DNA of 64,000 bases from Candidatus Aenigmatarchaeota archaeon (GTDB lineage: Archaea; Aenigmatarchaeota; Aenigmatarchaeia; Aenigmatarchaeales; Aenigmatarchaeaceae), in NCBI GenBank assembly GCA_043802485.1, contig JAZDKZ010000007.1:66048-130047 (forward strand), written 5' to 3'. Position 1 is the stretch's first letter, and the number at the start of each line of letters is the position of its first letter. The position numbers were made by a program, and so were the translations under genes. The notes beneath the pieces were generated by a model. The model was not told where the DNA came from, ran no database searches, and worked only from the letters and a program-made list of their open reading frames with translations. Of the stretch, positions 1-64,000 are shown in pieces.

Positions 1-885
1 ATTGTCTCCTTTTTTTCTTAAAAAAATACGCCTTTCTATAGGAAATTTTTGCTTTGTACCTGGACCGTAATTGAATTCTTTTCCAAAAAGTTCAAATGTC
101 ACATGAACTTGATTTACATTATCAGGACTACGAATTACAAAACAAGCTTCTGACGGTTTATCATAAAAAGACTGTGTTTGACTACCCCATCCCAATTGTC
201 TTCCTTTACTGTCAAAAATTATATCTGTTAATTCTTTCCTTGTTTTAGGGTGTTCATAGCCATATTTATCAGCTAAATAGCATGCAAGTTCGAAACAGTT
301 ATCATCTGTTTGATAGTAACGTTTTATTTGTTTTTCAAAAACAACATGTCCTTGATTTTTTAATTCTTTACCTATTTGTTCTGCATTCTCTTTCCTTTTA
401 GAAAATTCGTTCCCTCTGCCATAACCTTCATAATCGGCCTCTTTGGCTTGTCTATCGAAGAATTTTTTAACAAAATCAAAAGTATTGCCTTTTTTATTAT
501 TCTCTGTTTTTTTGCGTCTTGGAAAGGAACCACTCTTATCTTTCAAAAGCGAACCCAAAGGAATAAACTTATCTTCAGCTTCCCTTTCCTTCATTGTCTT
601 TTCTACAAGTCTCCTGAAATCTGGAAAATCTGAACTTAAAGAGGTTTTAGTATCTGAAAAATCTGAACCAGCAAAACCCCTTGGTATTACGAAAGACTTG
701 TCCATAATCTTTAGAAAGGTCCTCAACTCATCTTCGCTCAAGGTTTTCAGATAAGAAGACTGTATAGATTCGTGTCTTTCAAACATAATGTTATTCAACT
801 TTTCAAGTTTTCTAGGCTCAAAACTTCTTATAAGGTCTTCTCGGCTTTCTTCTTTATTTTTTCTAAACCTATTAAACAATCCCAT
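1..885 (-). CDS. Hypothetical protein, 3'-partial (>=295 aa), with a possible Cys-His papain-like C-terminal domain
   Basis: Hand-translated from ATG at 885 (MGLFNRFRKNKEESR...) with no stop to base 1. Absent from the ORF track because it runs off the window. Contains DDNCFELACYLA...QVHVTF...FNYG. AT-rich. Confidence 0.8.
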   Translation of the reverse strand, partial: MGLFNRFRKNKEESREDLIRSFEPRKLEKLNNIMFERHESIQSSYLKTLSEDELRTFLKIMDKSFVIPRGFAGSDFSDTKTSLSSDFPDFRRLVEKTMKEREAEDKFIPLGSLLKDKSGSFPRRKKTENNKKGNTFDFVKKFFDRQAKEADYEGYGRGNEFSKRKENAEQIGKELKNQGHVVFEKQIKRYYQTDDNCFELACYLADKYGYEHPKTRKELTDIIFDSKGRQLGWGSQTQSFYDKPSEACFVIRSPDNVNQVHVTFELFGKEFNYGPGTKQKFPIERRIFLRKKGDN

Positions 886-915
886 GGTTTAGATTTGTTA
901 AAGTCAGCATATAAA

Positions 916-1695
916 TTATCCAAAGAACAAAACAACCTGGGCAGACGTGATGTTATACGTCGTGTCAACCTCTGTCGACAAATCCAGCTTATTGGTGCCT
1001 ACTTTCAGAGTGTCAATGGCAAAGTCAGTATACACGGGCGTCCAGCCAGAATATATCTCCACTCCATTTATCATGACATTAATATTGCCCTTGCCATCTC
1101 TAGTACCGAATATGAGCAGCCTTGCCCTGCTCAGGCTCTCTGCCTCATGCTCGGTCACTTCAAAGTCAAAGGACTGGGTCTTCTTGCTCTCATAATTGAC
1201 AGAAACATCCATGTCCAGTATGTAGACGGTCGGCGCCCACATCTTCCAGCCGGAGCTCTCGGCAACAACCTTGATGTTATTGTTGCTCTCAATGATAGAA
1301 CCATCAAGACTTATCGTCTTCTCCCCTATGCCAGGCGCTCCCTTGTAGACCTGCTCGTCGTTCACATAGACGAACAGGTTACCGTAATAGTTGGAGTTCC
1401 ATATCTTCATCTTCAGAACGCCCTCTGTGACATCCCCGGCATTGTCGACATCAAAATCCTTCATCTGCTCTAGATGTGAGAACAATCCGTTGTTGACCTC
1501 GCCGCCAAAAGACAGTATATCCTCATGCCCGACATTGTAGGAGACAGTAAAGTCCATGCCCAACATCTCTGTCCTGCTTGATTGGGATATGCCTGTACTT
1601 CCGGCTGCAAAAAAGTCGAAACCACCACCGAAGGCCAGCAGCAGCACTATGAGTCCCAACACTGCTGCTACCAGAACAGGAATAAAGTCAGGCAT
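916..1695 (-). CDS. Membrane-anchored/secreted beta-rich hypothetical protein
   Basis: 259-aa ORF with an N-terminal hydrophobic helix followed by acidic beta-strand-like sequence. Confidence 0.75.
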   Translation of the reverse strand: MPDFIPVLVAAVLGLIVLLLAFGGGFDFFAAGSTGISQSSRTEMLGMDFTVSYNVGHEDILSFGGEVNNGLFSHLEQMKDFDVDNAGDVTEGVLKMKIWNSNYYGNLFVYVNDEQVYKGAPGIGEKTISLDGSIIESNNNIKVVAESSGWKMWAPTVYILDMDVSVNYESKKTQSFDFEVTEHEAESLSRARLLIFGTRDGKGNINVMINGVEIYSGWTPVYTDFAIDTLKVGTNKLDLSTEVDTTYNITSAQVVLFFG

Positions 1696-1733
1696 AAATG
1701 TATTTAAAATATCTAAGAATAAAAATATACCTT

Positions 1734-2741
1734 ATGCTCTCTTCCATGGACTTGAAGCACAATATGGTCAAAGTCACGCCGCAGAACAGGAACGACCTTT
1801 TCATACTCAACGAACTGATAACGCCGGACAGTCTTGTCACTGCCCGCTCTCCAAGGAGCATCAAGGTGAGGAGGGGCGACAGGATGGAACGGGCAAAGAC
1901 TGGTAGAAAAGAAGTCCTGATGAAGGTTGTCGTGGAAAAGACCGAAATAAAGGAGCACCTGAGGCTCACAGGCAAGATTCTTGAAGCGCCGGACATTGTT
2001 GACAAGGGATATCACACCATTGACGTCGAGCCGGGTAAATTGCTGACGATTGAGAAGGAGTGGAGGTCCTGGGAGATAGACAGATTGAAAGCTGCCGAGA
2101 TAAAGTCAGAACCTGTTCTTGTCTGCGTTCTGGATGACGAAGAGGCTGATTTCTATTTCCTGAAGGAAAGATACAAGCACCTGCTCAGCATGAGATCTGA
2201 AGTTTCTGGCAAGGCATTCGACACCAGGAATGCTGAAAACAAGAGAAAGGAATACTATGAGAACCTGATAAAGAAGCTAAAGGTAAAATCATCCAATGTG
2301 AAGAAGATAATAATAGCAGGCCCTGGCTTCACCAAAGAGGACCTGCAGAACGTTATCAAGGCAAAGGAAAAAAACATGCTGGAAAAGATAATGGTAAAAC
2401 CAACTTACCAGACAGGTAAATTAGGTCTCCAGGAGCTGCTCCGCCAGGGCTTGCTGGAGAAACTGGGCAAGATGAGCAGGGTTGAGGAAGAGTCCAAGGC
2501 TGTTGAGGCCATAATCGAGGGCATTGGCAAAGGCAAGACCATACAGGGGATTGACGTAAAGGATGCTATTGAAGCAGGCAAGGTCAGCATGCTCCTTGTC
2601 TCTGACAACAAGATAAGGGACTATGAGGAACTGCTGAACCTAGCAGACGAGATGAAGGCAAAGATAATGATAATTTCTTCCAACCATCCGGCAGGAGAAA
2701 GATTGCTGGATCTGGGCGGAATAGCCGCTTTATTGTCCTAG
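1734..2741 (+). CDS. pelA: Pelota/Dom34 ribosome rescue factor
   Basis: LRLTGKI, GYHTIDVE, IIIAGPGFTKE, GERLLDLGGIAALL. ATG 1734 preferred over 1698 by family N-terminus. Confidence 0.95.
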   Translation: MLSSMDLKHNMVKVTPQNRNDLFILNELITPDSLVTARSPRSIKVRRGDRMERAKTGRKEVLMKVVVEKTEIKEHLRLTGKILEAPDIVDKGYHTIDVEPGKLLTIEKEWRSWEIDRLKAAEIKSEPVLVCVLDDEEADFYFLKERYKHLLSMRSEVSGKAFDTRNAENKRKEYYENLIKKLKVKSSNVKKIIIAGPGFTKEDLQNVIKAKEKNMLEKIMVKPTYQTGKLGLQELLRQGLLEKLGKMSRVEEESKAVEAIIEGIGKGKTIQGIDVKDAIEAGKVSMLLVSDNKIRDYEELLNLADEMKAKIMIISSNHPAGERLLDLGGIAALLS

Positions 2742-3304
2742 TCAACGACAGGATAGACATAGTTGGTGAAGCACAATGCTACCAGAGCAGTGCCGAATTT
2801 TTTCTCCGGCACAAAGCTTCTTGATATCACTTTGATGTCCCTCAAATCATACTTGTCGTCAAAGCCGTTGGTATAGAGCTCTTTCAGGCTTGCCCTTAGA
2901 CTTTGCACAGCAAAGTCTTCAGTGTCATGCCCGTTGTATTCACATACAAGACCGCCGTACTTTTCACCAGTCGTCCTGTCATACAGCCAGCCGAAGATGA
3001 TTCCCACTGTAGCTGTCTGGCCCTTTTCTGCGTTGGCGCAGGCCATTATCGTCTCCATCACAGAGCCGTGCACGAAATCAGCTGGTCTGGGCACCTCTTG
3101 GGCGATGGCAGGAAGTATGGAAGAATAGGTCATTATGTTGAAGCTCTCTATGCCAGCATCCTTCAAGGCAAGATGATAAGAGCCTGCATGGACAGTTATG
3201 TCGCTCTGGCCGACGCCAGTTGTTATGAAAAAGTCCTTTGGAACTCTGTTGCCTATCTTTATCTGCTTTACAGCGAGCTGGCTTTGGAGGAAGTTTTTTA
3301 TCAT
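2738..3304 (-). CDS. pdaD: Pyruvoyl-dependent arginine decarboxylase
   Basis: ALKDAGIESFNIMTYSSILP with the Ser-Ser autocleavage site; GGLVCEY. Confidence 0.93.
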   Translation of the reverse strand: MIKNFLQSQLAVKQIKIGNRVPKDFFITTGVGQSDITVHAGSYHLALKDAGIESFNIMTYSSILPAIAQEVPRPADFVHGSVMETIMACANAEKGQTATVGIIFGWLYDRTTGEKYGGLVCEYNGHDTEDFAVQSLRASLKELYTNGFDDKYDLRDIKVISRSFVPEKKFGTALVALCFTNYVYPVVD

Positions 3305-3429
3305 ATTATCACACGATTGTCTTAGAAAAAGTATCTATGAAAACAATTCTGCTATTTTTAATTTGGTACTCCGCTTTTAATTTTTATTAAAATAGATAAT
3401 CTGCCCAAGTTTATAAAAATATCACTGAG

Positions 3430-3532
3430 TGGACCGGAGGGGACTCGAACCCCTAACCTCTTATGGCCCTGAAGGGTTTCCATTTTGGTTTAGATTGCCA
3501 AGGAAGCGATCTTCCAGTTGATCTACCGGCCC
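3430..3532 (-). tRNA. tRNA-Ala(GGC) with two introns (37/38, 13 nt, 3483-3495; 42/43, 17 nt, 3461-3477)
   Basis: Removing both introns gives GGGCCGGTAGATCAACTGGAAGATCGCTTCCTTGGCATGGAAGAGGTTAGGGGTTCGAGTCCCCTCCGGTCCA with G3:U70. Central helices TTGG/CCAA and ATGG/CCAT are each flanked by 3-nt bulges. Confidence 0.9.
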
Positions 3533-3571
3533 TGTTATTTAGAATAAAACTTTCCTAAATTTATAAATGAG

Positions 3572-3681
3572 TGGGCCGGGCAGGACTCGAACCTGCGATA
3601 TTCACCGTGTAAGGGTGACGTATGCCATTGTTCCAAGGGCTCAACCCTAAGAAACAATCATAGCCGCTAGACCACCGGCCC
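3572..3681 (-). tRNA. tRNA-Val(TAC) with a 37-nt D-arm intron (23/24, 3622-3658)
   Basis: Acceptor stem GGGCCGG/CCGGCCC; anticodon arm TCACC-CTTACAC-GGTGA; full BHB: GCG GCTA TG^A TTGTTTC...GGAACAA TGGC AT^A CGT. Confidence 0.92.
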
Positions 3682-3800
3682 TTGCTTATTTAATTAATTC
3701 AAATCAATTTAAAAGTTTACTGTAGGGCTTAAAGAAAAGAAATACTAGCCGGAAATTTAAATCCTTTTAACTTATACAAAAAGAAAGAAAAAAGTGGATG

Positions 3801-3940
3801 TGGGCGAGGGGAGATTCGAATTCGGTAGCTCTCATCCACAAGAGCTTCTCCCGACCTCCAGTTTCTACAGAACACAGCCAACAAAAAGGACTGACGTCCT
3901 CTTATAAGACTGGCGCTCTGCCAGGCTAAGCTACCCGCCC
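3801..3940 (-). tRNA. tRNA-Ile(TAT) with two introns (38/39, 39 nt, 3863-3901; 53/54, 27 nt, 3821-3847)
   Basis: Acceptor stem GGGCGGG/CTCGCCC+A. After splicing: anticodon arm CCAGT-CTTATAA-ACTGG and T-arm GGGAG-TTCGAAT-CTCCC. Both introns form hairpins with relaxed BHB motifs. Confidence 0.85.
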
Positions 3941-3976
3941 GTTAAGGATTTATTTTGTCTTCAGCAATTTAAAAAT

Positions 3977-4870
3977 ATGTTTAATGTAAGGCAACAAGTC
4001 AAAATGTTCCTTGAAAAGAGCGACTATGTGATTTGTGAGTACAGGGGATGCTTTGACATAGCCGCGCAGAAAAACGTATTATTGTTGCTGAAAATTCTAT
4101 TGAACGTGGACTCGTTCCAGCAGGAGCAGGCCAGAAACCTGAAGATAATCTCGAACAATCTTGACGCGCATCCCATGCTGATAGGGGTTCAGACAACCAG
4201 GGAGAAGCTAAAGCATGGCATAGTGTACGAAAGGTATGACTTGCCGACATTATCATTAAAGACGTTCGAGGACTTGATATGCAGTTCAATCTATCCAAGA
4301 ATATACAGGGACCGCGGAGGCCTGTATGTTGAGATAGATTCTGACGTGCTAAAGGACTCCAGAAAAAGGAAAGGTTTGACACAAAGAGAATTGGCAGAGG
4401 CTGTAGGCATAAACAAAAAAGCGATATATGAGCACGAGAAGAAGCAGCTGAGGATGATGCTTGACATTGCCGAGAAGCTGGAAAGGATACTCGACAACAG
4501 GATTATAACAAAGACCGAGGTCTTCAAGAAATATGAGGAACACGGCAAGCCTGAAGGCACCTTGGAGAAAATGGTTGGCAATAATCTGGAAAAACTGGGC
4601 TTCAAGACAGACTATGTCAAGCAGGCGCCGTTCGATGTCTTTGCCAGAGAAAGGGCGCTGGTCATATCCAACATCGAGATCAACAAAAGGAAGATGATAA
4701 AGAACGCCGCAGACCTCAGGGACTTTATCAAGGTGGTGAAAAAACCTGCTGTTATGATAACCGACAAGACTGAAGAAGAGGAGATACACGGAATCCCTGT
4801 TATCGACAAAGCAGAACTGGAAAGCATGGAAAAGAAAGACCTGATAAAGAAGGCGAAAAAAGCGATTTAA
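3977..4870 (+). CDS. Archaeal HTH transcriptional regulator (COG1395-like, central Cro/XRE HTH)
   Basis: LLLKILLNVDS, RGGLYVEID, LTQRELAEAVGINKKAIYEHE, APFDVFA; lies upstream of the thermosome as is usual for this family. Confidence 0.88.
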   Translation: MFNVRQQVKMFLEKSDYVICEYRGCFDIAAQKNVLLLLKILLNVDSFQQEQARNLKIISNNLDAHPMLIGVQTTREKLKHGIVYERYDLPTLSLKTFEDLICSSIYPRIYRDRGGLYVEIDSDVLKDSRKRKGLTQRELAEAVGINKKAIYEHEKKQLRMMLDIAEKLERILDNRIITKTEVFKKYEEHGKPEGTLEKMVGNNLEKLGFKTDYVKQAPFDVFARERALVISNIEINKRKMIKNAADLRDFIKVVKKPAVMITDKTEEEEIHGIPVIDKAELESMEKKDLIKKAKKAI

Positions 4871-4900
4871 TAGTATAGAAGACCAATTATTATTGATTCT

Positions 4901-5128
4901 ATGGTAGTAGAATGGATAAAAAACCTTACAATAACCTTTGTGACCACTGTTCTCGTAATCGCGCTGAGCATAGTCTACTTTGGCTTGTTGTTATGGGTAG
5001 TGAAAATAGCAAGCGAGGCGTTTTTCGGACCAGGCTTGGATGCCAACTGGGCAGTTTTTGCAGCTGCAATAATGTCAGCAGCCACTGTCATAGCAGGCGC
5101 CTTGGAAAAGAAGCCTTCTAAGAAATAG
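4901..5128 (+). CDS. Small two-TM membrane protein
   Basis: 75 aa, two hydrophobic helices, fills the intergenic gap. Confidence 0.7.
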   Translation: MVVEWIKNLTITFVTTVLVIALSIVYFGLLLWVVKIASEAFFGPGLDANWAVFAAAIMSAATVIAGALEKKPSKK

Positions 5129-5168
5129 GCTTTCCTTTTTTTTAATTTTATTAACTACATAATGGATA

Positions 5169-5999
5169 ATGATTATTATGGCTCTGTCTGAAATCCTAAC
5201 ACCAATAAACATGTTGGAATCTGTGTTAGTGATAGTTTCAGCATACTTGATAGTCAAATTCTTTGAGAAAAACCTCATCAACCCCATGGCAAAAAGGGGA
5301 GAGAAGAGAAGCGTCGTAATACCGCTGAAGAGGGTAATATCGATAATAGTATACCTGATAGCGTTTGTCCTGATTCTGATAATTTTCAATATTGACGTCA
5401 CTGCTGCTTTAACAGGTTTGGGTGTGGGGGCCATAATCTTAGGCTTCGGCCTGCAGGACATAGTCTCCAACTGGGTCTCTGGAATAATAATAACAGCAGA
5501 GAGGATATACAAGATAGACGACGTCATCAAAATCGGCGACATCACAGGCACTGTCAGGGACATAAGCCTCAGGTCGACCAAATTGACCACCTATGACAAG
5601 AACGACGTGATAATACCCAACTCCCAGATAATAAAGGAGAAGGTGGTGAACCTCACCGGAGGCAGCAGCGAGTCTGTTTCTTCCATAACGTTCATGATAG
5701 ACTACACATCTGACACGGACAAGGCAAAGAAGGTCATGGAAAAGGCCCTGAGAAAGGACGAAAACGTCGTTTTCGATGAGAAAAGAAAGAGGGAAATAAG
5801 GTTCATAGTGAGGAGCAAGGAGTGGACAACAGAAGTAGAGGCGCTTTTCTGGATAAACGTGCCAAGAAGCGAGGAGTTCATAAAATCAAGGCTGACGCAG
5901 GCAATCAAAAAGGAGTTCGAAAGGGAGAACATAATACCTACAATACCGGCTTTCTTGAGAAAGGGCTACATACACGCCAGGAAAAGGCCCAAAAGATAG
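5169..5999 (+). CDS. mscS: Small-conductance mechanosensitive channel (MscS family)
   Basis: GLGVGAIILGFGLQDIVSNWVSGIII...GTVRDISLRST...IIPNS. Confidence 0.93.
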   Translation: MIIMALSEILTPINMLESVLVIVSAYLIVKFFEKNLINPMAKRGEKRSVVIPLKRVISIIVYLIAFVLILIIFNIDVTAALTGLGVGAIILGFGLQDIVSNWVSGIIITAERIYKIDDVIKIGDITGTVRDISLRSTKLTTYDKNDVIIPNSQIIKEKVVNLTGGSSESVSSITFMIDYTSDTDKAKKVMEKALRKDENVVFDEKRKREIRFIVRSKEWTTEVEALFWINVPRSEEFIKSRLTQAIKKEFERENIIPTIPAFLRKGYIHARKRPKR

Positions 6000-6048
6000 C
6001 ATTAAAGGGGGTTATAGACGTACTAATTCTTAAGGTGTTTAATTGGGA

Positions 6049-6327
6049 ATGATAAAAGAATTCATGGATTTCGTGAAAAAACAAAACATCGTATCAGTTG
6101 CGCTGGGTTTAATAATCGGTTTTGCAGCCAAGACATTGATAGACGCTTTGGTAGCAGACATTATAAGTCCTTTATACACGCCGTATATGGGATTAGACGC
6201 TGAAGCGGCGGTAACAGTGGGCTTGTCAACGTTCAAGATAGGCCATTTCATAGAAGCATTGGTCAGTTTTCTAGTGATTATGTTGGTAGCATTCTTAGTC
6301 GCAAAGAGTATGAAGAATAAGTTATAA
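6049..6327 (+). CDS. mscL: Large-conductance mechanosensitive channel (short MscL family)
   Basis: MIKEFMDFVKKQNIVSVALGLIIG...LVADIISP...IGHFIEALVSFLVI; no C-terminal bundle. Confidence 0.85.
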   Translation: MIKEFMDFVKKQNIVSVALGLIIGFAAKTLIDALVADIISPLYTPYMGLDAEAAVTVGLSTFKIGHFIEALVSFLVIMLVAFLVAKSMKNKL

Positions 6328-6413
6328 ACGCGCATACTCTTTTTTTCTTTATTTTAATTAGCTTTAAATAATTTAGAGATATACTTACATACACATATTT
6401 TTGTAATAAAAAC

Positions 6414-6420
6414 GAGGTGG
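6414..6420 (+). promoter_or_regulatory. Shine-Dalgarno site of the thermosome gene
   Basis: GAGGTGG followed by TAAAAA then ATG. Confidence 0.8.
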
Positions 6421-6426
6421 TAAAAA

Positions 6427-8079
6427 ATGAGTAACGGACAAATGCAAATGGGAGGACAGCCTATTCTGGTTTTGCCTGAGGGCACATTTAGAACATTGGG
6501 CAAGGGAGCCCAATACACTAACATATCAGCGGCAAAGGCAGTGGCAGACGCTGTTAGGACAACCCTGGGTCCAAAAGGCATGGACAAGATGCTTGTGGAC
6601 AACATGGGAGACATTGTAATAACGAACGATGGAGTCACAATTCTTGAGGAAATGCAGCTAGAGCATCCAGCAGCTAAGATGCTTGTGGAAGTCGCCAAGA
6701 CGCAGAACGAAGAAGTGGGCGACGGAACGACTACAGCAGCTGTTTTAGCAGGCGAGTTGCTGAAAAGGGCAGAAGAACTCTTGGAACAGAACATACACCC
6801 GACTGTCATAACAAAGGGTTACAAGCTGGCAAGGGAAAAGGCACTGGTAATTCTTGAAAAAATTTCAGAAAAGGTCACTACAGATGATATCGACGTTCTC
6901 AAAAAGATAGCAATAACATCAATGACAGGCAAGAGCTCTGAAAGGGCCTCAGATCAATTGGCAAAGCTGATAGTAGACGCAGTCAGAACTGTCATGGAAA
7001 CAGTGGATAATAAAATAGAGATAAACAAGGATAATATCAAGCTGGAAAAGAAGGGGGGTGGCTCATCCGAAGATACAGAACTGATCAGAGGCGTCATAAT
7101 AGACAAAGAAGTCGTGCACCCAGGAATGCCAAAACGTGTCAAGTATGCAAAAATCGCTCTGATGGACGCGTCGCTTGAGATAGAGAAGACGGAGACAGAC
7201 GCGCAGATACAGATAACATCGCCCAACCAGCTGCAGGATTTTCTTGACCAGGAAGAGAATATACTAAAGAATATGGTAGAGAAGGTAGTATCGTCTGACT
7301 GCAACGTTTTGTTCTGCCAGAAAGGCATAGACGACGTTGCGCAGCACTTCCTTGCAAAAAAGGGCATACTGACAGCAAGAAGGGTGAAAAAGTCCGACAT
7401 GGAAAAGCTTGCAAGAGCGACAGGCGCAAAGATAGTGTCAAACATCTCTGACCTTTCTGTCAACGACCTTGGCAACGCAGGCCTTGTGGAAGAGAGGAAG
7501 ATTGCAGGCGAGCAGATGATTTTCGTCAGAGAGTGTAAGAATCCAAAGTCTGTTTCAATCCTGATAAGAGGCGGCACAGAACATGTCGTTGACGAGGTGG
7601 AAAGGGCAATGGAGGACGCGCTCGGAGCTGTGGTTTCTGCTTTGGAAGTCGGCAAGGTTGTGGCAGGCGGAGGCGCTCCAGAAGAGGCAGTCGCAAAAGG
7701 CCTGAAAGAGTTTGCTCAGAGCTTCTCTGGAAGGGAGCAGTTGGCTATACTGGCCTTTGCAGACGCGATGGAGATAATACCAAGGACCCTGGCAGAGAAC
7801 GCAGGCCTTGACCCGATAGACATTCTGGTCGAACTGAGGTCTGCCCATGAGAAAGGCAAGACCACGGCCGGAGTCAACGTGTACACCGGCAAGATTGTCG
7901 ACATGAAGGAGCTCGGTGTCATCGAGCCTTTGAAGATAAAGACGCAGGCGATAAAGTCTGCGGCAGAAGCAGCTGAGATGATCCTTAGAATCGACGACAT
8001 AATCTCTGCAGGCAAGCTTGACAAGGGCGGAATGCCGTCAATGCCTCCAGGCATGCCTGGAATGGGCGGAGGATACTAG
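6427..8079 (+). CDS. ths: Thermosome (group II chaperonin) subunit
   Basis: [35 protein letters not shown]-rich tail. Confidence 0.98.
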
Positions 8080-8086
8080 TCCCCCG

Positions 8087-8107
8087 TTTCTTTTCATTTT
8101 TTTCTTA
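8087..8107 (+). terminator. Oligo-T terminator after the thermosome gene
   Basis: TTTCTTTTCATTTTTTTCTT immediately after the stop codon. Confidence 0.55.
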
Positions 8108-8141
8108 AACATTTATATATCGGTTCATTAAAACTATCTTT

Positions 8142-8636
8142 ATGCCAGACGAACGTTCTGACGAATCTTACGAAATCATACCAGTCACTCCATTGAAGAG
8201 GATGGAGAAGAGATTGGATGCGATTGAGAGTTCTAGCGCTGTTCCGCAGCTGCAATCGCTGATTAACCAGATAATAGAGCTCATAAGGAGCAACCAGAAG
8301 ATTGTTAACGATGTTATTCAAGCAAACGTCGAATTAAGGAACGCACTTTCCAAGATGCCTTCAAAGATTGACGAGATGACAAGCACGATGAAAAGCTTCA
8401 TCTCTTTGATAGAGACTGCTGGCAAGGAAGAGATGTCGACTCCAGGCCCTGAGCTGATGAGGCCTGTGACAGATGAACTAAAGAAGATGGTTGACCAGAA
8501 CCAGAAGATACTTGAGACCAACCAGTCCATGATAGACAAGCTAGATATTCTGGGCAGAAAGGCGAGGAGAGGAACGCCTGTCTCAGAGTTGCTGTCGTCC
8601 TACCCGAGCGTCAGGATGAAAAGGGACAGACAATGA
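8142..8636 (+). CDS. Cytoplasmic coiled-coil hypothetical protein upstream of the pilus locus
   Basis: 164 aa, heptad-like pattern, host-like codon usage. Confidence 0.8.
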   Translation: MPDERSDESYEIIPVTPLKRMEKRLDAIESSSAVPQLQSLINQIIELIRSNQKIVNDVIQANVELRNALSKMPSKIDEMTSTMKSFISLIETAGKEEMSTPGPELMRPVTDELKKMVDQNQKILETNQSMIDKLDILGRKARRGTPVSELLSSYPSVRMKRDRQ

Positions 8637-8720
8637 CAGTCTAATGATAACAGAAGAATTATATACTGGAAATACCAAACACATTTATATAAGGAAGTCG
8701 AAGAATAAAGAGGTGAAAAA

Positions 8721-9128
8721 ATGAAGGGAGTAAGCGCAGTAATTGCAGTTATTTTGATTTTAATGATAGTTGTTGCTATGGCTGCATTGGCTTATACCTG
8801 GTTCACATCAATGACTACAGACCTCATGACAAGCACGGGCCAGAGCATAAATAAAACAACAACACAGATGGCAAAGGGCTTTTCCATATCATCTGCTGGC
8901 TGCAACGCCGGTGCTCTGCAGTTTGCCATAGTAAACACTGGTACAGGTGTGTTGCAGGCTGATCAGGTCGAAGCGTCTTTGGACGGCTTGGATGCTAGCA
9001 CAAGCAACCCAGGCGGAACAATACCAGAAGGTGGTTCCCAGGTTTACACGGGCGGTTCTTGTGTCGGCGGTGAGACTCTGAGAGTAGTCATAGAATCTGG
9101 TTTAGCAATGACAAAAACTGTAGAGTAA
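8721..9128 (+). CDS. Archaeal type IV pilin (probable major pilin)
   Basis: Class III signal MKG|VSAVIAVILILMIVV; SD GAGGTGA at 8710-8716; own T-rich terminator. Confidence 0.9.
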   Translation: MKGVSAVIAVILILMIVVAMAALAYTWFTSMTTDLMTSTGQSINKTTTQMAKGFSISSAGCNAGALQFAIVNTGTGVLQADQVEASLDGLDASTSNPGGTIPEGGSQVYTGGSCVGGETLRVVIESGLAMTKTVE

Positions 9129-9153
9129 ATGACCTAGCAACAAGAGACTAGAC

Positions 9154-9190
9154 TTTTTTTATTATTTTTATAATTTTATTTCTTTTTTAT
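9154..9190 (+). terminator. T-rich terminator after the major pilin
   Basis: Long T-rich tract (TTTTTTTATTATTTTTTATAATTTTATTTCTTTTTTAT). Confidence 0.55.
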
Positions 9191-9226
9191 TCAATCTATA
9201 TATTCTGGGGAATGAATTTATCTATA

Positions 9227-9727
9227 ATGAAGGGCCAGGCAGAGGTAATAGTCTTCATTCTTCTGTTTCTAATAGGCATAAGCCTTTTCGCGTCAGCTAC
9301 AATATGGGGCAGGAAGATTTTCGAGGATAACATGGACTTCACAAAGCTGGAGGCCGCTGAAAAGATTATGATTGACATTGACAATGGAGTGTCCAACGTA
9401 ATAAAGTTCGGAGGCATTAAGGAAATAGCGTATCCTCTAGACGGGACCGTAGAGATAGTAGACACTAAAACCATAGAAATCAGGACGCCACTGAAAATAG
9501 AAATACAGGAAGAATGGATAAACATCTCTGAAGGGAATTCCTATATCAGGGAAAAGAAGGACGGCGACGACCTTGTTCTACAACTAATCTATCCTGACGG
9601 CGACTACATAGTAGAATTCTTCACTGACGGTTCAAGCCTTGACAGTCCCAACTACATAAAGCTGGAAAAGAACGAGACGTTCACCAATCCGACGTCTAGG
9701 ATTAAAATAAAAATAACCTTTATGTAA
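9227..9727 (+). CDS. Minor pilin-like protein
   Basis: MKG|QAEVIVFILLFLIG class III-like leader. Confidence 0.8.
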   Translation: MKGQAEVIVFILLFLIGISLFASATIWGRKIFEDNMDFTKLEAAEKIMIDIDNGVSNVIKFGGIKEIAYPLDGTVEIVDTKTIEIRTPLKIEIQEEWINISEGNSYIREKKDGDDLVLQLIYPDGDYIVEFFTDGSSLDSPNYIKLEKNETFTNPTSRIKIKITFM

Positions 9728-9736
9728 TTATCTCTT

Positions 9737-10159
9737 ATGAAAGGTCAGTATCTGACGCTAGAGTACGTCATATTCTTCGTTATCGGCTTAATACTAATCG
9801 TCTCAGTCTATCACATATTCTCTGACCTTAATCTAGAATACGAGAAGCATACCACAGAGTACCAGCTCAGAATGACAGGCCATATGATAATGGGGACGGT
9901 AATAAGGGTGTTTGAGACATCGGAGCACACCAACACCAAGATAAGCTACGACCTGAAGATACCTGAAAGGCTTTCAAACTGCATATATTCCGTGACCCTT
10001 GCCGGCGGTCGTCTGAGACTTGACTGCGTAGAAGGCATAGACCTCGGGGTTGATTTAACATCGTACAACTTTAATATTGAAATAAAAAATAATATAATAT
10101 ACAGCAGCAATGGCTTGATTCATGTAGCTGCTGAAAACGGAGAGATTGATTTAGAATGA
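9737..10159 (+). CDS. Minor pilin-like protein
   Basis: MKG|QYLTLEYVIFFVIG leader. Confidence 0.8.
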   Translation: MKGQYLTLEYVIFFVIGLILIVSVYHIFSDLNLEYEKHTTEYQLRMTGHMIMGTVIRVFETSEHTNTKISYDLKIPERLSNCIYSVTLAGGRLRLDCVEGIDLGVDLTSYNFNIEIKNNIIYSSNGLIHVAAENGEIDLE

Positions 10160-11907
10160 GTGTCAAACTTAGAAGGCCTGTGAAGAGAGTAAACCTTTAC
10201 AAAGTCTTCACAAAAGCTGTCATCGGCTACAAGGAATTGGAAAGTCAGAGAAGAAATGAAAGGTCTGGAATTCCCCAAGGTTACATTCCCTACCCATTTC
10301 CGGCACCGAGCCTCAAAGTAGAGAAAATGGAAGTGGAAAAGCTTGAAGAAAAGGAAAAGAAATCCTCTATACTAGAAATGGGGTCCACTATAAGGATGAG
10401 GGAACCTGAAATGGACCTAAAGTCTATAAACATCGTTTACACTCTGATACCTTCAAACGACAAGACGCCGTTCGCAAGCGCCAACATAAAGTGGAGCAGA
10501 AGGGAATCAGGCCTTGTATATTATCTCATCGAGCCTGTTCTTTCCGACGAAGAGAAGAAGCTGCTAAACAACATAAAACTGGCATTGGTAGAGAAGCTTG
10601 ACGTGGACTTTAAGACCCTGAGAAAGGATGATGCAAAGTCCTTCCTGGCGAAAAAGTTTGAGGACACGATAAACCTTATGGCAGCTGAGCTGCCATATCA
10701 AAAGAGACAGGCTCTTTTCTATTATGTGCAGAGGGATTTTGTCGGGATGGACAAGATAGAGCCGATGATGCAGGACCCGAACATAGAGGACATATCATGC
10801 GACGGTGTCGGCATACCTATTTACATATTCCACAGGAACCCGCTGATAGGAAGCATAAGGACGAACGTGGTCTTTGAGGACTGGGATGAACTGGACACGT
10901 TCGTGAGCAAGATGGCGCAAAGATGCGGCAAAAACATTTCGATCGCAACCCCCATGATAGGAGGCAGCCTGCCAGACGGTTCTAGAGTTCAAGCCACGCT
11001 TGGAACAGACATAGCAAGAAGGGGAAGCAACTTTACGATAAGGAAGTTCACAAAGAAGCCCCTGACACCAGTCAACCTGATAAATTTCAAGTCAATGGAC
11101 CCCAAAATCGCGGCCTACCTCTGGTTGGCGATAGAATATGGAAGGTCTGTTCTTGTAAGCGGCGGAGTGGCAACAGGAAAGACAACCATACTCAACGCCA
11201 TGTCCTTGTTCATAAAACCTGAATTGAAGATAGTGTCGATAGAAGACACTGCGGAACTTGTACTGCCGCACCCTCACTGGGTGCCTGGCGTTGCAAGAAC
11301 AGCGATAACAGAGGTTGCAGGCAAGAAAATCGGAGAAGTGGACCTGTTCGACCTGCTGCGAGAGTCGATGAGGCAGAGACCAGACTACCTCATAGTAGGA
11401 GAAGTCAGAGGAAGGGAAGCATACGTATTGTTCCAGCAGATAGCAACAGGCCACCCAAGCATGTCCACCATACACGCGGACTCCATGGAAAGGCTGGTAG
11501 ACAGGCTGACAACGCCGCCAATCAACCTTCCGGCTTCTCTGATAGAAACATTGGACATAGTAGTGTTCATTGTTAAGATGAAATACGGCCAGACCTATGT
11601 AAGAAGGATAAAGAGCATATACGAGGTTCTAGGCTTTGACAGGGAGAAGAACGTACCCTTAGTAAACGAGGTCTATAGTTGGGACCCTCTCAGCGACACG
11701 TACAAAAAAGTCAACAAATCAAACGTGATAGAGAAAATAAGCCTGCAGTTCGGCATAGCAAAGAGCTCCCTTGATATGGAGATAGCGAACAGGACCAAGA
11801 TAATGCAGTGGATGGTCGAGAACAAGGTGGATGACTACATAGATGTGGCAAAGATAATCAAGCTCTACTACACGAGAAAGCAGGACCTACTAGACGAGAT
11901 CGGATGA
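10156..11907 (+). CDS. Type IV pilus assembly ATPase (PilB/FlaI/VirB11 family)
   Basis: EDISCDG, FTIRKF, Walker A GGVATGKTT, SIEDTAE, RQRPDYLIVGEVRG, TGH..STIHA. Confidence 0.96.
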   Translation: MSVKLRRPVKRVNLYKVFTKAVIGYKELESQRRNERSGIPQGYIPYPFPAPSLKVEKMEVEKLEEKEKKSSILEMGSTIRMREPEMDLKSINIVYTLIPSNDKTPFASANIKWSRRESGLVYYLIEPVLSDEEKKLLNNIKLALVEKLDVDFKTLRKDDAKSFLAKKFEDTINLMAAELPYQKRQALFYYVQRDFVGMDKIEPMMQDPNIEDISCDGVGIPIYIFHRNPLIGSIRTNVVFEDWDELDTFVSKMAQRCGKNISIATPMIGGSLPDGSRVQATLGTDIARRGSNFTIRKFTKKPLTPVNLINFKSMDPKIAAYLWLAIEYGRSVLVSGGVATGKTTILNAMSLFIKPELKIVSIEDTAELVLPHPHWVPGVARTAITEVAGKKIGEVDLFDLLRESMRQRPDYLIVGEVRGREAYVLFQQIATGHPSMSTIHADSMERLVDRLTTPPINLPASLIETLDIVVFIVKMKYGQTYVRRIKSIYEVLGFDREKNVPLVNEVYSWDPLSDTYKKVNKSNVIEKISLQFGIAKSSLDMEIANRTKIMQWMVENKVDDYIDVAKIIKLYYTRKQDLLDEIG

Positions 11908-11911
11908 TAAG

Positions 11912-12784
11912 ATGGACCTATGGCAGACACTCAAGCAGCTATCCTTCAAGTTCTTTGGAAGAAGTCTAGAACCCTTTATCAATTATTTTGACAGCATAAA
12001 GCCTGACCTGATAAGAGCAAACATCGGCCTGAGCCTCCAGGAATACGTATACATAATGTTCTTTGTGATACTTGCCACATTCATTGTGGAGTTCCCGTTC
12101 ATAGTCATAATAACATCGCTTCTGCTCCGTGACGCAATAAATGCTTTCCTGCTATCATTCACACTTACTGTGGTCATACTGATAGTCCAGTTCTTTATTT
12201 TCTATACTTATCCCAGCATGGTTGCTGGAAGGAGAAAAAAGAACATAGACTCGTCTCTGTCTTTTGCGACAACGTACATGGCGACTGTGGCCGCGTCAGG
12301 TGCCCCTCCCATCACAATGTTCAAGGTGATGGCAGAATTCAAGGACTATGGCGAGATATCACAGGAAATGGGCAAGATATACAGGGATGTTGAAGCTTTC
12401 GGGATGGAGCTTGTAGAGGCAATAAGGAAAACGGCAAGCAGGACGCCTTCTGAGGAGCTGAAAGAATTGTTGTGGGGCCTGGAGACAACACTGTCAAGCG
12501 GAGGGAACGTCGGAGACTTTCTGCACGAGAAATCAAGACTCTTCATAGCAGAGTACAGAAGAAGGCTGGAAAAGTATTCAAATACACTGTCGATGCTAAT
12601 AGAAGTTTATCTTACTGTTGTGCTCATCGGTTCCATTTTTTTCATAATCATGACAGCGCTCATGTCAATCATAGGAGGAAGTTCGGGCACGTTCATGATG
12701 TTTTTGCAGTTCGCAGTAATTTTCCTAGTGCTGCCATTCGTTTCAATAGGGTTCATTTTATTGGTTAAGACGATATCGCCTTAA
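11912..12784 (+). CDS. Pilus membrane platform protein (TadC/PilC, T2SS-F family)
   Basis: Multi-TM; RTPSEELKELLWG...SGG signature; follows the ATPase. Confidence 0.92.
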   Translation: MDLWQTLKQLSFKFFGRSLEPFINYFDSIKPDLIRANIGLSLQEYVYIMFFVILATFIVEFPFIVIITSLLLRDAINAFLLSFTLTVVILIVQFFIFYTYPSMVAGRRKKNIDSSLSFATTYMATVAASGAPPITMFKVMAEFKDYGEISQEMGKIYRDVEAFGMELVEAIRKTASRTPSEELKELLWGLETTLSSGGNVGDFLHEKSRLFIAEYRRRLEKYSNTLSMLIEVYLTVVLIGSIFFIIMTALMSIIGGSSGTFMMFLQFAVIFLVLPFVSIGFILLVKTISP

Positions 12785-12786
12785 GC

Positions 12787-13773
12787 GTGAGAAAGATGAA
12801 AAAGAAAAGCGACAAAAAGTTCGATGTCAAGGAAATCGTGTCAAACATAAAGCCGACGCAGATACCGTTCATAGTGGCCGGCTTTATCATACTTCTAGGG
12901 CTGGCTTTCTACCAGAACGTCGGTGTGATGTGGAACCTGATTGTGCTGGGCATAATAATCGCAGTGGCGCCCTACGCTCTCATAACCTATTTCGAGTATG
13001 CAAAGATCAAAGCGATAGAAGACCAGCTGCCAATATTCCTGCTAGACCTAGCCGAATCGCAAAAGGTCGGCCTAACTCTGCACGAGTCCCTGAAGCAGGC
13101 ATCCAAAGTGGACTATGGCAAGCTGTCGCCCGAGATAAAGAAGGTCTACCACCAGCTTTCGTGGGGCATAAGGGTGCAGGACGTGTTCGAAAACTTTTCA
13201 AAGAGGATGAAAAAATCAAAGCTGATATCAAGAGTAGTGAGCATAATCAACGAGACGTATATTTCTGGGGGCGACATCGGAAGGACAATGGAATCCACTG
13301 CCTCTGACATAACAGCCATAAACGAGGCTGAGAAGGAAAGAAGGTCGGTGACATCACAGCACACTTTCATCATGTACGCGATATACTTCATCTTCATAGG
13401 GATAGTCGTGGGCCTATCCCAAACGCTAATACCTCTCCTCAGCATCGGAGCTGAAGGGCAGGCGGCAGGAGGCATTGGAGGCATATTCTCTTTCGAGGAC
13501 CCATGCATACAGTGCGAGGGCTCCAACGATATACTCTGCATAAACTGCCCTATCTTCTCTGTAGTATGCCAGATGCTGGACCTTGAGTCTGGAGGAACTT
13601 GCTACTACAATGCCCTGTTCGTTCTGATGGCAGTGGTCCAGGGCATATTCTCGGGCCTGGTCGCAGGACAGATAGGGGAAGGCTCTGTATCAGCCGGCTT
13701 GAAGCACAGCCTGATAATGACAATATGCGGCTTCAGTGCTTTGGTGATACTGCTGAAATTCGGGTTTATGTGA
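12787..13773 (+). CDS. Second pilus platform protein (TadB/TadC, T2SS-F family) with a Cys-rich loop
   Basis: IEDQLPIFLLDL, DYGKLSPEI, QLSWG, SGGDI, QGIFSGLVAG...GLKHS. Confidence 0.92.
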   Translation: MRKMKKKSDKKFDVKEIVSNIKPTQIPFIVAGFIILLGLAFYQNVGVMWNLIVLGIIIAVAPYALITYFEYAKIKAIEDQLPIFLLDLAESQKVGLTLHESLKQASKVDYGKLSPEIKKVYHQLSWGIRVQDVFENFSKRMKKSKLISRVVSIINETYISGGDIGRTMESTASDITAINEAEKERRSVTSQHTFIMYAIYFIFIGIVVGLSQTLIPLLSIGAEGQAAGGIGGIFSFEDPCIQCEGSNDILCINCPIFSVVCQMLDLESGGTCYYNALFVLMAVVQGIFSGLVAGQIGEGSVSAGLKHSLIMTICGFSALVILLKFGFM

Positions 13774-13777
13774 TGTT

Positions 13778-14197
13778 ATGAAAGGCCAAATGAGAATCGA
13801 GTTCATTGCAGGGATATTGATATTCGTCATAATAATAGTCTTCATTGTCAACCAGACCAACATAACTTTCTCAAACCTCCTGACCGATTCTAGGGCAGAC
13901 ATACTGAAAGCAAAGGCTTTGAACTCGATAACAATACTCACGGAGGACGTAGGAAACGATAGGATCGGTCTGGCAACAGCGCCGCTGGAACTTTCGATGG
14001 TAAAGATAAACAATCTTGATGCAAACTGCCAACTGCTGGAAGACTTTGAACTGGGATCATACAGGCTAAAGATTTACAATTCCACAAGCATGATACTTTT
14101 CTGTGGCTACGAAATGTCATCGCCGCCAAGGTCGATAGAAACCAGGTACGTAAAAATAGGGAACGATTATGGAAACGTAACATTGGAGTTGTGGTAA
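13778..14197 (+). CDS. Minor pilin-like protein
   Basis: MKG|QMRIEFIAGILIF leader with E+5. Confidence 0.82.
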   Translation: MKGQMRIEFIAGILIFVIIIVFIVNQTNITFSNLLTDSRADILKAKALNSITILTEDVGNDRIGLATAPLELSMVKINNLDANCQLLEDFELGSYRLKIYNSTSMILFCGYEMSSPPRSIETRYVKIGNDYGNVTLELW

Positions 14198-15322
14198 ATG
14201 AAAGGCTTTGTATACCTGCTGGAGATAGCCGTGACGTCCATACTCATAGTGGTGATACTAAGCACGTTCTTCGGGATAAGAGTGAAGCAGAACTGGGACA
14301 CCTCTGACTTGATAGGCGTAGGCAACAACATAATAAACTACCTAGACAAGGACGAAAGCTTCTTCCTGAAAGTTCTTGAAAAGAATTTCACCTACATCGA
14401 AAGCACAAAGCCTGCCAACATAGGCTACGGTGTTAAGGTAAGGGGCTCCCCAAAAACAGAGATAATCGTTGGATGCACGCAGTCTCCTCTCTACCAATAC
14501 ACAGAAAGCATTCTTACTCCCGCATATGTCAACAACAGGTTCATCACATTCATTATGGAGGATTATGACATAAGGAATGACATACCAAACCATCTTGACG
14601 CCATTGTCCTTATCAACTTTACAAACTATACGATAGAGAAGGATAAGATACTGAAATATCTTGACGAGGGCGGTGTTGTCATCGGGATAAATGCAACCAA
14701 TGTAAACAACAACGCTGATTTCAACGAAATATTCGGTCTATCATCTCCGGGATTCCCGAGCGGTGCGAACACATTCGTTCCATATAATCCTTCAAAAGAG
14801 GATGTGGAAAAGTACTTTATGGGAATAGGCTTCGATGTTACGGATGAATGGTACATATGGGAAGAGCGATGGACAGTCACATATGGTTCAAATTACATAA
14901 ATGTATCAAAGGGTGGCGAGGAAAGAAACTTCCTGAATAAAGGAGAAACGTTTGACTTGAACGGCCACACGTTCAAGGTGAACAGAATAGGTTCTGGAGA
15001 AGCCAACATCCAAGCTACCAGAACAGGATTCATCTTTGAAGATTTTTCTGATTTAAATGATGTGCAGGGCAATAAGATAGTGGGACCTGGAAGCGCAGCA
15101 TCAATGGCGTCCAACGGGAAGGCGATATGGATATCTGACTTTCCCTGGAGCGACGAGTACAGAACCCTGGTAAAGTCTGCCATAATCTCGAGAAACGACG
15201 AGTGGACTGCCAGAGGAGTTTACACGACAAGGGAAACCACGACAGTTTCATCGTTCTTTTCCCTTTGCTGCGACATGACCGAGGTCTCGGAACTAGAGTT
15301 AACATTGTGGTATGTGGTATGA
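14198..15322 (+). CDS. Large pilin-like protein
   Basis: MKG|FVYLLEIAVTSILIV leader; ends with LTLW like the preceding pilin-like ORF (LELW). Confidence 0.8.
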   Translation: MKGFVYLLEIAVTSILIVVILSTFFGIRVKQNWDTSDLIGVGNNIINYLDKDESFFLKVLEKNFTYIESTKPANIGYGVKVRGSPKTEIIVGCTQSPLYQYTESILTPAYVNNRFITFIMEDYDIRNDIPNHLDAIVLINFTNYTIEKDKILKYLDEGGVVIGINATNVNNNADFNEIFGLSSPGFPSGANTFVPYNPSKEDVEKYFMGIGFDVTDEWYIWEERWTVTYGSNYINVSKGGEERNFLNKGETFDLNGHTFKVNRIGSGEANIQATRTGFIFEDFSDLNDVQGNKIVGPGSAASMASNGKAIWISDFPWSDEYRTLVKSAIISRNDEWTARGVYTTRETTTVSSFFSLCCDMTEVSELELTLWYVV

Positions 15323-15951
15323 AATTCTGTTTCGTATGTGGGAAGAAGACTAACGAGCTTGTAGACGGGTACTGTGAAGACTGCTACAATGACAAGTTTA
15401 GCCTGCTGAAAGTGCCGAAGGAATTGACTGTCAAGATGTGCACCAGGTGCAACATGATAAAGCACAGGAACAGGTGGATGGATATAAAGGTAGAGGACGT
15501 CCTGAGAGACAAGATAGAAGTTCTTGGTAGGGCGGTGGACCTGAAGATAGATATTGATGACAATATAACGATAAAGGCTAAAGGCTTTCTAAAGGATTGC
15601 AAGAAATCAAAAAAGGAAAGCTATGACATAAGGCTGAAAATAAACAAGATAGTATGCCCCACATGCTCCAGAGCCTCTGGAGGGTACTATGAGGCAATAA
15701 TACAGTTGAGAGGAAAAACAGAAGAAGCCATGGATTTCCTGGTCGACCAGGCTGTCAAGGAACAGAAAAACTACAGAGCAGAACAGAAAGGCAGATGTTT
15801 CGACGTGTACATCATGGACAAGCACTTTGCCAACAGCGTAGCAAACGCGATGATAAAGAGATTCAAGGCCAGAATCAAGAAGAGTTTCAGGATTGTCACG
15901 AAAAAAGAAGGGAAAGATATTTATAGGAGCGTAATTGTAGTAAGGATTTAG
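15319..15951 (+). CDS. nmd3: NMD3-family ribosome biogenesis protein (short form)
   Basis: MKFCFVCG...CEDC...CTRC...CPTCSRASGGYYEAIIQLR; ATG overlaps the upstream stop. Confidence 0.9.
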   Translation: MKFCFVCGKKTNELVDGYCEDCYNDKFSLLKVPKELTVKMCTRCNMIKHRNRWMDIKVEDVLRDKIEVLGRAVDLKIDIDDNITIKAKGFLKDCKKSKKESYDIRLKINKIVCPTCSRASGGYYEAIIQLRGKTEEAMDFLVDQAVKEQKNYRAEQKGRCFDVYIMDKHFANSVANAMIKRFKARIKKSFRIVTKKEGKDIYRSVIVVRI

Positions 15952-15958
15952 TGTTTGA

Positions 15959-16261
15959 ATGGAAGAGGAAGTAATAAGAGTAAGAACGCCTAGGGAAGGG
16001 GAAGTACTGGGAATAGTTCTGGCTCTTTTAGGTGGCGGCAGGATGGAAGTCAGCTGCAACGACGGCCTGACAAGAATCTGCAGGATACCGGGGCGCATGA
16101 GGAGAAGAATGTGGATAAAGCCAGGCTATCTTGTCCTTGTGCAACCGTGGGTGGTCCAGGCAGATGAGAGAGCCGACGTGATATGGAAGTACTCCAAGGC
16201 GCAGTCCGAATGGCTGCAAAAGAAAGGCTTTCTGAAGAAGATATCGCTTGACAGCGTCTGA
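15959..16261 (+). CDS. eif1a: Translation initiation factor aIF-1A
   Basis: LGGGRMEVSCNDGLTRICRIPGRMRRRMWI...RADVIWKY. Confidence 0.97.
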   Translation: MEEEVIRVRTPREGEVLGIVLALLGGGRMEVSCNDGLTRICRIPGRMRRRMWIKPGYLVLVQPWVVQADERADVIWKYSKAQSEWLQKKGFLKKISLDSV

Positions 16262-16298
16262 TTTTTTAATAATCAATTCTAAATAACTTTGTGGTCAT

Positions 16299-16586
16299 TT
16301 GCCCAAAAAAATCTACGATTATCCTGAAGAGGACAAGCTGGAAATTCTGATTCTGACGAATTCCCCCTGCACCCCGTCCGATATTCTGAAGCTGAGAAAA
16401 ATACCGGTAAAACCGGACACGCTGGAGACTATAAAGAAAAGGATGGACGCCCTTTGCAGCAAGGGATTAGCAAAGAAGCGGACAATCTCAAAGGCCAACG
16501 TCTACTGGCACATTAGCATAGAGGAGTACAAGAAAAAGGTCCTCTCGGAAGCGATAAACAAACTGATAAAGGCCAGAAGCAAGTGA
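16299..16586 (+). CDS. Small winged-helix protein (TTG start)
   Basis: PCTPSDI...TIKKRMDALCSKGLAKKRTISKANVYW fits a wHTH pattern; stop abuts the dim2 stop. Confidence 0.6.
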   Translation: MPKKIYDYPEEDKLEILILTNSPCTPSDILKLRKIPVKPDTLETIKKRMDALCSKGLAKKRTISKANVYWHISIEEYKKKVLSEAINKLIKARSK

Positions 16587-17081
16587 TCATGTCTTTGCCT
16601 GCTGAAGGAAGCCGTAGACTTTGGAGTGCTTCGAGCCCCTTAATATCATGCTGACCGCTTCCCTTGCTACGCCAATCTGCTCATACTTTCCTATTATGGA
16701 TATGGTCTTGCCGTAGACAGAGACTGAGCAGCCGCTGAAGCGTTCTATCATTCTCCTGGCCTTGCCATTGGTTCCGATCATCCTAGACCTTATCAGCTTT
16801 ATCTTGTTGTCCCTCATGCCTGAAAGCTCTACAATATCAAGAGCCTCGTCCTCGTCGAACAGCCTAAAGGCCTTCTTGGGAGAAAACCCCCTGGCAATAG
16901 CCTTTGTTACAGTCTTTGCCTGGAAAAGGTTCAGACCCTCGCCGTTGATTTCAACAAGGTTGCCATCAAAACTGAACTTTACGTCATACTCCTTCTCTAT
17001 CGCCTCCCTGGCAGGCTTGTCCTTGATGACACGTATCCTGTCCATGGGAACCAGCAAGGTCTCTAAAATTTTTATCACCAA
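16587..17081 (-). CDS. dim2: KH-domain rRNA processing protein (Dim2/Pno1)
   Basis: KAIARGFSP, RMIGTNGKARRMIE, SVYGKTISIIG, GSKHSKVYGFL. Confidence 0.93.
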   Translation of the reverse strand: MVIKILETLLVPMDRIRVIKDKPAREAIEKEYDVKFSFDGNLVEINGEGLNLFQAKTVTKAIARGFSPKKAFRLFDEDEALDIVELSGMRDNKIKLIRSRMIGTNGKARRMIERFSGCSVSVYGKTISIIGKYEQIGVAREAVSMILRGSKHSKVYGFLQQAKT

Positions 17082-17239
17082 TTAAACTTTTTCTTTCACA
17101 CCTATTAAAATGTTGATATTAACGCAAAAACTAATTTATACTAGAGACGAGTATATCTATTAGAAAACAAAACTTGGCTTCTAGAGTCGGAAAAACTTTA
17201 AAAGTAACAACTCCAAAATAAATTGAATCAAGTGATAAG

Positions 17240-18802
17240 ATGGAAGGAAAGACGGTAGGCGCTGACGAGCTCTCAAAGAATCTCAAAGAGATATCTGTTG
17301 CAGAATTCTTCGAAAAGAACAGGCACCTGCTGGGCTATGAGAACACCACTAAATCCATGCTCACCGTGATAAAGGAGCTGGTGGACAACTCCATCGACGC
17401 ATGCGAGGAGGCCAGGATACTTCCTGACATAAAGGTTTCTGTCAAACCGACAGAAGAAAACAAGTACCGAATAGAAGTAGAGGACAACGGACCTGGCATA
17501 GTTGAGGAGAAGCTGCACCTGGCATTCGGCAAGCTGCTGTACGGCAGCAAGTTCCACAGGTTGAGGCAGGCAAGGGGAACGCAGGGCATCGGGGTCTCAG
17601 GAGCCATATTATATTCGCAACTCACGACAGGAAGGACGACCAAACTGATTTCAAGCACAGGAAAGGACATCATAGAGCTGGACATGACCATCGACGTCGT
17701 GAGAAACCAGCCTCACATCATTTCTTCCAAGAAGACGAAGAACCCTGACAAGTGGCACGGCATAAAGATAGAACTGGAGATCGAGGGAAGGTACATTGAA
17801 AAGGGCCAGTCCATTCCAGAGTACCTGAAGCAGACAGCCATAATGAACCCTTATGCTAAAATAGTCTATGACGGACCGAACGGCAAGACTGTATTCTCAA
17901 GAGCAACGCAAGAGATGCCCAAGCTGCCGAAGGAGATAAAGCCGCACCCATACGGGGTGGAGCTGGGCATCCTGAGAAGGATGGCAAGGACATCAAAAGA
18001 CAAGAACATGAAGACTTTCTTGAGAAAGAACTTTTCAAGAATAGGCAGCTCTTCCGCCGACCAGATACTGAAGCTGGCAAAGATAGACGAGAAGATAAAG
18101 CCTTCAGAACTCAGACACCAAGACATCGTCGGCCTGCACAAGTCCATGCAGAAGGTAAAGCTAATTGCTCCCTCAACCGACTGCCTATCGCAGCTGGGAG
18201 AGAACCTGATAGAGAAAGGCCTGAAGAAGGAAATACAGGCAGAGCACTTTGTGTCAATAACAAGGTCTCCCACAGTCTACCAGGGAAGACCCTTTGCAGT
18301 AGAGGTCGGCCTGGCCTATGGCGGCGATCTCAATGCAAAGAACTCTGCAGAGCTGCTCAGGTTTGCCAACAAGGTCCCACTCATGTACCACCAGGGCGAC
18401 TGCGCAATATCAGATGCTGTGAAAAGCCTTGACTGGAGAAGGTACGGTCTACAGCAGTCATCCGGCTCGATGCCCAACGGCCCTATGATAATTCTAGTTC
18501 ATTTCGCATCAGTCTGGGTGCCCTTCACATCAGAAGGCAAGCAGGCAATAGCAAGCTATCCGGAAATAATAAAGGAGATCAAACTGGCCCTGCAGGATGC
18601 AGGAAGGAAGCTGAAGACATTCATCTCTAAAAAGAGAAGAAACAAAGAGATTGCGATGAGGCAGAACCTCTTCGAAAAGTACATACCAGAGGTTGCGGAG
18701 AGCCTGGAAAAGCTGTCAGGAGAGAAGAAGGAGAAGATAATAAAGGGTCTGGAAAAGATTCTAAAGAATGAGGATGAAAATGGTGAAAAAAAGAAAAGCT
18801 GA
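17240..18802 (+). CDS. top6B: DNA topoisomerase VI subunit B
   Basis: EISVAEFFEKNRHLLG, KELVDNSIDACEE, DNGPGI, RGTQGIG, RFANKVPL. Confidence 0.98.
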   Translation: MEGKTVGADELSKNLKEISVAEFFEKNRHLLGYENTTKSMLTVIKELVDNSIDACEEARILPDIKVSVKPTEENKYRIEVEDNGPGIVEEKLHLAFGKLLYGSKFHRLRQARGTQGIGVSGAILYSQLTTGRTTKLISSTGKDIIELDMTIDVVRNQPHIISSKKTKNPDKWHGIKIELEIEGRYIEKGQSIPEYLKQTAIMNPYAKIVYDGPNGKTVFSRATQEMPKLPKEIKPHPYGVELGILRRMARTSKDKNMKTFLRKNFSRIGSSSADQILKLAKIDEKIKPSELRHQDIVGLHKSMQKVKLIAPSTDCLSQLGENLIEKGLKKEIQAEHFVSITRSPTVYQGRPFAVEVGLAYGGDLNAKNSAELLRFANKVPLMYHQGDCAISDAVKSLDWRRYGLQQSSGSMPNGPMIILVHFASVWVPFTSEGKQAIASYPEIIKEIKLALQDAGRKLKTFISKKRRNKEIAMRQNLFEKYIPEVAESLEKLSGEKKEKIIKGLEKILKNEDENGEKKKS

Positions 18803-19865
18803 TGAACAGCTCGTAAAGCTGGGTAAGGATATTGTAAAGGATATCGACCAGAAGAAGAACCCGTCGTTGGAGATACCTGTGAGGTCGTTGTCTAATACTA
18901 TCTTCGACCAGAAGAGTAGGATACTGACCTTGGGGAACAGTACTTCAAAGAGATATTTCTTTAATGTTGCTCACATCAAAAAGTTCGTGCAGACCATAGA
19001 GGCTGCTGCAACTGCCAAGGAACTGGTGGAAGTTCAAAAGCACCTCAGCCTGAGAGAAGTCTACTACAGGATAAAGAGGACCCTGCCTGGTTCCAACATA
19101 GACCTTGTCGAGCATCAGGACGAGTCCAACAAGGCGATAGAGGACCTGGAGCTGATAACTTCCTTGTCAAGGGAGCAGATGCACATCAACGCCAACAAGA
19201 TGGGCTCTGTTGCAGGCAATGTCATAGTAAAGGACAAGGGAGACCTCGTGAACTGGGCAAAGCTGGGCAGCGGCGGATGGTCTATACCTTCCAATGTGGA
19301 GGAGATAGAGTTCAAGAAGGTTGACGCCAAGTTCGTGATATACATGGAAAAGGCGGCCGAATGGGAGAGGCTGCATGAAGATAAGGTTTGGCAGAAGCTG
19401 AACTGCATAATAATGTCATCCCAGGGCCAGTCGACAAGAGGCGTGAGAAGGCTGCTGCAGAGATTGAACCTGGAGCACAAGCTGCCCGTCTATGTGCTGA
19501 CCGACTTTGACCCGTGGGGATTCTACATCTACTCTGTCCTCAAGTTCGGGTCTATATCTTTGGCTCACATATCGGACAGGCTGACCATACCCAATGCAAG
19601 GTTCCTCGGTCTGACAGGAGAGGACATAAAAAACTTTGGCCTGGAGAAGCACATCATAAAGTTCAAGGACGTTGACGCCAAGAGGCTGAAGGACATGGGC
19701 AAGTACGACTGGTTCAAGGACCACAAGGCATGGCAGAAACAGTTCCAACTCATGAAGAACATGAACGGCAAGGTGGAACTGGCAGCGCTGTCGTCAAAGG
19801 GCATATCGTTCATATCAGACGTCTACATCCCGAAGAAAATCAAGAACAATGAATGGATAAATTAG
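18780..19865 (+). CDS. top6A: DNA topoisomerase VI subunit A
   Basis: SLREVYY (catalytic Tyr), EK, DFDPWG TOPRIM motif; start could be 18768, 18774 or 18780. Confidence 0.97.
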   Translation: MVKKRKADEQLVKLGKDIVKDIDQKKNPSLEIPVRSLSNTIFDQKSRILTLGNSTSKRYFFNVAHIKKFVQTIEAAATAKELVEVQKHLSLREVYYRIKRTLPGSNIDLVEHQDESNKAIEDLELITSLSREQMHINANKMGSVAGNVIVKDKGDLVNWAKLGSGGWSIPSNVEEIEFKKVDAKFVIYMEKAAEWERLHEDKVWQKLNCIIMSSQGQSTRGVRRLLQRLNLEHKLPVYVLTDFDPWGFYIYSVLKFGSISLAHISDRLTIPNARFLGLTGEDIKNFGLEKHIIKFKDVDAKRLKDMGKYDWFKDHKAWQKQFQLMKNMNGKVELAALSSKGISFISDVYIPKKIKNNEWIN

Positions 19866-19978
19866 AATTTTTTTCTGAGAAAATTTTAGACATAATTTTA
19901 TATATCAAAAAATGTTATTCTTAATTACGAATAATAAAAATTATTCGTGATATTTTTCAAAAAATTGAGGTGTAAAAA

Positions 19979-20029
19979 ATGGCAGCAAAGAAGAAAGCAA
20001 AGAAAACAACAAAGAAAAAGAAGAGATAG
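19979..20029 (+). CDS. Putative 16-aa lysine-rich micropeptide MAAKKKAKKTTKKKKR
   Basis: GAGGTG-TAAAAA-ATG leader almost identical to the thermosome SD context; below the ORF-track cutoff. Confidence 0.6.
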   Translation: MAAKKKAKKTTKKKKR

Positions 20030-20177
20030 TGTTTCGTGATTTTTGACCCGATGCAAAGATGACGGTCCTTGACTTGTTTTTAACTTCCTTTTTTCTCGTC
20101 TTGATTTTTACTCTTGTTCTTCGCTTGGTAAACAACATTAAAAAGCTTAAATATTATTATTTCTTTATCAGTTGTAT

Positions 20178-20251
20178 GGGACAGTAGCTCAGCCTGGGAG
20201 AGCGCACGGCTGAAGACCGTGATGTCGCGTGTTCAAATCACGCCTGTCCCA
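20178..20251 (+). tRNA. tRNA-Phe(GAA), intronless
   Basis: GGGACAG/CTGTCCC+A; CACGG-CTGAAGA-CCGTG; GCGTG-TTCAAAT-CACGC; no encoded CCA. Confidence 0.96.
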
Positions 20252-21875
20252 CTTTTTTCTTTTTCAAGGCAGCCTTGACCAAACCGTCGAACATAGGAGA
20301 GGGCTTTGTGGGTCTTGACTTGAACTCTGGATGGGACTGTGTGGCAACAAAAAAGGGATGGTTCTCCAATTCCAGAAACTCCATGAGAATCCCATTAGGA
20401 GATATCCCGGAAAAAACAAGACCATTCTTCTCAAGAGCCTCGATATAGTCAGGGTTGACCTCGTACCTGTGCCTGTGCCTCTCGAAGATATTCTCGCTGC
20501 CGTAAAGGCTTTTCACTATTGTTCCTTCCTTTAGAAGAGCTGGATAAGAACCGAGACGCATGGTACCGCCGTACCGAGAGTCCTTTATTATGCTGGCCTG
20601 CTCTGGTATAAAGTCTATGACAGGATATTCCGTATCAGGGTTGAACTCTGTAGAATCGGCACCATTCAGATTGCAGATGTTCCTGGCAAATTCAATAACA
20701 GCAAGCTGCATGCCTAGGCACAGACCAAGGAAGGGTATCTTTTTCTCCCTTGCGTATTTTATCGAAAGTATCTTGCCCTCGATTCCAGACTTGCCGAAAC
20801 CGCCCGGAACTATCAGACAGTCAACATCGTCAAGAAACGAAAGTCTTTGAGAACTGTCCTCGAACTCTTTGGAGTCTATCCATAGAATATCAGACTTTAC
20901 ATTGTTGTTGAAGCAGGCGTGCTTGACAGCCTCTATGACAGAGATGTAAGAATCCTGCAGGTTAAAGTCGCCTATGTCAAAGTACTTGCCGACAATGCCT
21001 ACTTTCAGTTTCTTTTCAAGGCCCTTGACTTTTCTGACAAACTCTCTCCATTCAGTCATGTCATTCTTCCTTGCTTTCAGACCAAGCTTTTCCAGCATCC
21101 TGTCTCCCATGTTCTGCTCCTCAAGAACCAGCGGCACCTCATAAATGCAATCAACATCATGGTTAGATATTACGTCCTCCTTCTTTACATTGCAGAACAT
21201 GGCTATCTTCTCTTTCCTGACATTGTCTACTCTGACCTCTGACCTGCCTATGATAAAGTCAGGTTGTATGCCAATCTCTAGCAGCTGCCTTGTAGACGTC
21301 TGGACCGGCTTGGTTTTCTGCTCGCCGACATTCCTCAGTATCGGCAGGTAGCTGACGTGGACAAAAAGAACATTGTCCCCATCTAGTTTCATCTGCCTTG
21401 CGGCCTCAAAATAGATTATGTTCTGATACTCGCCCACTGTCCCGCCTATCTCGACAAGAACGACATTAACCTTGGTGTCGTCAGCCACTTTCCTTATCCT
21501 CCTCTTCACCTCATCCGTAACATGGGGTATCATCTCGACTGTCTTCCCCAGGTACTCGCCCTTCCTCTCCCTCTTTATTACCATTTCGTATATCTGGCCT
21601 GTTGTTATGTTCTGGCATTTGGGTATGTTGACGTCAAGGAACCTCTCATAGTTGCCCAGGTCCTGATCAATCTCACCGCCGTCTTCGGTAACCCACACCT
21701 CTCCGTGCTCTGTCGGCCTCAGCGTTCCGGCATCAACATTGAGATACGGATCTATCTTGATGGCTGTGACGGAAAAGCCTCTTGACTGGAGAAGCTTTCC
21801 CATAGAAGCTGTCGTGATGCCTTTGCCCAGACCGGAAAGAACGCCGCCAATCACAAAGATGAAACTACTGGGCAT
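20238..21875 (-). CDS. pyrG: CTP synthase
   Basis: GGVLSGLGKG, KIDPYLNVDAGT, KTKP, GLCLG, ERHRHRYE, HPE. Confidence 0.98.
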   Translation of the reverse strand: MPSSFIFVIGGVLSGLGKGITTASMGKLLQSRGFSVTAIKIDPYLNVDAGTLRPTEHGEVWVTEDGGEIDQDLGNYERFLDVNIPKCQNITTGQIYEMVIKRERKGEYLGKTVEMIPHVTDEVKRRIRKVADDTKVNVVLVEIGGTVGEYQNIIYFEAARQMKLDGDNVLFVHVSYLPILRNVGEQKTKPVQTSTRQLLEIGIQPDFIIGRSEVRVDNVRKEKIAMFCNVKKEDVISNHDVDCIYEVPLVLEEQNMGDRMLEKLGLKARKNDMTEWREFVRKVKGLEKKLKVGIVGKYFDIGDFNLQDSYISVIEAVKHACFNNNVKSDILWIDSKEFEDSSQRLSFLDDVDCLIVPGGFGKSGIEGKILSIKYAREKKIPFLGLCLGMQLAVIEFARNICNLNGADSTEFNPDTEYPVIDFIPEQASIIKDSRYGGTMRLGSYPALLKEGTIVKSLYGSENIFERHRHRYEVNPDYIEALEKNGLVFSGISPNGILMEFLELENHPFFVATQSHPEFKSRPTKPSPMFDGLVKAALKKKKVGQA

Positions 21876-21941
21876 AATATATTATGTAATCAGAAAAACT
21901 TAAAGGTATTTAAATTTAAGATGTGAAATATTTTTGATTAT

Positions 21942-22571
21942 ATGGGATTGAAGGAATTCAACTCACTCGTATTGGACGAAAATTACAAGCCTAACATAGA
22001 AAACAGTACAACGTACAGATTAGAGGAATTAGATTCTCTGACGTTGGATGAGAAACACAAACCCGACATAGAAGGCAGTACAACGGATGGTCTGAAAGAA
22101 ATAGCTCTTTTAGGGTATAATGACAAGTGGATATACGTATACAAACTGGATAATTTCATCGATGTTTTCTCTGATATTTTCCAATGCCGTTTCAGCGATT
22201 ACGATCCAAGACCAGATAGCATGATGCATGAAAAGTACAAAAAAATGGAGCGCGGCAGCGACTTGCAGTTTAGGATGCTGTTCAAAGAAGGAAAGCACAG
22301 GATAAACTGCCTTGAAATGGGCTTGTTGCCCGAATATGTCGAGATAAAAGACGAAAAGCGTAGAGTGAACATAGCCGGCTGGCCTGTTAAGAGAAAGATG
22401 TACAGCGGTTCGCTCAACAAAAGAGAACCAGAAGAAATAGATTTGTTAACTTTAATCTCGAATTATCTGGGTGCTGTAAACCAGAAAGAAGTTCTAGAGA
22501 GGCTAGATAAGCACATGAAAGAAGAGTGGCAAAAGCTTCATGGAAACAAAAAACCGATCTACAGGGTATAG
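21942..22571 (+). CDS. Orphan hypothetical protein with an N-terminal 24-aa tandem repeat
   Basis: GLKEFNSLVLDENYKPNIENSTTY / RLEELDSLTLDEKHKPDIEGSTTD / GLKEI. Confidence 0.7.
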   Translation: MGLKEFNSLVLDENYKPNIENSTTYRLEELDSLTLDEKHKPDIEGSTTDGLKEIALLGYNDKWIYVYKLDNFIDVFSDIFQCRFSDYDPRPDSMMHEKYKKMERGSDLQFRMLFKEGKHRINCLEMGLLPEYVEIKDEKRRVNIAGWPVKRKMYSGSLNKREPEEIDLLTLISNYLGAVNQKEVLERLDKHMKEEWQKLHGNKKPIYRV

Positions 22572-22602
22572 ACTTTTTAACATACTTGACCAATTATCTA
22601 TT

Positions 22603-23151
22603 ATGTTTCTTCGTATAGTGCCGGTAAGCATTATACCACAAAGGGTTCTGGACATGGTACAAAGCGAGATTGAAACCGTCCTCAGGATAAAGTGCAGGAT
22701 AATGCCAAAGCTGGCCATACCAGAGGATTCTTTCAACAGGTGGAGGAAGCAGCACAACGCCGGAACTATCCTAACCAAGCTATCTAGCGAGTCAGCAGTA
22801 AAGTTCATAGACAAGAGCATACCGACTGTGATGTTGATAGACTCTGACCTTTACTATGAAGGGCTGAACTTTGTCTTCAGCCTTGAGAACCCGACCATCA
22901 GCTGCTTTATCGTTTCGATAGCAAGGATGAGACCAGAGTTCTACGATGAAAAGCCTGATATTAACTTGCTGGCCGAACGAGCCACGAAGGAGGTCATCCA
23001 TGAGATAGGGCATCACCTAGGATTGAGGCACTGCACCAACATGGAATGCGTGATGTGCTTCTCGCCTTCGGTGGGCGACATCGACGCAAAGCAAAAGTAT
23101 TTTTGCGAGAGCTGCAAGATTAGCCTGATGACAATGGGAGTGAGATTGTGA
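22603..23151 (+). CDS. amzA: Archaemetzincin zinc metalloprotease
   Basis: KEVIHEIGHHLGLRHCTNMECVMCFS...FCESC; GLNFVF. Confidence 0.93.
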   Translation: MFLRIVPVSIIPQRVLDMVQSEIETVLRIKCRIMPKLAIPEDSFNRWRKQHNAGTILTKLSSESAVKFIDKSIPTVMLIDSDLYYEGLNFVFSLENPTISCFIVSIARMRPEFYDEKPDINLLAERATKEVIHEIGHHLGLRHCTNMECVMCFSPSVGDIDAKQKYFCESCKISLMTMGVRL

Positions 23152-23187
23152 TACCAATTTTAAATAGTGTAAAAATATAGTGATTAT

Positions 23188-23736
23188 ATGCCCAAGAAAA
23201 CAGTCAAAGCAGAACTGCAGGACAACAGAGCTGTGATATGGAACAGGGACGATGCCAACCGTCTATTCAATGAAGGCTGGTATGGCGAACTGTTCGATGA
23301 CCGCTTGGAGCTTTCTCTTGTCGAAGCAACCTTCCTTCTAGATAAGGATAAGATCGATATCAAGAAGGACGGGAAGAAGGTCATGCTCAAGAGCATATAC
23401 AAGCATGCCCAGAAGATAGACCCTAGATTTGTCATACGCTACACTGTCTACAAGGACATGAGGGAAAGGGGCCTGCCTGTGAGGACAGGCTTCAAGTTCG
23501 GCTGCGATTTTCGAGTATACGAGAGGGGCGTCGCTCCTGTGAAGAAGGGGCCGAAAGCGCCGCACGAGCACACGAAATGGATAGTGTTCTGCGTGCCAGA
23601 GGATTACGCATGCTCCTTCCAGGAGCTGTCAAGAGCTGTTCGGCTTGCCCATAACATAAGGTCCAGCATGCTCTGGGCCATAGTCGACAACGAGAATGAT
23701 GTTACCTATTACAACATCAATTACCTTAGCCCGTGA
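23188..23736 (+). CDS. endA: tRNA-intron splicing endonuclease, single unit (alpha4-like)
   Basis: LELSLVEA, VYKDMRERG, TGFKFGCDFRVY, C-terminal IVDNENDVTYY (acidic L10 loop and beta9). Confidence 0.95.
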   Translation: MPKKTVKAELQDNRAVIWNRDDANRLFNEGWYGELFDDRLELSLVEATFLLDKDKIDIKKDGKKVMLKSIYKHAQKIDPRFVIRYTVYKDMRERGLPVRTGFKFGCDFRVYERGVAPVKKGPKAPHEHTKWIVFCVPEDYACSFQELSRAVRLAHNIRSSMLWAIVDNENDVTYYNINYLSP

Positions 23737-24881
23737 TCATGATGAAAGTAAAAGATATAATGTCAACCGACATAGCGTACGTTTCTCCGGAGGACAACGT
23801 GTCAAGCGTCATCTCCCTGATAGAGAAGAACTGCTTCAGAGAGATATTGGTCTTGGAGGACAACAAACTGAAGGGAATCGTCTACTCCAAGGAAATAGCA
23901 AACAAGGGTATAAACGACCCGTCGAGGATAAAAGTCAGGACGATAATGGGCCACATGCCAGCAACATTGAAAGCAGACCATGAAGCCGACGAGGCAGCAA
24001 AACTTATTCTGAGAACAGGCCTCAGGGCATTGCCTGTGCTAGAGAACCAAAAGGTAGTGGGCGTGGTGTCCATGCACGATATCGTGGATATGGCAGCAAA
24101 GGGAAAGGCTTTCAGGCAGACAAAGGCAGAGGCAGTAATGTCAACTGCAGTGATAGTCGGCGAAGAGGATGATATGGGGACTGTAAGGCTCCTGATGAGA
24201 GAAAAGAACATATCAAGGATACCTGTTGTTGACGGGAAGAAGAAGCTTTCAGGCGTTGTAACGATATTCGATCTGCTAAAGGCAGTGAAGCCAAAGGAAA
24301 GGATGACCTTCTATTCGATGGCAGCAGAAAAGGTGACTGTTATGGGTATTCCTCTGTCTGTTGTTATGAACAAGCATCCGACAACAGTTGAAAAGAAAAA
24401 TCCTCTGAACGATGCTGTCAGTCTCATGAGAAAGTATGAAACAGACGGCGTGATTGTCGTTGAGGACAATGTTCCAATAGGCGTTGTGACAGAAAAGGAC
24501 CTTTTGGAATTCTATGTTTCAGGCTTGAAGCAGAAAGGCATGAACTACCAGATAAGCGGCCTTGTGGACGAGGATGATTTCGTCGTGAACACGGTGGACA
24601 GGATGATAAGAGACAGCTTGCAAAAACTGTCCAAGATGGTGAGGGCAGAGTTCTTCTTCCTGCACGTCAAGCGATACGACAAGGGTGGCAGGATAAAGTA
24701 CTCGATAAGAACAAGGCTGAGGGCAGAAAAAGGCTTCTATGTATCAAAGGCGTATTCGTGGGACCTAAGATCGGCTGTGGACGAGGCGATGGACAAGCTG
24801 GATAAAATAGTGATAAAGAACAAGAAAACCAAGAGAGACAGATTAAAAGAAATGTTAAGGTTTAAGAAGTTGCTAAGATAA
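23733..24881 (+). CDS. Four-CBS-domain protein with a C-terminal HPF/RaiA-like domain (candidate ribosome hibernation factor)
   Basis: Two CBS pairs (VKDIMS, LPVLENQKVVGVVS, IPVVD, PIGVVTEKDLL), then FFLHVK...YSIRTRL...SKAYSWDLRSAVDEAMDKLDKIV. Confidence 0.85.
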   Translation: MIMMKVKDIMSTDIAYVSPEDNVSSVISLIEKNCFREILVLEDNKLKGIVYSKEIANKGINDPSRIKVRTIMGHMPATLKADHEADEAAKLILRTGLRALPVLENQKVVGVVSMHDIVDMAAKGKAFRQTKAEAVMSTAVIVGEEDDMGTVRLLMREKNISRIPVVDGKKKLSGVVTIFDLLKAVKPKERMTFYSMAAEKVTVMGIPLSVVMNKHPTTVEKKNPLNDAVSLMRKYETDGVIVVEDNVPIGVVTEKDLLEFYVSGLKQKGMNYQISGLVDEDDFVVNTVDRMIRDSLQKLSKMVRAEFFFLHVKRYDKGGRIKYSIRTRLRAEKGFYVSKAYSWDLRSAVDEAMDKLDKIVIKNKKTKRDRLKEMLRFKKLLR

Positions 24882-24892
24882 GATATAGAAAG

Positions 24893-25033
24893 GTGAATTC
24901 TATTCAAGTTATCTGCGATCGTTGCAAAAAGTCAGTCAAGGAAGTCGGAAGGCTTACGAACGTCAAGTGGAAGGGCGTGAACCAGAAGATTTGCAAGTTC
25001 TGCAGAAGGAAGCTAAAGATTAGAGTAAGATGA
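24893..25033 (+). CDS. Basic zinc-finger microprotein (46 aa, CxxC-x23-CxxC)
   Basis: Hand-translated (V)NSIQVICDRCKKSVKEVGRLTNVKWKGVNQKICKFCRRKLKIRVR*; fills the gap up to the rhomboid stop. Confidence 0.7.
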   Translation: MNSIQVICDRCKKSVKEVGRLTNVKWKGVNQKICKFCRRKLKIRVR

Positions 25034-25651
25034 TTACATCCAGTCTTCTTCCCATTCTTCCATTCTGTCTTCATCAATGACAGGCGTTTTTCTTCTTTTG
25101 ATTATGTGCTCTCCGTACTTTTCTCTCAGCTTTAGACCCACAATCAGACCGAATGCGAGTCCAAAAAGGTGAGCAGCATTTGCAACACCTGACGGAGCGA
25201 AAAACCCGATTATATCACCAATGGCCCAAAGGACAACAGCAACAGCCATAGGCATAGGAATATATGAAACGTATACAGTCATTCTTGATCTCAAAACACC
25301 AAGTGCTCCCAGAACACCAAATATTGCTCCCGAAGCTCCTATTGATGCAGCATAGAAAGGAATAGTTCCCAGTCCGGCTATTACTCCTGAGACAAAGTAT
25401 AGAATTAGGAATTTCTTTCCGCCTATCACCTTCTCAAGCACCGAACCGAACAGACCTAGCGCAAACATGTTGTAGAAAAGGTGCTCAAAACCTCCGTGAA
25501 GGAACATACTTGTTATTAATGTCCATGGTCTTGCGAAAACGTCAGCAGAGACAAGAGCATATTCATCTGTTATTGATGGGTAAGCAAGCTGGAAGATGAA
25601 GACGATTACACAAATCGCTACCAGTTGAAAGGCAAACCATCTGTATTTCAT
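25034..25651 (-). CDS. Rhomboid intramembrane serine protease
   Basis: WTLITSMFLHG..HLFYNM, GASGA, AHLFG. Confidence 0.95.
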   Translation of the reverse strand: MKYRWFAFQLVAICVIVFIFQLAYPSITDEYALVSADVFARPWTLITSMFLHGGFEHLFYNMFALGLFGSVLEKVIGGKKFLILYFVSGVIAGLGTIPFYAASIGASGAIFGVLGALGVLRSRMTVYVSYIPMPMAVAVVLWAIGDIIGFFAPSGVANAAHLFGLAFGLIVGLKLREKYGEHIIKRRKTPVIDEDRMEEWEEDWM

Positions 25652-25656
25652 AAAAA

Positions 25657-27135
25657 TTATTCTATTTTATTAGAAATGAACTTTTCCAGATCATCTATTT
25701 TAACCCTTTGCTGCTCTGTGGTGTCCCTGTCCCTGACTGTAACGGTGCTGTCATCCATAGTGTCATAGTCGATGGTGACGCAGAACGGCGTTCCTATCTC
25801 GTCTGCCCTGGCATATCTCCTGCCTATCGAGCCAGACGGATCGAAGAAAACGTCGAAACTCTTCTTTAACATTTCAGAAACTTCCCTTGACTTTTCCTGC
25901 AAGCCGTCCTTCTTCACCAACGGGAATACACAAACAGTGTAAGGAGCTATCCTTGCAGGGAACTTGAACCAGTCCCATCCTCTTTCCTTATCCTCTACAA
26001 AACAATTCAAAAGTATTCCATAAATTGTTCTCTCAAGACCAAAACTCGGCTCTATAACATGCGGTAGAACCTTCTCATTGTCGTCCATTATGGTCATGTC
26101 CTTTCCCGAGCTTTGTGAATGGTTCTTCAAATCATAATCAGTCCTGTAAGCATTACCAACAGTCTCCTTCCAGCCAATGTCAAGCTTTATCTCCAAGTCA
26201 AAGTTGCCTTTCGAATAATGCGGGGTTTCCTCCGGCGTCATGTGCCTGTGTCTCAATGCTTCGAAAGGTATTCCCAATTTCTGGTAGAATATCATCTGCT
26301 TTGCCATAAAGTAAGCCATCCACTTGTTCGGAACGATTCCTTTGTCTACAGCTTCAGCGGCCGTCATCTCTTCTATGTCACCTTTTTTCTTCTGCGCTTC
26401 CTGTGTCATCATCCTCAGCTTTTCTTTAGAAACTTTACCAAATTTGGAACAGTCGTTCATTTTTTTTGGATTGATGAACATCTCTATCTCCATCTGGTTA
26501 AACTCTCTAACGCGAATAATCCACTGCCTGGGTGATATCTCGTTCCTGTAAGAAGTTCCCATCTGGGCAATGCCAAAAGGCAGCTTGGATCTGGCAGACC
26601 TAGCAATGAAGCTGAAATTAGTAAATATTCCCTGCGCTGTCTCCGGCCTTAGGTAAGCAATGTTGCCTTCCACCGGGCCGACGGTTGTCTTGAGCATTAG
26701 GTTGAATACTTTGGCATCATCCAGCTCTCCCTTGCACTTGGGGCATCTGACATTGTTCTCCTTGATGACCTTTGTCAATTCTTCCGTAATCATGCCCTCG
26801 ACGAACTTTCCTGTCTTTTCCTCTATAAGGGTGTCCGTCCTGAACATGCCCTTGCATTTTTTACATTGCGTCAGAGGATCAACAAAACTGTCCAGATGTC
26901 CCGATGCCCTGAACACAGACTCTGGAGCTATTGTTGTGGACTTTATCTCAATTATGTCGTCCTGCTTCAGGAAGAACTCTCTCCAGAAATTTTCTATCTT
27001 CGTCTTCAGCTTGAAACCAAGATGACCGAAATCGTAGAATCCTGAAAGGCCTCCGTATATCTCTGCCGACGGATAGATGAATCCTCGCATCTTTGCTATC
27101 TGCTCTATCTTTTCTATGTTGGCCATACAAATCAT
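25657..27135 (-). CDS. glyS: Glycyl-tRNA synthetase (alpha2 type)
   Basis: EIYGG, YLRPETAQGIF, RNEISPR, REFNQME, HVIEPSFGLER, IGRRYARADEIG; start may be 27126. Confidence 0.97.
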   Translation of the reverse strand: MICMANIEKIEQIAKMRGFIYPSAEIYGGLSGFYDFGHLGFKLKTKIENFWREFFLKQDDIIEIKSTTIAPESVFRASGHLDSFVDPLTQCKKCKGMFRTDTLIEEKTGKFVEGMITEELTKVIKENNVRCPKCKGELDDAKVFNLMLKTTVGPVEGNIAYLRPETAQGIFTNFSFIARSARSKLPFGIAQMGTSYRNEISPRQWIIRVREFNQMEIEMFINPKKMNDCSKFGKVSKEKLRMMTQEAQKKKGDIEEMTAAEAVDKGIVPNKWMAYFMAKQMIFYQKLGIPFEALRHRHMTPEETPHYSKGNFDLEIKLDIGWKETVGNAYRTDYDLKNHSQSSGKDMTIMDDNEKVLPHVIEPSFGLERTIYGILLNCFVEDKERGWDWFKFPARIAPYTVCVFPLVKKDGLQEKSREVSEMLKKSFDVFFDPSGSIGRRYARADEIGTPFCVTIDYDTMDDSTVTVRDRDTTEQQRVKIDDLEKFISNKIE

Positions 27136-27176
27136 TAGTTATTTTGATTTATATCTATATTTAGAAAAAGTATTTA

Positions 27177-27770
27177 TTATTCTTCCATGAACAGCCTGAT
27201 GCCTATACAGTCGCTAGAAAGGGGCGGCGTCATGTAAGCAGCATATACCTTGCTATCCTTGTCGAAAGAATAGCCTCTGACGATAGCGGCCCTGTCGTGC
27301 TGATCCCTGTTTATTCCCAACCAGTGCATGTTCCCGTTATTCCTCTGCGGCAGGGAATTAAGAATCCTCAAAGGGCCTTGAAAGTCATACTCTCTCTTGT
27401 TGTCAACTTTCCTCACTTCAGGATTAGTCATAAGAAAGCTGCCGTCAAGATATTCAGCCTTCCATTCGAAAGGGAACGACAGGGCGATTCGCCTGAATTT
27501 GTCATCTAAATTCCTAAAAGCCATGTAATCCTCTCTAAGCGTCGGCAGTCTTATCTTGGTTCCGTTATTACTCAATTTCTTTGTTAACAGTTGGGCTTCG
27601 GCATAGTTGAGACATGTGACAGCAAACCCGTCGAAATACCTTAATTTATCCGGCGCTATCCTGCCATCAAGTCCGTCCACCTTTAGGAACTTATCAAAAT
27701 CCAGCGGCTCAAGCTTTGAAATTGTCTTTTCAATCTTGCTCTTCCTGAAGAACATGATAATAGTAATCAT
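27177..27770 (-). CDS. Hypothetical protein with CLec/FGE-like motifs
   Basis: YAEAQ...IRLPTLRE...EW...IVRG...IGIRL, in the order seen in FGE-type C-type lectin folds. Confidence 0.6.
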   Translation of the reverse strand: MITIIMFFRKSKIEKTISKLEPLDFDKFLKVDGLDGRIAPDKLRYFDGFAVTCLNYAEAQLLTKKLSNNGTKIRLPTLREDYMAFRNLDDKFRRIALSFPFEWKAEYLDGSFLMTNPEVRKVDNKREYDFQGPLRILNSLPQRNNGNMHWLGINRDQHDRAAIVRGYSFDKDSKVYAAYMTPPLSSDCIGIRLFMEE

Positions 27771-27786
27771 GACAGAAGCATCTAGA

Positions 27787-28956
27787 TTATTTCCTACTTG
27801 GGGTGGTCAAAAGGGAAATAACTGAAAAGGCAATCACTATCAAACCGAAAGTTACAAAGCCCCAAGTAAGGTCCCCTACCTGGGAAACCAAACCGAAAAC
27901 AGCTATCAGGCCTATGGCCAATCCCTCTGACAGGAAGGACTTTATCGACATTATAGTGGCTCTCTGGTGCGTCCTGATCTCTCTCTGAAGCTTGGCATCG
28001 GAGAAAACCAGACCAACAGAAGTGAAGAAGAATGCCAGAATGAAGAAAGGCATGAGCAGTAGTGTCTTGAAAGAAACTGATATGATAAGGAAGATTCCTG
28101 AAAGCGATGACAGGATGTAGATGAAGTCGACATTATCAAAGCGCTTCTTGAACTTGTAGGCAAACCTGCTGCCTATAGCATCGACAGCTATTATTGTCAC
28201 GGCAGCAACACCGAAGAAGGAGACAGGTATATCCAGCCAGCTGAAATAAAGCTGCTCATACTCGTTAAGGGTTCCTATGAAAGAAAACACAACAACAGAA
28301 TAGAACACCATCCTCATCAAAGTTCTGTTGTTTAAGGATGCCTTCACTGCTCTCTTTATCAGTTGGAAATATTTCAGCTCCTCGCTAGGCGTCTTCTTTG
28401 CCCTTATCTCCCTGAACGAAAGCACAGGCACTATCGCAGCCAGCATCATCAATGAAGAAAGTATCAGCACCAGATCAAAGCTGTAGGAAGCAATGAAACC
28501 TCCTAAAAGTACAGAAGTTCCTATAGCCAAGTTAGAATAAAACCTTGCCCGACCAATAACCTTTTCGTATGAGCCGGTCTTTCTGAATATCCTGAGGTTG
28601 TCGAAAAGTAGGGCCTCTTGAGTACCTGAATAAAACGCACTGCCCAAGCCCCAGCAAACAAAGCCTAAAGCGAACATAACGAAATTGTTGGCAAAAATCC
28701 AGATGCCGAAACCAACAGCCTTTGATATCAAACCTAGGATGAGCATATACTTCCTGTTCCATTTGTCCGCAAGCGCTCCGGACGGAACCTCGAAAACAAG
28801 GGTGAAACCGCTCCATATAGCAAGCAGCATGGATATGTCCATCAGGGTCAGGCCTGCCATCTTGAAAAGCAGGACATAGACTGCATAGATGAAGGCAAAC
28901 TCCTTGAGAAACCTGTAAGCATAATAGTTCCTGATAAATTTCTTGTATTTGGGCAT
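27787..28956 (-). CDS. MFS transporter
   Basis: About 12 TM helices; FEVPSGALADKWNRK motif A; SGTQEALLFD. Confidence 0.92.
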   Translation of the reverse strand: MPKYKKFIRNYYAYRFLKEFAFIYAVYVLLFKMAGLTLMDISMLLAIWSGFTLVFEVPSGALADKWNRKYMLILGLISKAVGFGIWIFANNFVMFALGFVCWGLGSAFYSGTQEALLFDNLRIFRKTGSYEKVIGRARFYSNLAIGTSVLLGGFIASYSFDLVLILSSLMMLAAIVPVLSFREIRAKKTPSEELKYFQLIKRAVKASLNNRTLMRMVFYSVVVFSFIGTLNEYEQLYFSWLDIPVSFFGVAAVTIIAVDAIGSRFAYKFKKRFDNVDFIYILSSLSGIFLIISVSFKTLLLMPFFILAFFFTSVGLVFSDAKLQREIRTHQRATIMSIKSFLSEGLAIGLIAVFGLVSQVGDLTWGFVTFGLIVIAFSVISLLTTPSRK

Positions 28957-29036
28957 ATAGCTAGAAGTTGGAATTTCTGGCTTAAATCAATATCATAGTG
29001 GTAAAACATTAAATAAAATATAGACGAATATCTATT

Positions 29037-29846
29037 ATGAGCCTTTTTGTCAATCCTTCAGTTCTAGAGCAAACATTCCTGCCAAAGCTTCTTCCCTTTA
29101 GGGAGGGGCAGCACAAGTACCTGGCAGAGTGCATCAAGCCCTTGTTCGAGAGGAGGAGCGGCAGCAACCTGATGATATCAGGCCCTTCTGGCATAGGCAA
29201 GACTGCTTGTACAAAATACATACTAAGGGAACTACTGGAAGAGACGGACAACATAATGCCGATATACATCAACTGCTGGAAGCGTGATACAAGTCCAAAA
29301 ATAATAAACGAGATAGCCAAGAAGATGGACATCAAGCTCATCGAAAAGACTTCATCAGACGAAATATTCGACAGGATAATAGAAAAGCTCAGCAAGTATG
29401 ATGGCGTGGTGTTCGCCTTCGACGAGCTGGACAAGGTAAAGGACTTTGACTTTCTCTACAGGATACTGGAAGACGTCCCCTACAAGACCATGTTCCTGAT
29501 AACCAACATAAAAGACATTGTCACAAAGATGGACAGCCGACTGCTCTCGAGGATGCTCCTGGAGAAAGTTGAGTTCAAACCGTACAACTTTGAGGAGACA
29601 CGCCAGATACTGTTTGAAAGGCAGAAGTACGCCTTCTCTCCAGATTCTTGGGACTATGACGCTTCTGAAATTATAATGAGAAAGGCCTACGAGGCAAAGG
29701 ATATCAGGACAGGACTGTTCCTGATGAAGACCGCCGGCGAGCTGGCTAACAAAGAGAACGCACCCAAGATAGTCATGAAACATGTTGACAAGGCGATGGA
29801 GAAGATTGACGACGTCGGCAAGTCCAAGCTCGGCAACTTTATCTAG
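29037..29846 (+). CDS. cdc6: Cdc6/Orc1-like AAA+ ATPase lacking the C-terminal winged helix
   Basis: LPFREGQ, GPSGIGKT, YINCW, FDELD, DSRLLSR, FKPY, DIRTG; only 269 aa. Confidence 0.85.
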   Translation: MSLFVNPSVLEQTFLPKLLPFREGQHKYLAECIKPLFERRSGSNLMISGPSGIGKTACTKYILRELLEETDNIMPIYINCWKRDTSPKIINEIAKKMDIKLIEKTSSDEIFDRIIEKLSKYDGVVFAFDELDKVKDFDFLYRILEDVPYKTMFLITNIKDIVTKMDSRLLSRMLLEKVEFKPYNFEETRQILFERQKYAFSPDSWDYDASEIIMRKAYEAKDIRTGLFLMKTAGELANKENAPKIVMKHVDKAMEKIDDVGKSKLGNFI

Positions 29847-29902
29847 TCTTCAAAATTCAAGCTTAAATCTTTAATGTTTCTATTATTTAACAGCGTGTTG
29901 TT

Positions 29903-30301
29903 ATGGCACTAAAAGTTGACAAAAAATTTTCTTATTTGACTGACTTGACAGACCATAATGAGGAATTAGGTTTCTATAAAAAACTAACTTCTAAAATAGG
30001 TGGTATTTTCAAGAAAAAAACAAGAGATACTAGTTACCGAAAACACGTTTCTGATATAATTTCCAGCCCACCAAGACTTTACATATTATGGCGAATATGT
30101 GAAGGTAGTAAATCTGTCGGTGAAATAAAAAAGAGTATCCCTGAATCTGAGAGTTTAATAAGTAAAAGGTATTTCAAAAAACTAGAAGACGATGGATTAA
30201 TAACTTTAGATGAAAATGGTTATGCCCCGACAGAAATGGGACAGAAGGTAAACAAGGTACTTAGAAACATATCTGAAGCTTCAGATAAGGTCAAGTTCTG
30301 A
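29903..30301 (+). CDS. ArsR-like winged-helix protein
   Basis: RLYILWRICEGSKSVGEI...FKKLEDDGLI...YAPTEMG; AT-rich. Confidence 0.7.
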   Translation: MALKVDKKFSYLTDLTDHNEELGFYKKLTSKIGGIFKKKTRDTSYRKHVSDIISSPPRLYILWRICEGSKSVGEIKKSIPESESLISKRYFKKLEDDGLITLDENGYAPTEMGQKVNKVLRNISEASDKVKF

Positions 30302-30341
30302 AAACAATTTAAATTTTAAATGTCAATTAATATCGGTTCTA

Positions 30342-30710
30342 ATGAGTTGCTATCCTGCATACATAGAGGCACCTGATGGTTATACCAAGCCTGTAGAAAT
30401 CTGCACAAACCAGAATCTCCCCAAAAAAATCAAGGGTAGAACCGATGGTTATCGGATTGAAATAAGTAAAGATCTCGACGATTTGTACGGCCTTGGAATT
30501 TCTGACCCAGAAACTTATGTCCTTATACACGAATGCTTCCACATAATACACCCTAAAAAAAACGAGTATGAAATCAGGATTTTATCGGACATCGAATATG
30601 AAATACAGACGGGTGAAAGGGTAGACACGACATGCTATTTCAAGCATGAAGGTTCAAGCTCTTATTCCAATTTTTTGAAAGAAATAAAAAAGTCAGGGCG
30701 CTTTGATTGA
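30342..30710 (+). CDS. Small HExxH zincin-like metallopeptidase
   Basis: IKGRT...YVLIHECFHIIHPKKNEYE; AT-rich. Confidence 0.65.
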   Translation: MSCYPAYIEAPDGYTKPVEICTNQNLPKKIKGRTDGYRIEISKDLDDLYGLGISDPETYVLIHECFHIIHPKKNEYEIRILSDIEYEIQTGERVDTTCYFKHEGSSSYSNFLKEIKKSGRFD

Positions 30711-30849
30711 TTTTAAATATTTTCTGCTCTAATTAGTATTAAGGCGATTTGATGGACTGGGATTCACTCCAATTTATTTAGAAGTTTTGTCTAGTTCTAA
30801 GAATATTAATAAAGATAAGGAGAGTTATCTATATTTTAAGAGTGATTAA

Positions 30850-31953
30850 ATGGCTGAAAGAATAGACCCCTGGGGCTCGGTCCTGATAGAGGACTACAGC
30901 AAGATCATAGAGAACTATGGTATGGAGAGCTTTGACGAGAAGATTCTCAAAAAGCTGCCAAAACCCAACAGGCTCATGAGAAGGTTTGTGGTGTTCGGTC
31001 ACCAGAATCTGGAGAGAATTGTTGACGCCATAGTCAACAAGAAGGAGTTTGCCATACTCACGGGTATAATGCCCTCTTCTGAAAAGCTGCACTTAGGCAA
31101 CAAGATGGTGATAGAGATGGTAAAGTACTTCCAGGAACATGGAGGCAAGGCCTTTGTTCTGGTAGCTGACCTCGAATCCCTAGCAACCAGAGACATATCT
31201 TTGGAAGATGCTGAGAAAAGGGCTCTGAGCTTCCACATCCCTGCTTACATAGCATTGGGGCTGGATCCGAAGAAGACGGTGTTCTACTTCCAATCAAAGA
31301 ACAAAAGAGTGAGGGACATGTCTGTAGAGTTGTCACCAAGGCTTACGATAAACGAGTACAGAGCTTTGTACGGAGAGCCTAGCGCGCCGAAGATAATCTC
31401 TTCACTGACGCAGATATCGGACATTCTCTTTCCACAGTTTGACAAGGTCAAACCGGTAGTCGTACCGGTCGGTCCTGACCAGTCACCACACCTTAGGGCG
31501 ACCAGGGACGTGGTAAGAAGATACAAGAAGGTAAATTTCATACCGCCTTCAGCAACATATCACAAGTTCACACCCAGCCTTGATGGCAGCATGAAAATGA
31601 GCAAGAGCAATCCCAAGAGCTTCATATCAATACCAGAGGACCCGAGCAAAGTGGGGAAGAAGCTGATGAGCGCAAAGACAGGCGGCTGTGAGACTATCGA
31701 GGAACAAAAAAAGAAGGGTGGTAAGCCTGATGAGTGCATAGTCTTTGAGATGTTCAAACAGCACCTGATAGAGGATGACAACGAACTGAATGATATTTAC
31801 AAAAGCTGCAAAGGCGGCAAGATAATGTGCGGCGAATGCAAGAAGAAGGCGGCAGACCTTATGAAAAAATTCATGGAGGACTTTATACAGAAATTCGACA
31901 AGGCGAAGAAGAACGTTGACAAACTGAACATACTGAAATTCGAGTGTGAATAA
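30850..31953 (+). CDS. trpS: Tryptophanyl-tRNA synthetase
   Basis: IDPWG, TGIMPS..LHLGN, VPVGPDQSPH, KMSKS, CGECK. Confidence 0.96.
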   Translation: MAERIDPWGSVLIEDYSKIIENYGMESFDEKILKKLPKPNRLMRRFVVFGHQNLERIVDAIVNKKEFAILTGIMPSSEKLHLGNKMVIEMVKYFQEHGGKAFVLVADLESLATRDISLEDAEKRALSFHIPAYIALGLDPKKTVFYFQSKNKRVRDMSVELSPRLTINEYRALYGEPSAPKIISSLTQISDILFPQFDKVKPVVVPVGPDQSPHLRATRDVVRRYKKVNFIPPSATYHKFTPSLDGSMKMSKSNPKSFISIPEDPSKVGKKLMSAKTGGCETIEEQKKKGGKPDECIVFEMFKQHLIEDDNELNDIYKSCKGGKIMCGECKKKAADLMKKFMEDFIQKFDKAKKNVDKLNILKFECE

Positions 31954-33271
31954 AATGTACAAGCTTACAGAAGAGGGAAAGGACTATCTGAAGAACGGCC
32001 TGCCTGAAAAGCAGCTGCTGAATTTCATAGGCAATGAAAAGCCTATGCAGGATGTCGTAAATTTTTCCAATTCCAAAATAGCCATAGGCTGGGCAAGGAA
32101 GAGCGGCTGGATAAATATCGAGAACGGAATGGTTTCCCTGACAGATTCTGGAAAAAGGGCAAAGAACGACAAGAGCAAAACCGAAGCCGCCTTGGAGATA
32201 GTCGACAAAAAAGGAGAGGACGAACAGGAAATTATCAAGATTCTTCTGAGCAGAAATTTGATAGTCGAGACAAAGCAAGTTGTGGTGAAGCATATCAAGA
32301 AAAAAAGGTGCTCATTCTTCAAGAAGCTTTTCAAGAAGAAGGAAAAGAAAGAGGAAGCAAAAGAAGAGGTAAAAGAGATTGCCCAGCTGACACCGGACAT
32401 GCTAAAAACCGGCACATGGAAGAACGCCAACTTTAGAAGGTACGACGTCAATGCACCAGCGCCAAAGTTGTACGGCGGCAAGAAGCAACCTTGCGTTCAA
32501 TTCCTGGAGGACATAAGAGAGAAATTAATAGGTATGGGTTTTCAGGAGATGCAAGGGCCCATGGTAGAGACCTTGTTCTGGAACTCTGACGCTCTGTTCA
32601 TGCCGCAGGACCATCCTGCCAGAGGCATCCATGACGTATTCTACTTGAAGAATCCGTCTACTGGAGATTTGCCAGACGAGAATTTAGTTGCTAAAGTAAA
32701 GGCTACTCATGAGGGCGGCTGGATAACAGACAGCACCGGCTGGGGAGGGACATGGAACAAGGAAGACGCTAGAAAACTTATACTGAGGTCACAGACAACA
32801 GCCGTATCCGCCAGAACCCTTTTTGAAGTGGGCGACAAGCCAGGAAAATACTTCACAATAGACAGGAACTTTAGACCTGATGCTATAGATGTGCATCATT
32901 TGATGGAATTCGCCCACTGCGAAGGCATAGTGGTAGGTGAGAACCTAACTTTCAGCCATCTGTTAGGATTCTTGAAAGAGATTGCAGAGACAGTGGGGGT
33001 CGAACACGTCAAATACAAACCAGGATTCTTCCCGTTCACCGAGCCCTCTGTAGAGCTGTTCGGCAAAGTTGAAGGCAAGTGGCTCGAGCTGGGCGGGGCC
33101 GGTATGTTCAGACCAGAAGTGCTAAAGCCGCTGGGCATCAACAACTCACAAGTTTTGGCATGGGGCCTTGGCATCGCAAGGCTGGCTATGATCAAGCTGG
33201 GCATCAATGATATTAGGATGCTCTATTCAGACGATTTGGAATTCTTAAGGAACGTTCCGATGGTGAGATGA
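31946..33271 (+). CDS. pheS: Phenylalanyl-tRNA synthetase alpha subunit
   Basis: WNSDALFMPQDHPAR, RSQTTAVS, FPFTEPS, GAGMFRPE, AWGLG. Confidence 0.97.
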   Translation: MNKMYKLTEEGKDYLKNGLPEKQLLNFIGNEKPMQDVVNFSNSKIAIGWARKSGWINIENGMVSLTDSGKRAKNDKSKTEAALEIVDKKGEDEQEIIKILLSRNLIVETKQVVVKHIKKKRCSFFKKLFKKKEKKEEAKEEVKEIAQLTPDMLKTGTWKNANFRRYDVNAPAPKLYGGKKQPCVQFLEDIREKLIGMGFQEMQGPMVETLFWNSDALFMPQDHPARGIHDVFYLKNPSTGDLPDENLVAKVKATHEGGWITDSTGWGGTWNKEDARKLILRSQTTAVSARTLFEVGDKPGKYFTIDRNFRPDAIDVHHLMEFAHCEGIVVGENLTFSHLLGFLKEIAETVGVEHVKYKPGFFPFTEPSVELFGKVEGKWLELGGAGMFRPEVLKPLGINNSQVLAWGLGIARLAMIKLGINDIRMLYSDDLEFLRNVPMVR

Positions 33272-33272
33272 T

Positions 33273-34877
33273 ATGGTTGTAATAGAGATAAGCAAAAACG
33301 ACTTGTTGAACCTGGTCGGCAAGGACTTGCCGGACGAGGAGTTAGAAGAATTGTTATTCTTGATAAAGCTGGAGCCCGAGTTCGACGGGGACACCATCAA
33401 ATGCGAGATGCATGCTGACAGGCCGGACATGTTCTCTGTCGAGGGAGTGGCAAGGGAATTGAAAGGTTTCCTCGGCCTTGAGACAGGAATAAAAAAGTAC
33501 GACATAACTGATTCCAAAATAGTTGTCAGTCTGAAGGACCCGCAGGTCAGGCCATACATAGCATGCGCTGTTGTCAAGGATATTATACTATCGGATGAAC
33601 TGGTAAAGAGCCTCATGCAGATACAGGAGAAGCTGCACGACACCCTGGGCAGGGGAAGGGAGAAGGTAGCCATAGGCGTTCATGATTTCGAGAAGGTTGT
33701 TCCGCCGCTAAAGTACATGGACGTAGAGAACGAGACCTTCATACCGTTGGGCGGAACGCAGGAGATGGACGTGGACCAGATACTGACGCAGCATCCAAAG
33801 GGCATAGGCTATGCTCATCTTGTAGGGAAGATGCGGCCCATGCTTTATGACAAGGAAGGCGTGATAAGCTTCCCGCCGATAATCAACTCGGAAAGGACCA
33901 GAGTGACAGTCGCGACAAGCAGCCTTTTCATAGACGTTACAGGAACCGACGAGAAGGCAGTGAACGAGGCTATGAACATAATGGTCTGCAACATTGTTGA
34001 AAGAGGCGGGAAGATAGAAACGGTCAATATCGGAAGGAAGAGGACACCTGACCTGGCGCCCAGAGATTTTATGGCAGAGGTCGAGAACATTGACAAAGTA
34101 TTGGGCCTGGGCCTGTCAGAAAAGGACATTGCAGAAATACTGGAAAGGATGAGATACAGCATCACCAATCAGAGAGGCGGGAAGATGAAGATAGCGATAC
34201 CTCCCTACAGGACATCCATACTGCACCTGGTCGACATAATAGAGGACGTTGCCATAGGCTACGGCTACAACAACATCCATCCCATACTTCCAAAATTGCC
34301 CTCAATCGGAAACCAGAGCGTCTTGACAAAGTTGACTTCAAAGACAAGAGACCTGATGATAGGGCTGGGCTTCCAAGAGATACTGAACTTTGTCCTGACC
34401 AACAAGGAGAACAACTTTAACAGGATGCTGACTAACGGCGAAGCTGCGGAGATTGCCAACCCCTTATCTAGCGAGTATACGATATGCAGGACTTGGCTTT
34501 CACCCTCGTTGATCAAGAACCTTTCATCAAACATGCACAGGGAATACCCACAGAGGCTTTTCGAGATAGGCAACTGCGTGCTTCTGGATGAGACGCAGGA
34601 AACCAAGGTAAGGATTGTCAAAAAGCTGTGCGGCGTTGTGTCTCATGATGCCGCCAATCTGACAGAGATGAAGTCTGTAGTTGATTCAATCGTGAATTAT
34701 CTCGGTTATGATTATCAGATAAGAGAATCCCAGCACCCGAGCTTTATTGACTCAAGAGTAGGGGAAATAGTGATGGATGACAAACCAATAGGCTTCTTCG
34801 GCGAAATATGCCCGCAGGTATTGGAGAACTGGAAGCTGGAAAAGCCTGTGATAGCTTTCGAGATAGAACTAGTCTAA
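33273..34877 (+). CDS. pheT: Phenylalanyl-tRNA synthetase beta subunit
   Basis: DRPDMFSVEG, QEKLH, AIGVHD, SFPPIINS, DIIEDVAIGYGY. Confidence 0.97.
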   Translation: MVVIEISKNDLLNLVGKDLPDEELEELLFLIKLEPEFDGDTIKCEMHADRPDMFSVEGVARELKGFLGLETGIKKYDITDSKIVVSLKDPQVRPYIACAVVKDIILSDELVKSLMQIQEKLHDTLGRGREKVAIGVHDFEKVVPPLKYMDVENETFIPLGGTQEMDVDQILTQHPKGIGYAHLVGKMRPMLYDKEGVISFPPIINSERTRVTVATSSLFIDVTGTDEKAVNEAMNIMVCNIVERGGKIETVNIGRKRTPDLAPRDFMAEVENIDKVLGLGLSEKDIAEILERMRYSITNQRGGKMKIAIPPYRTSILHLVDIIEDVAIGYGYNNIHPILPKLPSIGNQSVLTKLTSKTRDLMIGLGFQEILNFVLTNKENNFNRMLTNGEAAEIANPLSSEYTICRTWLSPSLIKNLSSNMHREYPQRLFEIGNCVLLDETQETKVRIVKKLCGVVSHDAANLTEMKSVVDSIVNYLGYDYQIRESQHPSFIDSRVGEIVMDDKPIGFFGEICPQVLENWKLEKPVIAFEIELV

Positions 34878-35633
34878 CCAAAAGAAGAGCCTTTCCCACC
34901 AAGCCCTTTTCTCGATCTTTCTCCACGGCTCGCCGATTATCTTAAGGGCTAGCTTCTGGAACTCGACAGACGACTTGCTCTTGGGCTTGTGATGAACTAC
35001 AGGAATCTTCCTTGCAATGGATTTCGGAACTGAGATATCCTCCGGGATAAGGGATATTATGGGAACCTCCAGCATAGAGCGTATCTCGTCAATGGACATC
35101 TCGTGTTTCAAGCCGCGCACTCGGTTTACCACAACTCCCATAATTTTCTTGCCGTTCCTCTGGGCAACCCTTATGGTCTTCAAGGCATCAGTAACAGCAG
35201 GCAGGTCCGGATTAGTAACTATCAGCAGTTCGTCCGCAACGTTCATGGCAGCCATTGCCTCCTTTCCCAAGCCGGCGGCAGAATCGACTATTATTATGTC
35301 GGTGCTGTTCAATAGGCCTGACATAGCCTCCTCCATCCTGTCCAGATCAACCCCTTCCAAAGATTCTATGGACAGGGAAGCTGGTATCACCTTCAGGCCA
35401 GAATGATGATTGTATATAGCAGACTCTATGGGCATGTCGTTCCTAAGGGCGTCATGCAGCGTTACAGGATAGAAAGGTATGCCCAAATGAAGGCTCAGGT
35501 TGGGTGTTGTGAGATTGCCGTCTATTATGACAACGTTCTTACCGTGCTTTGTCAGAGCTGAGCCCAAATTCGACACAACGGTCGTCTTGCCGACGCCGCC
35601 CTTGCCGGATATGACAGATATTATTTTAGACAT
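34869..35633 (-). CDS. minD: MinD/ParA-family ATPase with a C-terminal amphipathic helix
   Basis: SGKGGVGKTT, DSAAGLG, VTDALK, IPED; tail WWERLFFWLD. Confidence 0.93.
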   Translation of the reverse strand: MSKIISVISGKGGVGKTTVVSNLGSALTKHGKNVVIIDGNLTTPNLSLHLGIPFYPVTLHDALRNDMPIESAIYNHHSGLKVIPASLSIESLEGVDLDRMEEAMSGLLNSTDIIIVDSAAGLGKEAMAAMNVADELLIVTNPDLPAVTDALKTIRVAQRNGKKIMGVVVNRVRGLKHEMSIDEIRSMLEVPIISLIPEDISVPKSIARKIPVVHHKPKSKSSVEFQKLALKIIGEPWRKIEKRAWWERLFFWLD

Positions 35634-35704
35634 GTTATAGAGTTTATTTTGATTATTGCAGATAAAAAGTTTGCTATTTAAGATTTTGAAAACAATTAAT
35701 TATT

Positions 35705-35893
35705 ATGGCACTAGGAGACATATTGGGTTTGTTCTTACTTTCGCAGGAGGCGAGGCAGCTATCGTCTGCTTTCGGAGTGATGAGCATAATCTTCGGGCTG
35801 GTGATTCTATGGAAGCCGAACATCATATCATACCTGATAGCATTGTATCTGATACTGACAGGTCTGATGGCAATCGCTGGCGGTATGATATAG
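35705..35893 (+). CDS. Small membrane protein (DUF3096-like)
   Basis: SIIFGLVILWKPNIISYLIALYLILTG. Confidence 0.7.
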   Translation: MALGDILGLFLLSQEARQLSSAFGVMSIIFGLVILWKPNIISYLIALYLILTGLMAIAGGMI

Positions 35894-35901
35894 AAATAAA
35901 A

Positions 35902-36009
35902 CGCTTCCGACGGGATTTGAACCCGCGACCCCTTGATTTCTTCATCTTGAATCAGATCTTCTAAGTTATTTAGAAGTCAAGTGCTCTATCCAAACTGAGC
36001 TACGGAAGC
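35902..36009 (-). tRNA. tRNA-Arg(TCT) with a 33-nt canonical 37/38 intron (35938-35970)
   Basis: GCTTCCG/CGGAAGC+G; CTTGA CTTC TA^A ... GAAG AA^A TCAAG BHB. Confidence 0.93.
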
Positions 36010-36066
36010 ATATTGATTTAATTTATTTATACAATTTAAATATATACTGATTAGAAAGGTTGAAAT

Positions 36067-38661
36067 ATGGCAGACATAGAGGAAAAGTGGCAGAAAAGGT
36101 GGCAGGAAGCCAAGCTCTTCGAGGCAAAGGAAGGCAAGGAGAAGAAGTACTATGTTCTCGAGATGTTCCCATATCCTTCAGGAATTACAGGGCATATGGG
36201 GCATGTGAGGAACTATATGATAGGGGACAGCTTCACCAGGTTCATGAGGATGATGGGCTACAACGTCCTTTACCCGATGGGTTGGGACGCGTTCGGTCTT
36301 CCGACAGAGAACGCCGCCATAAAGAAAGGCGTGCATCCTGTAGAGAGCATGGCAGAAAACATAAAAAACTTTAAAGAGCAGCTGAACCAGCTGTCGATAA
36401 GCTACGACTGGTCAAGGGAATTGACTACATGCGATCCTGAATATTACAAGTGGAACCAGTGGCTATTCCTGAAGCTCTTGGAAAAGGGATTGACCTACAA
36501 GAGCTTTGCTTTGGGCAACTGGTGCCCGGCCTGCAAGACTGTCTTAGCTAATGAAGATGTCAAGGAAGGCAGATGCGACAGGTGCGAAACAGAGGTCACG
36601 CAGAAAGAGATCAACCAGTGGTTCTTCAAGATTACGGATTATGCTGACAGGCTTTTGGATGACCTAGACAAGATTGACTGGTCAGAAAGGTTGAAGGCTA
36701 TACAGAGAAACTGGATAGGCAAGAGCCATGGCATCAATTATATTTTCAAAATTAAAGACAGCGAAAAGGAGATAAAGACCTTTACCACCAGACCCGACAC
36801 TTTTTTCGGCATAACCTTCATGGTAATCGCCCCTGAACATCCGATGGTCAACGAATTGATGGAAGAGGCTGAAAACAGAAAGGAAATCAAAAAGTTCGTG
36901 AAAGAGGCAAAGAAGCTTTCAGAATTGGAAAGAACCATACTCACAAAGGAGAAGAAGGGTATTTTCACAGGCAAGTATGTCATCAATCCTGTGACAAAAA
37001 AAGAGATACCCATATGGCTTGCAAACTATGTTGTAGGAACCTACGGGACAGGGGTTGTGATAGGCGTTCCCACCCAGGACCAGAGAGACTTTGAGTTCGC
37101 CAAAAAATATGGCATACCCTTGAAGCTTGTGATAAATCCTCCGGGCAAGGAGCTGAAGGAAAAAGAAATGCAGGAAGCTTACACAGAAGAGGGTGTCATG
37201 ATAAACTCAGACAAGTTCGACGGCATGAAAAGTTCTGAAGCCATGAAAGCGATAGCCGACTTTCTGGTTGAGAAGGGCCATGCAGAAAGGACTATCAACT
37301 ATAAGATAAGGGACTGGTGCATATCAAGGCAGAGATATTGGGGAACGCCGATACCGGTTGTATATTGTGATAAATGCGGAATCGTTCCTGTCCCTGAAAA
37401 GGACCTGCCTGTGGAGCTTCCCCTGGATGTGGAGTTCGGCAAGGAGGGCGCCCCACCGCTGGCAACGAATGAAGGTTTTGTGAACACCAAGTGCCCCAAG
37501 TGCGGTGGACCTGGCAAAAGGGAGACCGACACAATGACCACTTTCGTTGATTCTTCTTGGTACTATCTGCGCTATACTTCTCCTAAATATGACAAGGCTA
37601 TGTTTGACAAGGAAAAAGTTAACTACTGGATGCCTGTTGACCAGTACATCGGAGGGTCCGAGCATGCTGTAGGCCATCTGATGTATTCTAGGTTCATAAC
37701 AAAGTTCCTGAAGGACATTGGCTATCTTAACTTTGACGAGCCTTTCATGAAGCTGATGAACCAGGGAATGGTCAACAAGAACGGAGTGAAGATGAGCAAG
37801 TCAAAGGGCAACGTTGTCGACCCAAGGGACGTTATCAAGGAGCACGGCGTTGACACTCTGAGAACGTACATGCTTTTCATGGCCCATCCGACAAAGGAAG
37901 TGGAATGGTCTGACAAGGAAATTGGAGGGGTCGGCAAGTTCCTGGAAAGGGTGATAAGGATGAGAGCGTCTATGAAAAAGGAAAAGAACAAATACATAGA
38001 AAGCGTGACCCAGAGAAAAATAGAGTCTGTGACAAATTCGATAAAGAAGCTTGAGCCTAATGTCGCCATCATAGAACTGATGGACTTTGCCAACAAGCTT
38101 TCAAAGCATCCTTCTTTGGAGTGTTATAAGATATTTTTGAAGATGCTCACGCCTTTTGCGCCTCATACCACAGAGGAGATATGGGAAAAACTCGAAGAAA
38201 AGGAAATGATATCTGTGCAAAAATGGCCAGAGCCTGACGAGTCCAAGATAAATCTGAAAGAGGAAGCAGGCGAGGAACTTATAAGCCAGATTATAAAAGA
38301 CGTGGGGGAGATTCAGAAACTATCCAAAATAGCTTCCCCGAAGAAAATAACTATATTTGTCTCGCCTTCCTGGAAAAGCGATGTCTATGACAATGTGCTT
38401 CAGGAAAAGGACCTGAAAGAATTCATCAAGGATTTCAAGGGCAAGGAGAAGGAAGTTGCTGACTATTACAAAAAGCTGGTAAAGAAAAGACCTACAGAAG
38501 AAAAGTTCCTGAAAGGACATGAGATAAAGCATCTGGAAAATAACAGGGATATTCTGGAAAAAGAATTCGGCTGCGAGATAGAGATTGTTCCAGCAGAGAA
38601 AGAAAAGCATCCCAAGGCGAAGATAGCAGAACCTGAGAAACCCGGTTTATTGGTTGACTAA
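36067..38661 (+). CDS. leuS: Leucyl-tRNA synthetase (bacterial-type core, archaeal-type C-terminus)
   Basis: MFPYPSG, HMGHVRNY, GWDAFGLP, TTRPDT, DWCISRQRYWG, RETDTM, KMSKSKGN; tail KAKIAEPEKPGLLVD. Confidence 0.96.
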   Translation: MADIEEKWQKRWQEAKLFEAKEGKEKKYYVLEMFPYPSGITGHMGHVRNYMIGDSFTRFMRMMGYNVLYPMGWDAFGLPTENAAIKKGVHPVESMAENIKNFKEQLNQLSISYDWSRELTTCDPEYYKWNQWLFLKLLEKGLTYKSFALGNWCPACKTVLANEDVKEGRCDRCETEVTQKEINQWFFKITDYADRLLDDLDKIDWSERLKAIQRNWIGKSHGINYIFKIKDSEKEIKTFTTRPDTFFGITFMVIAPEHPMVNELMEEAENRKEIKKFVKEAKKLSELERTILTKEKKGIFTGKYVINPVTKKEIPIWLANYVVGTYGTGVVIGVPTQDQRDFEFAKKYGIPLKLVINPPGKELKEKEMQEAYTEEGVMINSDKFDGMKSSEAMKAIADFLVEKGHAERTINYKIRDWCISRQRYWGTPIPVVYCDKCGIVPVPEKDLPVELPLDVEFGKEGAPPLATNEGFVNTKCPKCGGPGKRETDTMTTFVDSSWYYLRYTSPKYDKAMFDKEKVNYWMPVDQYIGGSEHAVGHLMYSRFITKFLKDIGYLNFDEPFMKLMNQGMVNKNGVKMSKSKGNVVDPRDVIKEHGVDTLRTYMLFMAHPTKEVEWSDKEIGGVGKFLERVIRMRASMKKEKNKYIESVTQRKIESVTNSIKKLEPNVAIIELMDFANKLSKHPSLECYKIFLKMLTPFAPHTTEEIWEKLEEKEMISVQKWPEPDESKINLKEEAGEELISQIIKDVGEIQKLSKIASPKKITIFVSPSWKSDVYDNVLQEKDLKEFIKDFKGKEKEVADYYKKLVKKRPTEEKFLKGHEIKHLENNRDILEKEFGCEIEIVPAEKEKHPKAKIAEPEKPGLLVD

Positions 38662-39024
38662 TCTTCTATAGTCATTGAAAACTTTTTCTACAGTTCTTTT
38701 CGTGACATAGGGTCTGTGGTTCCTAAAGCCGCCGCCGAAGCATTTGGGTATGTGCATCAACTCATGTATTATTGTCTTGGTCTTCTCGTCATTGTCCAGC
38801 TTGTCAAAGTTCTCGGAGATGAACTCGATGGCATAGAAAGCCTTGGTCTGCATGGCCTTTTGCATTATCTTTGAAAGGCCCTGTATCCTGGCAAGTATCC
38901 TCTTGCTCTTCGATCCCCTGCTCCTTATGCACACGACCCTGTCGGCCCTGACGTGGCACATTTCCAATCTTTCGACAACGTCGTCCATTATTTCCTGTAT
39001 GTCATCGGCTATCTCGTACTTCAT
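38647..39024 (-). CDS. Putative metallopeptidase (COG4900-like)
   Basis: RSRGS...ARIQGL...KTIIHELMHIPKCFGGGFR. Confidence 0.85.
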   Translation of the reverse strand: MKYEIADDIQEIMDDVVERLEMCHVRADRVVCIRSRGSKSKRILARIQGLSKIMQKAMQTKAFYAIEFISENFDKLDNDEKTKTIIHELMHIPKCFGGGFRNHRPYVTKRTVEKVFNDYRRLVNQ

Positions 39025-39109
39025 AATTATCTATGATTGCCCGGATTATTAATTGCTTTCACCTTGCGTGGTGAGATAGAACAATAAGCATTGTTGGACA
39101 TTTCATTTT

Positions 39110-39544
39110 ATGAACAAATCAGTCAAGGTGTTCTTCATAATTCTCGCCATAGCCTTTGTTACCACCAATTATATGGAGCAATATAAGGAGCAGCGCGTCA
39201 CCGACATCATAGACGGGGACACGATAAAGATCGGCTACAACTCGATAAGGCTCATAGGCATCGATGCTCCTGAAACGAATGAACAATGCTACGAAGAAGC
39301 GAAGGAAATGTTGGAAGATTTGGTGAAGCATGAACTTGTAAGGCTTGAGAAAGATACCAAAGACAAAGACGATTACGGAAGATTGTTGAGGTATGTCTAT
39401 GTTAACGACATACTTGTCAATAAAGAGATGGTTAGATTGGGTTTGGCAAAGTTCAATGAGATGCAACCTAACACAAAATATTCTGAAATTATTTTGGAAG
39501 CTGAGAACAACGCGAAGAATGCTGGAAGATGTTTGTGGGAATAA
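39110..39544 (+). CDS. Thermonuclease (SNase-like) with a signal/TM helix
   Basis: IIDGDT, IRLIGIDAPE, DDYGRLLRYVY, LVNKEMVRLGLA. Confidence 0.93.
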   Translation: MNKSVKVFFIILAIAFVTTNYMEQYKEQRVTDIIDGDTIKIGYNSIRLIGIDAPETNEQCYEEAKEMLEDLVKHELVRLEKDTKDKDDYGRLLRYVYVNDILVNKEMVRLGLAKFNEMQPNTKYSEIILEAENNAKNAGRCLWE

Positions 39545-39552
39545 TTAATCCA

Positions 39553-39831
39553 TCATTCATCTTCTTCATTCTTGCCCCAAAAATCATCGGCTTCCTTTTC
39601 CATTTTATAAAGCCTAGTATAATAGTCAGGGAACTCGTTCAGGTGCGCAAGAGCAATCTTGCCTGTCATCAAAGAATCGTCGTCTGTCACATTGGTGTTA
39701 GAATCAACCAACCCATGCTCCAATTCGACATCCATGCCCATTCTTAATTGCTCGACATCGAACTTGGTCCAGTCAATGCCCAGCATCTCTCCGATTTTTT
39801 TGGCCTCTTCAGCAGTAAATTTTTCTCTCAT
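39553..39831 (-). CDS. DUF5661-family protein
   Basis: GMDVELEHG...KIALAHLNEFPDYYTRLYKME. Confidence 0.85.
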   Translation of the reverse strand: MREKFTAEEAKKIGEMLGIDWTKFDVEQLRMGMDVELEHGLVDSNTNVTDDDSLMTGKIALAHLNEFPDYYTRLYKMEKEADDFWGKNEEDE

Positions 39832-39853
39832 ACTAGAAATATGGAAGCAGAAC

Positions 39854-40606
39854 TTAAATAGCGTGCGCCTTGTTCCAGAATTCCTCGAACTTGTCCTTGT
39901 AATCTGTCTTGCAGTTCAGGAACCATATGCCCTTCTCGTTCTCGTCCATGGTCATGCCGTGCTTCTCATCAACAACTATCAGGTAAGGCAGAGCCCTTCC
40001 CAACCGCATCTCTATGTTTATCTTCCTAAGCTTCTCTATCATGGGCGGGAACATCTCCGACGCTATCACTCGTATCTTGACTCCCCTTTCCACAGCACGC
40101 TTGATCGCCTCTAGCAGAACAATGTCTTCAAAGAACTTTTTGGTGGTAATCAGTATCTCATTAGTGGCAACATCAAAAAGAAAAGCAGCCCTTCTTTCAA
40201 ACCCTTCATCATACTGCTCGTAGGCCTTCTCTCCCTGCCATATGATCTTGCCCCTGATGTCAATGAATTCGTCATAGGTTTTTTCTATCTTTGAAAACAA
40301 CTCTCTTAATCTTATGTAATCCTTTGAAACATAGCTCATTATCCTTGGGAAAGGGTTTGTTGACATTGTCAGCCAGAAGACCTTGTTCTTGTCCTGACCG
40401 GATTCGACCAGCCCCTTTTTTTCCAGAGAATAAAGGTACTTGTAGGCGTTGGTTACAGACATGCCTGCCTCGATTGCTATGGTGTTGGCAGTGGCCTTTA
40501 CCAACTCCCTGTTGGCAAGCTTCAGCATGGATCGAACAATCCTTATCTCCAGATCATCGAATTGCTTGCTGTCTTTGAGCATGGAACAGAACTCGTTTGT
40601 TTCCAT
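39854..40606 (-). CDS. TrmB-family transcriptional regulator
   Basis: N-terminal wHTH (YKYLYSLEKKGLVE) plus PLD-like effector domain (AVERGVKIRVI). Confidence 0.85.
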   Translation of the reverse strand: METNEFCSMLKDSKQFDDLEIRIVRSMLKLANRELVKATANTIAIEAGMSVTNAYKYLYSLEKKGLVESGQDKNKVFWLTMSTNPFPRIMSYVSKDYIRLRELFSKIEKTYDEFIDIRGKIIWQGEKAYEQYDEGFERRAAFLFDVATNEILITTKKFFEDIVLLEAIKRAVERGVKIRVIASEMFPPMIEKLRKINIEMRLGRALPYLIVVDEKHGMTMDENEKGIWFLNCKTDYKDKFEEFWNKAHAI

Positions 40607-40657
40607 GTTTTATAATTGAGGTTATAAATATATAAATAACTTCTTGCAATTAATGGC

Positions 40658-41284
40658 ATGAAAGACAATGATTTCGCAATAGTAAGCTATTCTGCAAAGG
40701 TTAAGGAAACCAACCAACAGGTAGACAAAGCTGACAAGGTGCCTATGATAGTGAAGACAGGTTACCTGTTAAAGGGACTGGAAGAGCCTTTGAAAGCCAT
40801 GAATGTCGGTGACAAGAAGACAGTCGAGATAGCCCCTGAGAACGCGTTCGGCAAGAGGGACTTTAATCTTATCAAGCTGATTTCTATAGCAGAGTTCAGA
40901 AAGCACGACACCAAGCCCACGCCCGGCATGTTCGTCGAGGCTGACAGGATGAGGGGCAAGGTGCTCTCTGTCTCTGGAGGAAGGGTAAAGGTGGACTTTA
41001 ACCATCCGTTGGCAGGCAAGACCATAGTATACGATTTGGAAATAAACGAGAAGCTTGAGAAAAGCGAGGATAAGATGATGGCGCTGTTCCAGATGTACAC
41101 ACAGATTGACAGAAGCAAGATGAGCGTTGTCATCAATGACAAGCAGGTGGACATCGACGTGCCGCCCATGGTCAACCCGATAGTCAAGAAAAGGATATCA
41201 AACGACATAATCGACCTTCTGGGCTTTGATAAGGTGAGATACATCGAGACATACGAGAAGCCTAAAGAAACGAAACAGGCCTGA
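40658..41284 (+). CDS. FKBP-type peptidyl-prolyl isomerase (long archaeal SlyD-like)
   Basis: KGLEE, PENAFGKRD, GGRVKVDFNHPLAGK. Confidence 0.94.
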   Translation: MKDNDFAIVSYSAKVKETNQQVDKADKVPMIVKTGYLLKGLEEPLKAMNVGDKKTVEIAPENAFGKRDFNLIKLISIAEFRKHDTKPTPGMFVEADRMRGKVLSVSGGRVKVDFNHPLAGKTIVYDLEINEKLEKSEDKMMALFQMYTQIDRSKMSVVINDKQVDIDVPPMVNPIVKKRISNDIIDLLGFDKVRYIETYEKPKETKQA

Positions 41285-41286
41285 TT

Positions 41287-41643
41287 CTAAGCTTTAACCC
41301 AATGGTTTTCTTTTACTTTTTTCATTTCTATTGGTAAAGCATTTTTACTGACCGTTTTATAGTGTTCGCAGATTTTTCTGCACACATTGTCATCTATTTC
41401 TTCACCAGAAACGTTCCCAAGGCTTTTAATCACATCGCTATAAGGACAGACCGCACCTTCTCCACCTGTCAACAAAAAATCATATTGCGTATTAATAGCC
41501 TGTATCAGGCCTTGACCTTTCTTAGTTCTCAATAACTCGGAGATAGCGGTATTATATTCAAGAGGAGGATATGGGCAATAGATAATTTTTTTTTCTTCCT
41601 TCCTTATCACTCTCTTCAGTTCAAGTTCTTCTATTAAAGGCAT
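41287..41643 (-). CDS. Orphan hypothetical protein
   Basis: 118-aa AT-rich ORF filling the gap; four Cys. Confidence 0.55.
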   Translation of the reverse strand: MPLIEELELKRVIRKEEKKIIYCPYPPLEYNTAISELLRTKKGQGLIQAINTQYDFLLTGGEGAVCPYSDVIKSLGNVSGEEIDDNVCRKICEHYKTVSKNALPIEMKKVKENHWVKA

Positions 41644-41747
41644 AGAACAAGTTGCACCGAAAGCTATTTAAATTATATTTTGGGTTATAACAGCATCAAT
41701 CAATTATAAAAATTTAACATGCCAATCATATTACAAGGGTTTTACTA

Positions 41748-42827
41748 ATGGCTTTTAGGAACATCAACGGAAGGGAAAAGATTTCTGATACTGACGAGGA
41801 CTTGAGGAAATTATTGGAGACTAGAAAGGCTGTCATCAAGGTTGTTGGAGTGGGCGGAGCAGGGAACAACACGCTTTCCAGGATGATGCAGGTCGGAATC
41901 GTCGGAGCAGAGATAATAGCAGCCAACACTGATGCCCAGGATTTGCTTTATACTGATGCTGATGAAAAGATTCTTCTCGGCAAGGATTTGACAAGAGGCC
42001 TTGGAGCAGGAGCCGACCCCAAAGTTGGGGGCGAGGCTGCAAGGGAGAGCAGGGAAATGATCAAAGAGTCCTTGCAAGGAGCTGACATGGCGTTCATCAC
42101 ATGCGGCCTTGGCGGCGGAACCGGAACAGGCGCATCACCTGTCATTGCAGAGATTGCCAAGAAATTAGGCTTACTGACCGTGGGCGTTGTCACGCTTCCA
42201 TTCACGATGGAAGGTAAATGCAGGATGGAGAACGCGAGATTCGGCTTGGAAGAGCTGGAGAAGAATGTTGATACTTTAATTGTTATACCCAATGACAAAT
42301 TGTTGGAAGTTGTTCCTGATGTTTCTATCATTACTGCCTTTAAAATCTGCGACGAGATTCTGGTGAACGCTGTGAAAGGCGTGACAGAGCTGGTGACAAA
42401 GCCTGGTTTAGTAAACCTGGACTTTGCAGACATAAAGGCTGTGATGTCAACCGGCGGCCTGGCCATGATCGGTCTGGGCGAATCAAACACAGAGAACAGG
42501 GCGGTCGAGGCAGTTGAGAAAGCCCTTAACAATCCATTGTTGGACGTGGACATAGAGGGAGCATGCGGAGCTTTGGTCAATGTGTCTGGCGGAACCGATG
42601 TTACGATAAGAGAGTGCCAGGAGATTGTCGAGGCCATATCATCAAAGATATCCAACGATGCCAAGATCATCTGGGGAGCTCAGATAGAAAAGGAATTGGG
42701 TGACATGGTCAGAACCCTGATAATCGTGACAGGCGTGAAGCCGAACCAAATATACGGGACAGGTGATTTCTTCTCGTCAGAAAAGCAGCAGCAAATAGAA
42801 AAGATACTGGGCATAGAGTTCCTGTAA
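41748..42827 (+). CDS. ftsZ: Cell division protein FtsZ
   Basis: GVGGAGNN, NTDAQDL, GLGGGTGTG, VNLDFAD. Confidence 0.98.
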   Translation: MAFRNINGREKISDTDEDLRKLLETRKAVIKVVGVGGAGNNTLSRMMQVGIVGAEIIAANTDAQDLLYTDADEKILLGKDLTRGLGAGADPKVGGEAARESREMIKESLQGADMAFITCGLGGGTGTGASPVIAEIAKKLGLLTVGVVTLPFTMEGKCRMENARFGLEELEKNVDTLIVIPNDKLLEVVPDVSIITAFKICDEILVNAVKGVTELVTKPGLVNLDFADIKAVMSTGGLAMIGLGESNTENRAVEAVEKALNNPLLDVDIEGACGALVNVSGGTDVTIRECQEIVEAISSKISNDAKIIWGAQIEKELGDMVRTLIIVTGVKPNQIYGTGDFFSSEKQQQIEKILGIEFL

Positions 42828-42877
42828 AAACAAAAGCATTTAAATAATGTTCTTTACATAGTTTTATTCTAGGTGCT

Positions 42878-43132
42878 TTGATGGAAAATTCTGAACAGCA
42901 AAAAACTGAAGAAAAGCCTAAACATGAAAAGGTCCGCAAGCCAAAGGGGCCTGGCATAGGCTCAAGGATAAAGGGCAAGATAGCCAGCTACAAGAGGGTA
43001 ATTGACATCGCGAGAAAACCTGAGAAGGACGAATTCATCAGCTCGGCAAAGATAACCGGTGCTGGCATAATTTTGCTGGGTTCGATAGGCTTTTTAATAT
43101 TCCTACTATATTTCTTAGTTAGGGCTTTGTGA
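42878..43132 (+). CDS. secE: Protein translocase subunit SecE/Sec61-gamma
   Basis: YKRVIDIARKPEKDEF...GSIGF; conserved ftsZ-secE-spt5-rpl11 order. Confidence 0.93.
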   Translation: MMENSEQQKTEEKPKHEKVRKPKGPGIGSRIKGKIASYKRVIDIARKPEKDEFISSAKITGAGIILLGSIGFLIFLLYFLVRAL

Positions 43133-43581
43133 TAATGATGATTTATACTGTAAGAACAACGGTCGGAAGGGAGAACGCTGTCATCGAGACGCTTGTCAGC
43201 AAGACAAGAAGCAGCTCTCTCAACATAAAGACCGTGTTCCATCCAGGGGAGCTGAAGGGCTATGTTTTCGTGGAAGGGGACGAGGAAGCCATAGACGAAG
43301 TGGTGAAAGCAGTGCCCCATGTGAAGGGCATAATCAAAAAGGAAGTAAAGATAGACGACATTAAAAAGTTCCTGGAGACAAAGAAGTTAGAGATAAAGAT
43401 CAACAGAGGGGACGTCATCGAGGTCACAAGCGGTCCTTTCAAGAACGAAAAGGGCAAGGTGACCAGGGTCGACGAGGCAAAGGAAGAGGTTACGATAGAG
43501 CTTTTGGAAGCCGCCATACCCATACCTATTACCGTTCCTATCGAGTCTGTCAGGGTGACAGAAGCCATAGAAAAGGCATGA
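43129..43581 (+). CDS. spt5: Transcription elongation factor Spt5 (NusG)
   Basis: RTTVGRE, KGYVFVE, KOW motif GDVIEVTSGPFK, IPIPIT. Confidence 0.97.
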   Translation: MIMMIYTVRTTVGRENAVIETLVSKTRSSSLNIKTVFHPGELKGYVFVEGDEEAIDEVVKAVPHVKGIIKKEVKIDDIKKFLETKKLEIKINRGDVIEVTSGPFKNEKGKVTRVDEAKEEVTIELLEAAIPIPITVPIESVRVTEAIEKA

Positions 43582-44084
43582 TGATTATGACAACAATAAA
43601 AGCAGTGGTTCAGGCAGGCAAGGCCAGCGCAGGCCCGCCGCTAGGGCCGAGCCTTGCAACAGCAAAGCTCAACACGAACGAGGTCATTACAGCGATAAAC
43701 GAAAAGACCAAGGACATGGAAGGGTTGCAGGTCCCTGTGACAATAGAGGTCAATTCTCCCACAGACTACAAGATATCTGTTGGAACGCCTTCGATAACAG
43801 CATTGGTAAGAAAGGAGCTGAAGGTCAAGAAGCTGGCAAAGGCGCCTTTCAACGTCTACGAGAAAGAGGAAGTCAAGGAGGAGTTCAAGGAAAGCCTGAC
43901 TTTTGACCAGGTCGTAAAGGTGGCAAAGGTAAAGATGGAGAGCATGAAGACAGATGACCTGAAGAATGCTGTGAAGCAGACTGTCGCTTTCTGCGTAAGC
44001 GCTGGCGTCTATGTCGAGGACAAAAAACCCAAGGATATTTTAGTAGAAATTGACGAAGGCAAGTGGGACGAGAAGATTGTTTAA
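43578..44084 (+). CDS. rpl11: 50S ribosomal protein uL11
   Basis: GKASAGPPLGPSL, INEKT, VPV, GTP, C..AGV. Confidence 0.95.
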   Translation: MMIMTTIKAVVQAGKASAGPPLGPSLATAKLNTNEVITAINEKTKDMEGLQVPVTIEVNSPTDYKISVGTPSITALVRKELKVKKLAKAPFNVYEKEEVKEEFKESLTFDQVVKVAKVKMESMKTDDLKNAVKQTVAFCVSAGVYVEDKKPKDILVEIDEGKWDEKIV

Positions 44085-44115
44085 GGCTTAAATCTTTTTC
44101 TGTCACATAATACTT

Positions 44116-44595
44116 ATGAATTTATCCAAATTGTTTTTCCTGGTGACAGCATTCACGCTGTTCCTGACAGTTGTGCAGCTGTTCGGCTACTGGGTTCTTG
44201 AATTACTGATTATCATGCTCATAATCGACTTTCTCACGCTGACAGCAAGCGTGCAATTGGGCAGCAGAAACCACCCAAAAGGCAACCCGAACGGCAAGGA
44301 CGTTGCCACAAAGCTGGACGCCATAGACAAGAGGTGCACAGAAATCTTCGACAAGGTGAACAATTCTACGCTGGAGACAAAGCTTCAGAAGCATGGAGAG
44401 GACATTACATATATCCTTGACAAGATGGCCAGAAAGACCATGGATCTGGAGGAGAAGATAATAAAGTTCGGCAACGGCATGGTTGACTCAATGGCAGGCC
44501 TGAAGGAAAAGGTTAATGACATTGAAACCAAGAAAGATGGAGATTCTTTCTCCCTAGGCGAGCTGGTCTATGTCAAGGATGAAGAAGATTCTTAA
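44116..44595 (+). CDS. Two-TM plus coiled-coil hypothetical protein
   Basis: N-terminal hydrophobic hairpin, charged helical C-terminus. Confidence 0.75.
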   Translation: MNLSKLFFLVTAFTLFLTVVQLFGYWVLELLIIMLIIDFLTLTASVQLGSRNHPKGNPNGKDVATKLDAIDKRCTEIFDKVNNSTLETKLQKHGEDITYILDKMARKTMDLEEKIIKFGNGMVDSMAGLKEKVNDIETKKDGDSFSLGELVYVKDEEDS

Positions 44596-44617
44596 AGCTT
44601 TTCTTCCAATTAGTGTT

Positions 44618-44890
44618 ATGAAGTATTTTTGGGCTGCCTTTGGGCTGGTGATAGCAGTTTGCATAGCTCAGCTGCTCACCCACATGAGCCTTGAGCTCAC
44701 AATAGTGCTTTTTTCAATAGATTTCATGATTCTGGGGGCAGAACTGCTGAAGAACAGGGCCAACAAGTCGCTAGTAATAATCAAATTGGAAGGCATAGAG
44801 ATGGCCTTTAATGACGCTGCAAGCAGCTTGGTTTCCCCTTCTTTGAAGGCAAAGGGCCAGGAAATCATAGAATGGCTGAACAAATTCTAG
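44618..44890 (+). CDS. Two-TM hypothetical protein, probable paralog of the upstream gene
   Basis: QL...LEL.I....IDF..L shared with 44116-44595; ATG 44618 avoids overlap. Confidence 0.65.
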   Translation: MKYFWAAFGLVIAVCIAQLLTHMSLELTIVLFSIDFMILGAELLKNRANKSLVIIKLEGIEMAFNDAASSLVSPSLKAKGQEIIEWLNKF

Positions 44891-44944
44891 TTTTTTGTAC
44901 GCCAGAAGCCTTGTTCCTATCTATAGATGACAAAATTCCCAAAG

Positions 44945-46268
44945 TGTCGACCTATTGTCGAAGACTGTAGAACTTTTTTCGACTATCAACCCTTGACAGC
45001 ATCATGCCTTCGTCTTCCATCTGCTTCAGGTACTCGTTGCACCTTGTTCTCGACAGTTTGATCAGTTGACTCAACTGGGAAGGCGTGATCTCATTGTACT
45101 TTTGCAGTATCATCTTGATAGCCTCCTTGGTCTTGACGGCTATGGTCCTCTGCTGCAGCTTTATACCTGTCGAAGAAATGGTGTCATCAATATTGAGTAC
45201 TTTGGCCTCTATTCTGTCGATTTTCTGGCCTAAATTCTTCAGTCTCTCAATCTCTAAAGCCATCTGCGCGTAACGCATGTCGAGAAGCTTGACGATTTTC
45301 CTCAGATTTTCCTCTTCGTCATTCTTCGACCTAAAAACAGATTTGAACATGATATATATTCTTTCATTTCCCGATATATAAAATTTCTCGACAATTGATT
45401 TTTTCTCGTATTGTCGATTTTCTGACGGTTTCCTTCTCTTGTCGCCTATAATACCATCGACAGAAAGATTTGTATTACAAAATCTTGGCCAAACGTATTG
45501 TACAATACTGTATATGTGATAGTCGATGGTTAAAAAGGACCCTATAAAATCTATAATTGAAGCCTTGAGGATGAATCCTGAAGGCTTGACGCTTCTTTCT
45601 CTGGCAAGTGTGACAGGGCTGCATCGACACACATGTACAAAATACATCAATGAATTGTTGAAAGCAGATGTTGTCTACCAGCGAGATGTCGGTGTGGCAA
45701 AGCTTTGCTACCTAAAAAAGAAAGTCGAGAATAACGCAGAAGAGGACAGGCTGGTGGCAAGCCTCAAAAAGAAGAGAAGGGGGAAAACCCAGCTAAAGCT
45801 CATGGTTGCTGTCGTTATCCTGACTTTCCTGCTGAGCGAGACAGCAATCATAGCCTACGCAAACAACACCATCCTAAACATGACGAACACGTCGAACATA
45901 AACACAAGCCCCATGACAAGCACATCGAATGTGTCGGATCTTACAGCCTTTTTCAATGAGACATCTGACCTGAATGAGACCGGAAATATTACTGTCGAAC
46001 CGCCGTCAGTTCCGAACCTAACGGATTCTGTCGGAACTGTCGATTATACTAACTATAGCTCAGAAAGCCAAAATAACGGCGAAAATACCACTTTTAACGC
46101 AACTTTTTTGACGGAAAACGTCACCATTTCTAACCAAACAGACGACATGAACACAACTGAGAACCAAACGAATGCGACCGATTTAGGCGCTTCGAACGCG
46201 TCTGACAACCAAAACCAAACAATTGACATCGAAAACCTGCTCAATGGGACATCCATAGGAACTGTCGA
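44945..46268. repeat. Array of TGTCGA/TCGACA hexamers (13 exact copies), putative operator array
   Basis: Copies at 44945, 44956, 45050, 45168, 45215, 45278, 45388, 45412, 45457, 45624, 45993, 46038, 46263; perfect inverted repeat TCGACAAT-N14-ATTGTCGA at 45388-45417. Confidence 0.7.
44952..45350 (-). CDS. Coiled-coil plus C-terminal winged-helix DNA-binding protein (132 aa)
   Basis: Probable start ATG 45350 (MFKSVF); ITPSQLSQLIKLSRTRCNEYLKQMEDEG...RKKFYSL. Confidence 0.85.
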   Translation of the reverse strand: MFKSVFRSKNDEEENLRKIVKLLDMRYAQMALEIERLKNLGQKIDRIEAKVLNIDDTISSTGIKLQQRTIAVKTKEAIKMILQKYNEITPSQLSQLIKLSRTRCNEYLKQMEDEGMMLSRVDSRKKFYSLRQ

Positions 46269-46539
46269 CCCGACATTTGATGTTCAGTTGGTGTATCCCC
46301 AGAGGATAACCAGAGGCGAACTGATTGGGATAAGGGCCGAAGCCTCAACAGACACGTTTGCCAAGAACGTATACCTGAAATGGTTGCTGCCTAAGGGCTT
46401 TGAGATAGTCTCTGGCAATGCCATAGAGGCATGTGATGACATGAACGCCAGTTCCTGCATATCAGAGATAGAGGTTAGGACTGATTTGACTGACATTGGC
46501 CTGAATGACATAAGAGTTGTGATGGAATATGAAAAGTAG
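45526..46539 (+). CDS. Membrane-anchored wHTH protein (wHTH, TM, N-glycosylated linker, Ig-like domain)
   Basis: PEGLTLLSLASVTGLHRHTCTKYINEL...DVGVAKLCYL; TM LMVAVVILTFLL; many NxS/T; C-terminal WLLPKGFEIVSG beta-sandwich. Confidence 0.85.
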   Translation: MVKKDPIKSIIEALRMNPEGLTLLSLASVTGLHRHTCTKYINELLKADVVYQRDVGVAKLCYLKKKVENNAEEDRLVASLKKKRRGKTQLKLMVAVVILTFLLSETAIIAYANNTILNMTNTSNINTSPMTSTSNVSDLTAFFNETSDLNETGNITVEPPSVPNLTDSVGTVDYTNYSSESQNNGENTTFNATFLTENVTISNQTDDMNTTENQTNATDLGASNASDNQNQTIDIENLLNGTSIGTVDPTFDVQLVYPQRITRGELIGIRAEASTDTFAKNVYLKWLLPKGFEIVSGNAIEACDDMNASSCISEIEVRTDLTDIGLNDIRVVMEYEK

Positions 46540-49500
46540 TGCCAAAACAGGACAGAGCCAGCTGCTGATACCTCTGCTGGTCATAATAACCTCTGCAGTG
46601 GTATTCGCTACCAACGTGACCATGAACTGGACCAACCAGACGCCTATAACAGGCTATTACATGGGAATTCCCAATTCTTCTTCGCAGGAATTCTCGTTCA
46701 CGATAGAGGTATGGGCTAACACTTCTATTTCTCTTTCTAAGGAGGGCGACCTCATAAAATCCGTGCTTCTGATGGACAACGGCTCTGCTGTTCCTGGCCA
46801 AAAAATCGATTTCTTCCTGAACAACAGTCCTATTTATTCTGACACAACTGACAAGAACGGTCTGATTGATTTTCCCTTACCTTTCAACGGAACTGCCAGG
46901 GCTGTTTTCTCTGGTGGAAATTATCTGAACCCATCCGAAAACGAGATGGTTTTTGGTGGAAAGGCTGAATCTGTTGTAAAAAGGACTGATTCTTTTGTTC
47001 TCGAGGTTTTGGAGGTAGAGCAGGGCGAGATAAAGATAGGAGAACCTGTCAAATGGATTAGAGAATTCAAACTAACTAACCCGAAAGACAAAGACTCATT
47101 GGCAGAGCTTATCTTGGATATCCCTGACGAGGCCTTCAACATAACAGTTTCTGAGAAGGGTTCGAAGAAGCTGGTGAACATAGCCAAGAAAATCATTAAA
47201 GAGAATCTCAAAGCAGGTGAGAGTAGGGAGTATTTGCTTGAATATTATACAGATTCTCCTGTACTGAACGAGAATCTGATAAGCAGATACAGAAAACTAA
47301 TCAATGTCAGCTCACCCATCCACTACAGCAACGTTCCGGCTTATACTGACATCGAAGAGTCTCCTATAGATTCGATAAGGCTCTACTGGATTAGCGACGG
47401 GCAGAGAATAGACGTCACAGGAGATCCTTTGTACAATGTCAGCTTTGTCGATTCAGACGGGGACGGCCTGATAGACAGGCTGGAATGGAATGTTCCGCAT
47501 CTTTCCGAACAGCTGTTCGAAGTATCAATCACTGTTTTGAATCCATATACATATCTTAAAGATGGAGATAACTGGATAGTAGCCTTTGAAACTGTTGGAA
47601 CTGCGAACCTGACGATTAACTCCACCAACGCAGGCTGGATAGAATTTCTTACCGACAATCTGGAAACCTTTGACGAGATGAGTTTCCTAGATATAAGATG
47701 CGGAGACGCATCTTTGAAGGATTCGCTCCAATTAATTGATTTTTATGGCAATGTCTACAACTACTCTGATTTGTCAGATAACAATTCAATAGAGATAGAA
47801 CATCTATTCATCCAGAATTATTCATGTGATGAAACAGGTTATATCACAAACAACATGATAAGATCTGGTTATGCCACTCTCCAATTTACTTTTGGTGATC
47901 AGACAGCTTTTGCATACGACCCTGCAGTTGTCTGCAACTGGTCTACAGATACTGTGAACTGGGCTGACCAACAGGGTGGTGGTGGTTCTGCATGGGGAGT
48001 TGCGAACACCACTTGGAATGTGGGCACTAACTGTAGCCAAGCTGGTGGTCCTTCTACAGGATGCTATATTGCTAATATATCGATAAACATGTACGGTGCT
48101 TCGGCAAGCCCTGCTTCTGGTGGATTGGGTTTTGTAATATTCAGCAACAATTCGACGCAGTTCTTTCCCATGGCAATAGATAAGACTGGTGCATATACAT
48201 ATGGTCCTGTAGATTCCTGTGGAGCCAGTAACAATCTCACTGGGTCAGGATGGCCGAGTGGTCCACCAAACGCAACTCCAAATACATGCAACCTGAGTTC
48301 TACTAGCCGGTTTAATGTAACAAGGTACACGGTCAATTGGTATATACCAGGTAAAGGTTCGATATCGATACCTACAATTAAATATCAATGGTGCTGGGAA
48401 GACGCGTTTCCAAAACTGGACAATCCTGTTGTAAACGGTAGTCAATCTAGTCATAGCTCTGGATGGGGAAGCACATTCAATTTTTCAGTAGCGTTGTGGG
48501 AACCTCAGAGACAAGAGACGAATGTGAGTCTATGGTATACACAGACCGCTGGAACCGGCTGGATGTTCGCGGGTTCAAGGAATATGACAAACCCGTCGAA
48601 CCAAACACCTGGCAACATGACCAACTTAACAATGAAGTTCCTCTGTACTGGTGGAACAATAACAGATGAATATTCAAATGATTTAGGCGTTTTAGGCGCA
48701 GGCAAATACTACAAGTTCAATGCAACGGATTCAACCTCTAACAAGAATGATACTTACAATACATATGGCAACATATATTTCATACCTACAAAAGACAATG
48801 TAACCGTCACCAACCTTACGCCAACAGCTGACGTGACAATAAACAGAACCGATACAACAAGTTTTGTTGTCAGGGTCTATGATAGCGAAAATCAGAGTTA
48901 TGACGCAGGACAATCAGGAAAGATATGGATATCTACTTATACATACAACCAGAACACAAGCTTCCTGACAAGCACTAATGATACGGGTCATTTGGTACAG
49001 AGCTTTTCTAATGCTGTTTGGTGTGAAGGTGCAGAGACGAATCAATACTACCTTGGGGTGCATCATTGGGGTGGTGGAACAGAAAGTGACTCTTGTGTTA
49101 AAAACAACCTGACAGAAAAATCAAACTTTACTTTGATGGGTAGTTTATATAACACCTTGAATGAGCCAGACGGAACATCAAACTTTACTCAAGACGACAC
49201 GATAGATTTCACAGTCAGTGTATTAGACGATTGTGGTGAAGATAGAAAAATAGATTCTACGGTAAACATAACAATGTCGCATGACGGAACCGAATATTGG
49301 TGCATTGCATCTGCTGCTGGTGAATGTTCCATAGACACTGATATAACGTTTCCAACCGGCTGGTACAATGTCACTGTCGTATCTAATAAAACATACCATA
49401 ATAACGGGTATTCATTGGACCAAGACCTATTCTATCTAGATCCTTACAGAGGCTTCTTCAATGAAACTGTTGACCCGAGCTCTGCTTATTACAGCTACAA

Positions 49501-52500
49501 CAACTGGAACTTTTCCGTCAACGCGACGTCAGGCAACACGGACCAGATGAACATAACGCTTTACCTCAGGCCTGCAACAGGAGGCTATTCAAAATGTACA
49601 TCATGCCTTAACCAGACGACAATAGAGTGCGTCAACTGCTTCAATCAGACTTATTACTGGTACAGAAACTTTACCTCGGAAGAAACAGGCACATGGTACT
49701 ACCAGTTCAGAATGTACAACCACTCAACTGGCTACCTAGAGACGCAGACGACCGAAAAGTCTTTCTACGTCGACCCTGTCCCGGAAATAAAGATATTCCT
49801 GGAGGACGTGACGCAGACCCCCCCATCAGCACAGTGGGGAGGCACTCCTTTCACCTTCAATGTCACCGTGAACACCACAGGGGTGAACAATGCTACCGTG
49901 TTCCTGTGGGTTGGGAACAGTTCTGGCGGCCCATGGACATTGATAGGACAGGAAAATTATACCATACCTGGCAGTACATGGCAGACCCTGAACTTTACAA
50001 ATTATTTCGGCTGCGGTGACATTGGAACCAAATGGTTCTTCTTCAACACGACTAACTACAATATGTCAGTAAACTCGACAACACCGCAGAGCTTCACGAT
50101 AACAAAGGACACCATATATCTGGATTATAGTGTTGGTTATAACACAACCGCCAACAGGGCAGGATCGCAGACAGACCTTCTTGTCTTCCGAGCCACAAAC
50201 GCCAACGGAACCTACATGTCCAATTTCCCAATAAAGTATTACGTCACATCCGCCAACACGTCCCAGACCTACTATTCTGACGAGAGTTTTGTCAACGGAA
50301 CTAACAGCACAGGTCATGCCAACTTCTATTTCGACCCGACCTGCCTGGAAGATTACGATGGTGCTCCTAAATTCCGAGTCGGAGAGCAGCAATGGAGGGC
50401 CCAGCTGAACGACTCAGAGCTGAGCTGCTATTACCAAAACACTAGCTCTGATTATATTTACAGGAACCTTTCAGTTAAAGGAAATATATTAATAACAATA
50501 ACCAACCCGGACGGCACGGCTAACGTTACTCAATTAAGTCCAATAACCTTCCTTGGTTACAGCTACGACGACTGTGACGACGCATTGAAACTCAATGTCA
50601 CACCAGGCTATGAGGAGATAAAGTACTATGCGAACAACAGCACAACGTACGGCTTCGACTGTGGCCAGTCCACAATAATAGGTGCCAACGCATACCAGTG
50701 CAACTGGCAGACCAATATAAACACACCAACGCAGGCGTACAACGGCTCAATGTTTGTCAACAGAACCAACTATTACCTAAACCAGACGCTGGAAGATGCT
50801 GGCAGGGGTTGGCTCTTCTACGTGATACCGTTCAGGGAGTTCAGCGGCAAGTCTGTATCACCTATGTCGGATCTTTGGGACCATGAAAACTGGAACTTTT
50901 CCGTCAACGCGACATCAGGAGACTATAACAACGAGACCATCGTATTGCAGCTGAAGAAAGGTTCAGAGGCATGGCAGAATTGTGAGGACGTTCTGGCAGA
51001 ATGCTCCAACATGACAGCAACCAACTGTACGCACTGCGTCAACCAGACTTATTTCTGGCACGCCAACTTTACCGAAAGCGACGCAGGAACATGGTTCTAC
51101 AAGTTCCAGATGAACAACAGCGACACGTTGGAAGTAGATTATGAAACTTCAGGAACCGACAGCTTCAACGTTCTGCTGACCGACGTCAAAATATTCCTGG
51201 AGAACGTGACAAAATACCCGTCTTCAGGAAGCTGGGGCGGAGGCAACTTCACCTTCAATGTCACCGTTAACACCACAGGAATTAACAACGCGACTGTCTT
51301 CCTTTGGATTAGCAACAGTTCTGACGGGCCTTGGACGCTGTTGGGACAGAAGAACTACACCATAGGAGGCAGCGCTTGGCAGACCCTGAACTTTAGCAAA
51401 AGGTTCGACTGCTCTGATATAGGGACCAAGTATTTCTTCTTCAACACCACGAACTACAACGGCTCCAAGAATCTCACCACCTCCCAAAGCTTCACAATAA
51501 CAAAGGACGACGTGATAATAGAGTACATATCAGGAAACAACACGACAGCCAACAGAAAAGACGGACAGGAAGACGACCTTTCTGTCAGATTCAAGGACGG
51601 CAACAACACTCTGCTCGAAGGTCTCAATGTAACATATTACATAGAGACCAACAGCTATGTCTATGACAGCGGAAACAGCATTCTCGTGGACTCTGATGGT
51701 TTCGCGAACTACTCTTTCAACCCGACGTGTACTGACCCAAGGTATGATGTAGGTCATCAGAACTGGAAGGTTGCTGTTGCTCCTAACGAGTACACGTGCT
51801 ATCAGGTCAACGACACTGACAGCGCAGGTTTCGCTCTGAACCTGACAGTGATGGGCGATTTCAACATATCATTCCTCTGGCCGCAGACTGACAACAAAAC
51901 GATTGGCGACCAGGTTAGGTTTGAGGCCTCCATATGGGACGACTGCCAGGTAGAGCTTGGTACTACAACTGTCAGGTACAATGCAACCAATGCCCTGTTC
52001 AACGACGAGTGCTCTGTCGTGACCAGCCCTGTTACAGGTTATTATGCTTGCGCTGAAACCCCAGGAGGTTGGTCTTCAACAGGAGCAAGGGAAGGCTGGT
52101 ACAACGCCACTATCAACGCGACGAAGAGCTTCTACTATTCAAACATAACTACAAAATCCGAACAGGGTATCGGACATTTCTATTTAAAATTGGACCCTGT
52201 ATTGTCTAGTCAAACTGTCACGCCTTCTTCAGGCGGCTGGGCAAACGACAGGAACTTTTCTGTCAATGTGACAGACGATCTGGCTGACAATGTTACTGTC
52301 AAACTGTGGCATAGAAGTCCTGGAGGGACTGGAAGTTTGTGGGAGCAGATAAACGGTGCCAAGTGGTGCACTGATTGTAATAACACTAACGTTAATTGGA
52401 CTGATATAGAGTACAACTGTTCTTTCGTAGGCACAGTTGATTACAAATTCAATGCAACCGACGAGGAAAGCAACGCCCACGAAATATCAGCTTCCTTTAC

Positions 52501-55500
52501 AATAGCAAATGACAATGTTTCTGTAACTAATCAGACACCAATAGGCAGCGCTATGATAAACAGGACTAGCACTACTTACTTTATTGTCGAGCTGTATGAC
52601 ACCGAGAACGCTTCATATCCTTTGGACGCAGAAGGAAAGATATGGCTGACGACTTCCGACGTCGCAACGTGGGAAAGCGATGTAGACGCACCCACCAGAT
52701 ACTCTAACATGTCGGGCCAGATAAACAGGTCAATGGGACCTATCCAGTGGGGATGCGAGGAGACCTATGTCCTTGGCAACCACTATTGGAAGGGAGGCTC
52801 GTATGGTTCCAACTGCCCGCCAGGTTTGAAAGACAATGTTACTGGCAACGTTCTGTTTACCTTGATGGGAACATTGTCAAACACATTACAACAACCCCTG
52901 GGAACGCAAAACTTTACCGTCGGCTCTGACATACATCTCAACGGAACGGTATTGCAGGACGGTTCGTGCGGCGCTGCTACAGGAGCCAGTGTTGACTATA
53001 ACATCACCAACGGAACACATGCCTTTACTTGCAGCGCCCTGCACCAAGGAAACGGCATTTTCAACTGCAGCTGGAACAGCGCAGGCAAATCGACCGGCTG
53101 GTACAATGTCACCATGATATCGTATGACAGCAACTTCCACAACGGCACTGCCTCTCAGACCAATGCCTTCTACCTGAGAAGCCCCATACTGCTGGAGGAT
53201 TTGGACATTGACCCGGACGGCGGTGGTAGCTATGGTTACTCACCGTTCAACTTCTCAGTAAACGTTACTGCTTCTGATGACGAGAACGTAACGGTTTACT
53301 TGTATTTGTATAACTCGACGCACAGCTGGCTTGATAATCAGAGCTACTGTACAAACTGCGACAACACCTACTTTGAGTTCTCGAAGAGCTATGACTGCGC
53401 CAACATCGATTCATGGCAGTACAAGTTCAACGCGACTTCAGACACAGGAGCATCAAACAATTCGTTATCACCGGCAGGCTTTTCTGTTACAGCTGACACT
53501 ATCTCCATTGTCTACGGCTCTGGCAACGAGTCCAACGTCAACAGGAGCGACTCGATGTCAAACTATGAGACTAGCTTCATTGTAAGAGTACTGGACACGG
53601 TCAAGAACCAGTATGTGACTGACGTTCCTCTTGGAAATGTCCACGCATATGCAAAGATAAACAGTACAACCTGGATGGAACTGGCAGGATCTTTGGGAAC
53701 TGTCGGCAACAACTCGACCCATTACAATACCACCTTTAATCCTAACTGTTCATTTGCTGCTGGAAAGAGGGAGTGGAAGTTCAATGTTTCCAGCGCTACC
53801 TGTTATGCCAATGCAGAATCAAGCAGCTACAATGTGACTGTTCATGGCAACCTTAGTGCCTATTATCTGTCGCCGACAGGCGGAGCGATATATGACCTGG
53901 GTGACAGCGTATCGCTGTCAGGCAACCTGTCCGACGAGTGTTCAAATGACATCAGCGGATCCAACGTCCAGTTCCAGCTGGACTCTGATTCCAGCACATA
54001 TTACTGCGACTCACCGGGAAACCTGACAGGCAACGTATACTCTTGCAACTGGGACTCGACCGGAAATGACGTGAGCCTCTACAATGTTACGATGATATCC
54101 TGGAACAACTCATACAACAATGGCACGGACTTTGAGCAGGATGCGTTCGAGATAAGGTCCATACCAGACCTGAACGGGGCTGACGTCAACCCCAGGGCTG
54201 ACGGATGGGTGAAGAACTTTAACTTCACCGTCAATGTCACGGATAATCTGGGAGATAATGTCACTGTATATTTGTGGGAGTCTGATGACGGAAGCGAGCC
54301 ATGGACTCAGATTGGTTCCTTACAACAATGTGAGAACTGTTCTAACAAGACGCTGTGGTGGATAAAGAACTACACATGCTCGGACAAAGCCAATGGTGTG
54401 TCATTCAAGTTCAATGCAACCGACACGGAGAGCAACAGCTACGAGACGTCCCTGGGAGCTGGCGACTATGTGGGGGACAGCAGGACGTTCAACATAGAGA
54501 TGAACAACATTGGCATAGAATACATTTCAGGTAATGAGACCAACGCCAGCACGACTGATCCCACATTATTCGTTGTAAGAGTATATGATATCGATAACTC
54601 TTCGAGTTATCTGATGAATCCATCAGCAACAATAGCCTTCAACGTTACCAAGCAGGGCTTCGGCAGTAGCTTCTACACGGTAGGCGGGAACAGCACCAAC
54701 TCGACCGGTTACGTCCACTACTACTTCCTGCCTGACCAGACCTTCGCCTCGGTGAAGCAGAACTGGACGGCCTTCACCTCAACCAGCGAGGGATGCTACA
54801 AGATTAACACGTCAGGTTATTACAATGTGACAACCCAGACGCACGTTCCTTTAATAGAGAACGAGACAGTTGACATTATAACAGGCGGATGGGGAGACCA
54901 GAGAACGTTCAACGTCTCTGTCTATGATGCGAACGACACGGCCAATGTAAGCATGTGGAAAGCCTCGAACATTGTAGGTCCTTGGAATCTTGTCCACTCT
55001 GATAATTACACTGATATAGGAAACTGGGAGAATTTCAGCTTCCTGATAAATTACACGTGCGGCGACAAAGGAACATGGTATTACAAGTTCAATGTAAGCG
55101 ACAGCCTGAACAACACTAATACCACGGCAGAGTCCCTGCAAAGGAACTATACTATAAACAAGGACGCTGTCATATTCGAAGATTTCTATGGAAACAACTC
55201 AATAGCTAACAGGAGTGCTAACCAGACTGATATGTTATATTTAAGATTGAGAGACGGCAACGGCACATACCTTTCGAACTTTAACGGGACATTCTACGTT
55301 ACTTTGGACCAATCGACAGGCAGCTGGCCTAGCACAGGTGTTGAAAACTTTAGCAACAGCAGCGGTTATGTCCACTATTACTTCAACCCGGGTTGTTCAC
55401 CAAAGAATCTGGTAGGAGACCAGCTTTGGAAAGTTGAGGTCGGCGACTCTTGTTATGAGACAAATAGCACTAATACTTCAGGTGTATATCTGAACCTGTC

Positions 55501-58500
55501 TGTGATGGGAAGCATAAATCTTACATTCAACAGGCCGAATGGTCTCCAAAACTTTACTCAGGAAGATTCAATACTATTCCAAGGTTTTACGTATGACGAC
55601 TGTGACAACTCTTTAGTGCCCAACGTGACCTTCTATGCCAACAATTCCACAACATATAGCGCAGAATGTAGCGACGTTCAGAAGATTGGTGAGAACGTAT
55701 TTGAGTGCAGCTGGCAGACCACCATAGAGACGACCAGAGGATGGTACAACACAACGATGCAGGCGAACAAATCCTATCATTACAATAACTTTAGTGTAAA
55801 TTACGGGAGTCCTGGTCTGTTCTATCTGAAACCTGTTTATAAAATAGAAAACGTTTCAGGAACGCCTACAACGCAAGGCTGGGGTTATCTTAACTGGAAC
55901 TTTACCACAAAGGTTTCTTCAGGCGACCCAGATACAAGCTATCCTGTGCTGTTATACATGAACAAGGGATCTCCTGAGTTTACCCTGTCATGCAGCGGTT
56001 CTGTATGCCTTAACCAGACGCCAGTAGATTGCATCTATCCAGATTGCGTTAACCAGACGGTCTTCTGGCTTAGGAACTTTACATACGACGACCAGGGAAC
56101 ATGGTTCTTCAAGTTCGAACTGGACGGAGAGGAGACTTCTGGAAACGACATCGTGTCTGTGGTCAAGGACAGCATAAACATAACACATAATCTAGGGAAC
56201 AATGAAATAGTCAACAGAAGTGGATACCAATCACAAATGTTTATTGTTTATGTTAACGACACTGTAAGAAACCAGTCAGCAACCAATCCATATACCACAG
56301 TATACTTCAATGTCACGAATAACAGCATCAATTACAAAACATACGGTTCCAATTCCACGAACGGAACTGGTTATTCTAACGTGAGCTTCAACCCAGACTG
56401 CACCTATTCGAACGGCACACAGAATTGGTTTGGATATGTCTATGGAGATTCCAACTACAACAACGCTAATTCAAGCATATTCAACATATCAATATACGGA
56501 GATTTGGAACCAAAGAACGTTAACACATACAATTCGACTGGAATAACAGACATATTCTTCACAGGGGACACTGTGAACATCACAGGTTATGTCGAGGACG
56601 ATTGTGATAACCCGATATCAAACGAAACCGGAATAAATGTTACCTTTGAAATCTACAAGAACTCTACGTACCCGCCTCAGGCAGATACTTTTTGTTTTGA
56701 TGTGACATACTTCGGCAACGGCGTCTACAACTGTCTATGGAACTCTCAGGCATTCGAGAACGGGACTTATATAATAAGGATGAACGCAAGCAACGTGAGC
56801 TTCCATAACAACGGGACGCACACAAAATGGGGAGCGTTCGGAATGGAAGTGCCGCCAAACACGCCGCCTGTCGTAGAAAACGCGAGCGTCACACCAGACC
56901 CTGGAGGCTGGGGTTCTGTATTCAACTTCAGCGTGGACGTGACAGACGAGGACCCGTTACAGAACGTTACCGTGTTTTTCTGGGAATCGCCTGACGGAGT
57001 CGCATGGAGCTTGATAGACAATCAGACTTGCGCCGACGAATGCACAGAAGCCAGCTCGACAACAATGTACTTTATCAAAAATGATTACAGCTGCCAGGAA
57101 CAAGGCACAAGATACTTCAAATTCAACGCAAGCGACAACTCCAGCACAGCAAACAAAGATTCTCTAGATGATGGTCCTTATGATTTTAATGTAACTAAGG
57201 ATAACATACAGTTCTTAAGTGTGGTAGGGAATGAGGGAACCGTTAATAGGAGCGGGAACCAGAACGTATTCCTTGCGATTATGATTAACGATACGACAAG
57301 AGGCGTCTTAGTAACCTCGAACGTGACCGCTGGAAGATTCTGGGTAACTTATGATGAAAACGCATGGGATGTAGGAAGCGCCAACAGAACGACAAATTCC
57401 TCAAGCTATATGAACTACACTTTCAATCCTAACTGCACTCCAAGGTACAATGTAAGCAACTCTCAGAAATGGATGGCCGGCGTTTTGAACGATACCTGCT
57501 ATGTCGACACCAACAGCTCCAACTATTCCTTGACAATAAAAGGCGACCTATCTAACTCGATCATAGGACCTGCAGGCGAAGTGGCGTACGACCCCAACAA
57601 CATAACCCTGTTAGGCAACATAACGAGCGACTGCAACGACGACTCTATAATAGACGCGAACGTCACTTTCAAGCTCTCTCATGAAGCGTTTACCTACTAT
57701 GCTTATCCGAATCCTGCAAACAACAACATAACATTCTACAATGCCACCCACAACGTTACAGGAACGCCCGGCGGGAATTATTCAATAACCATAAACTCTT
57801 CCAGAAGCCTTTACAACCCACACAACACGACAACTTCAAATGCTTTCCATCACGAGGTGGACCCGTTGCTCACGAACGAGTATGTCTCTGCTGAAACCGC
57901 AGCCTGGGGAACAACATTCGATTTCTACACAGCAGTCACTGACGATGATGATACAGCTAATCTCACTCTGTGGATAAGATGCACTGGAGGCAACACGACA
58001 AACAACCCAGATTTCATTTGTAGCCCTGCGTCTAATTTTACAGCAAAGGGTTCTCCAACATCACAAACATGCGAAGACTGCAACAACCAGCAGAAGAGCG
58101 CAAGCTGGATCAGCAACATACCCGGTCATATAGGTAACTACGAGTGGTTCTTCAACGTGTCAGACCTTTACGGAGGTTCCAACAACACAACAGTGAAAAC
58201 TTTCAATGTCACGAGGAGAAATGTTTATTTCAATATAATTCAAGGTAACAATTCCAATGTAAGTAGAATAGGCACAAACAAAACGTTGCTTCAAGTAAAG
58301 TTAGTAGACGCGTTCGATGACGGAGAGATTGGCGGCGTACAAGTTAAATTCTATGTAACACTTGACGGTTCTGTATGGGATTCCTCAGTCCTAAATACAA
58401 CAGATATTACCACCGGTTATGGTGATTACTACTTTAATCCTGGCTGTCCATCTCCATTTTATAAAACAGGCAGGCAGTGGTGGAGAGTCGCCTTTGACCA

Positions 58501-61500
58501 GACTAATGCTTACACCACAGGTAGTTCTGCTAACTATACTGTAAATATAAACTCGACCCTTAACGGCACTGTAATATATCCAACAGGACAGACGGTGTTC
58601 TCGATAGGCGATAACATACATATAATAGGAGAACTGAGAGACGAGTGCGAATACATAACCAATGCCGGCAGTGTTGTTTTCAGGTCAGGTGGATGGTCAT
58701 GCAGCCCAGAACCTGCAAACAATGTAGGAAATGGTACGTACAACTGTTCTTTAGATACGGGGTCTCTAGGAGTTGGTATATACAACATAACAATGAACTC
58801 TAGCAAATCATATTATTATGATGATTATACTGTAGAACAAAATGCCTTTGAAATAAGAAAATACCCAGAGCTATCAAATGAAAGTATAACACCCGATACT
58901 GAAGGTTGGGGATTCAACTATACGATAAATCTTTCTGTGCATGACACGGACACTGGAGACAACGTAAATATAAGTCTGTGGAAGAGTGTTGGTGGTGGCG
59001 AGTGGACTTATGTAGCATCACAAATTTGTTCAAGCGGACTTTGTACAAACCCGACATCATTTAACTTTTATCCTCAGTTCAATTGTAATGACTACACAAA
59101 TGGACCTGATATCAACTTCAAGTTCAATGCCAGCGATGATTACGGATTAAGTGATGAAACGTCTAATTTTTCCGCAACGTTCCAGAAAGACAATGTAACA
59201 TTCACAATTATTCAAGGCGGAGGAATAATAAACAGAGAAACCGAGACAAGGACGTTTACAGTCATTGTGAACGATAGCGATAGAAACAACGAATCCGTAA
59301 ACAATTCTCAAGAAGTTGTAGACGGTAATTTCTGGTTCAGTTATAATTCTGCACCAACTTATGATGAGGGCCACAGCGTTCAGACAAATACCACGGGCCA
59401 CATGAGTCATGGCTTTGATCCAAACTGTACTTATGAGGTCGGGACAGAATATTGGTATGTTGGGATAAGTGGCAATGGTTGTTACGCGGATACTGCTACA
59501 GGTCAAACCGCAAACACCTATGTTTTGAGAGGACAGCTCAAGTCCAGCCTTTATGAACCGATGCAATACGACATCTTCAACGTCACGGACAACGTGACTT
59601 TGAAATGGAACGTCTATTCTGACTGCAGCAACGAGGGCAACATAACAAGCGTGAGCAACACGGTAGAATTGAACAACTATGGCAACGAGTCCAGCTGCGC
59701 GTCGCCGCAGGAAGGCGCCTTGTCAGGAAACTACAACTGCACCTGGGACTCGACAGGAGAGCCTGAAGGCAACTGGACAGTTAACATAAGCGCAAGTAAT
59801 TCTGACTATTACAGCAACTTTACCAGCTATTCAAATTGGCTCTACCTAGACAACCTCAATGCCACAGGCACAGACCCAACGGTTAATCCGTCAAGCGGTG
59901 GTTGGGGAACAACCTATACCTACAACATAACAGTCAACGACTCTGAGAACGACACTGCGTCCTGTATGCTCTATACCAACACCAACGGTACCTGGGTCTA
60001 CAAGGGAATAGACACAATAACAACACCTGACAACTGCTCTATTTCAGTAAATAACTTCAACTGCCAGGACCAGGGAACTGGAAGCTACTACTTCATAATC
60101 AACGACACTTACAACGTCATAAACACCTCAGAAACCCTTGGGACCACAAGCGGCCCTAACATAGGAAAGGACACTGTAACTGTCACGCAGATTTCAGAAG
60201 GTGGCTATCCTAACTATTATGTTAACAGGAGCAGTGACCAGACAACAACAATGGTGCTGTTGGTCAACGACACTATAAAGAACGAGCAGCCCAACAACAC
60301 TAATGTAACGGTCTGGGTTACTACTGACGGCAGCGTCTGGGATTCCGGTAACGTTGTCAATACGAACAACACTGGTTATGCGTCTTACATCTTTAATCCG
60401 AACTGCAGCGCACCCTTCTATGATGTAGGCAACCAAACATGGATAGCTGGAACCAGCGATTACTGCTACGAAGACACGAACACGACATCAAACTTCAGCA
60501 TGAAGATATACGGAGATATTTTATCAACAGTGATAGAACCTATAGGAAGCCAGACCTTCCTGCGCGGCAGCAACGTAACTATAAGAACGAACACAACAGA
60601 CGATTGCCAGACACCGATAAACATAAAAACAATAAACATGACATCAATACAAGGCGCCAGCGAATATGGCTGCTCGTCCATTGAGAACGAGACTGACACA
60701 GGCTTCTATAACTGCACCTTCAACACCAGCTCGCCTTTCCTCATGCCGGCAAGATACTACAAGATAAGGGTCAACACCACAAAAGATGATCATAACTACG
60801 GGGACATGAACGAGACGGACGCCTTCTTCATAGAGACAGAGCCCGTGATACAGAACGAGAGCGTCAGTCCGGAAGAGTCTGGATGGGGTTCCACATACAC
60901 CTTCACTGTTAATTTCACTGACGAGGACCTTGACACTAACACAGTCACAGTATGGTTCAGAAAGTGTACTGACGAGACCTGCACTGCACACAGCCCCGAC
61001 TGGTCAGGAGCAAACTCCATAAGTAACAGCTCAGTGTCAGGAATCAATGTCTCAGTATCTTTCAACAAGGATTGGATATGTGATGACATAGGATATTGGC
61101 AGTACAAGTTCAACGCGAGTGATTCCAGAGGTTATACTGATGAAACATCTATTCATCAGTTTAATCTGACCAGAGACGATATAGTAATAGAGCATTTCTA
61201 CGGAAACAACACTACTTTCAATAGGAGCATATCAGAATCACGAATCTTAAGTGTAAGGATATGGGATATAAACAGAGGCATATATATTGGGTCACCACCA
61301 GTACAGGCGAGCGGAAAGTTCTGGGTGACCAATAATACTTTAAACAATTTCATCGAAGTTTTCTCCACAGTCGGCTCAGACACAAGTTATATGAATAGAA
61401 CGTGGTCTCCCGACTGCACCTTTGAAATAGGACCGCAGAAATGGAAAGTTAACATAACGAATGACGGTTGTTATCAGGATAATACAAGCCAGGACTTCAA

Positions 61501-64000
61501 AATAAACATTACAACCTATCCGCTGGTCGCGAATATAATACAGCCAAAAAATAATGTAACCTTCCTGAAAAGGATAGACAATATATTAATTAAAGGTAAT
61601 GTAACAGATGACTGTTCCGCCACTTTAGGAAAGGGTGTCATTAATGCAACAGTAACATTCACAGCCGAAAAAATAAATGATGGGTTTTACAGATCAACAC
61701 CAACATTGTGCAGCGTGTATAACGAAAGTGATGGAGAATATAATTGCACCATACTGAATACAACGCATGCAGGAGTAGACTGGAACTATGGAACTTACAA
61801 CATTACTATGAATGCCACTAAAAACTATTACAACAACTCAATTACGAAAAAAGAACAGGATTCATTCATACTTGCAAGCAAACCTGAGCTTAAGACTATA
61901 ACTGTTTCATCGACCCAGGGTGGTTCGACCGGTGGTTGGGGAGAAAAATGGACCTACTCTATTGAATTGAGGGATAATGATACCAACGCAGTGAATGTTA
62001 GCTTATGGGCGTTCAACCTGAGCGGAACCAACTCATGGGCGATGCTCAATTCAACCGTGTGTGATGGAAGCGGGTCAAATCCTATTTGCCCAAACCCAAC
62101 ATCAAGCTTCCAGACAATCACATTCAGCGGCCATAACTTTACTTGCTCTAATCTAGAAAGTCTATATACAAGGGGAATAGAGTTTAAGTTCAATGCTTCA
62201 GACATTCTCAACTATACCAACCAAAGCTCCAACAGCACTTTCAACTTAGAGAGGGACAACGTCTTTGTCGAGCATATTTCTGGTACTGAAAACAATGTAA
62301 ACAGGGAAGGTGACAGCACAACGCAACTTGTGCTTCAGGTCCAAGATATCGACAGGAATTATGCTAATGTTGGGAGCGGTGTTAATACAAAGATGTTCGT
62401 CACATACAACCAAAGCCAATGGGATACTGGAGAAAATAAAACAACTGATAGCAATGGTTATATAAACTACAGCTTTAACGCAACATGCAGTTATGAAACA
62501 GGGCCGCAGTGGTGGAGGGGTGGAACATATGAGGATTCCTGTTACAAGCCCACCAACAGTTCTAACTGGACTGTCTATGTCTGGGGCCAATTAAAGAACA
62601 ACATACAATTACCAACATATGGTTCGAATTATTTCACCGGAAATCCAGTAACATTAAGGTTCAACACAACATCCGACTGTCCATCAGAAAATTTGATAGC
62701 AAACTCAACATATGCATCAATAGAAACTAGTTTAAGTGGAAGCACGTGGTTCAATTGCACAGACCTCAACAACGAATATGACGGCTGGTATAATTGCACA
62801 TGGACCGACACTTTACAAACGCCAGGGGCATGGGACATAAGACTGAACTCAAGCAAATCGTCAGCGTATTATAGTTCGAATAGCACTGTCTACACTGACT
62901 GGTTTAGTTTGGTAAACTCGCCACCAAACTACAGCGGTCAGAGTGTTACTCCGTCAAGCGGAGGTTGGGGAACTTCATTCAATTATAGTGTAAATGTTAC
63001 TGATGTAGATTCAGACAATATGAACTGTACGTTATTCATATACACGAACGGTGCATGGACTAACAGAGGCATTACATCACTTTCTCCGCCATATCCAAAA
63101 ACGTGTTCATTTGTTGTTGACAATTTGACTTGTAATGATATAGGAACGAACAACTGGTTCAAATGGGAATTGTCAGACGAAGTGAACACTAATAACACGA
63201 CGAACACGACAGGTCCTAATGTAACTGCAAACTCTATAGAACTTATTCATCTGTTTGGTGATGGAGAAATTGTGAATAGAACTTATGGTAATTTGGATTT
63301 GAAAGTCTTTGCTAATGATACTGTAAGAAACAGTGGTATTGGTACAAATGGTACACCGAACGTCACCGTTTACTATAACATCACTGTAAATGGAACTGAT
63401 TATATAAACGAAGGCTCTGTATCAACTGTCAATGGCAACGCAACACTAAACTTTGCTCCGACATGTAGTGATTATGATGTTGGTTTACAAGACTGGTTTT
63501 CCTATGTGTTAGGAGACGGCTGTTATGCGGACCAGAACTCTTCTGTACTTAATTTGACAGTTTATGGTAGTGTAGTTCCATTGATTACAGCTCCGAGTGG
63601 TGAAAAGTATCTAAGGGGTGAAAATGATACATTGTTAAGGGGTAATCTTACAAATGATTGTGATCAGGCATTTAGCAATGCAACTGTAAACTTCACTGCT
63701 ATACATCAAAACAGTTCTACAGAATACATATGCTCATCAACTAACAACGAAGATAATGGTAATTACAATTGTACTATTCTAAACACTACCCACAACAGTT
63801 GGTCAGCTGGTTACTACAATGTAAAGTTCAATATTACTGCTGATTATCACAACTACAATACAACCACGCAGACATACCTTGCCGATGCCAGAGGCTTCCT
63901 TTTGGAGACCAAGCCATTGCTTACTGCTCCGTCAGTATCATCAAGCGGCAACGGAGGATGGGGTGAGACATGGAGGTTCAGCGTCAATGTCACTGACCAG
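46529..64000 (+). CDS. Giant repetitive cell-surface protein, 3'-partial (>=5,824 aa)
   Basis: ATG 46529 (MKSSAKTGQSQLLIPLLVII...ITG). The same frame reads GGWGETWRFSVNVTDQ at the window end. No ORF from this start is in the track, which implies no in-frame stop before the edge (spot-checked by hand, not every codon). Confidence 0.88.
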   Translation, partial: MKSSAKTGQSQLLIPLLVIITSAVVFATNVTMNWTNQTPITGYYMGIPNSSSQEFSFTIEVWANTSISLSKEGDLIKSVLLMDNGSAVPGQKIDFFLNNSPIYSDTTDKNGLIDFPLPFNGTARAVFSGGNYLNPSENEMVFGGKAESVVKRTDSFVLEVLEVEQGEIKIGEPVKWIREFKLTNPKDKDSLAELILDIPDEAFNITVSEKGSKKLVNIAKKIIKENLKAGESREYLLEYYTDSPVLNENLISRYRKLINVSSPIHYSNVPAYTDIEESPIDSIRLYWISDGQRIDVTGDPLYNVSFVDSDGDGLIDRLEWNVPHLSEQLFEVSITVLNPYTYLKDGDNWIVAFETVGTANLTINSTNAGWIEFLTDNLETFDEMSFLDIRCGDASLKDSLQLIDFYGNVYNYSDLSDNNSIEIEHLFIQNYSCDETGYITNNMIRSGYATLQFTFGDQTAFAYDPAVVCNWSTDTVNWADQQGGGGSAWGVANTTWNVGTNCSQAGGPSTGCYIANISINMYGASASPASGGLGFVIFSNNSTQFFPMAIDKTGAYTYGPVDSCGASNNLTGSGWPSGPPNATPNTCNLSSTSRFNVTRYTVNWYIPGKGSISIPTIKYQWCWEDAFPKLDNPVVNGSQSSHSSGWGSTFNFSVALWEPQRQETNVSLWYTQTAGTGWMFAGSRNMTNPSNQTPGNMTNLTMKFLCTGGTITDEYSNDLGVLGAGKYYKFNATDSTSNKNDTYNTYGNIYFIPTKDNVTVTNLTPTADVTINRTDTTSFVVRVYDSENQSYDAGQSGKIWISTYTYNQNTSFLTSTNDTGHLVQSFSNAVWCEGAETNQYYLGVHHWGGGTESDSCVKNNLTEKSNFTLMGSLYNTLNEPDGTSNFTQDDTIDFTVSVLDDCGEDRKIDSTVNITMSHDGTEYWCIASAAGECSIDTDITFPTGWYNVTVVSNKTYHNNGYSLDQDLFYLDPYRGFFNETVDPSSAYYSYNNWNFSVNATSGNTDQMNITLYLRPATGGYSKCTSCLNQTTIECVNCFNQTYYWYRNFTSEETGTWYYQFRMYNHSTGYLETQTTEKSFYVDPVPEIKIFLEDVTQTPPSAQWGGTPFTFNVTVNTTGVNNATVFLWVGNSSGGPWTLIGQENYTIPGSTWQTLNFTNYFGCGDIGTKWFFFNTTNYNMSVNSTTPQSFTITKDTIYLDYSVGYNTTANRAGSQTDLLVFRATNANGTYMSNFPIKYYVTSANTSQTYYSDESFVNGTNSTGHANFYFDPTCLEDYDGAPKFRVGEQQWRAQLNDSELSCYYQNTSSDYIYRNLSVKGNILITITNPDGTANVTQLSPITFLGYSYDDCDDALKLNVTPGYEEIKYYANNSTTYGFDCGQSTIIGANAYQCNWQTNINTPTQAYNGSMFVNRTNYYLNQTLEDAGRGWLFYVIPFREFSGKSVSPMSDLWDHENWNFSVNATSGDYNNETIVLQLKKGSEAWQNCEDVLAECSNMTATNCTHCVNQTYFWHANFTESDAGTWFYKFQMNNSDTLEVDYETSGTDSFNVLLTDVKIFLENVTKYPSSGSWGGGNFTFNVTVNTTGINNATVFLWISNSSDGPWTLLGQKNYTIGGSAWQTLNFSKRFDCSDIGTKYFFFNTTNYNGSKNLTTSQSFTITKDDVIIEYISGNNTTANRKDGQEDDLSVRFKDGNNTLLEGLNVTYYIETNSYVYDSGNSILVDSDGFANYSFNPTCTDPRYDVGHQNWKVAVAPNEYTCYQVNDTDSAGFALNLTVMGDFNISFLWPQTDNKTIGDQVRFEASIWDDCQVELGTTTVRYNATNALFNDECSVVTSPVTGYYACAETPGGWSSTGAREGWYNATINATKSFYYSNITTKSEQGIGHFYLKLDPVLSSQTVTPSSGGWANDRNFSVNVTDDLADNVTVKLWHRSPGGTGSLWEQINGAKWCTDCNNTNVNWTDIEYNCSFVGTVDYKFNATDEESNAHEISASFTIANDNVSVTNQTPIGSAMINRTSTTYFIVELYDTENASYPLDAEGKIWLTTSDVATWESDVDAPTRYSNMSGQINRSMGPIQWGCEETYVLGNHYWKGGSYGSNCPPGLKDNVTGNVLFTLMGTLSNTLQQPLGTQNFTVGSDIHLNGTVLQDGSCGAATGASVDYNITNGTHAFTCSALHQGNGIFNCSWNSAGKSTGWYNVTMISYDSNFHNGTASQTNAFYLRSPILLEDLDIDPDGGGSYGYSPFNFSVNVTASDDENVTVYLYLYNSTHSWLDNQSYCTNCDNTYFEFSKSYDCANIDSWQYKFNATSDTGASNNSLSPAGFSVTADTISIVYGSGNESNVNRSDSMSNYETSFIVRVLDTVKNQYVTDVPLGNVHAYAKINSTTWMELAGSLGTVGNNSTHYNTTFNPNCSFAAGKREWKFNVSSATCYANAESSSYNVTVHGNLSAYYLSPTGGAIYDLGDSVSLSGNLSDECSNDISGSNVQFQLDSDSSTYYCDSPGNLTGNVYSCNWDSTGNDVSLYNVTMISWNNSYNNGTDFEQDAFEIRSIPDLNGADVNPRADGWVKNFNFTVNVTDNLGDNVTVYLWESDDGSEPWTQIGSLQQCENCSNKTLWWIKNYTCSDKANGVSFKFNATDTESNSYETSLGAGDYVGDSRTFNIEMNNIGIEYISGNETNASTTDPTLFVVRVYDIDNSSSYLMNPSATIAFNVTKQGFGSSFYTVGGNSTNSTGYVHYYFLPDQTFASVKQNWTAFTSTSEGCYKINTSGYYNVTTQTHVPLIENETVDIITGGWGDQRTFNVSVYDANDTANVSMWKASNIVGPWNLVHSDNYTDIGNWENFSFLINYTCGDKGTWYYKFNVSDSLNNTNTTAESLQRNYTINKDAVIFEDFYGNNSIANRSANQTDMLYLRLRDGNGTYLSNFNGTFYVTLDQSTGSWPSTGVENFSNSSGYVHYYFNPGCSPKNLVGDQLWKVEVGDSCYETNSTNTSGVYLNLSVMGSINLTFNRPNGLQNFTQEDSILFQGFTYDDCDNSLVPNVTFYANNSTTYSAECSDVQKIGENVFECSWQTTIETTRGWYNTTMQANKSYHYNNFSVNYGSPGLFYLKPVYKIENVSGTPTTQGWGYLNWNFTTKVSSGDPDTSYPVLLYMNKGSPEFTLSCSGSVCLNQTPVDCIYPDCVNQTVFWLRNFTYDDQGTWFFKFELDGEETSGNDIVSVVKDSINITHNLGNNEIVNRSGYQSQMFIVYVNDTVRNQSATNPYTTVYFNVTNNSINYKTYGSNSTNGTGYSNVSFNPDCTYSNGTQNWFGYVYGDSNYNNANSSIFNISIYGDLEPKNVNTYNSTGITDIFFTGDTVNITGYVEDDCDNPISNETGINVTFEIYKNSTYPPQADTFCFDVTYFGNGVYNCLWNSQAFENGTYIIRMNASNVSFHNNGTHTKWGAFGMEVPPNTPPVVENASVTPDPGGWGSVFNFSVDVTDEDPLQNVTVFFWESPDGVAWSLIDNQTCADECTEASSTTMYFIKNDYSCQEQGTRYFKFNASDNSSTANKDSLDDGPYDFNVTKDNIQFLSVVGNEGTVNRSGNQNVFLAIMINDTTRGVLVTSNVTAGRFWVTYDENAWDVGSANRTTNSSSYMNYTFNPNCTPRYNVSNSQKWMAGVLNDTCYVDTNSSNYSLTIKGDLSNSIIGPAGEVAYDPNNITLLGNITSDCNDDSIIDANVTFKLSHEAFTYYAYPNPANNNITFYNATHNVTGTPGGNYSITINSSRSLYNPHNTTTSNAFHHEVDPLLTNEYVSAETAAWGTTFDFYTAVTDDDDTANLTLWIRCTGGNTTNNPDFICSPASNFTAKGSPTSQTCEDCNNQQKSASWISNIPGHIGNYEWFFNVSDLYGGSNNTTVKTFNVTRRNVYFNIIQGNNSNVSRIGTNKTLLQVKLVDAFDDGEIGGVQVKFYVTLDGSVWDSSVLNTTDITTGYGDYYFNPGCPSPFYKTGRQWWRVAFDQTNAYTTGSSANYTVNINSTLNGTVIYPTGQTVFSIGDNIHIIGELRDECEYITNAGSVVFRSGGWSCSPEPANNVGNGTYNCSLDTGSLGVGIYNITMNSSKSYYYDDYTVEQNAFEIRKYPELSNESITPDTEGWGFNYTINLSVHDTDTGDNVNISLWKSVGGGEWTYVASQICSSGLCTNPTSFNFYPQFNCNDYTNGPDINFKFNASDDYGLSDETSNFSATFQKDNVTFTIIQGGGIINRETETRTFTVIVNDSDRNNESVNNSQEVVDGNFWFSYNSAPTYDEGHSVQTNTTGHMSHGFDPNCTYEVGTEYWYVGISGNGCYADTATGQTANTYVLRGQLKSSLYEPMQYDIFNVTDNVTLKWNVYSDCSNEGNITSVSNTVELNNYGNESSCASPQEGALSGNYNCTWDSTGEPEGNWTVNISASNSDYYSNFTSYSNWLYLDNLNATGTDPTVNPSSGGWGTTYTYNITVNDSENDTASCMLYTNTNGTWVYKGIDTITTPDNCSISVNNFNCQDQGTGSYYFIINDTYNVINTSETLGTTSGPNIGKDTVTVTQISEGGYPNYYVNRSSDQTTTMVLLVNDTIKNEQPNNTNVTVWVTTDGSVWDSGNVVNTNNTGYASYIFNPNCSAPFYDVGNQTWIAGTSDYCYEDTNTTSNFSMKIYGDILSTVIEPIGSQTFLRGSNVTIRTNTTDDCQTPINIKTINMTSIQGASEYGCSSIENETDTGFYNCTFNTSSPFLMPARYYKIRVNTTKDDHNYGDMNETDAFFIETEPVIQNESVSPEESGWGSTYTFTVNFTDEDLDTNTVTVWFRKCTDETCTAHSPDWSGANSISNSSVSGINVSVSFNKDWICDDIGYWQYKFNASDSRGYTDETSIHQFNLTRDDIVIEHFYGNNTTFNRSISESRILSVRIWDINRGIYIGSPPVQASGKFWVTNNTLNNFIEVFSTVGSDTSYMNRTWSPDCTFEIGPQKWKVNITNDGCYQDNTSQDFKINITTYPLVANIIQPKNNVTFLKRIDNILIKGNVTDDCSATLGKGVINATVTFTAEKINDGFYRSTPTLCSVYNESDGEYNCTILNTTHAGVDWNYGTYNITMNATKNYYNNSITKKEQDSFILASKPELKTITVSSTQGGSTGGWGEKWTYSIELRDNDTNAVNVSLWAFNLSGTNSWAMLNSTVCDGSGSNPICPNPTSSFQTITFSGHNFTCSNLESLYTRGIEFKFNASDILNYTNQSSNSTFNLERDNVFVEHISGTENNVNREGDSTTQLVLQVQDIDRNYANVGSGVNTKMFVTYNQSQWDTGENKTTDSNGYINYSFNATCSYETGPQWWRGGTYEDSCYKPTNSSNWTVYVWGQLKNNIQLPTYGSNYFTGNPVTLRFNTTSDCPSENLIANSTYASIETSLSGSTWFNCTDLNNEYDGWYNCTWTDTLQTPGAWDIRLNSSKSSAYYSSNSTVYTDWFSLVNSPPNYSGQSVTPSSGGWGTSFNYSVNVTDVDSDNMNCTLFIYTNGAWTNRGITSLSPPYPKTCSFVVDNLTCNDIGTNNWFKWELSDEVNTNNTTNTTGPNVTANSIELIHLFGDGEIVNRTYGNLDLKVFANDTVRNSGIGTNGTPNVTVYYNITVNGTDYINEGSVSTVNGNATLNFAPTCSDYDVGLQDWFSYVLGDGCYADQNSSVLNLTVYGSVVPLITAPSGEKYLRGENDTLLRGNLTNDCDQAFSNATVNFTAIHQNSSTEYICSSTNNEDNGNYNCTILNTTHNSWSAGYYNVKFNITADYHNYNTTTQTYLADARGFLLETKPLLTAPSVSSSGNGGWGETWRFSVNVTDQ
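48461..64000 (+). repeat. ~1-kb (~330 aa) tandem modules within the giant ORF
   Basis: GWG-type domain starts near 48461, 49480, 49833, 50875, 51230, 52232, 53220, 54202, 54883, 55877, 56904, 57902, 58903, 59897, 60881, 61931, 62960, 63953. Confidence 0.85.

Follow-up and report, generated by a model that had tools for sequence, protein, structure and literature searches.

A conserved TGTCGA array and two winged-helix genes ahead of a giant, probably SPEARE-type surface protein in an aenigmatarchaeal genome

Genes at the locus

The window analysed here is a stretch of 64,000 nucleotides from a Candidatus Aenigmatarchaeota archaeon, in which two small genes for winged-helix proteins lie divergently ahead of a very long surface protein gene. 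P1 (44952..45350, minus strand) encodes a soluble regulator of 132 aa, made of one 59-residue, coiled-coil-like helix and a winged helix with the invariant recognition helix LSRTRCNEYL. Pfam matches it to HTH_24 above the cut-off, fold searches gave generic winged-helix matches only, and an atlas search led to the family's own cluster. P2 (45526..46539, plus strand, 337 aa) joins a DNA-binding domain to a membrane span: a winged helix (residues 1-63) and a helix running into one membrane span (70-119) are followed outside by a disordered stalk rich in N-x-S/T (120-243) and a small Ig-like beta-sandwich (250-336). Its head has winged-helix matches with Z up to 10.8 and only weak Pfam matches (HTH_24, HTH_20, MarR_2), with no OmpR-type winged helix among them, and the topology of P2 is that of a transmembrane transcription regulator. 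An earlier note on this DNA had described the same pair, a coiled-coil/winged-helix protein and a winged-helix-membrane-ectodomain protein overlapping the giant gene, and this gene order is borne out, with an overlap of 11 bp from 46529.

The P2-type head is absent within 750 bp from 47 of the 84 loci. Paralogous loci encode it as a separate soluble protein, 12 loci have it fused to a long surface ORF, and in some genomes it forms the N-terminus of the giant itself (14,236 aa in G247). Moreover, head and ectodomain each occur without the other. An invariant Ala follows the membrane span in 57/57 homologues. Before the hydrophobic span P2 carries K-T-Q; near homologues have K/R-[STA]-Q in 23 of 57 cases and no such motif in 34. 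By a count made by eye, 18 of 35 head-membrane fusions, spread over families, retain G-Q. The genome encodes one prepilin peptidase, a Peptidase_A24 protein of 273 aa. EppA is described as much larger than this, and the class III (prepilin-type, EppA) signal motif is K/R-G/A-Q before a hydrophobic span (PMC4371748). The Glu at +5 of class III signal peptides is absent in P2 and in the giant; several of the genome's small pilins do have it.

The giant gene (46529..64000, plus strand) is open to the contig end, and its 5,824 aa without a stop, with 387 N-x-S/T, read as a giant extracellular repeat protein. Shared repeats suggest that its probable continuation is the open frame of 4,407 aa with which contig C4 begins; this frame closes with a membrane helix and a HerA/VirB4-like ATPase. 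A contig overlap between the end of C7 and the start of C4 was not found. Whole orthologues (10,144-14,236 aa) end in the same two elements. Among eight relatives read through, five have the C-terminal membrane helix and the ATPase in the same chain (G013, G247, G168, G193, G174), while G201 was in pieces, G143 ran off the stretch and G050 was without the ATPase end. The ATPase is 73-87% identical between families and weakly matches DUF87, HerA_C, T4SS-DNA_transf and CedD, and the gene downstream of its end encodes a 728-aa coiled-coil protein.

By its architecture, rather than by comparison with named SPEARE sequences, the giant is probably SPEARE-type. As described in the accessible text of the SPEARE papers, the giant membrane-anchored extracellular proteins of Nanohaloarchaeota share with it the giant ectodomain and, given the probable continuation on C4, the membrane helix near the C-terminus, the cytoplasmic HerA/VirB4-like ATPase and the terminal coiled coil, and Hamm et al. 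noted similar sequences in Aenigmarchaeota (PMC6642349; PMC10266531). It differs in being larger (10,144-14,236 aa) and in that no second ATPase follows in this genome. The criteria given in the same accessible text are at least one laminin-G domain (Hamm 2019) and, immediately after the giant gene, another gene for a VirB4-like ATPase (Reva 2023). Here, the window part and C4 8000-13222 gave no Pfam LamG match, and the genome (G000) gave one ATPase match, with no second VirB4-like gene directly downstream.

The TGTCGA array and its conservation

Thirteen exact TGTCGA/TCGACA boxes lie within 1,324 bp (44945..46268, on either strand), at 44945, 44956, 45050, 45168, 45215, 45278, 45388, 45412, 45457, 45624, 45993, 46038 and 46263. 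One is just past the P1 stop, five are in P1, three are intergenic and four are in P2. For the whole array, the genome rate of 415 in 768,849 bp leads to an expectation of 0.71 (Poisson P 1e-12); the remainder of the window holds 49 sites in ~62.7 kb. These counts agree with the earlier note, which had reported 13 exact hexamers in ~1.3 kb against about one by chance, roughly one per kb elsewhere in the window, and sites in the divergent promoter and in both coding sequences. The sliding-window counts and the codon null that it had proposed point the same way. The array is the top window genome-wide for the hexamer (12 sites, next 6; 1,325-bp windows on a 100-bp grid), and the best TGTCGA cluster ranks 4th among all 2,080 hexamer pairs. 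Under codon resampling from the genome's own usage, the P1 gene has 5 sites against a mean of 0.39 (0/20,000 resamplings reach 5) and the P2 gene 4 against 0.41 (P 0.0003).

The TG flank matters, with 13 of 21 TCGA carrying it in the array versus at most 415 of 2,381 genome-wide. A longer consensus around the hexamer was looked for, but no conserved flanks were found, orientations are mixed and spacing is irregular; for a motif this short, specificity is therefore assumed to come from clustering. The hexamer is also common in the genome, with 415 copies. In a search for a genome-wide regulon, the 19 other sites outside crude gene calls were not enriched, and TATA-plus-box matches elsewhere in the genome fall within genes. 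A cluster of 6 sites at C4 51.7-52.2 kb is borderline, and a stronger non-coding array exists elsewhere in the genome, on C2. The DNA contigs of three runs cover the stretch, and 0 of the 40 variants shown (of 388) fell inside boxes, too few to count; a search for RNA data sets carrying the stretch listed none.

The array is kept in relatives. All 26 close Aenigmatarchaeota loci, from 11 genera, are enriched at P<0.001 (236 sites vs 7.2 expected), there is a single such cluster per genome, and this locus accounts for 12 of the 71 sites in the G013 genome. Among the 64 distant P1 homologues, by contrast, 33 fall short of enrichment at P<0.01 and 10 have no more than one site, in spite of a similar recognition helix. 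The idea of the earlier note that homologous pairs might also carry an array thus holds for the close loci and fails for these distant ones. L010, which is not a family member, and 33 weaker places were left out of the locus comparisons. The array tracks the soluble P1 and not the membrane-tethered P2: loci that lack the P2 head (L016, L022-L027) retain it, and it is absent where a P2-type head stands without P1 (the genome's own C6 locus, G008, G006, G018). P1 was found in 114 of 301 genomes of the class and co-occurs with the giant's ATPase (55/74 genomes vs 59/227), with 59 of the 114 P1 genomes having no ATPase match (E<=1e-130) and 19 of the 74 ATPase genomes no P1.

Synonymous codons in P1 are held to spell the box. 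One box (45050..45055, minus strand; 27/90 loci) falls on the codons for Leu-Ser-Arg in the recognition helix of P1 itself, where Ser is TCG in 22 of 26 cases vs 31 of 261 for other Ser. Another (44956..44961, plus strand) comes from the last codons, Leu-Arg-Gln, with Arg as CGA in 25/26 vs 32/229 for other Arg. In this archaeal regulator, selection for the operator has thus clearly shaped the codon choice of the gene that encodes it. Chance or codon bias as the source of the array was rejected by the enrichment, the codon resampling, the codon constraint and the conservation.

Promoter geometry and a second palindrome

A putative TATA-like box of P1 can be read at 45374..45383 (minus strand), ~30 bp before the P1 ATG, and directly upstream of it a TGTCGA box (45388-45393) would occupy the BRE position. 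The TATA-like box of the surface operon (45447..45453, plus strand) is taken from the A/T pattern before the outermost box in relatives, and 3 bp downstream of it lies the main operator candidate, TCGACA (45457..45462, plus strand). The middle promoter box (45412..45417, plus strand) is 45 bp from this 45457 partner, the pair straddling the surface-operon TATA box. The TATA-N3-TCGACA geometry is fixed across families (68 of 90 loci, those with a site in that range), A/T reaching 0.91-0.99 at -9..-6 before the outermost box in these 68 loci, and sites peak at the two TATA boxes. Convergent pairs are spaced by whole helical turns, at 23-24, 33-34, 44-48 and 55-57 bp with a period of 10.5-10.7 (P 0.001-0.003 vs uniform spacing with one count per genus or family, among 24 tests run and with kin sharing spacings). 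Divergent pairs gave no significant phasing and same-direction pairs were marginal. The window contains the two spaced palindromes picked out by the earlier note, but with spacings of 24 and 17 bp, which are not among the conserved ones.

A second operator candidate, TGTACA-N4-TGTACA with one mismatch, lies at 45499..45514 (no strand assigned), 11 bp before the P2 start. It occurs in 33 of 37 loci with a P2-type head vs 1 of 47 without, and is the predicted operator of the P2 head itself. This site was absent from the earlier note.

Proposed control of the surface operon

It is likely that the SPEARE-type surface operon is autoregulated by two repressors, whose predicted binding would occlude the promoter with the help of auxiliary operators. 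P1, presumably an oligomer, would bind the TGTCGA boxes, and at the main box between TATA and the surface-operon start it would block the archaeal pre-initiation complex, repression rather than activation being the sign we infer. The partner box whole helical turns away and the boxes in both genes may serve as auxiliary operators in a bridged or wrapped complex, and the boxes at P1's own TATA box would bring about autoregulation. The P2 head would bind the separate palindrome in the 5' leader, and since one message encodes both P2 and the giant, such binding would amount to negative feedback on the giant's output. Autoregulated multi-site control of the giant, a part of the earlier note's switch, is supported by position, conservation and co-occurrence, while the link of the array to the membrane protein gives way to P1.

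LacI (O2/O3), GalR and DeoR are looping repressors with auxiliary operators in coding DNA. As proposed, the P1 array resembles theirs in a main operator at the promoter, auxiliaries hundreds of bases off inside genes, and helical phasing, and differs in a P1 without a recognised ligand-binding domain, a different fold and the archaeal basal machinery. Most characterised archaeal regulators are repressors acting by promoter occlusion, and in the accessible text of PMC5569661 MDR1, LrpA, Lrs14, NrpR and the viral AvtR and SvtR share with the control proposed for P1 sites on or behind TATA, autoregulation, a divergent promoter and several operators. P1 differs from them (PMC5569661, accessible text) in its long single helix plus winged helix instead of an Lrp or RHH fold, and the array in its isolated hexamers paired over helical turns and its boxes in the regulator's recognition-helix and last codons. 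P1 might instead be an activator or gene-specific initiation factor, the box behind TATA being a positive element and the array concentrating P1, as the rigid TATA-N3-TCGACA spacing and the P1-side box at the BRE position in the window's family would allow. We consider this unlikely: sites between a TATA box and the start overlap the polymerase footprint, and the box is missing from related surface operons that have no P1, which are presumably expressed all the same. AvtR, as the accessible text has it, acts on a divergent gene both as activator and as repressor, and a GTC motif downstream of the TATA box was proposed there as a positive cis element in SIRV, which leaves activation some room (PMC5569661).

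The earlier note had the membrane winged helix sense an outside cue via its ectodomain and switch a TGTCGA nucleoprotein complex. P2 has a suitable topology and is co-translated with the giant, but the array does not follow P2, the head is missing or soluble at the loci noted above, and the outside part, a disordered stalk plus a small beta-sandwich, occurs without the head as the head does without it; the invariant Ala is also what would be expected if signal peptidase cuts the ectodomain off. Coupling to a cue is thus quite unlikely. The same note's alternative of a centromere-like or membrane-tethering site fits poorly and is very unlikely. As worked out here, P1 would spread from the array and, with P2, hold the chromosome at the giant's envelope site. 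In its favour, the sites extend over 1.3 kb, reach into coding DNA and form a single cluster per genome, P1 combines a long helix with a winged helix, and one member is membrane-bound, joined to a long surface ORF at 12 loci; yet the sites peak at two TATA boxes, P1 is confined to 114/301 genomes and goes with the giant, the membrane head is often absent, and the stronger non-coding array is on C2. Partition systems encode their ATPase together with the centromere-binding protein, whereas none adjoins this array and a MinD-like gene (read by eye) is 10 kb away. Iteron origins consist of long direct repeats that all point the same way and adjoin an initiator gene. The short repeated motif and the palindrome TCGA in all boxes recall iterons, as the note had also suggested, or clustered methylation sites of an epigenetic switch, both extremely improbable: flanks are not conserved, orientation is mixed, spacing is irregular, the TG flank matters and no initiator gene adjoins. 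Highly improbable, too, is a DNA-transfer loading site, at which P1, in the role of a relaxosome at a transfer origin, would mark the locus for the giant's ATPase; the matches and high identity of the ATPase suit it, but no relaxase or nuclease was observed beside the array, the sites are accounted for by promoter geometry, and the ATPase has been read as a secretion ATPase elsewhere (PMC10266531, accessible text).

For P2 as a second repressor, a bolder version can be put forward only tentatively and with considerable doubt, namely that its head is a repressor and at the same time part of a signal peptide. The head fronts a signal-like span flanked by prepilin-type G-Q (in 18 of 35 fusions) and signal-peptidase-type Ala (in 57 of 57), and each exported molecule might leave one DNA-binding head behind that represses its own operon. 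Secretion and processing would then drive a counter for a megadalton host-contact machine, acting jointly with a phased P1 loop, the operators of which lie in the codons for P1's recognition helix. The ToxR/CadC family proper has an OmpR-type winged helix. P2 shares with the ToxR/CadC/TcpP type a cytoplasmic winged helix, one membrane span, an outside domain and the predicted control of a surface structure (PMC10269533, whose main text does not mention DPANN or Aenigmarchaeota). It differs in a head that is not OmpR-type by Pfam, is optional, soluble at some loci and fused to the giant at others, and in a predicted operator downstream of the promoter.

SPEARE-type giants are prime candidates for the attachment of DPANN to their hosts and the exploitation of these. 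In the accessible main texts of the SPEARE papers no upstream regulator or operator appears, with 0 matches for 'helix-turn-helix' and 'helix' (PMC6642349; PMC10266531), and a literature search, mostly without full texts, found no paper on the P1/P2 regulator pair. The array in a tiny symbiotic-type archaeon offers a first testable handle on the control of such proteins. With two DNA-binding domains small enough to express, a pair of predicted operators for which natural losses serve as controls, and promoter geometry that is fixed, the giant's regulation becomes testable in vitro without culturing the organism. The giant gene itself takes up ~4% of the 0.77-Mb genome, for a protein of >1 MDa.

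A dense TGTCGA array at a divergent regulator pair

Thirteen exact TGTCGA/TCGACA hexamers (boxes) lie at 44945-46268, where the genome total of 415 (0.77 Mb, 7 contigs) predicts 0.71 (P 1e-12). On a 100-bp grid this array is the genome's densest window for this hexamer, with 12 sites against 6 in the runner-up; when the best cluster of each of the 2,080 hexamer pairs is compared, it ranks fourth. Synonymous-codon resampling gave 0.39 sites in the P1 gene and 0.41 in the P2 gene, where 5 and 4 are seen. The cluster that the earlier note had claimed, with about one copy expected by chance, thus holds in sliding windows and under a codon-preserving null. A genome-wide site search found no wider TGTCGA regulon, and boxes compared across loci share no conserved flanking sequence. 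The second densest window, borderline for chance, comprises six TGTCGA inside an AAA ATPase gene (contig C4, 51764-52203). The genome's strongest cluster of any hexamer lies outside the window on contig C2 (~7070-7500), where TTCACGTGAA-like repeats are arrayed in an A+T-rich intergenic stretch flanked by an AAA ATPase gene and a small gene of helix-turn-helix-like type. GATC is strongly avoided genome-wide (0.39 of expectation).

Judged by the source names of homologues, the organism belongs to Aenigmatarchaeota. P1 matches occur in 114 of the 301 genomes of the class, and 90 loci were analysed (the best 30 and 60 of 94 weaker places; L010, not a family member, was left out). The proposed search for local motif arrays at homologous loci was positive: every one of the 26 close loci, which span 5 families and 11 genera, shows enrichment at P<0.001 (236 boxes in total against 7.2 expected), as do 31 of 64 distant loci at P<0.01, while 10 of these 64 have at most one site. 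One relative, G013, carries 12 of its genome's 71 sites here. Sites are densest between the genes, at the P1 recognition helix and at the P1 stop, with a further peak inside the surface gene at a distance of about 1 kb. The recognition-helix serine is TCG in 22/26 close loci versus 31/261 other serines of the same genes, and the penultimate arginine of P1 is the rare CGA in 25/26 versus 32/229 other arginines; because kin are not independent, these counts are descriptive rather than exact probabilities. The recognition-helix constraint is absent in distant loci (13/64).

Two regulators, two candidate operators and promoter geometry

P1 (44952-45350, minus strand, 132 aa) is modelled by AlphaFold as a single 59-residue helix with a winged helix (pLDDT 89). 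For P2 (45526-46539, plus strand, 337 aa) the model has a winged helix, then a membrane-crossing helix, then a disordered stalk followed by a small beta-sandwich; in fold searches the hits were winged helices of a generic kind and Ig-like domains. Two genes for small membrane proteins (44116-44595 and 44570-44890, plus strand), each with a coiled-coil-like tail, end head-on at the P1 stop; the proteins belong to no known family, and similar genes lie beside P1 in most family relatives.

The divergent winged-helix pair and its array stand as first described, but the array follows P1 and not the membrane head: it is kept where the surface gene lacks a DNA-binding head (L016, L022-L027) and absent at a paralogous locus with P2-type heads and no P1 (own contig C6, G008, G006, G018). 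A second palindrome, TGTACA-N4-TGTACA (45499-45514), is present with at most 2 mismatches in 33/37 loci where a P2-type head is encoded divergently and in 1/47 where none is; the head-less loci are the real control, because the palindrome was first seen in head-bearing loci. P1 would accordingly pair with the TGTCGA array and the P2 head with the TGTACA palindrome, as two putative operators. At a second locus, 260146-265076 of C6 (L136), and likewise at L137, L161 and L162, soluble winged-helix genes of P2 type (one or two) accompany a small signal-Ig protein and a further large surface protein whose N-terminus is the same; P1 and the array are both missing there.

Judged from sequence, the boxes have promoter geometry. 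An exact site was present in the range examined at 68 of 90 loci, where, on the surface-operon strand, a TATA-like run ends about 3 bp before the outermost box (A/T 0.91-0.99 at -9 to -6); in the window the run is at 45447-45453 and the box at 45457-45462. By eye, most families have a box directly behind P1's TATA box; in the window's family the box stands directly in front of it. Convergent pairs of boxes are spaced 23-24, 33-34, 44-48 and 55-57 bp apart, a period of 10.5-10.7 (P 0.001-0.003 versus uniform spacing, one count per genus or family); among 24 tests in all, divergent pairs showed no periodic spacing and same-direction pairs were marginal. Distant families also show a tight TGTCGA-N0-1-TCGACA class (6-7 bp).

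Probable repression by P1 and its alternatives

We consider it probable that P1 is a self-regulating repressor of the surface operon, with feedback added by the P2 head. P1 would occupy the box that separates the TATA box from the start, where a helically phased partner box and auxiliary boxes within both genes would help to hold it; it would also control its own gene, and the P2 head would feed back from the operon's 5' leader. Binding by P1 and P2, the sign of control, the oligomer and an inducer are all inferred here; archaeal regulators usually act by occluding the promoter, according to excerpts of PMC5569661. That P1 instead activates the operon from these boxes seems unlikely.

The earlier note had coupled an outside cue to the adhesin through the P2 ectodomain, a role we now find unlikely, since the tether is optional: in the window the head sits on a small surface protein, in 12 loci it forms one chain with a long surface ORF (14,236 aa in G247), and elsewhere it is stand-alone and soluble, or missing. 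The membrane span next to the head resembles the signal peptide found in head-less versions. By eye, G-Q precedes it in 18/35 fusions, as in EppA-type prepilin signals (excerpts of PMC4371748). In the window's family the motif is degenerate (K/R-[STA]-Q in 23/57) and Glu+5 is absent. An alanine after the span is invariant (57/57), which fits cleavage by signal peptidase I, and the genome encodes a single prepilin peptidase. At L021 (G131) the head-membrane fusion appears by eye to run on into an intein/Hint-like segment, and 8721-15322 holds a type IV pilus cluster, also read by eye (pilins with K-G-Q and Glu+5, secretion ATPase, two platform-like genes).

A centromere or membrane tether is a still poorer account of the boxes, and the C2 repeats are the better candidate for an origin or centromere. 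We give very little weight to a loading site for transfer, and least to iterons or methylation sites. Repression by P1 remains our preferred reading.

The giant surface gene

The giant starts at 46529 (plus strand), with an open frame that runs on for 5,824 aa. Contig C4 opens with a 4,407-aa frame whose repeats match this giant only; a membrane helix and a HerA/VirB4-like ATPase form the end of this frame. Shared repeats, with no contig overlap, suggest that it continues the giant. Behind the P1/P2 pair of relatives, giants read through at 10,205, 14,236, 11,434, 10,144 and 11,403 aa, and these five of eight carry the ATPase (73-87% identity); of the others, one is in pieces, one is cut by the stretch and one lacks the ATPase. 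By coordinates, eight more genomes have an ATPase-ended frame of 9,076-14,526 aa starting beside P1, and P1 occurs in 55/74 genomes with the ATPase (match at E<=1e-130) versus 59/227 without.

By its predicted architecture the regulated gene is SPEARE-type, an arrangement of giant, membrane helix and ATPase already published (excerpts of PMC6642349 and PMC10266531), although a second ATPase downstream, a SPEARE feature, is missing at the window's giant. Each part has known counterparts: archaeal repressors with multiple operators, transmembrane regulators (excerpts of PMC10269533) and SPEARE giants. Literature searches, with most subscription papers and all supplements outside their scope, found no paper on the P1/P2 pair or its motifs, and excerpts of PMC13705601 mention neither Aenigmarchaeota nor such regulators.

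Beyond the giant lies a conserved block (C4 13222-28310), the same in L138-L155, which encodes an acidic coiled-coil protein as well as small ones of this type, a HExxH protein of the membrane, a surface protein of 1,950 aa and a number of small secreted proteins; the relatives' version adds MinD-like and KaiC-like ATPases. Upstream of the window, contig C7 carries another, unrelated giant (1-15459, minus strand) of at least 5,153 aa, Cys-rich and almost without N-x-S/T.
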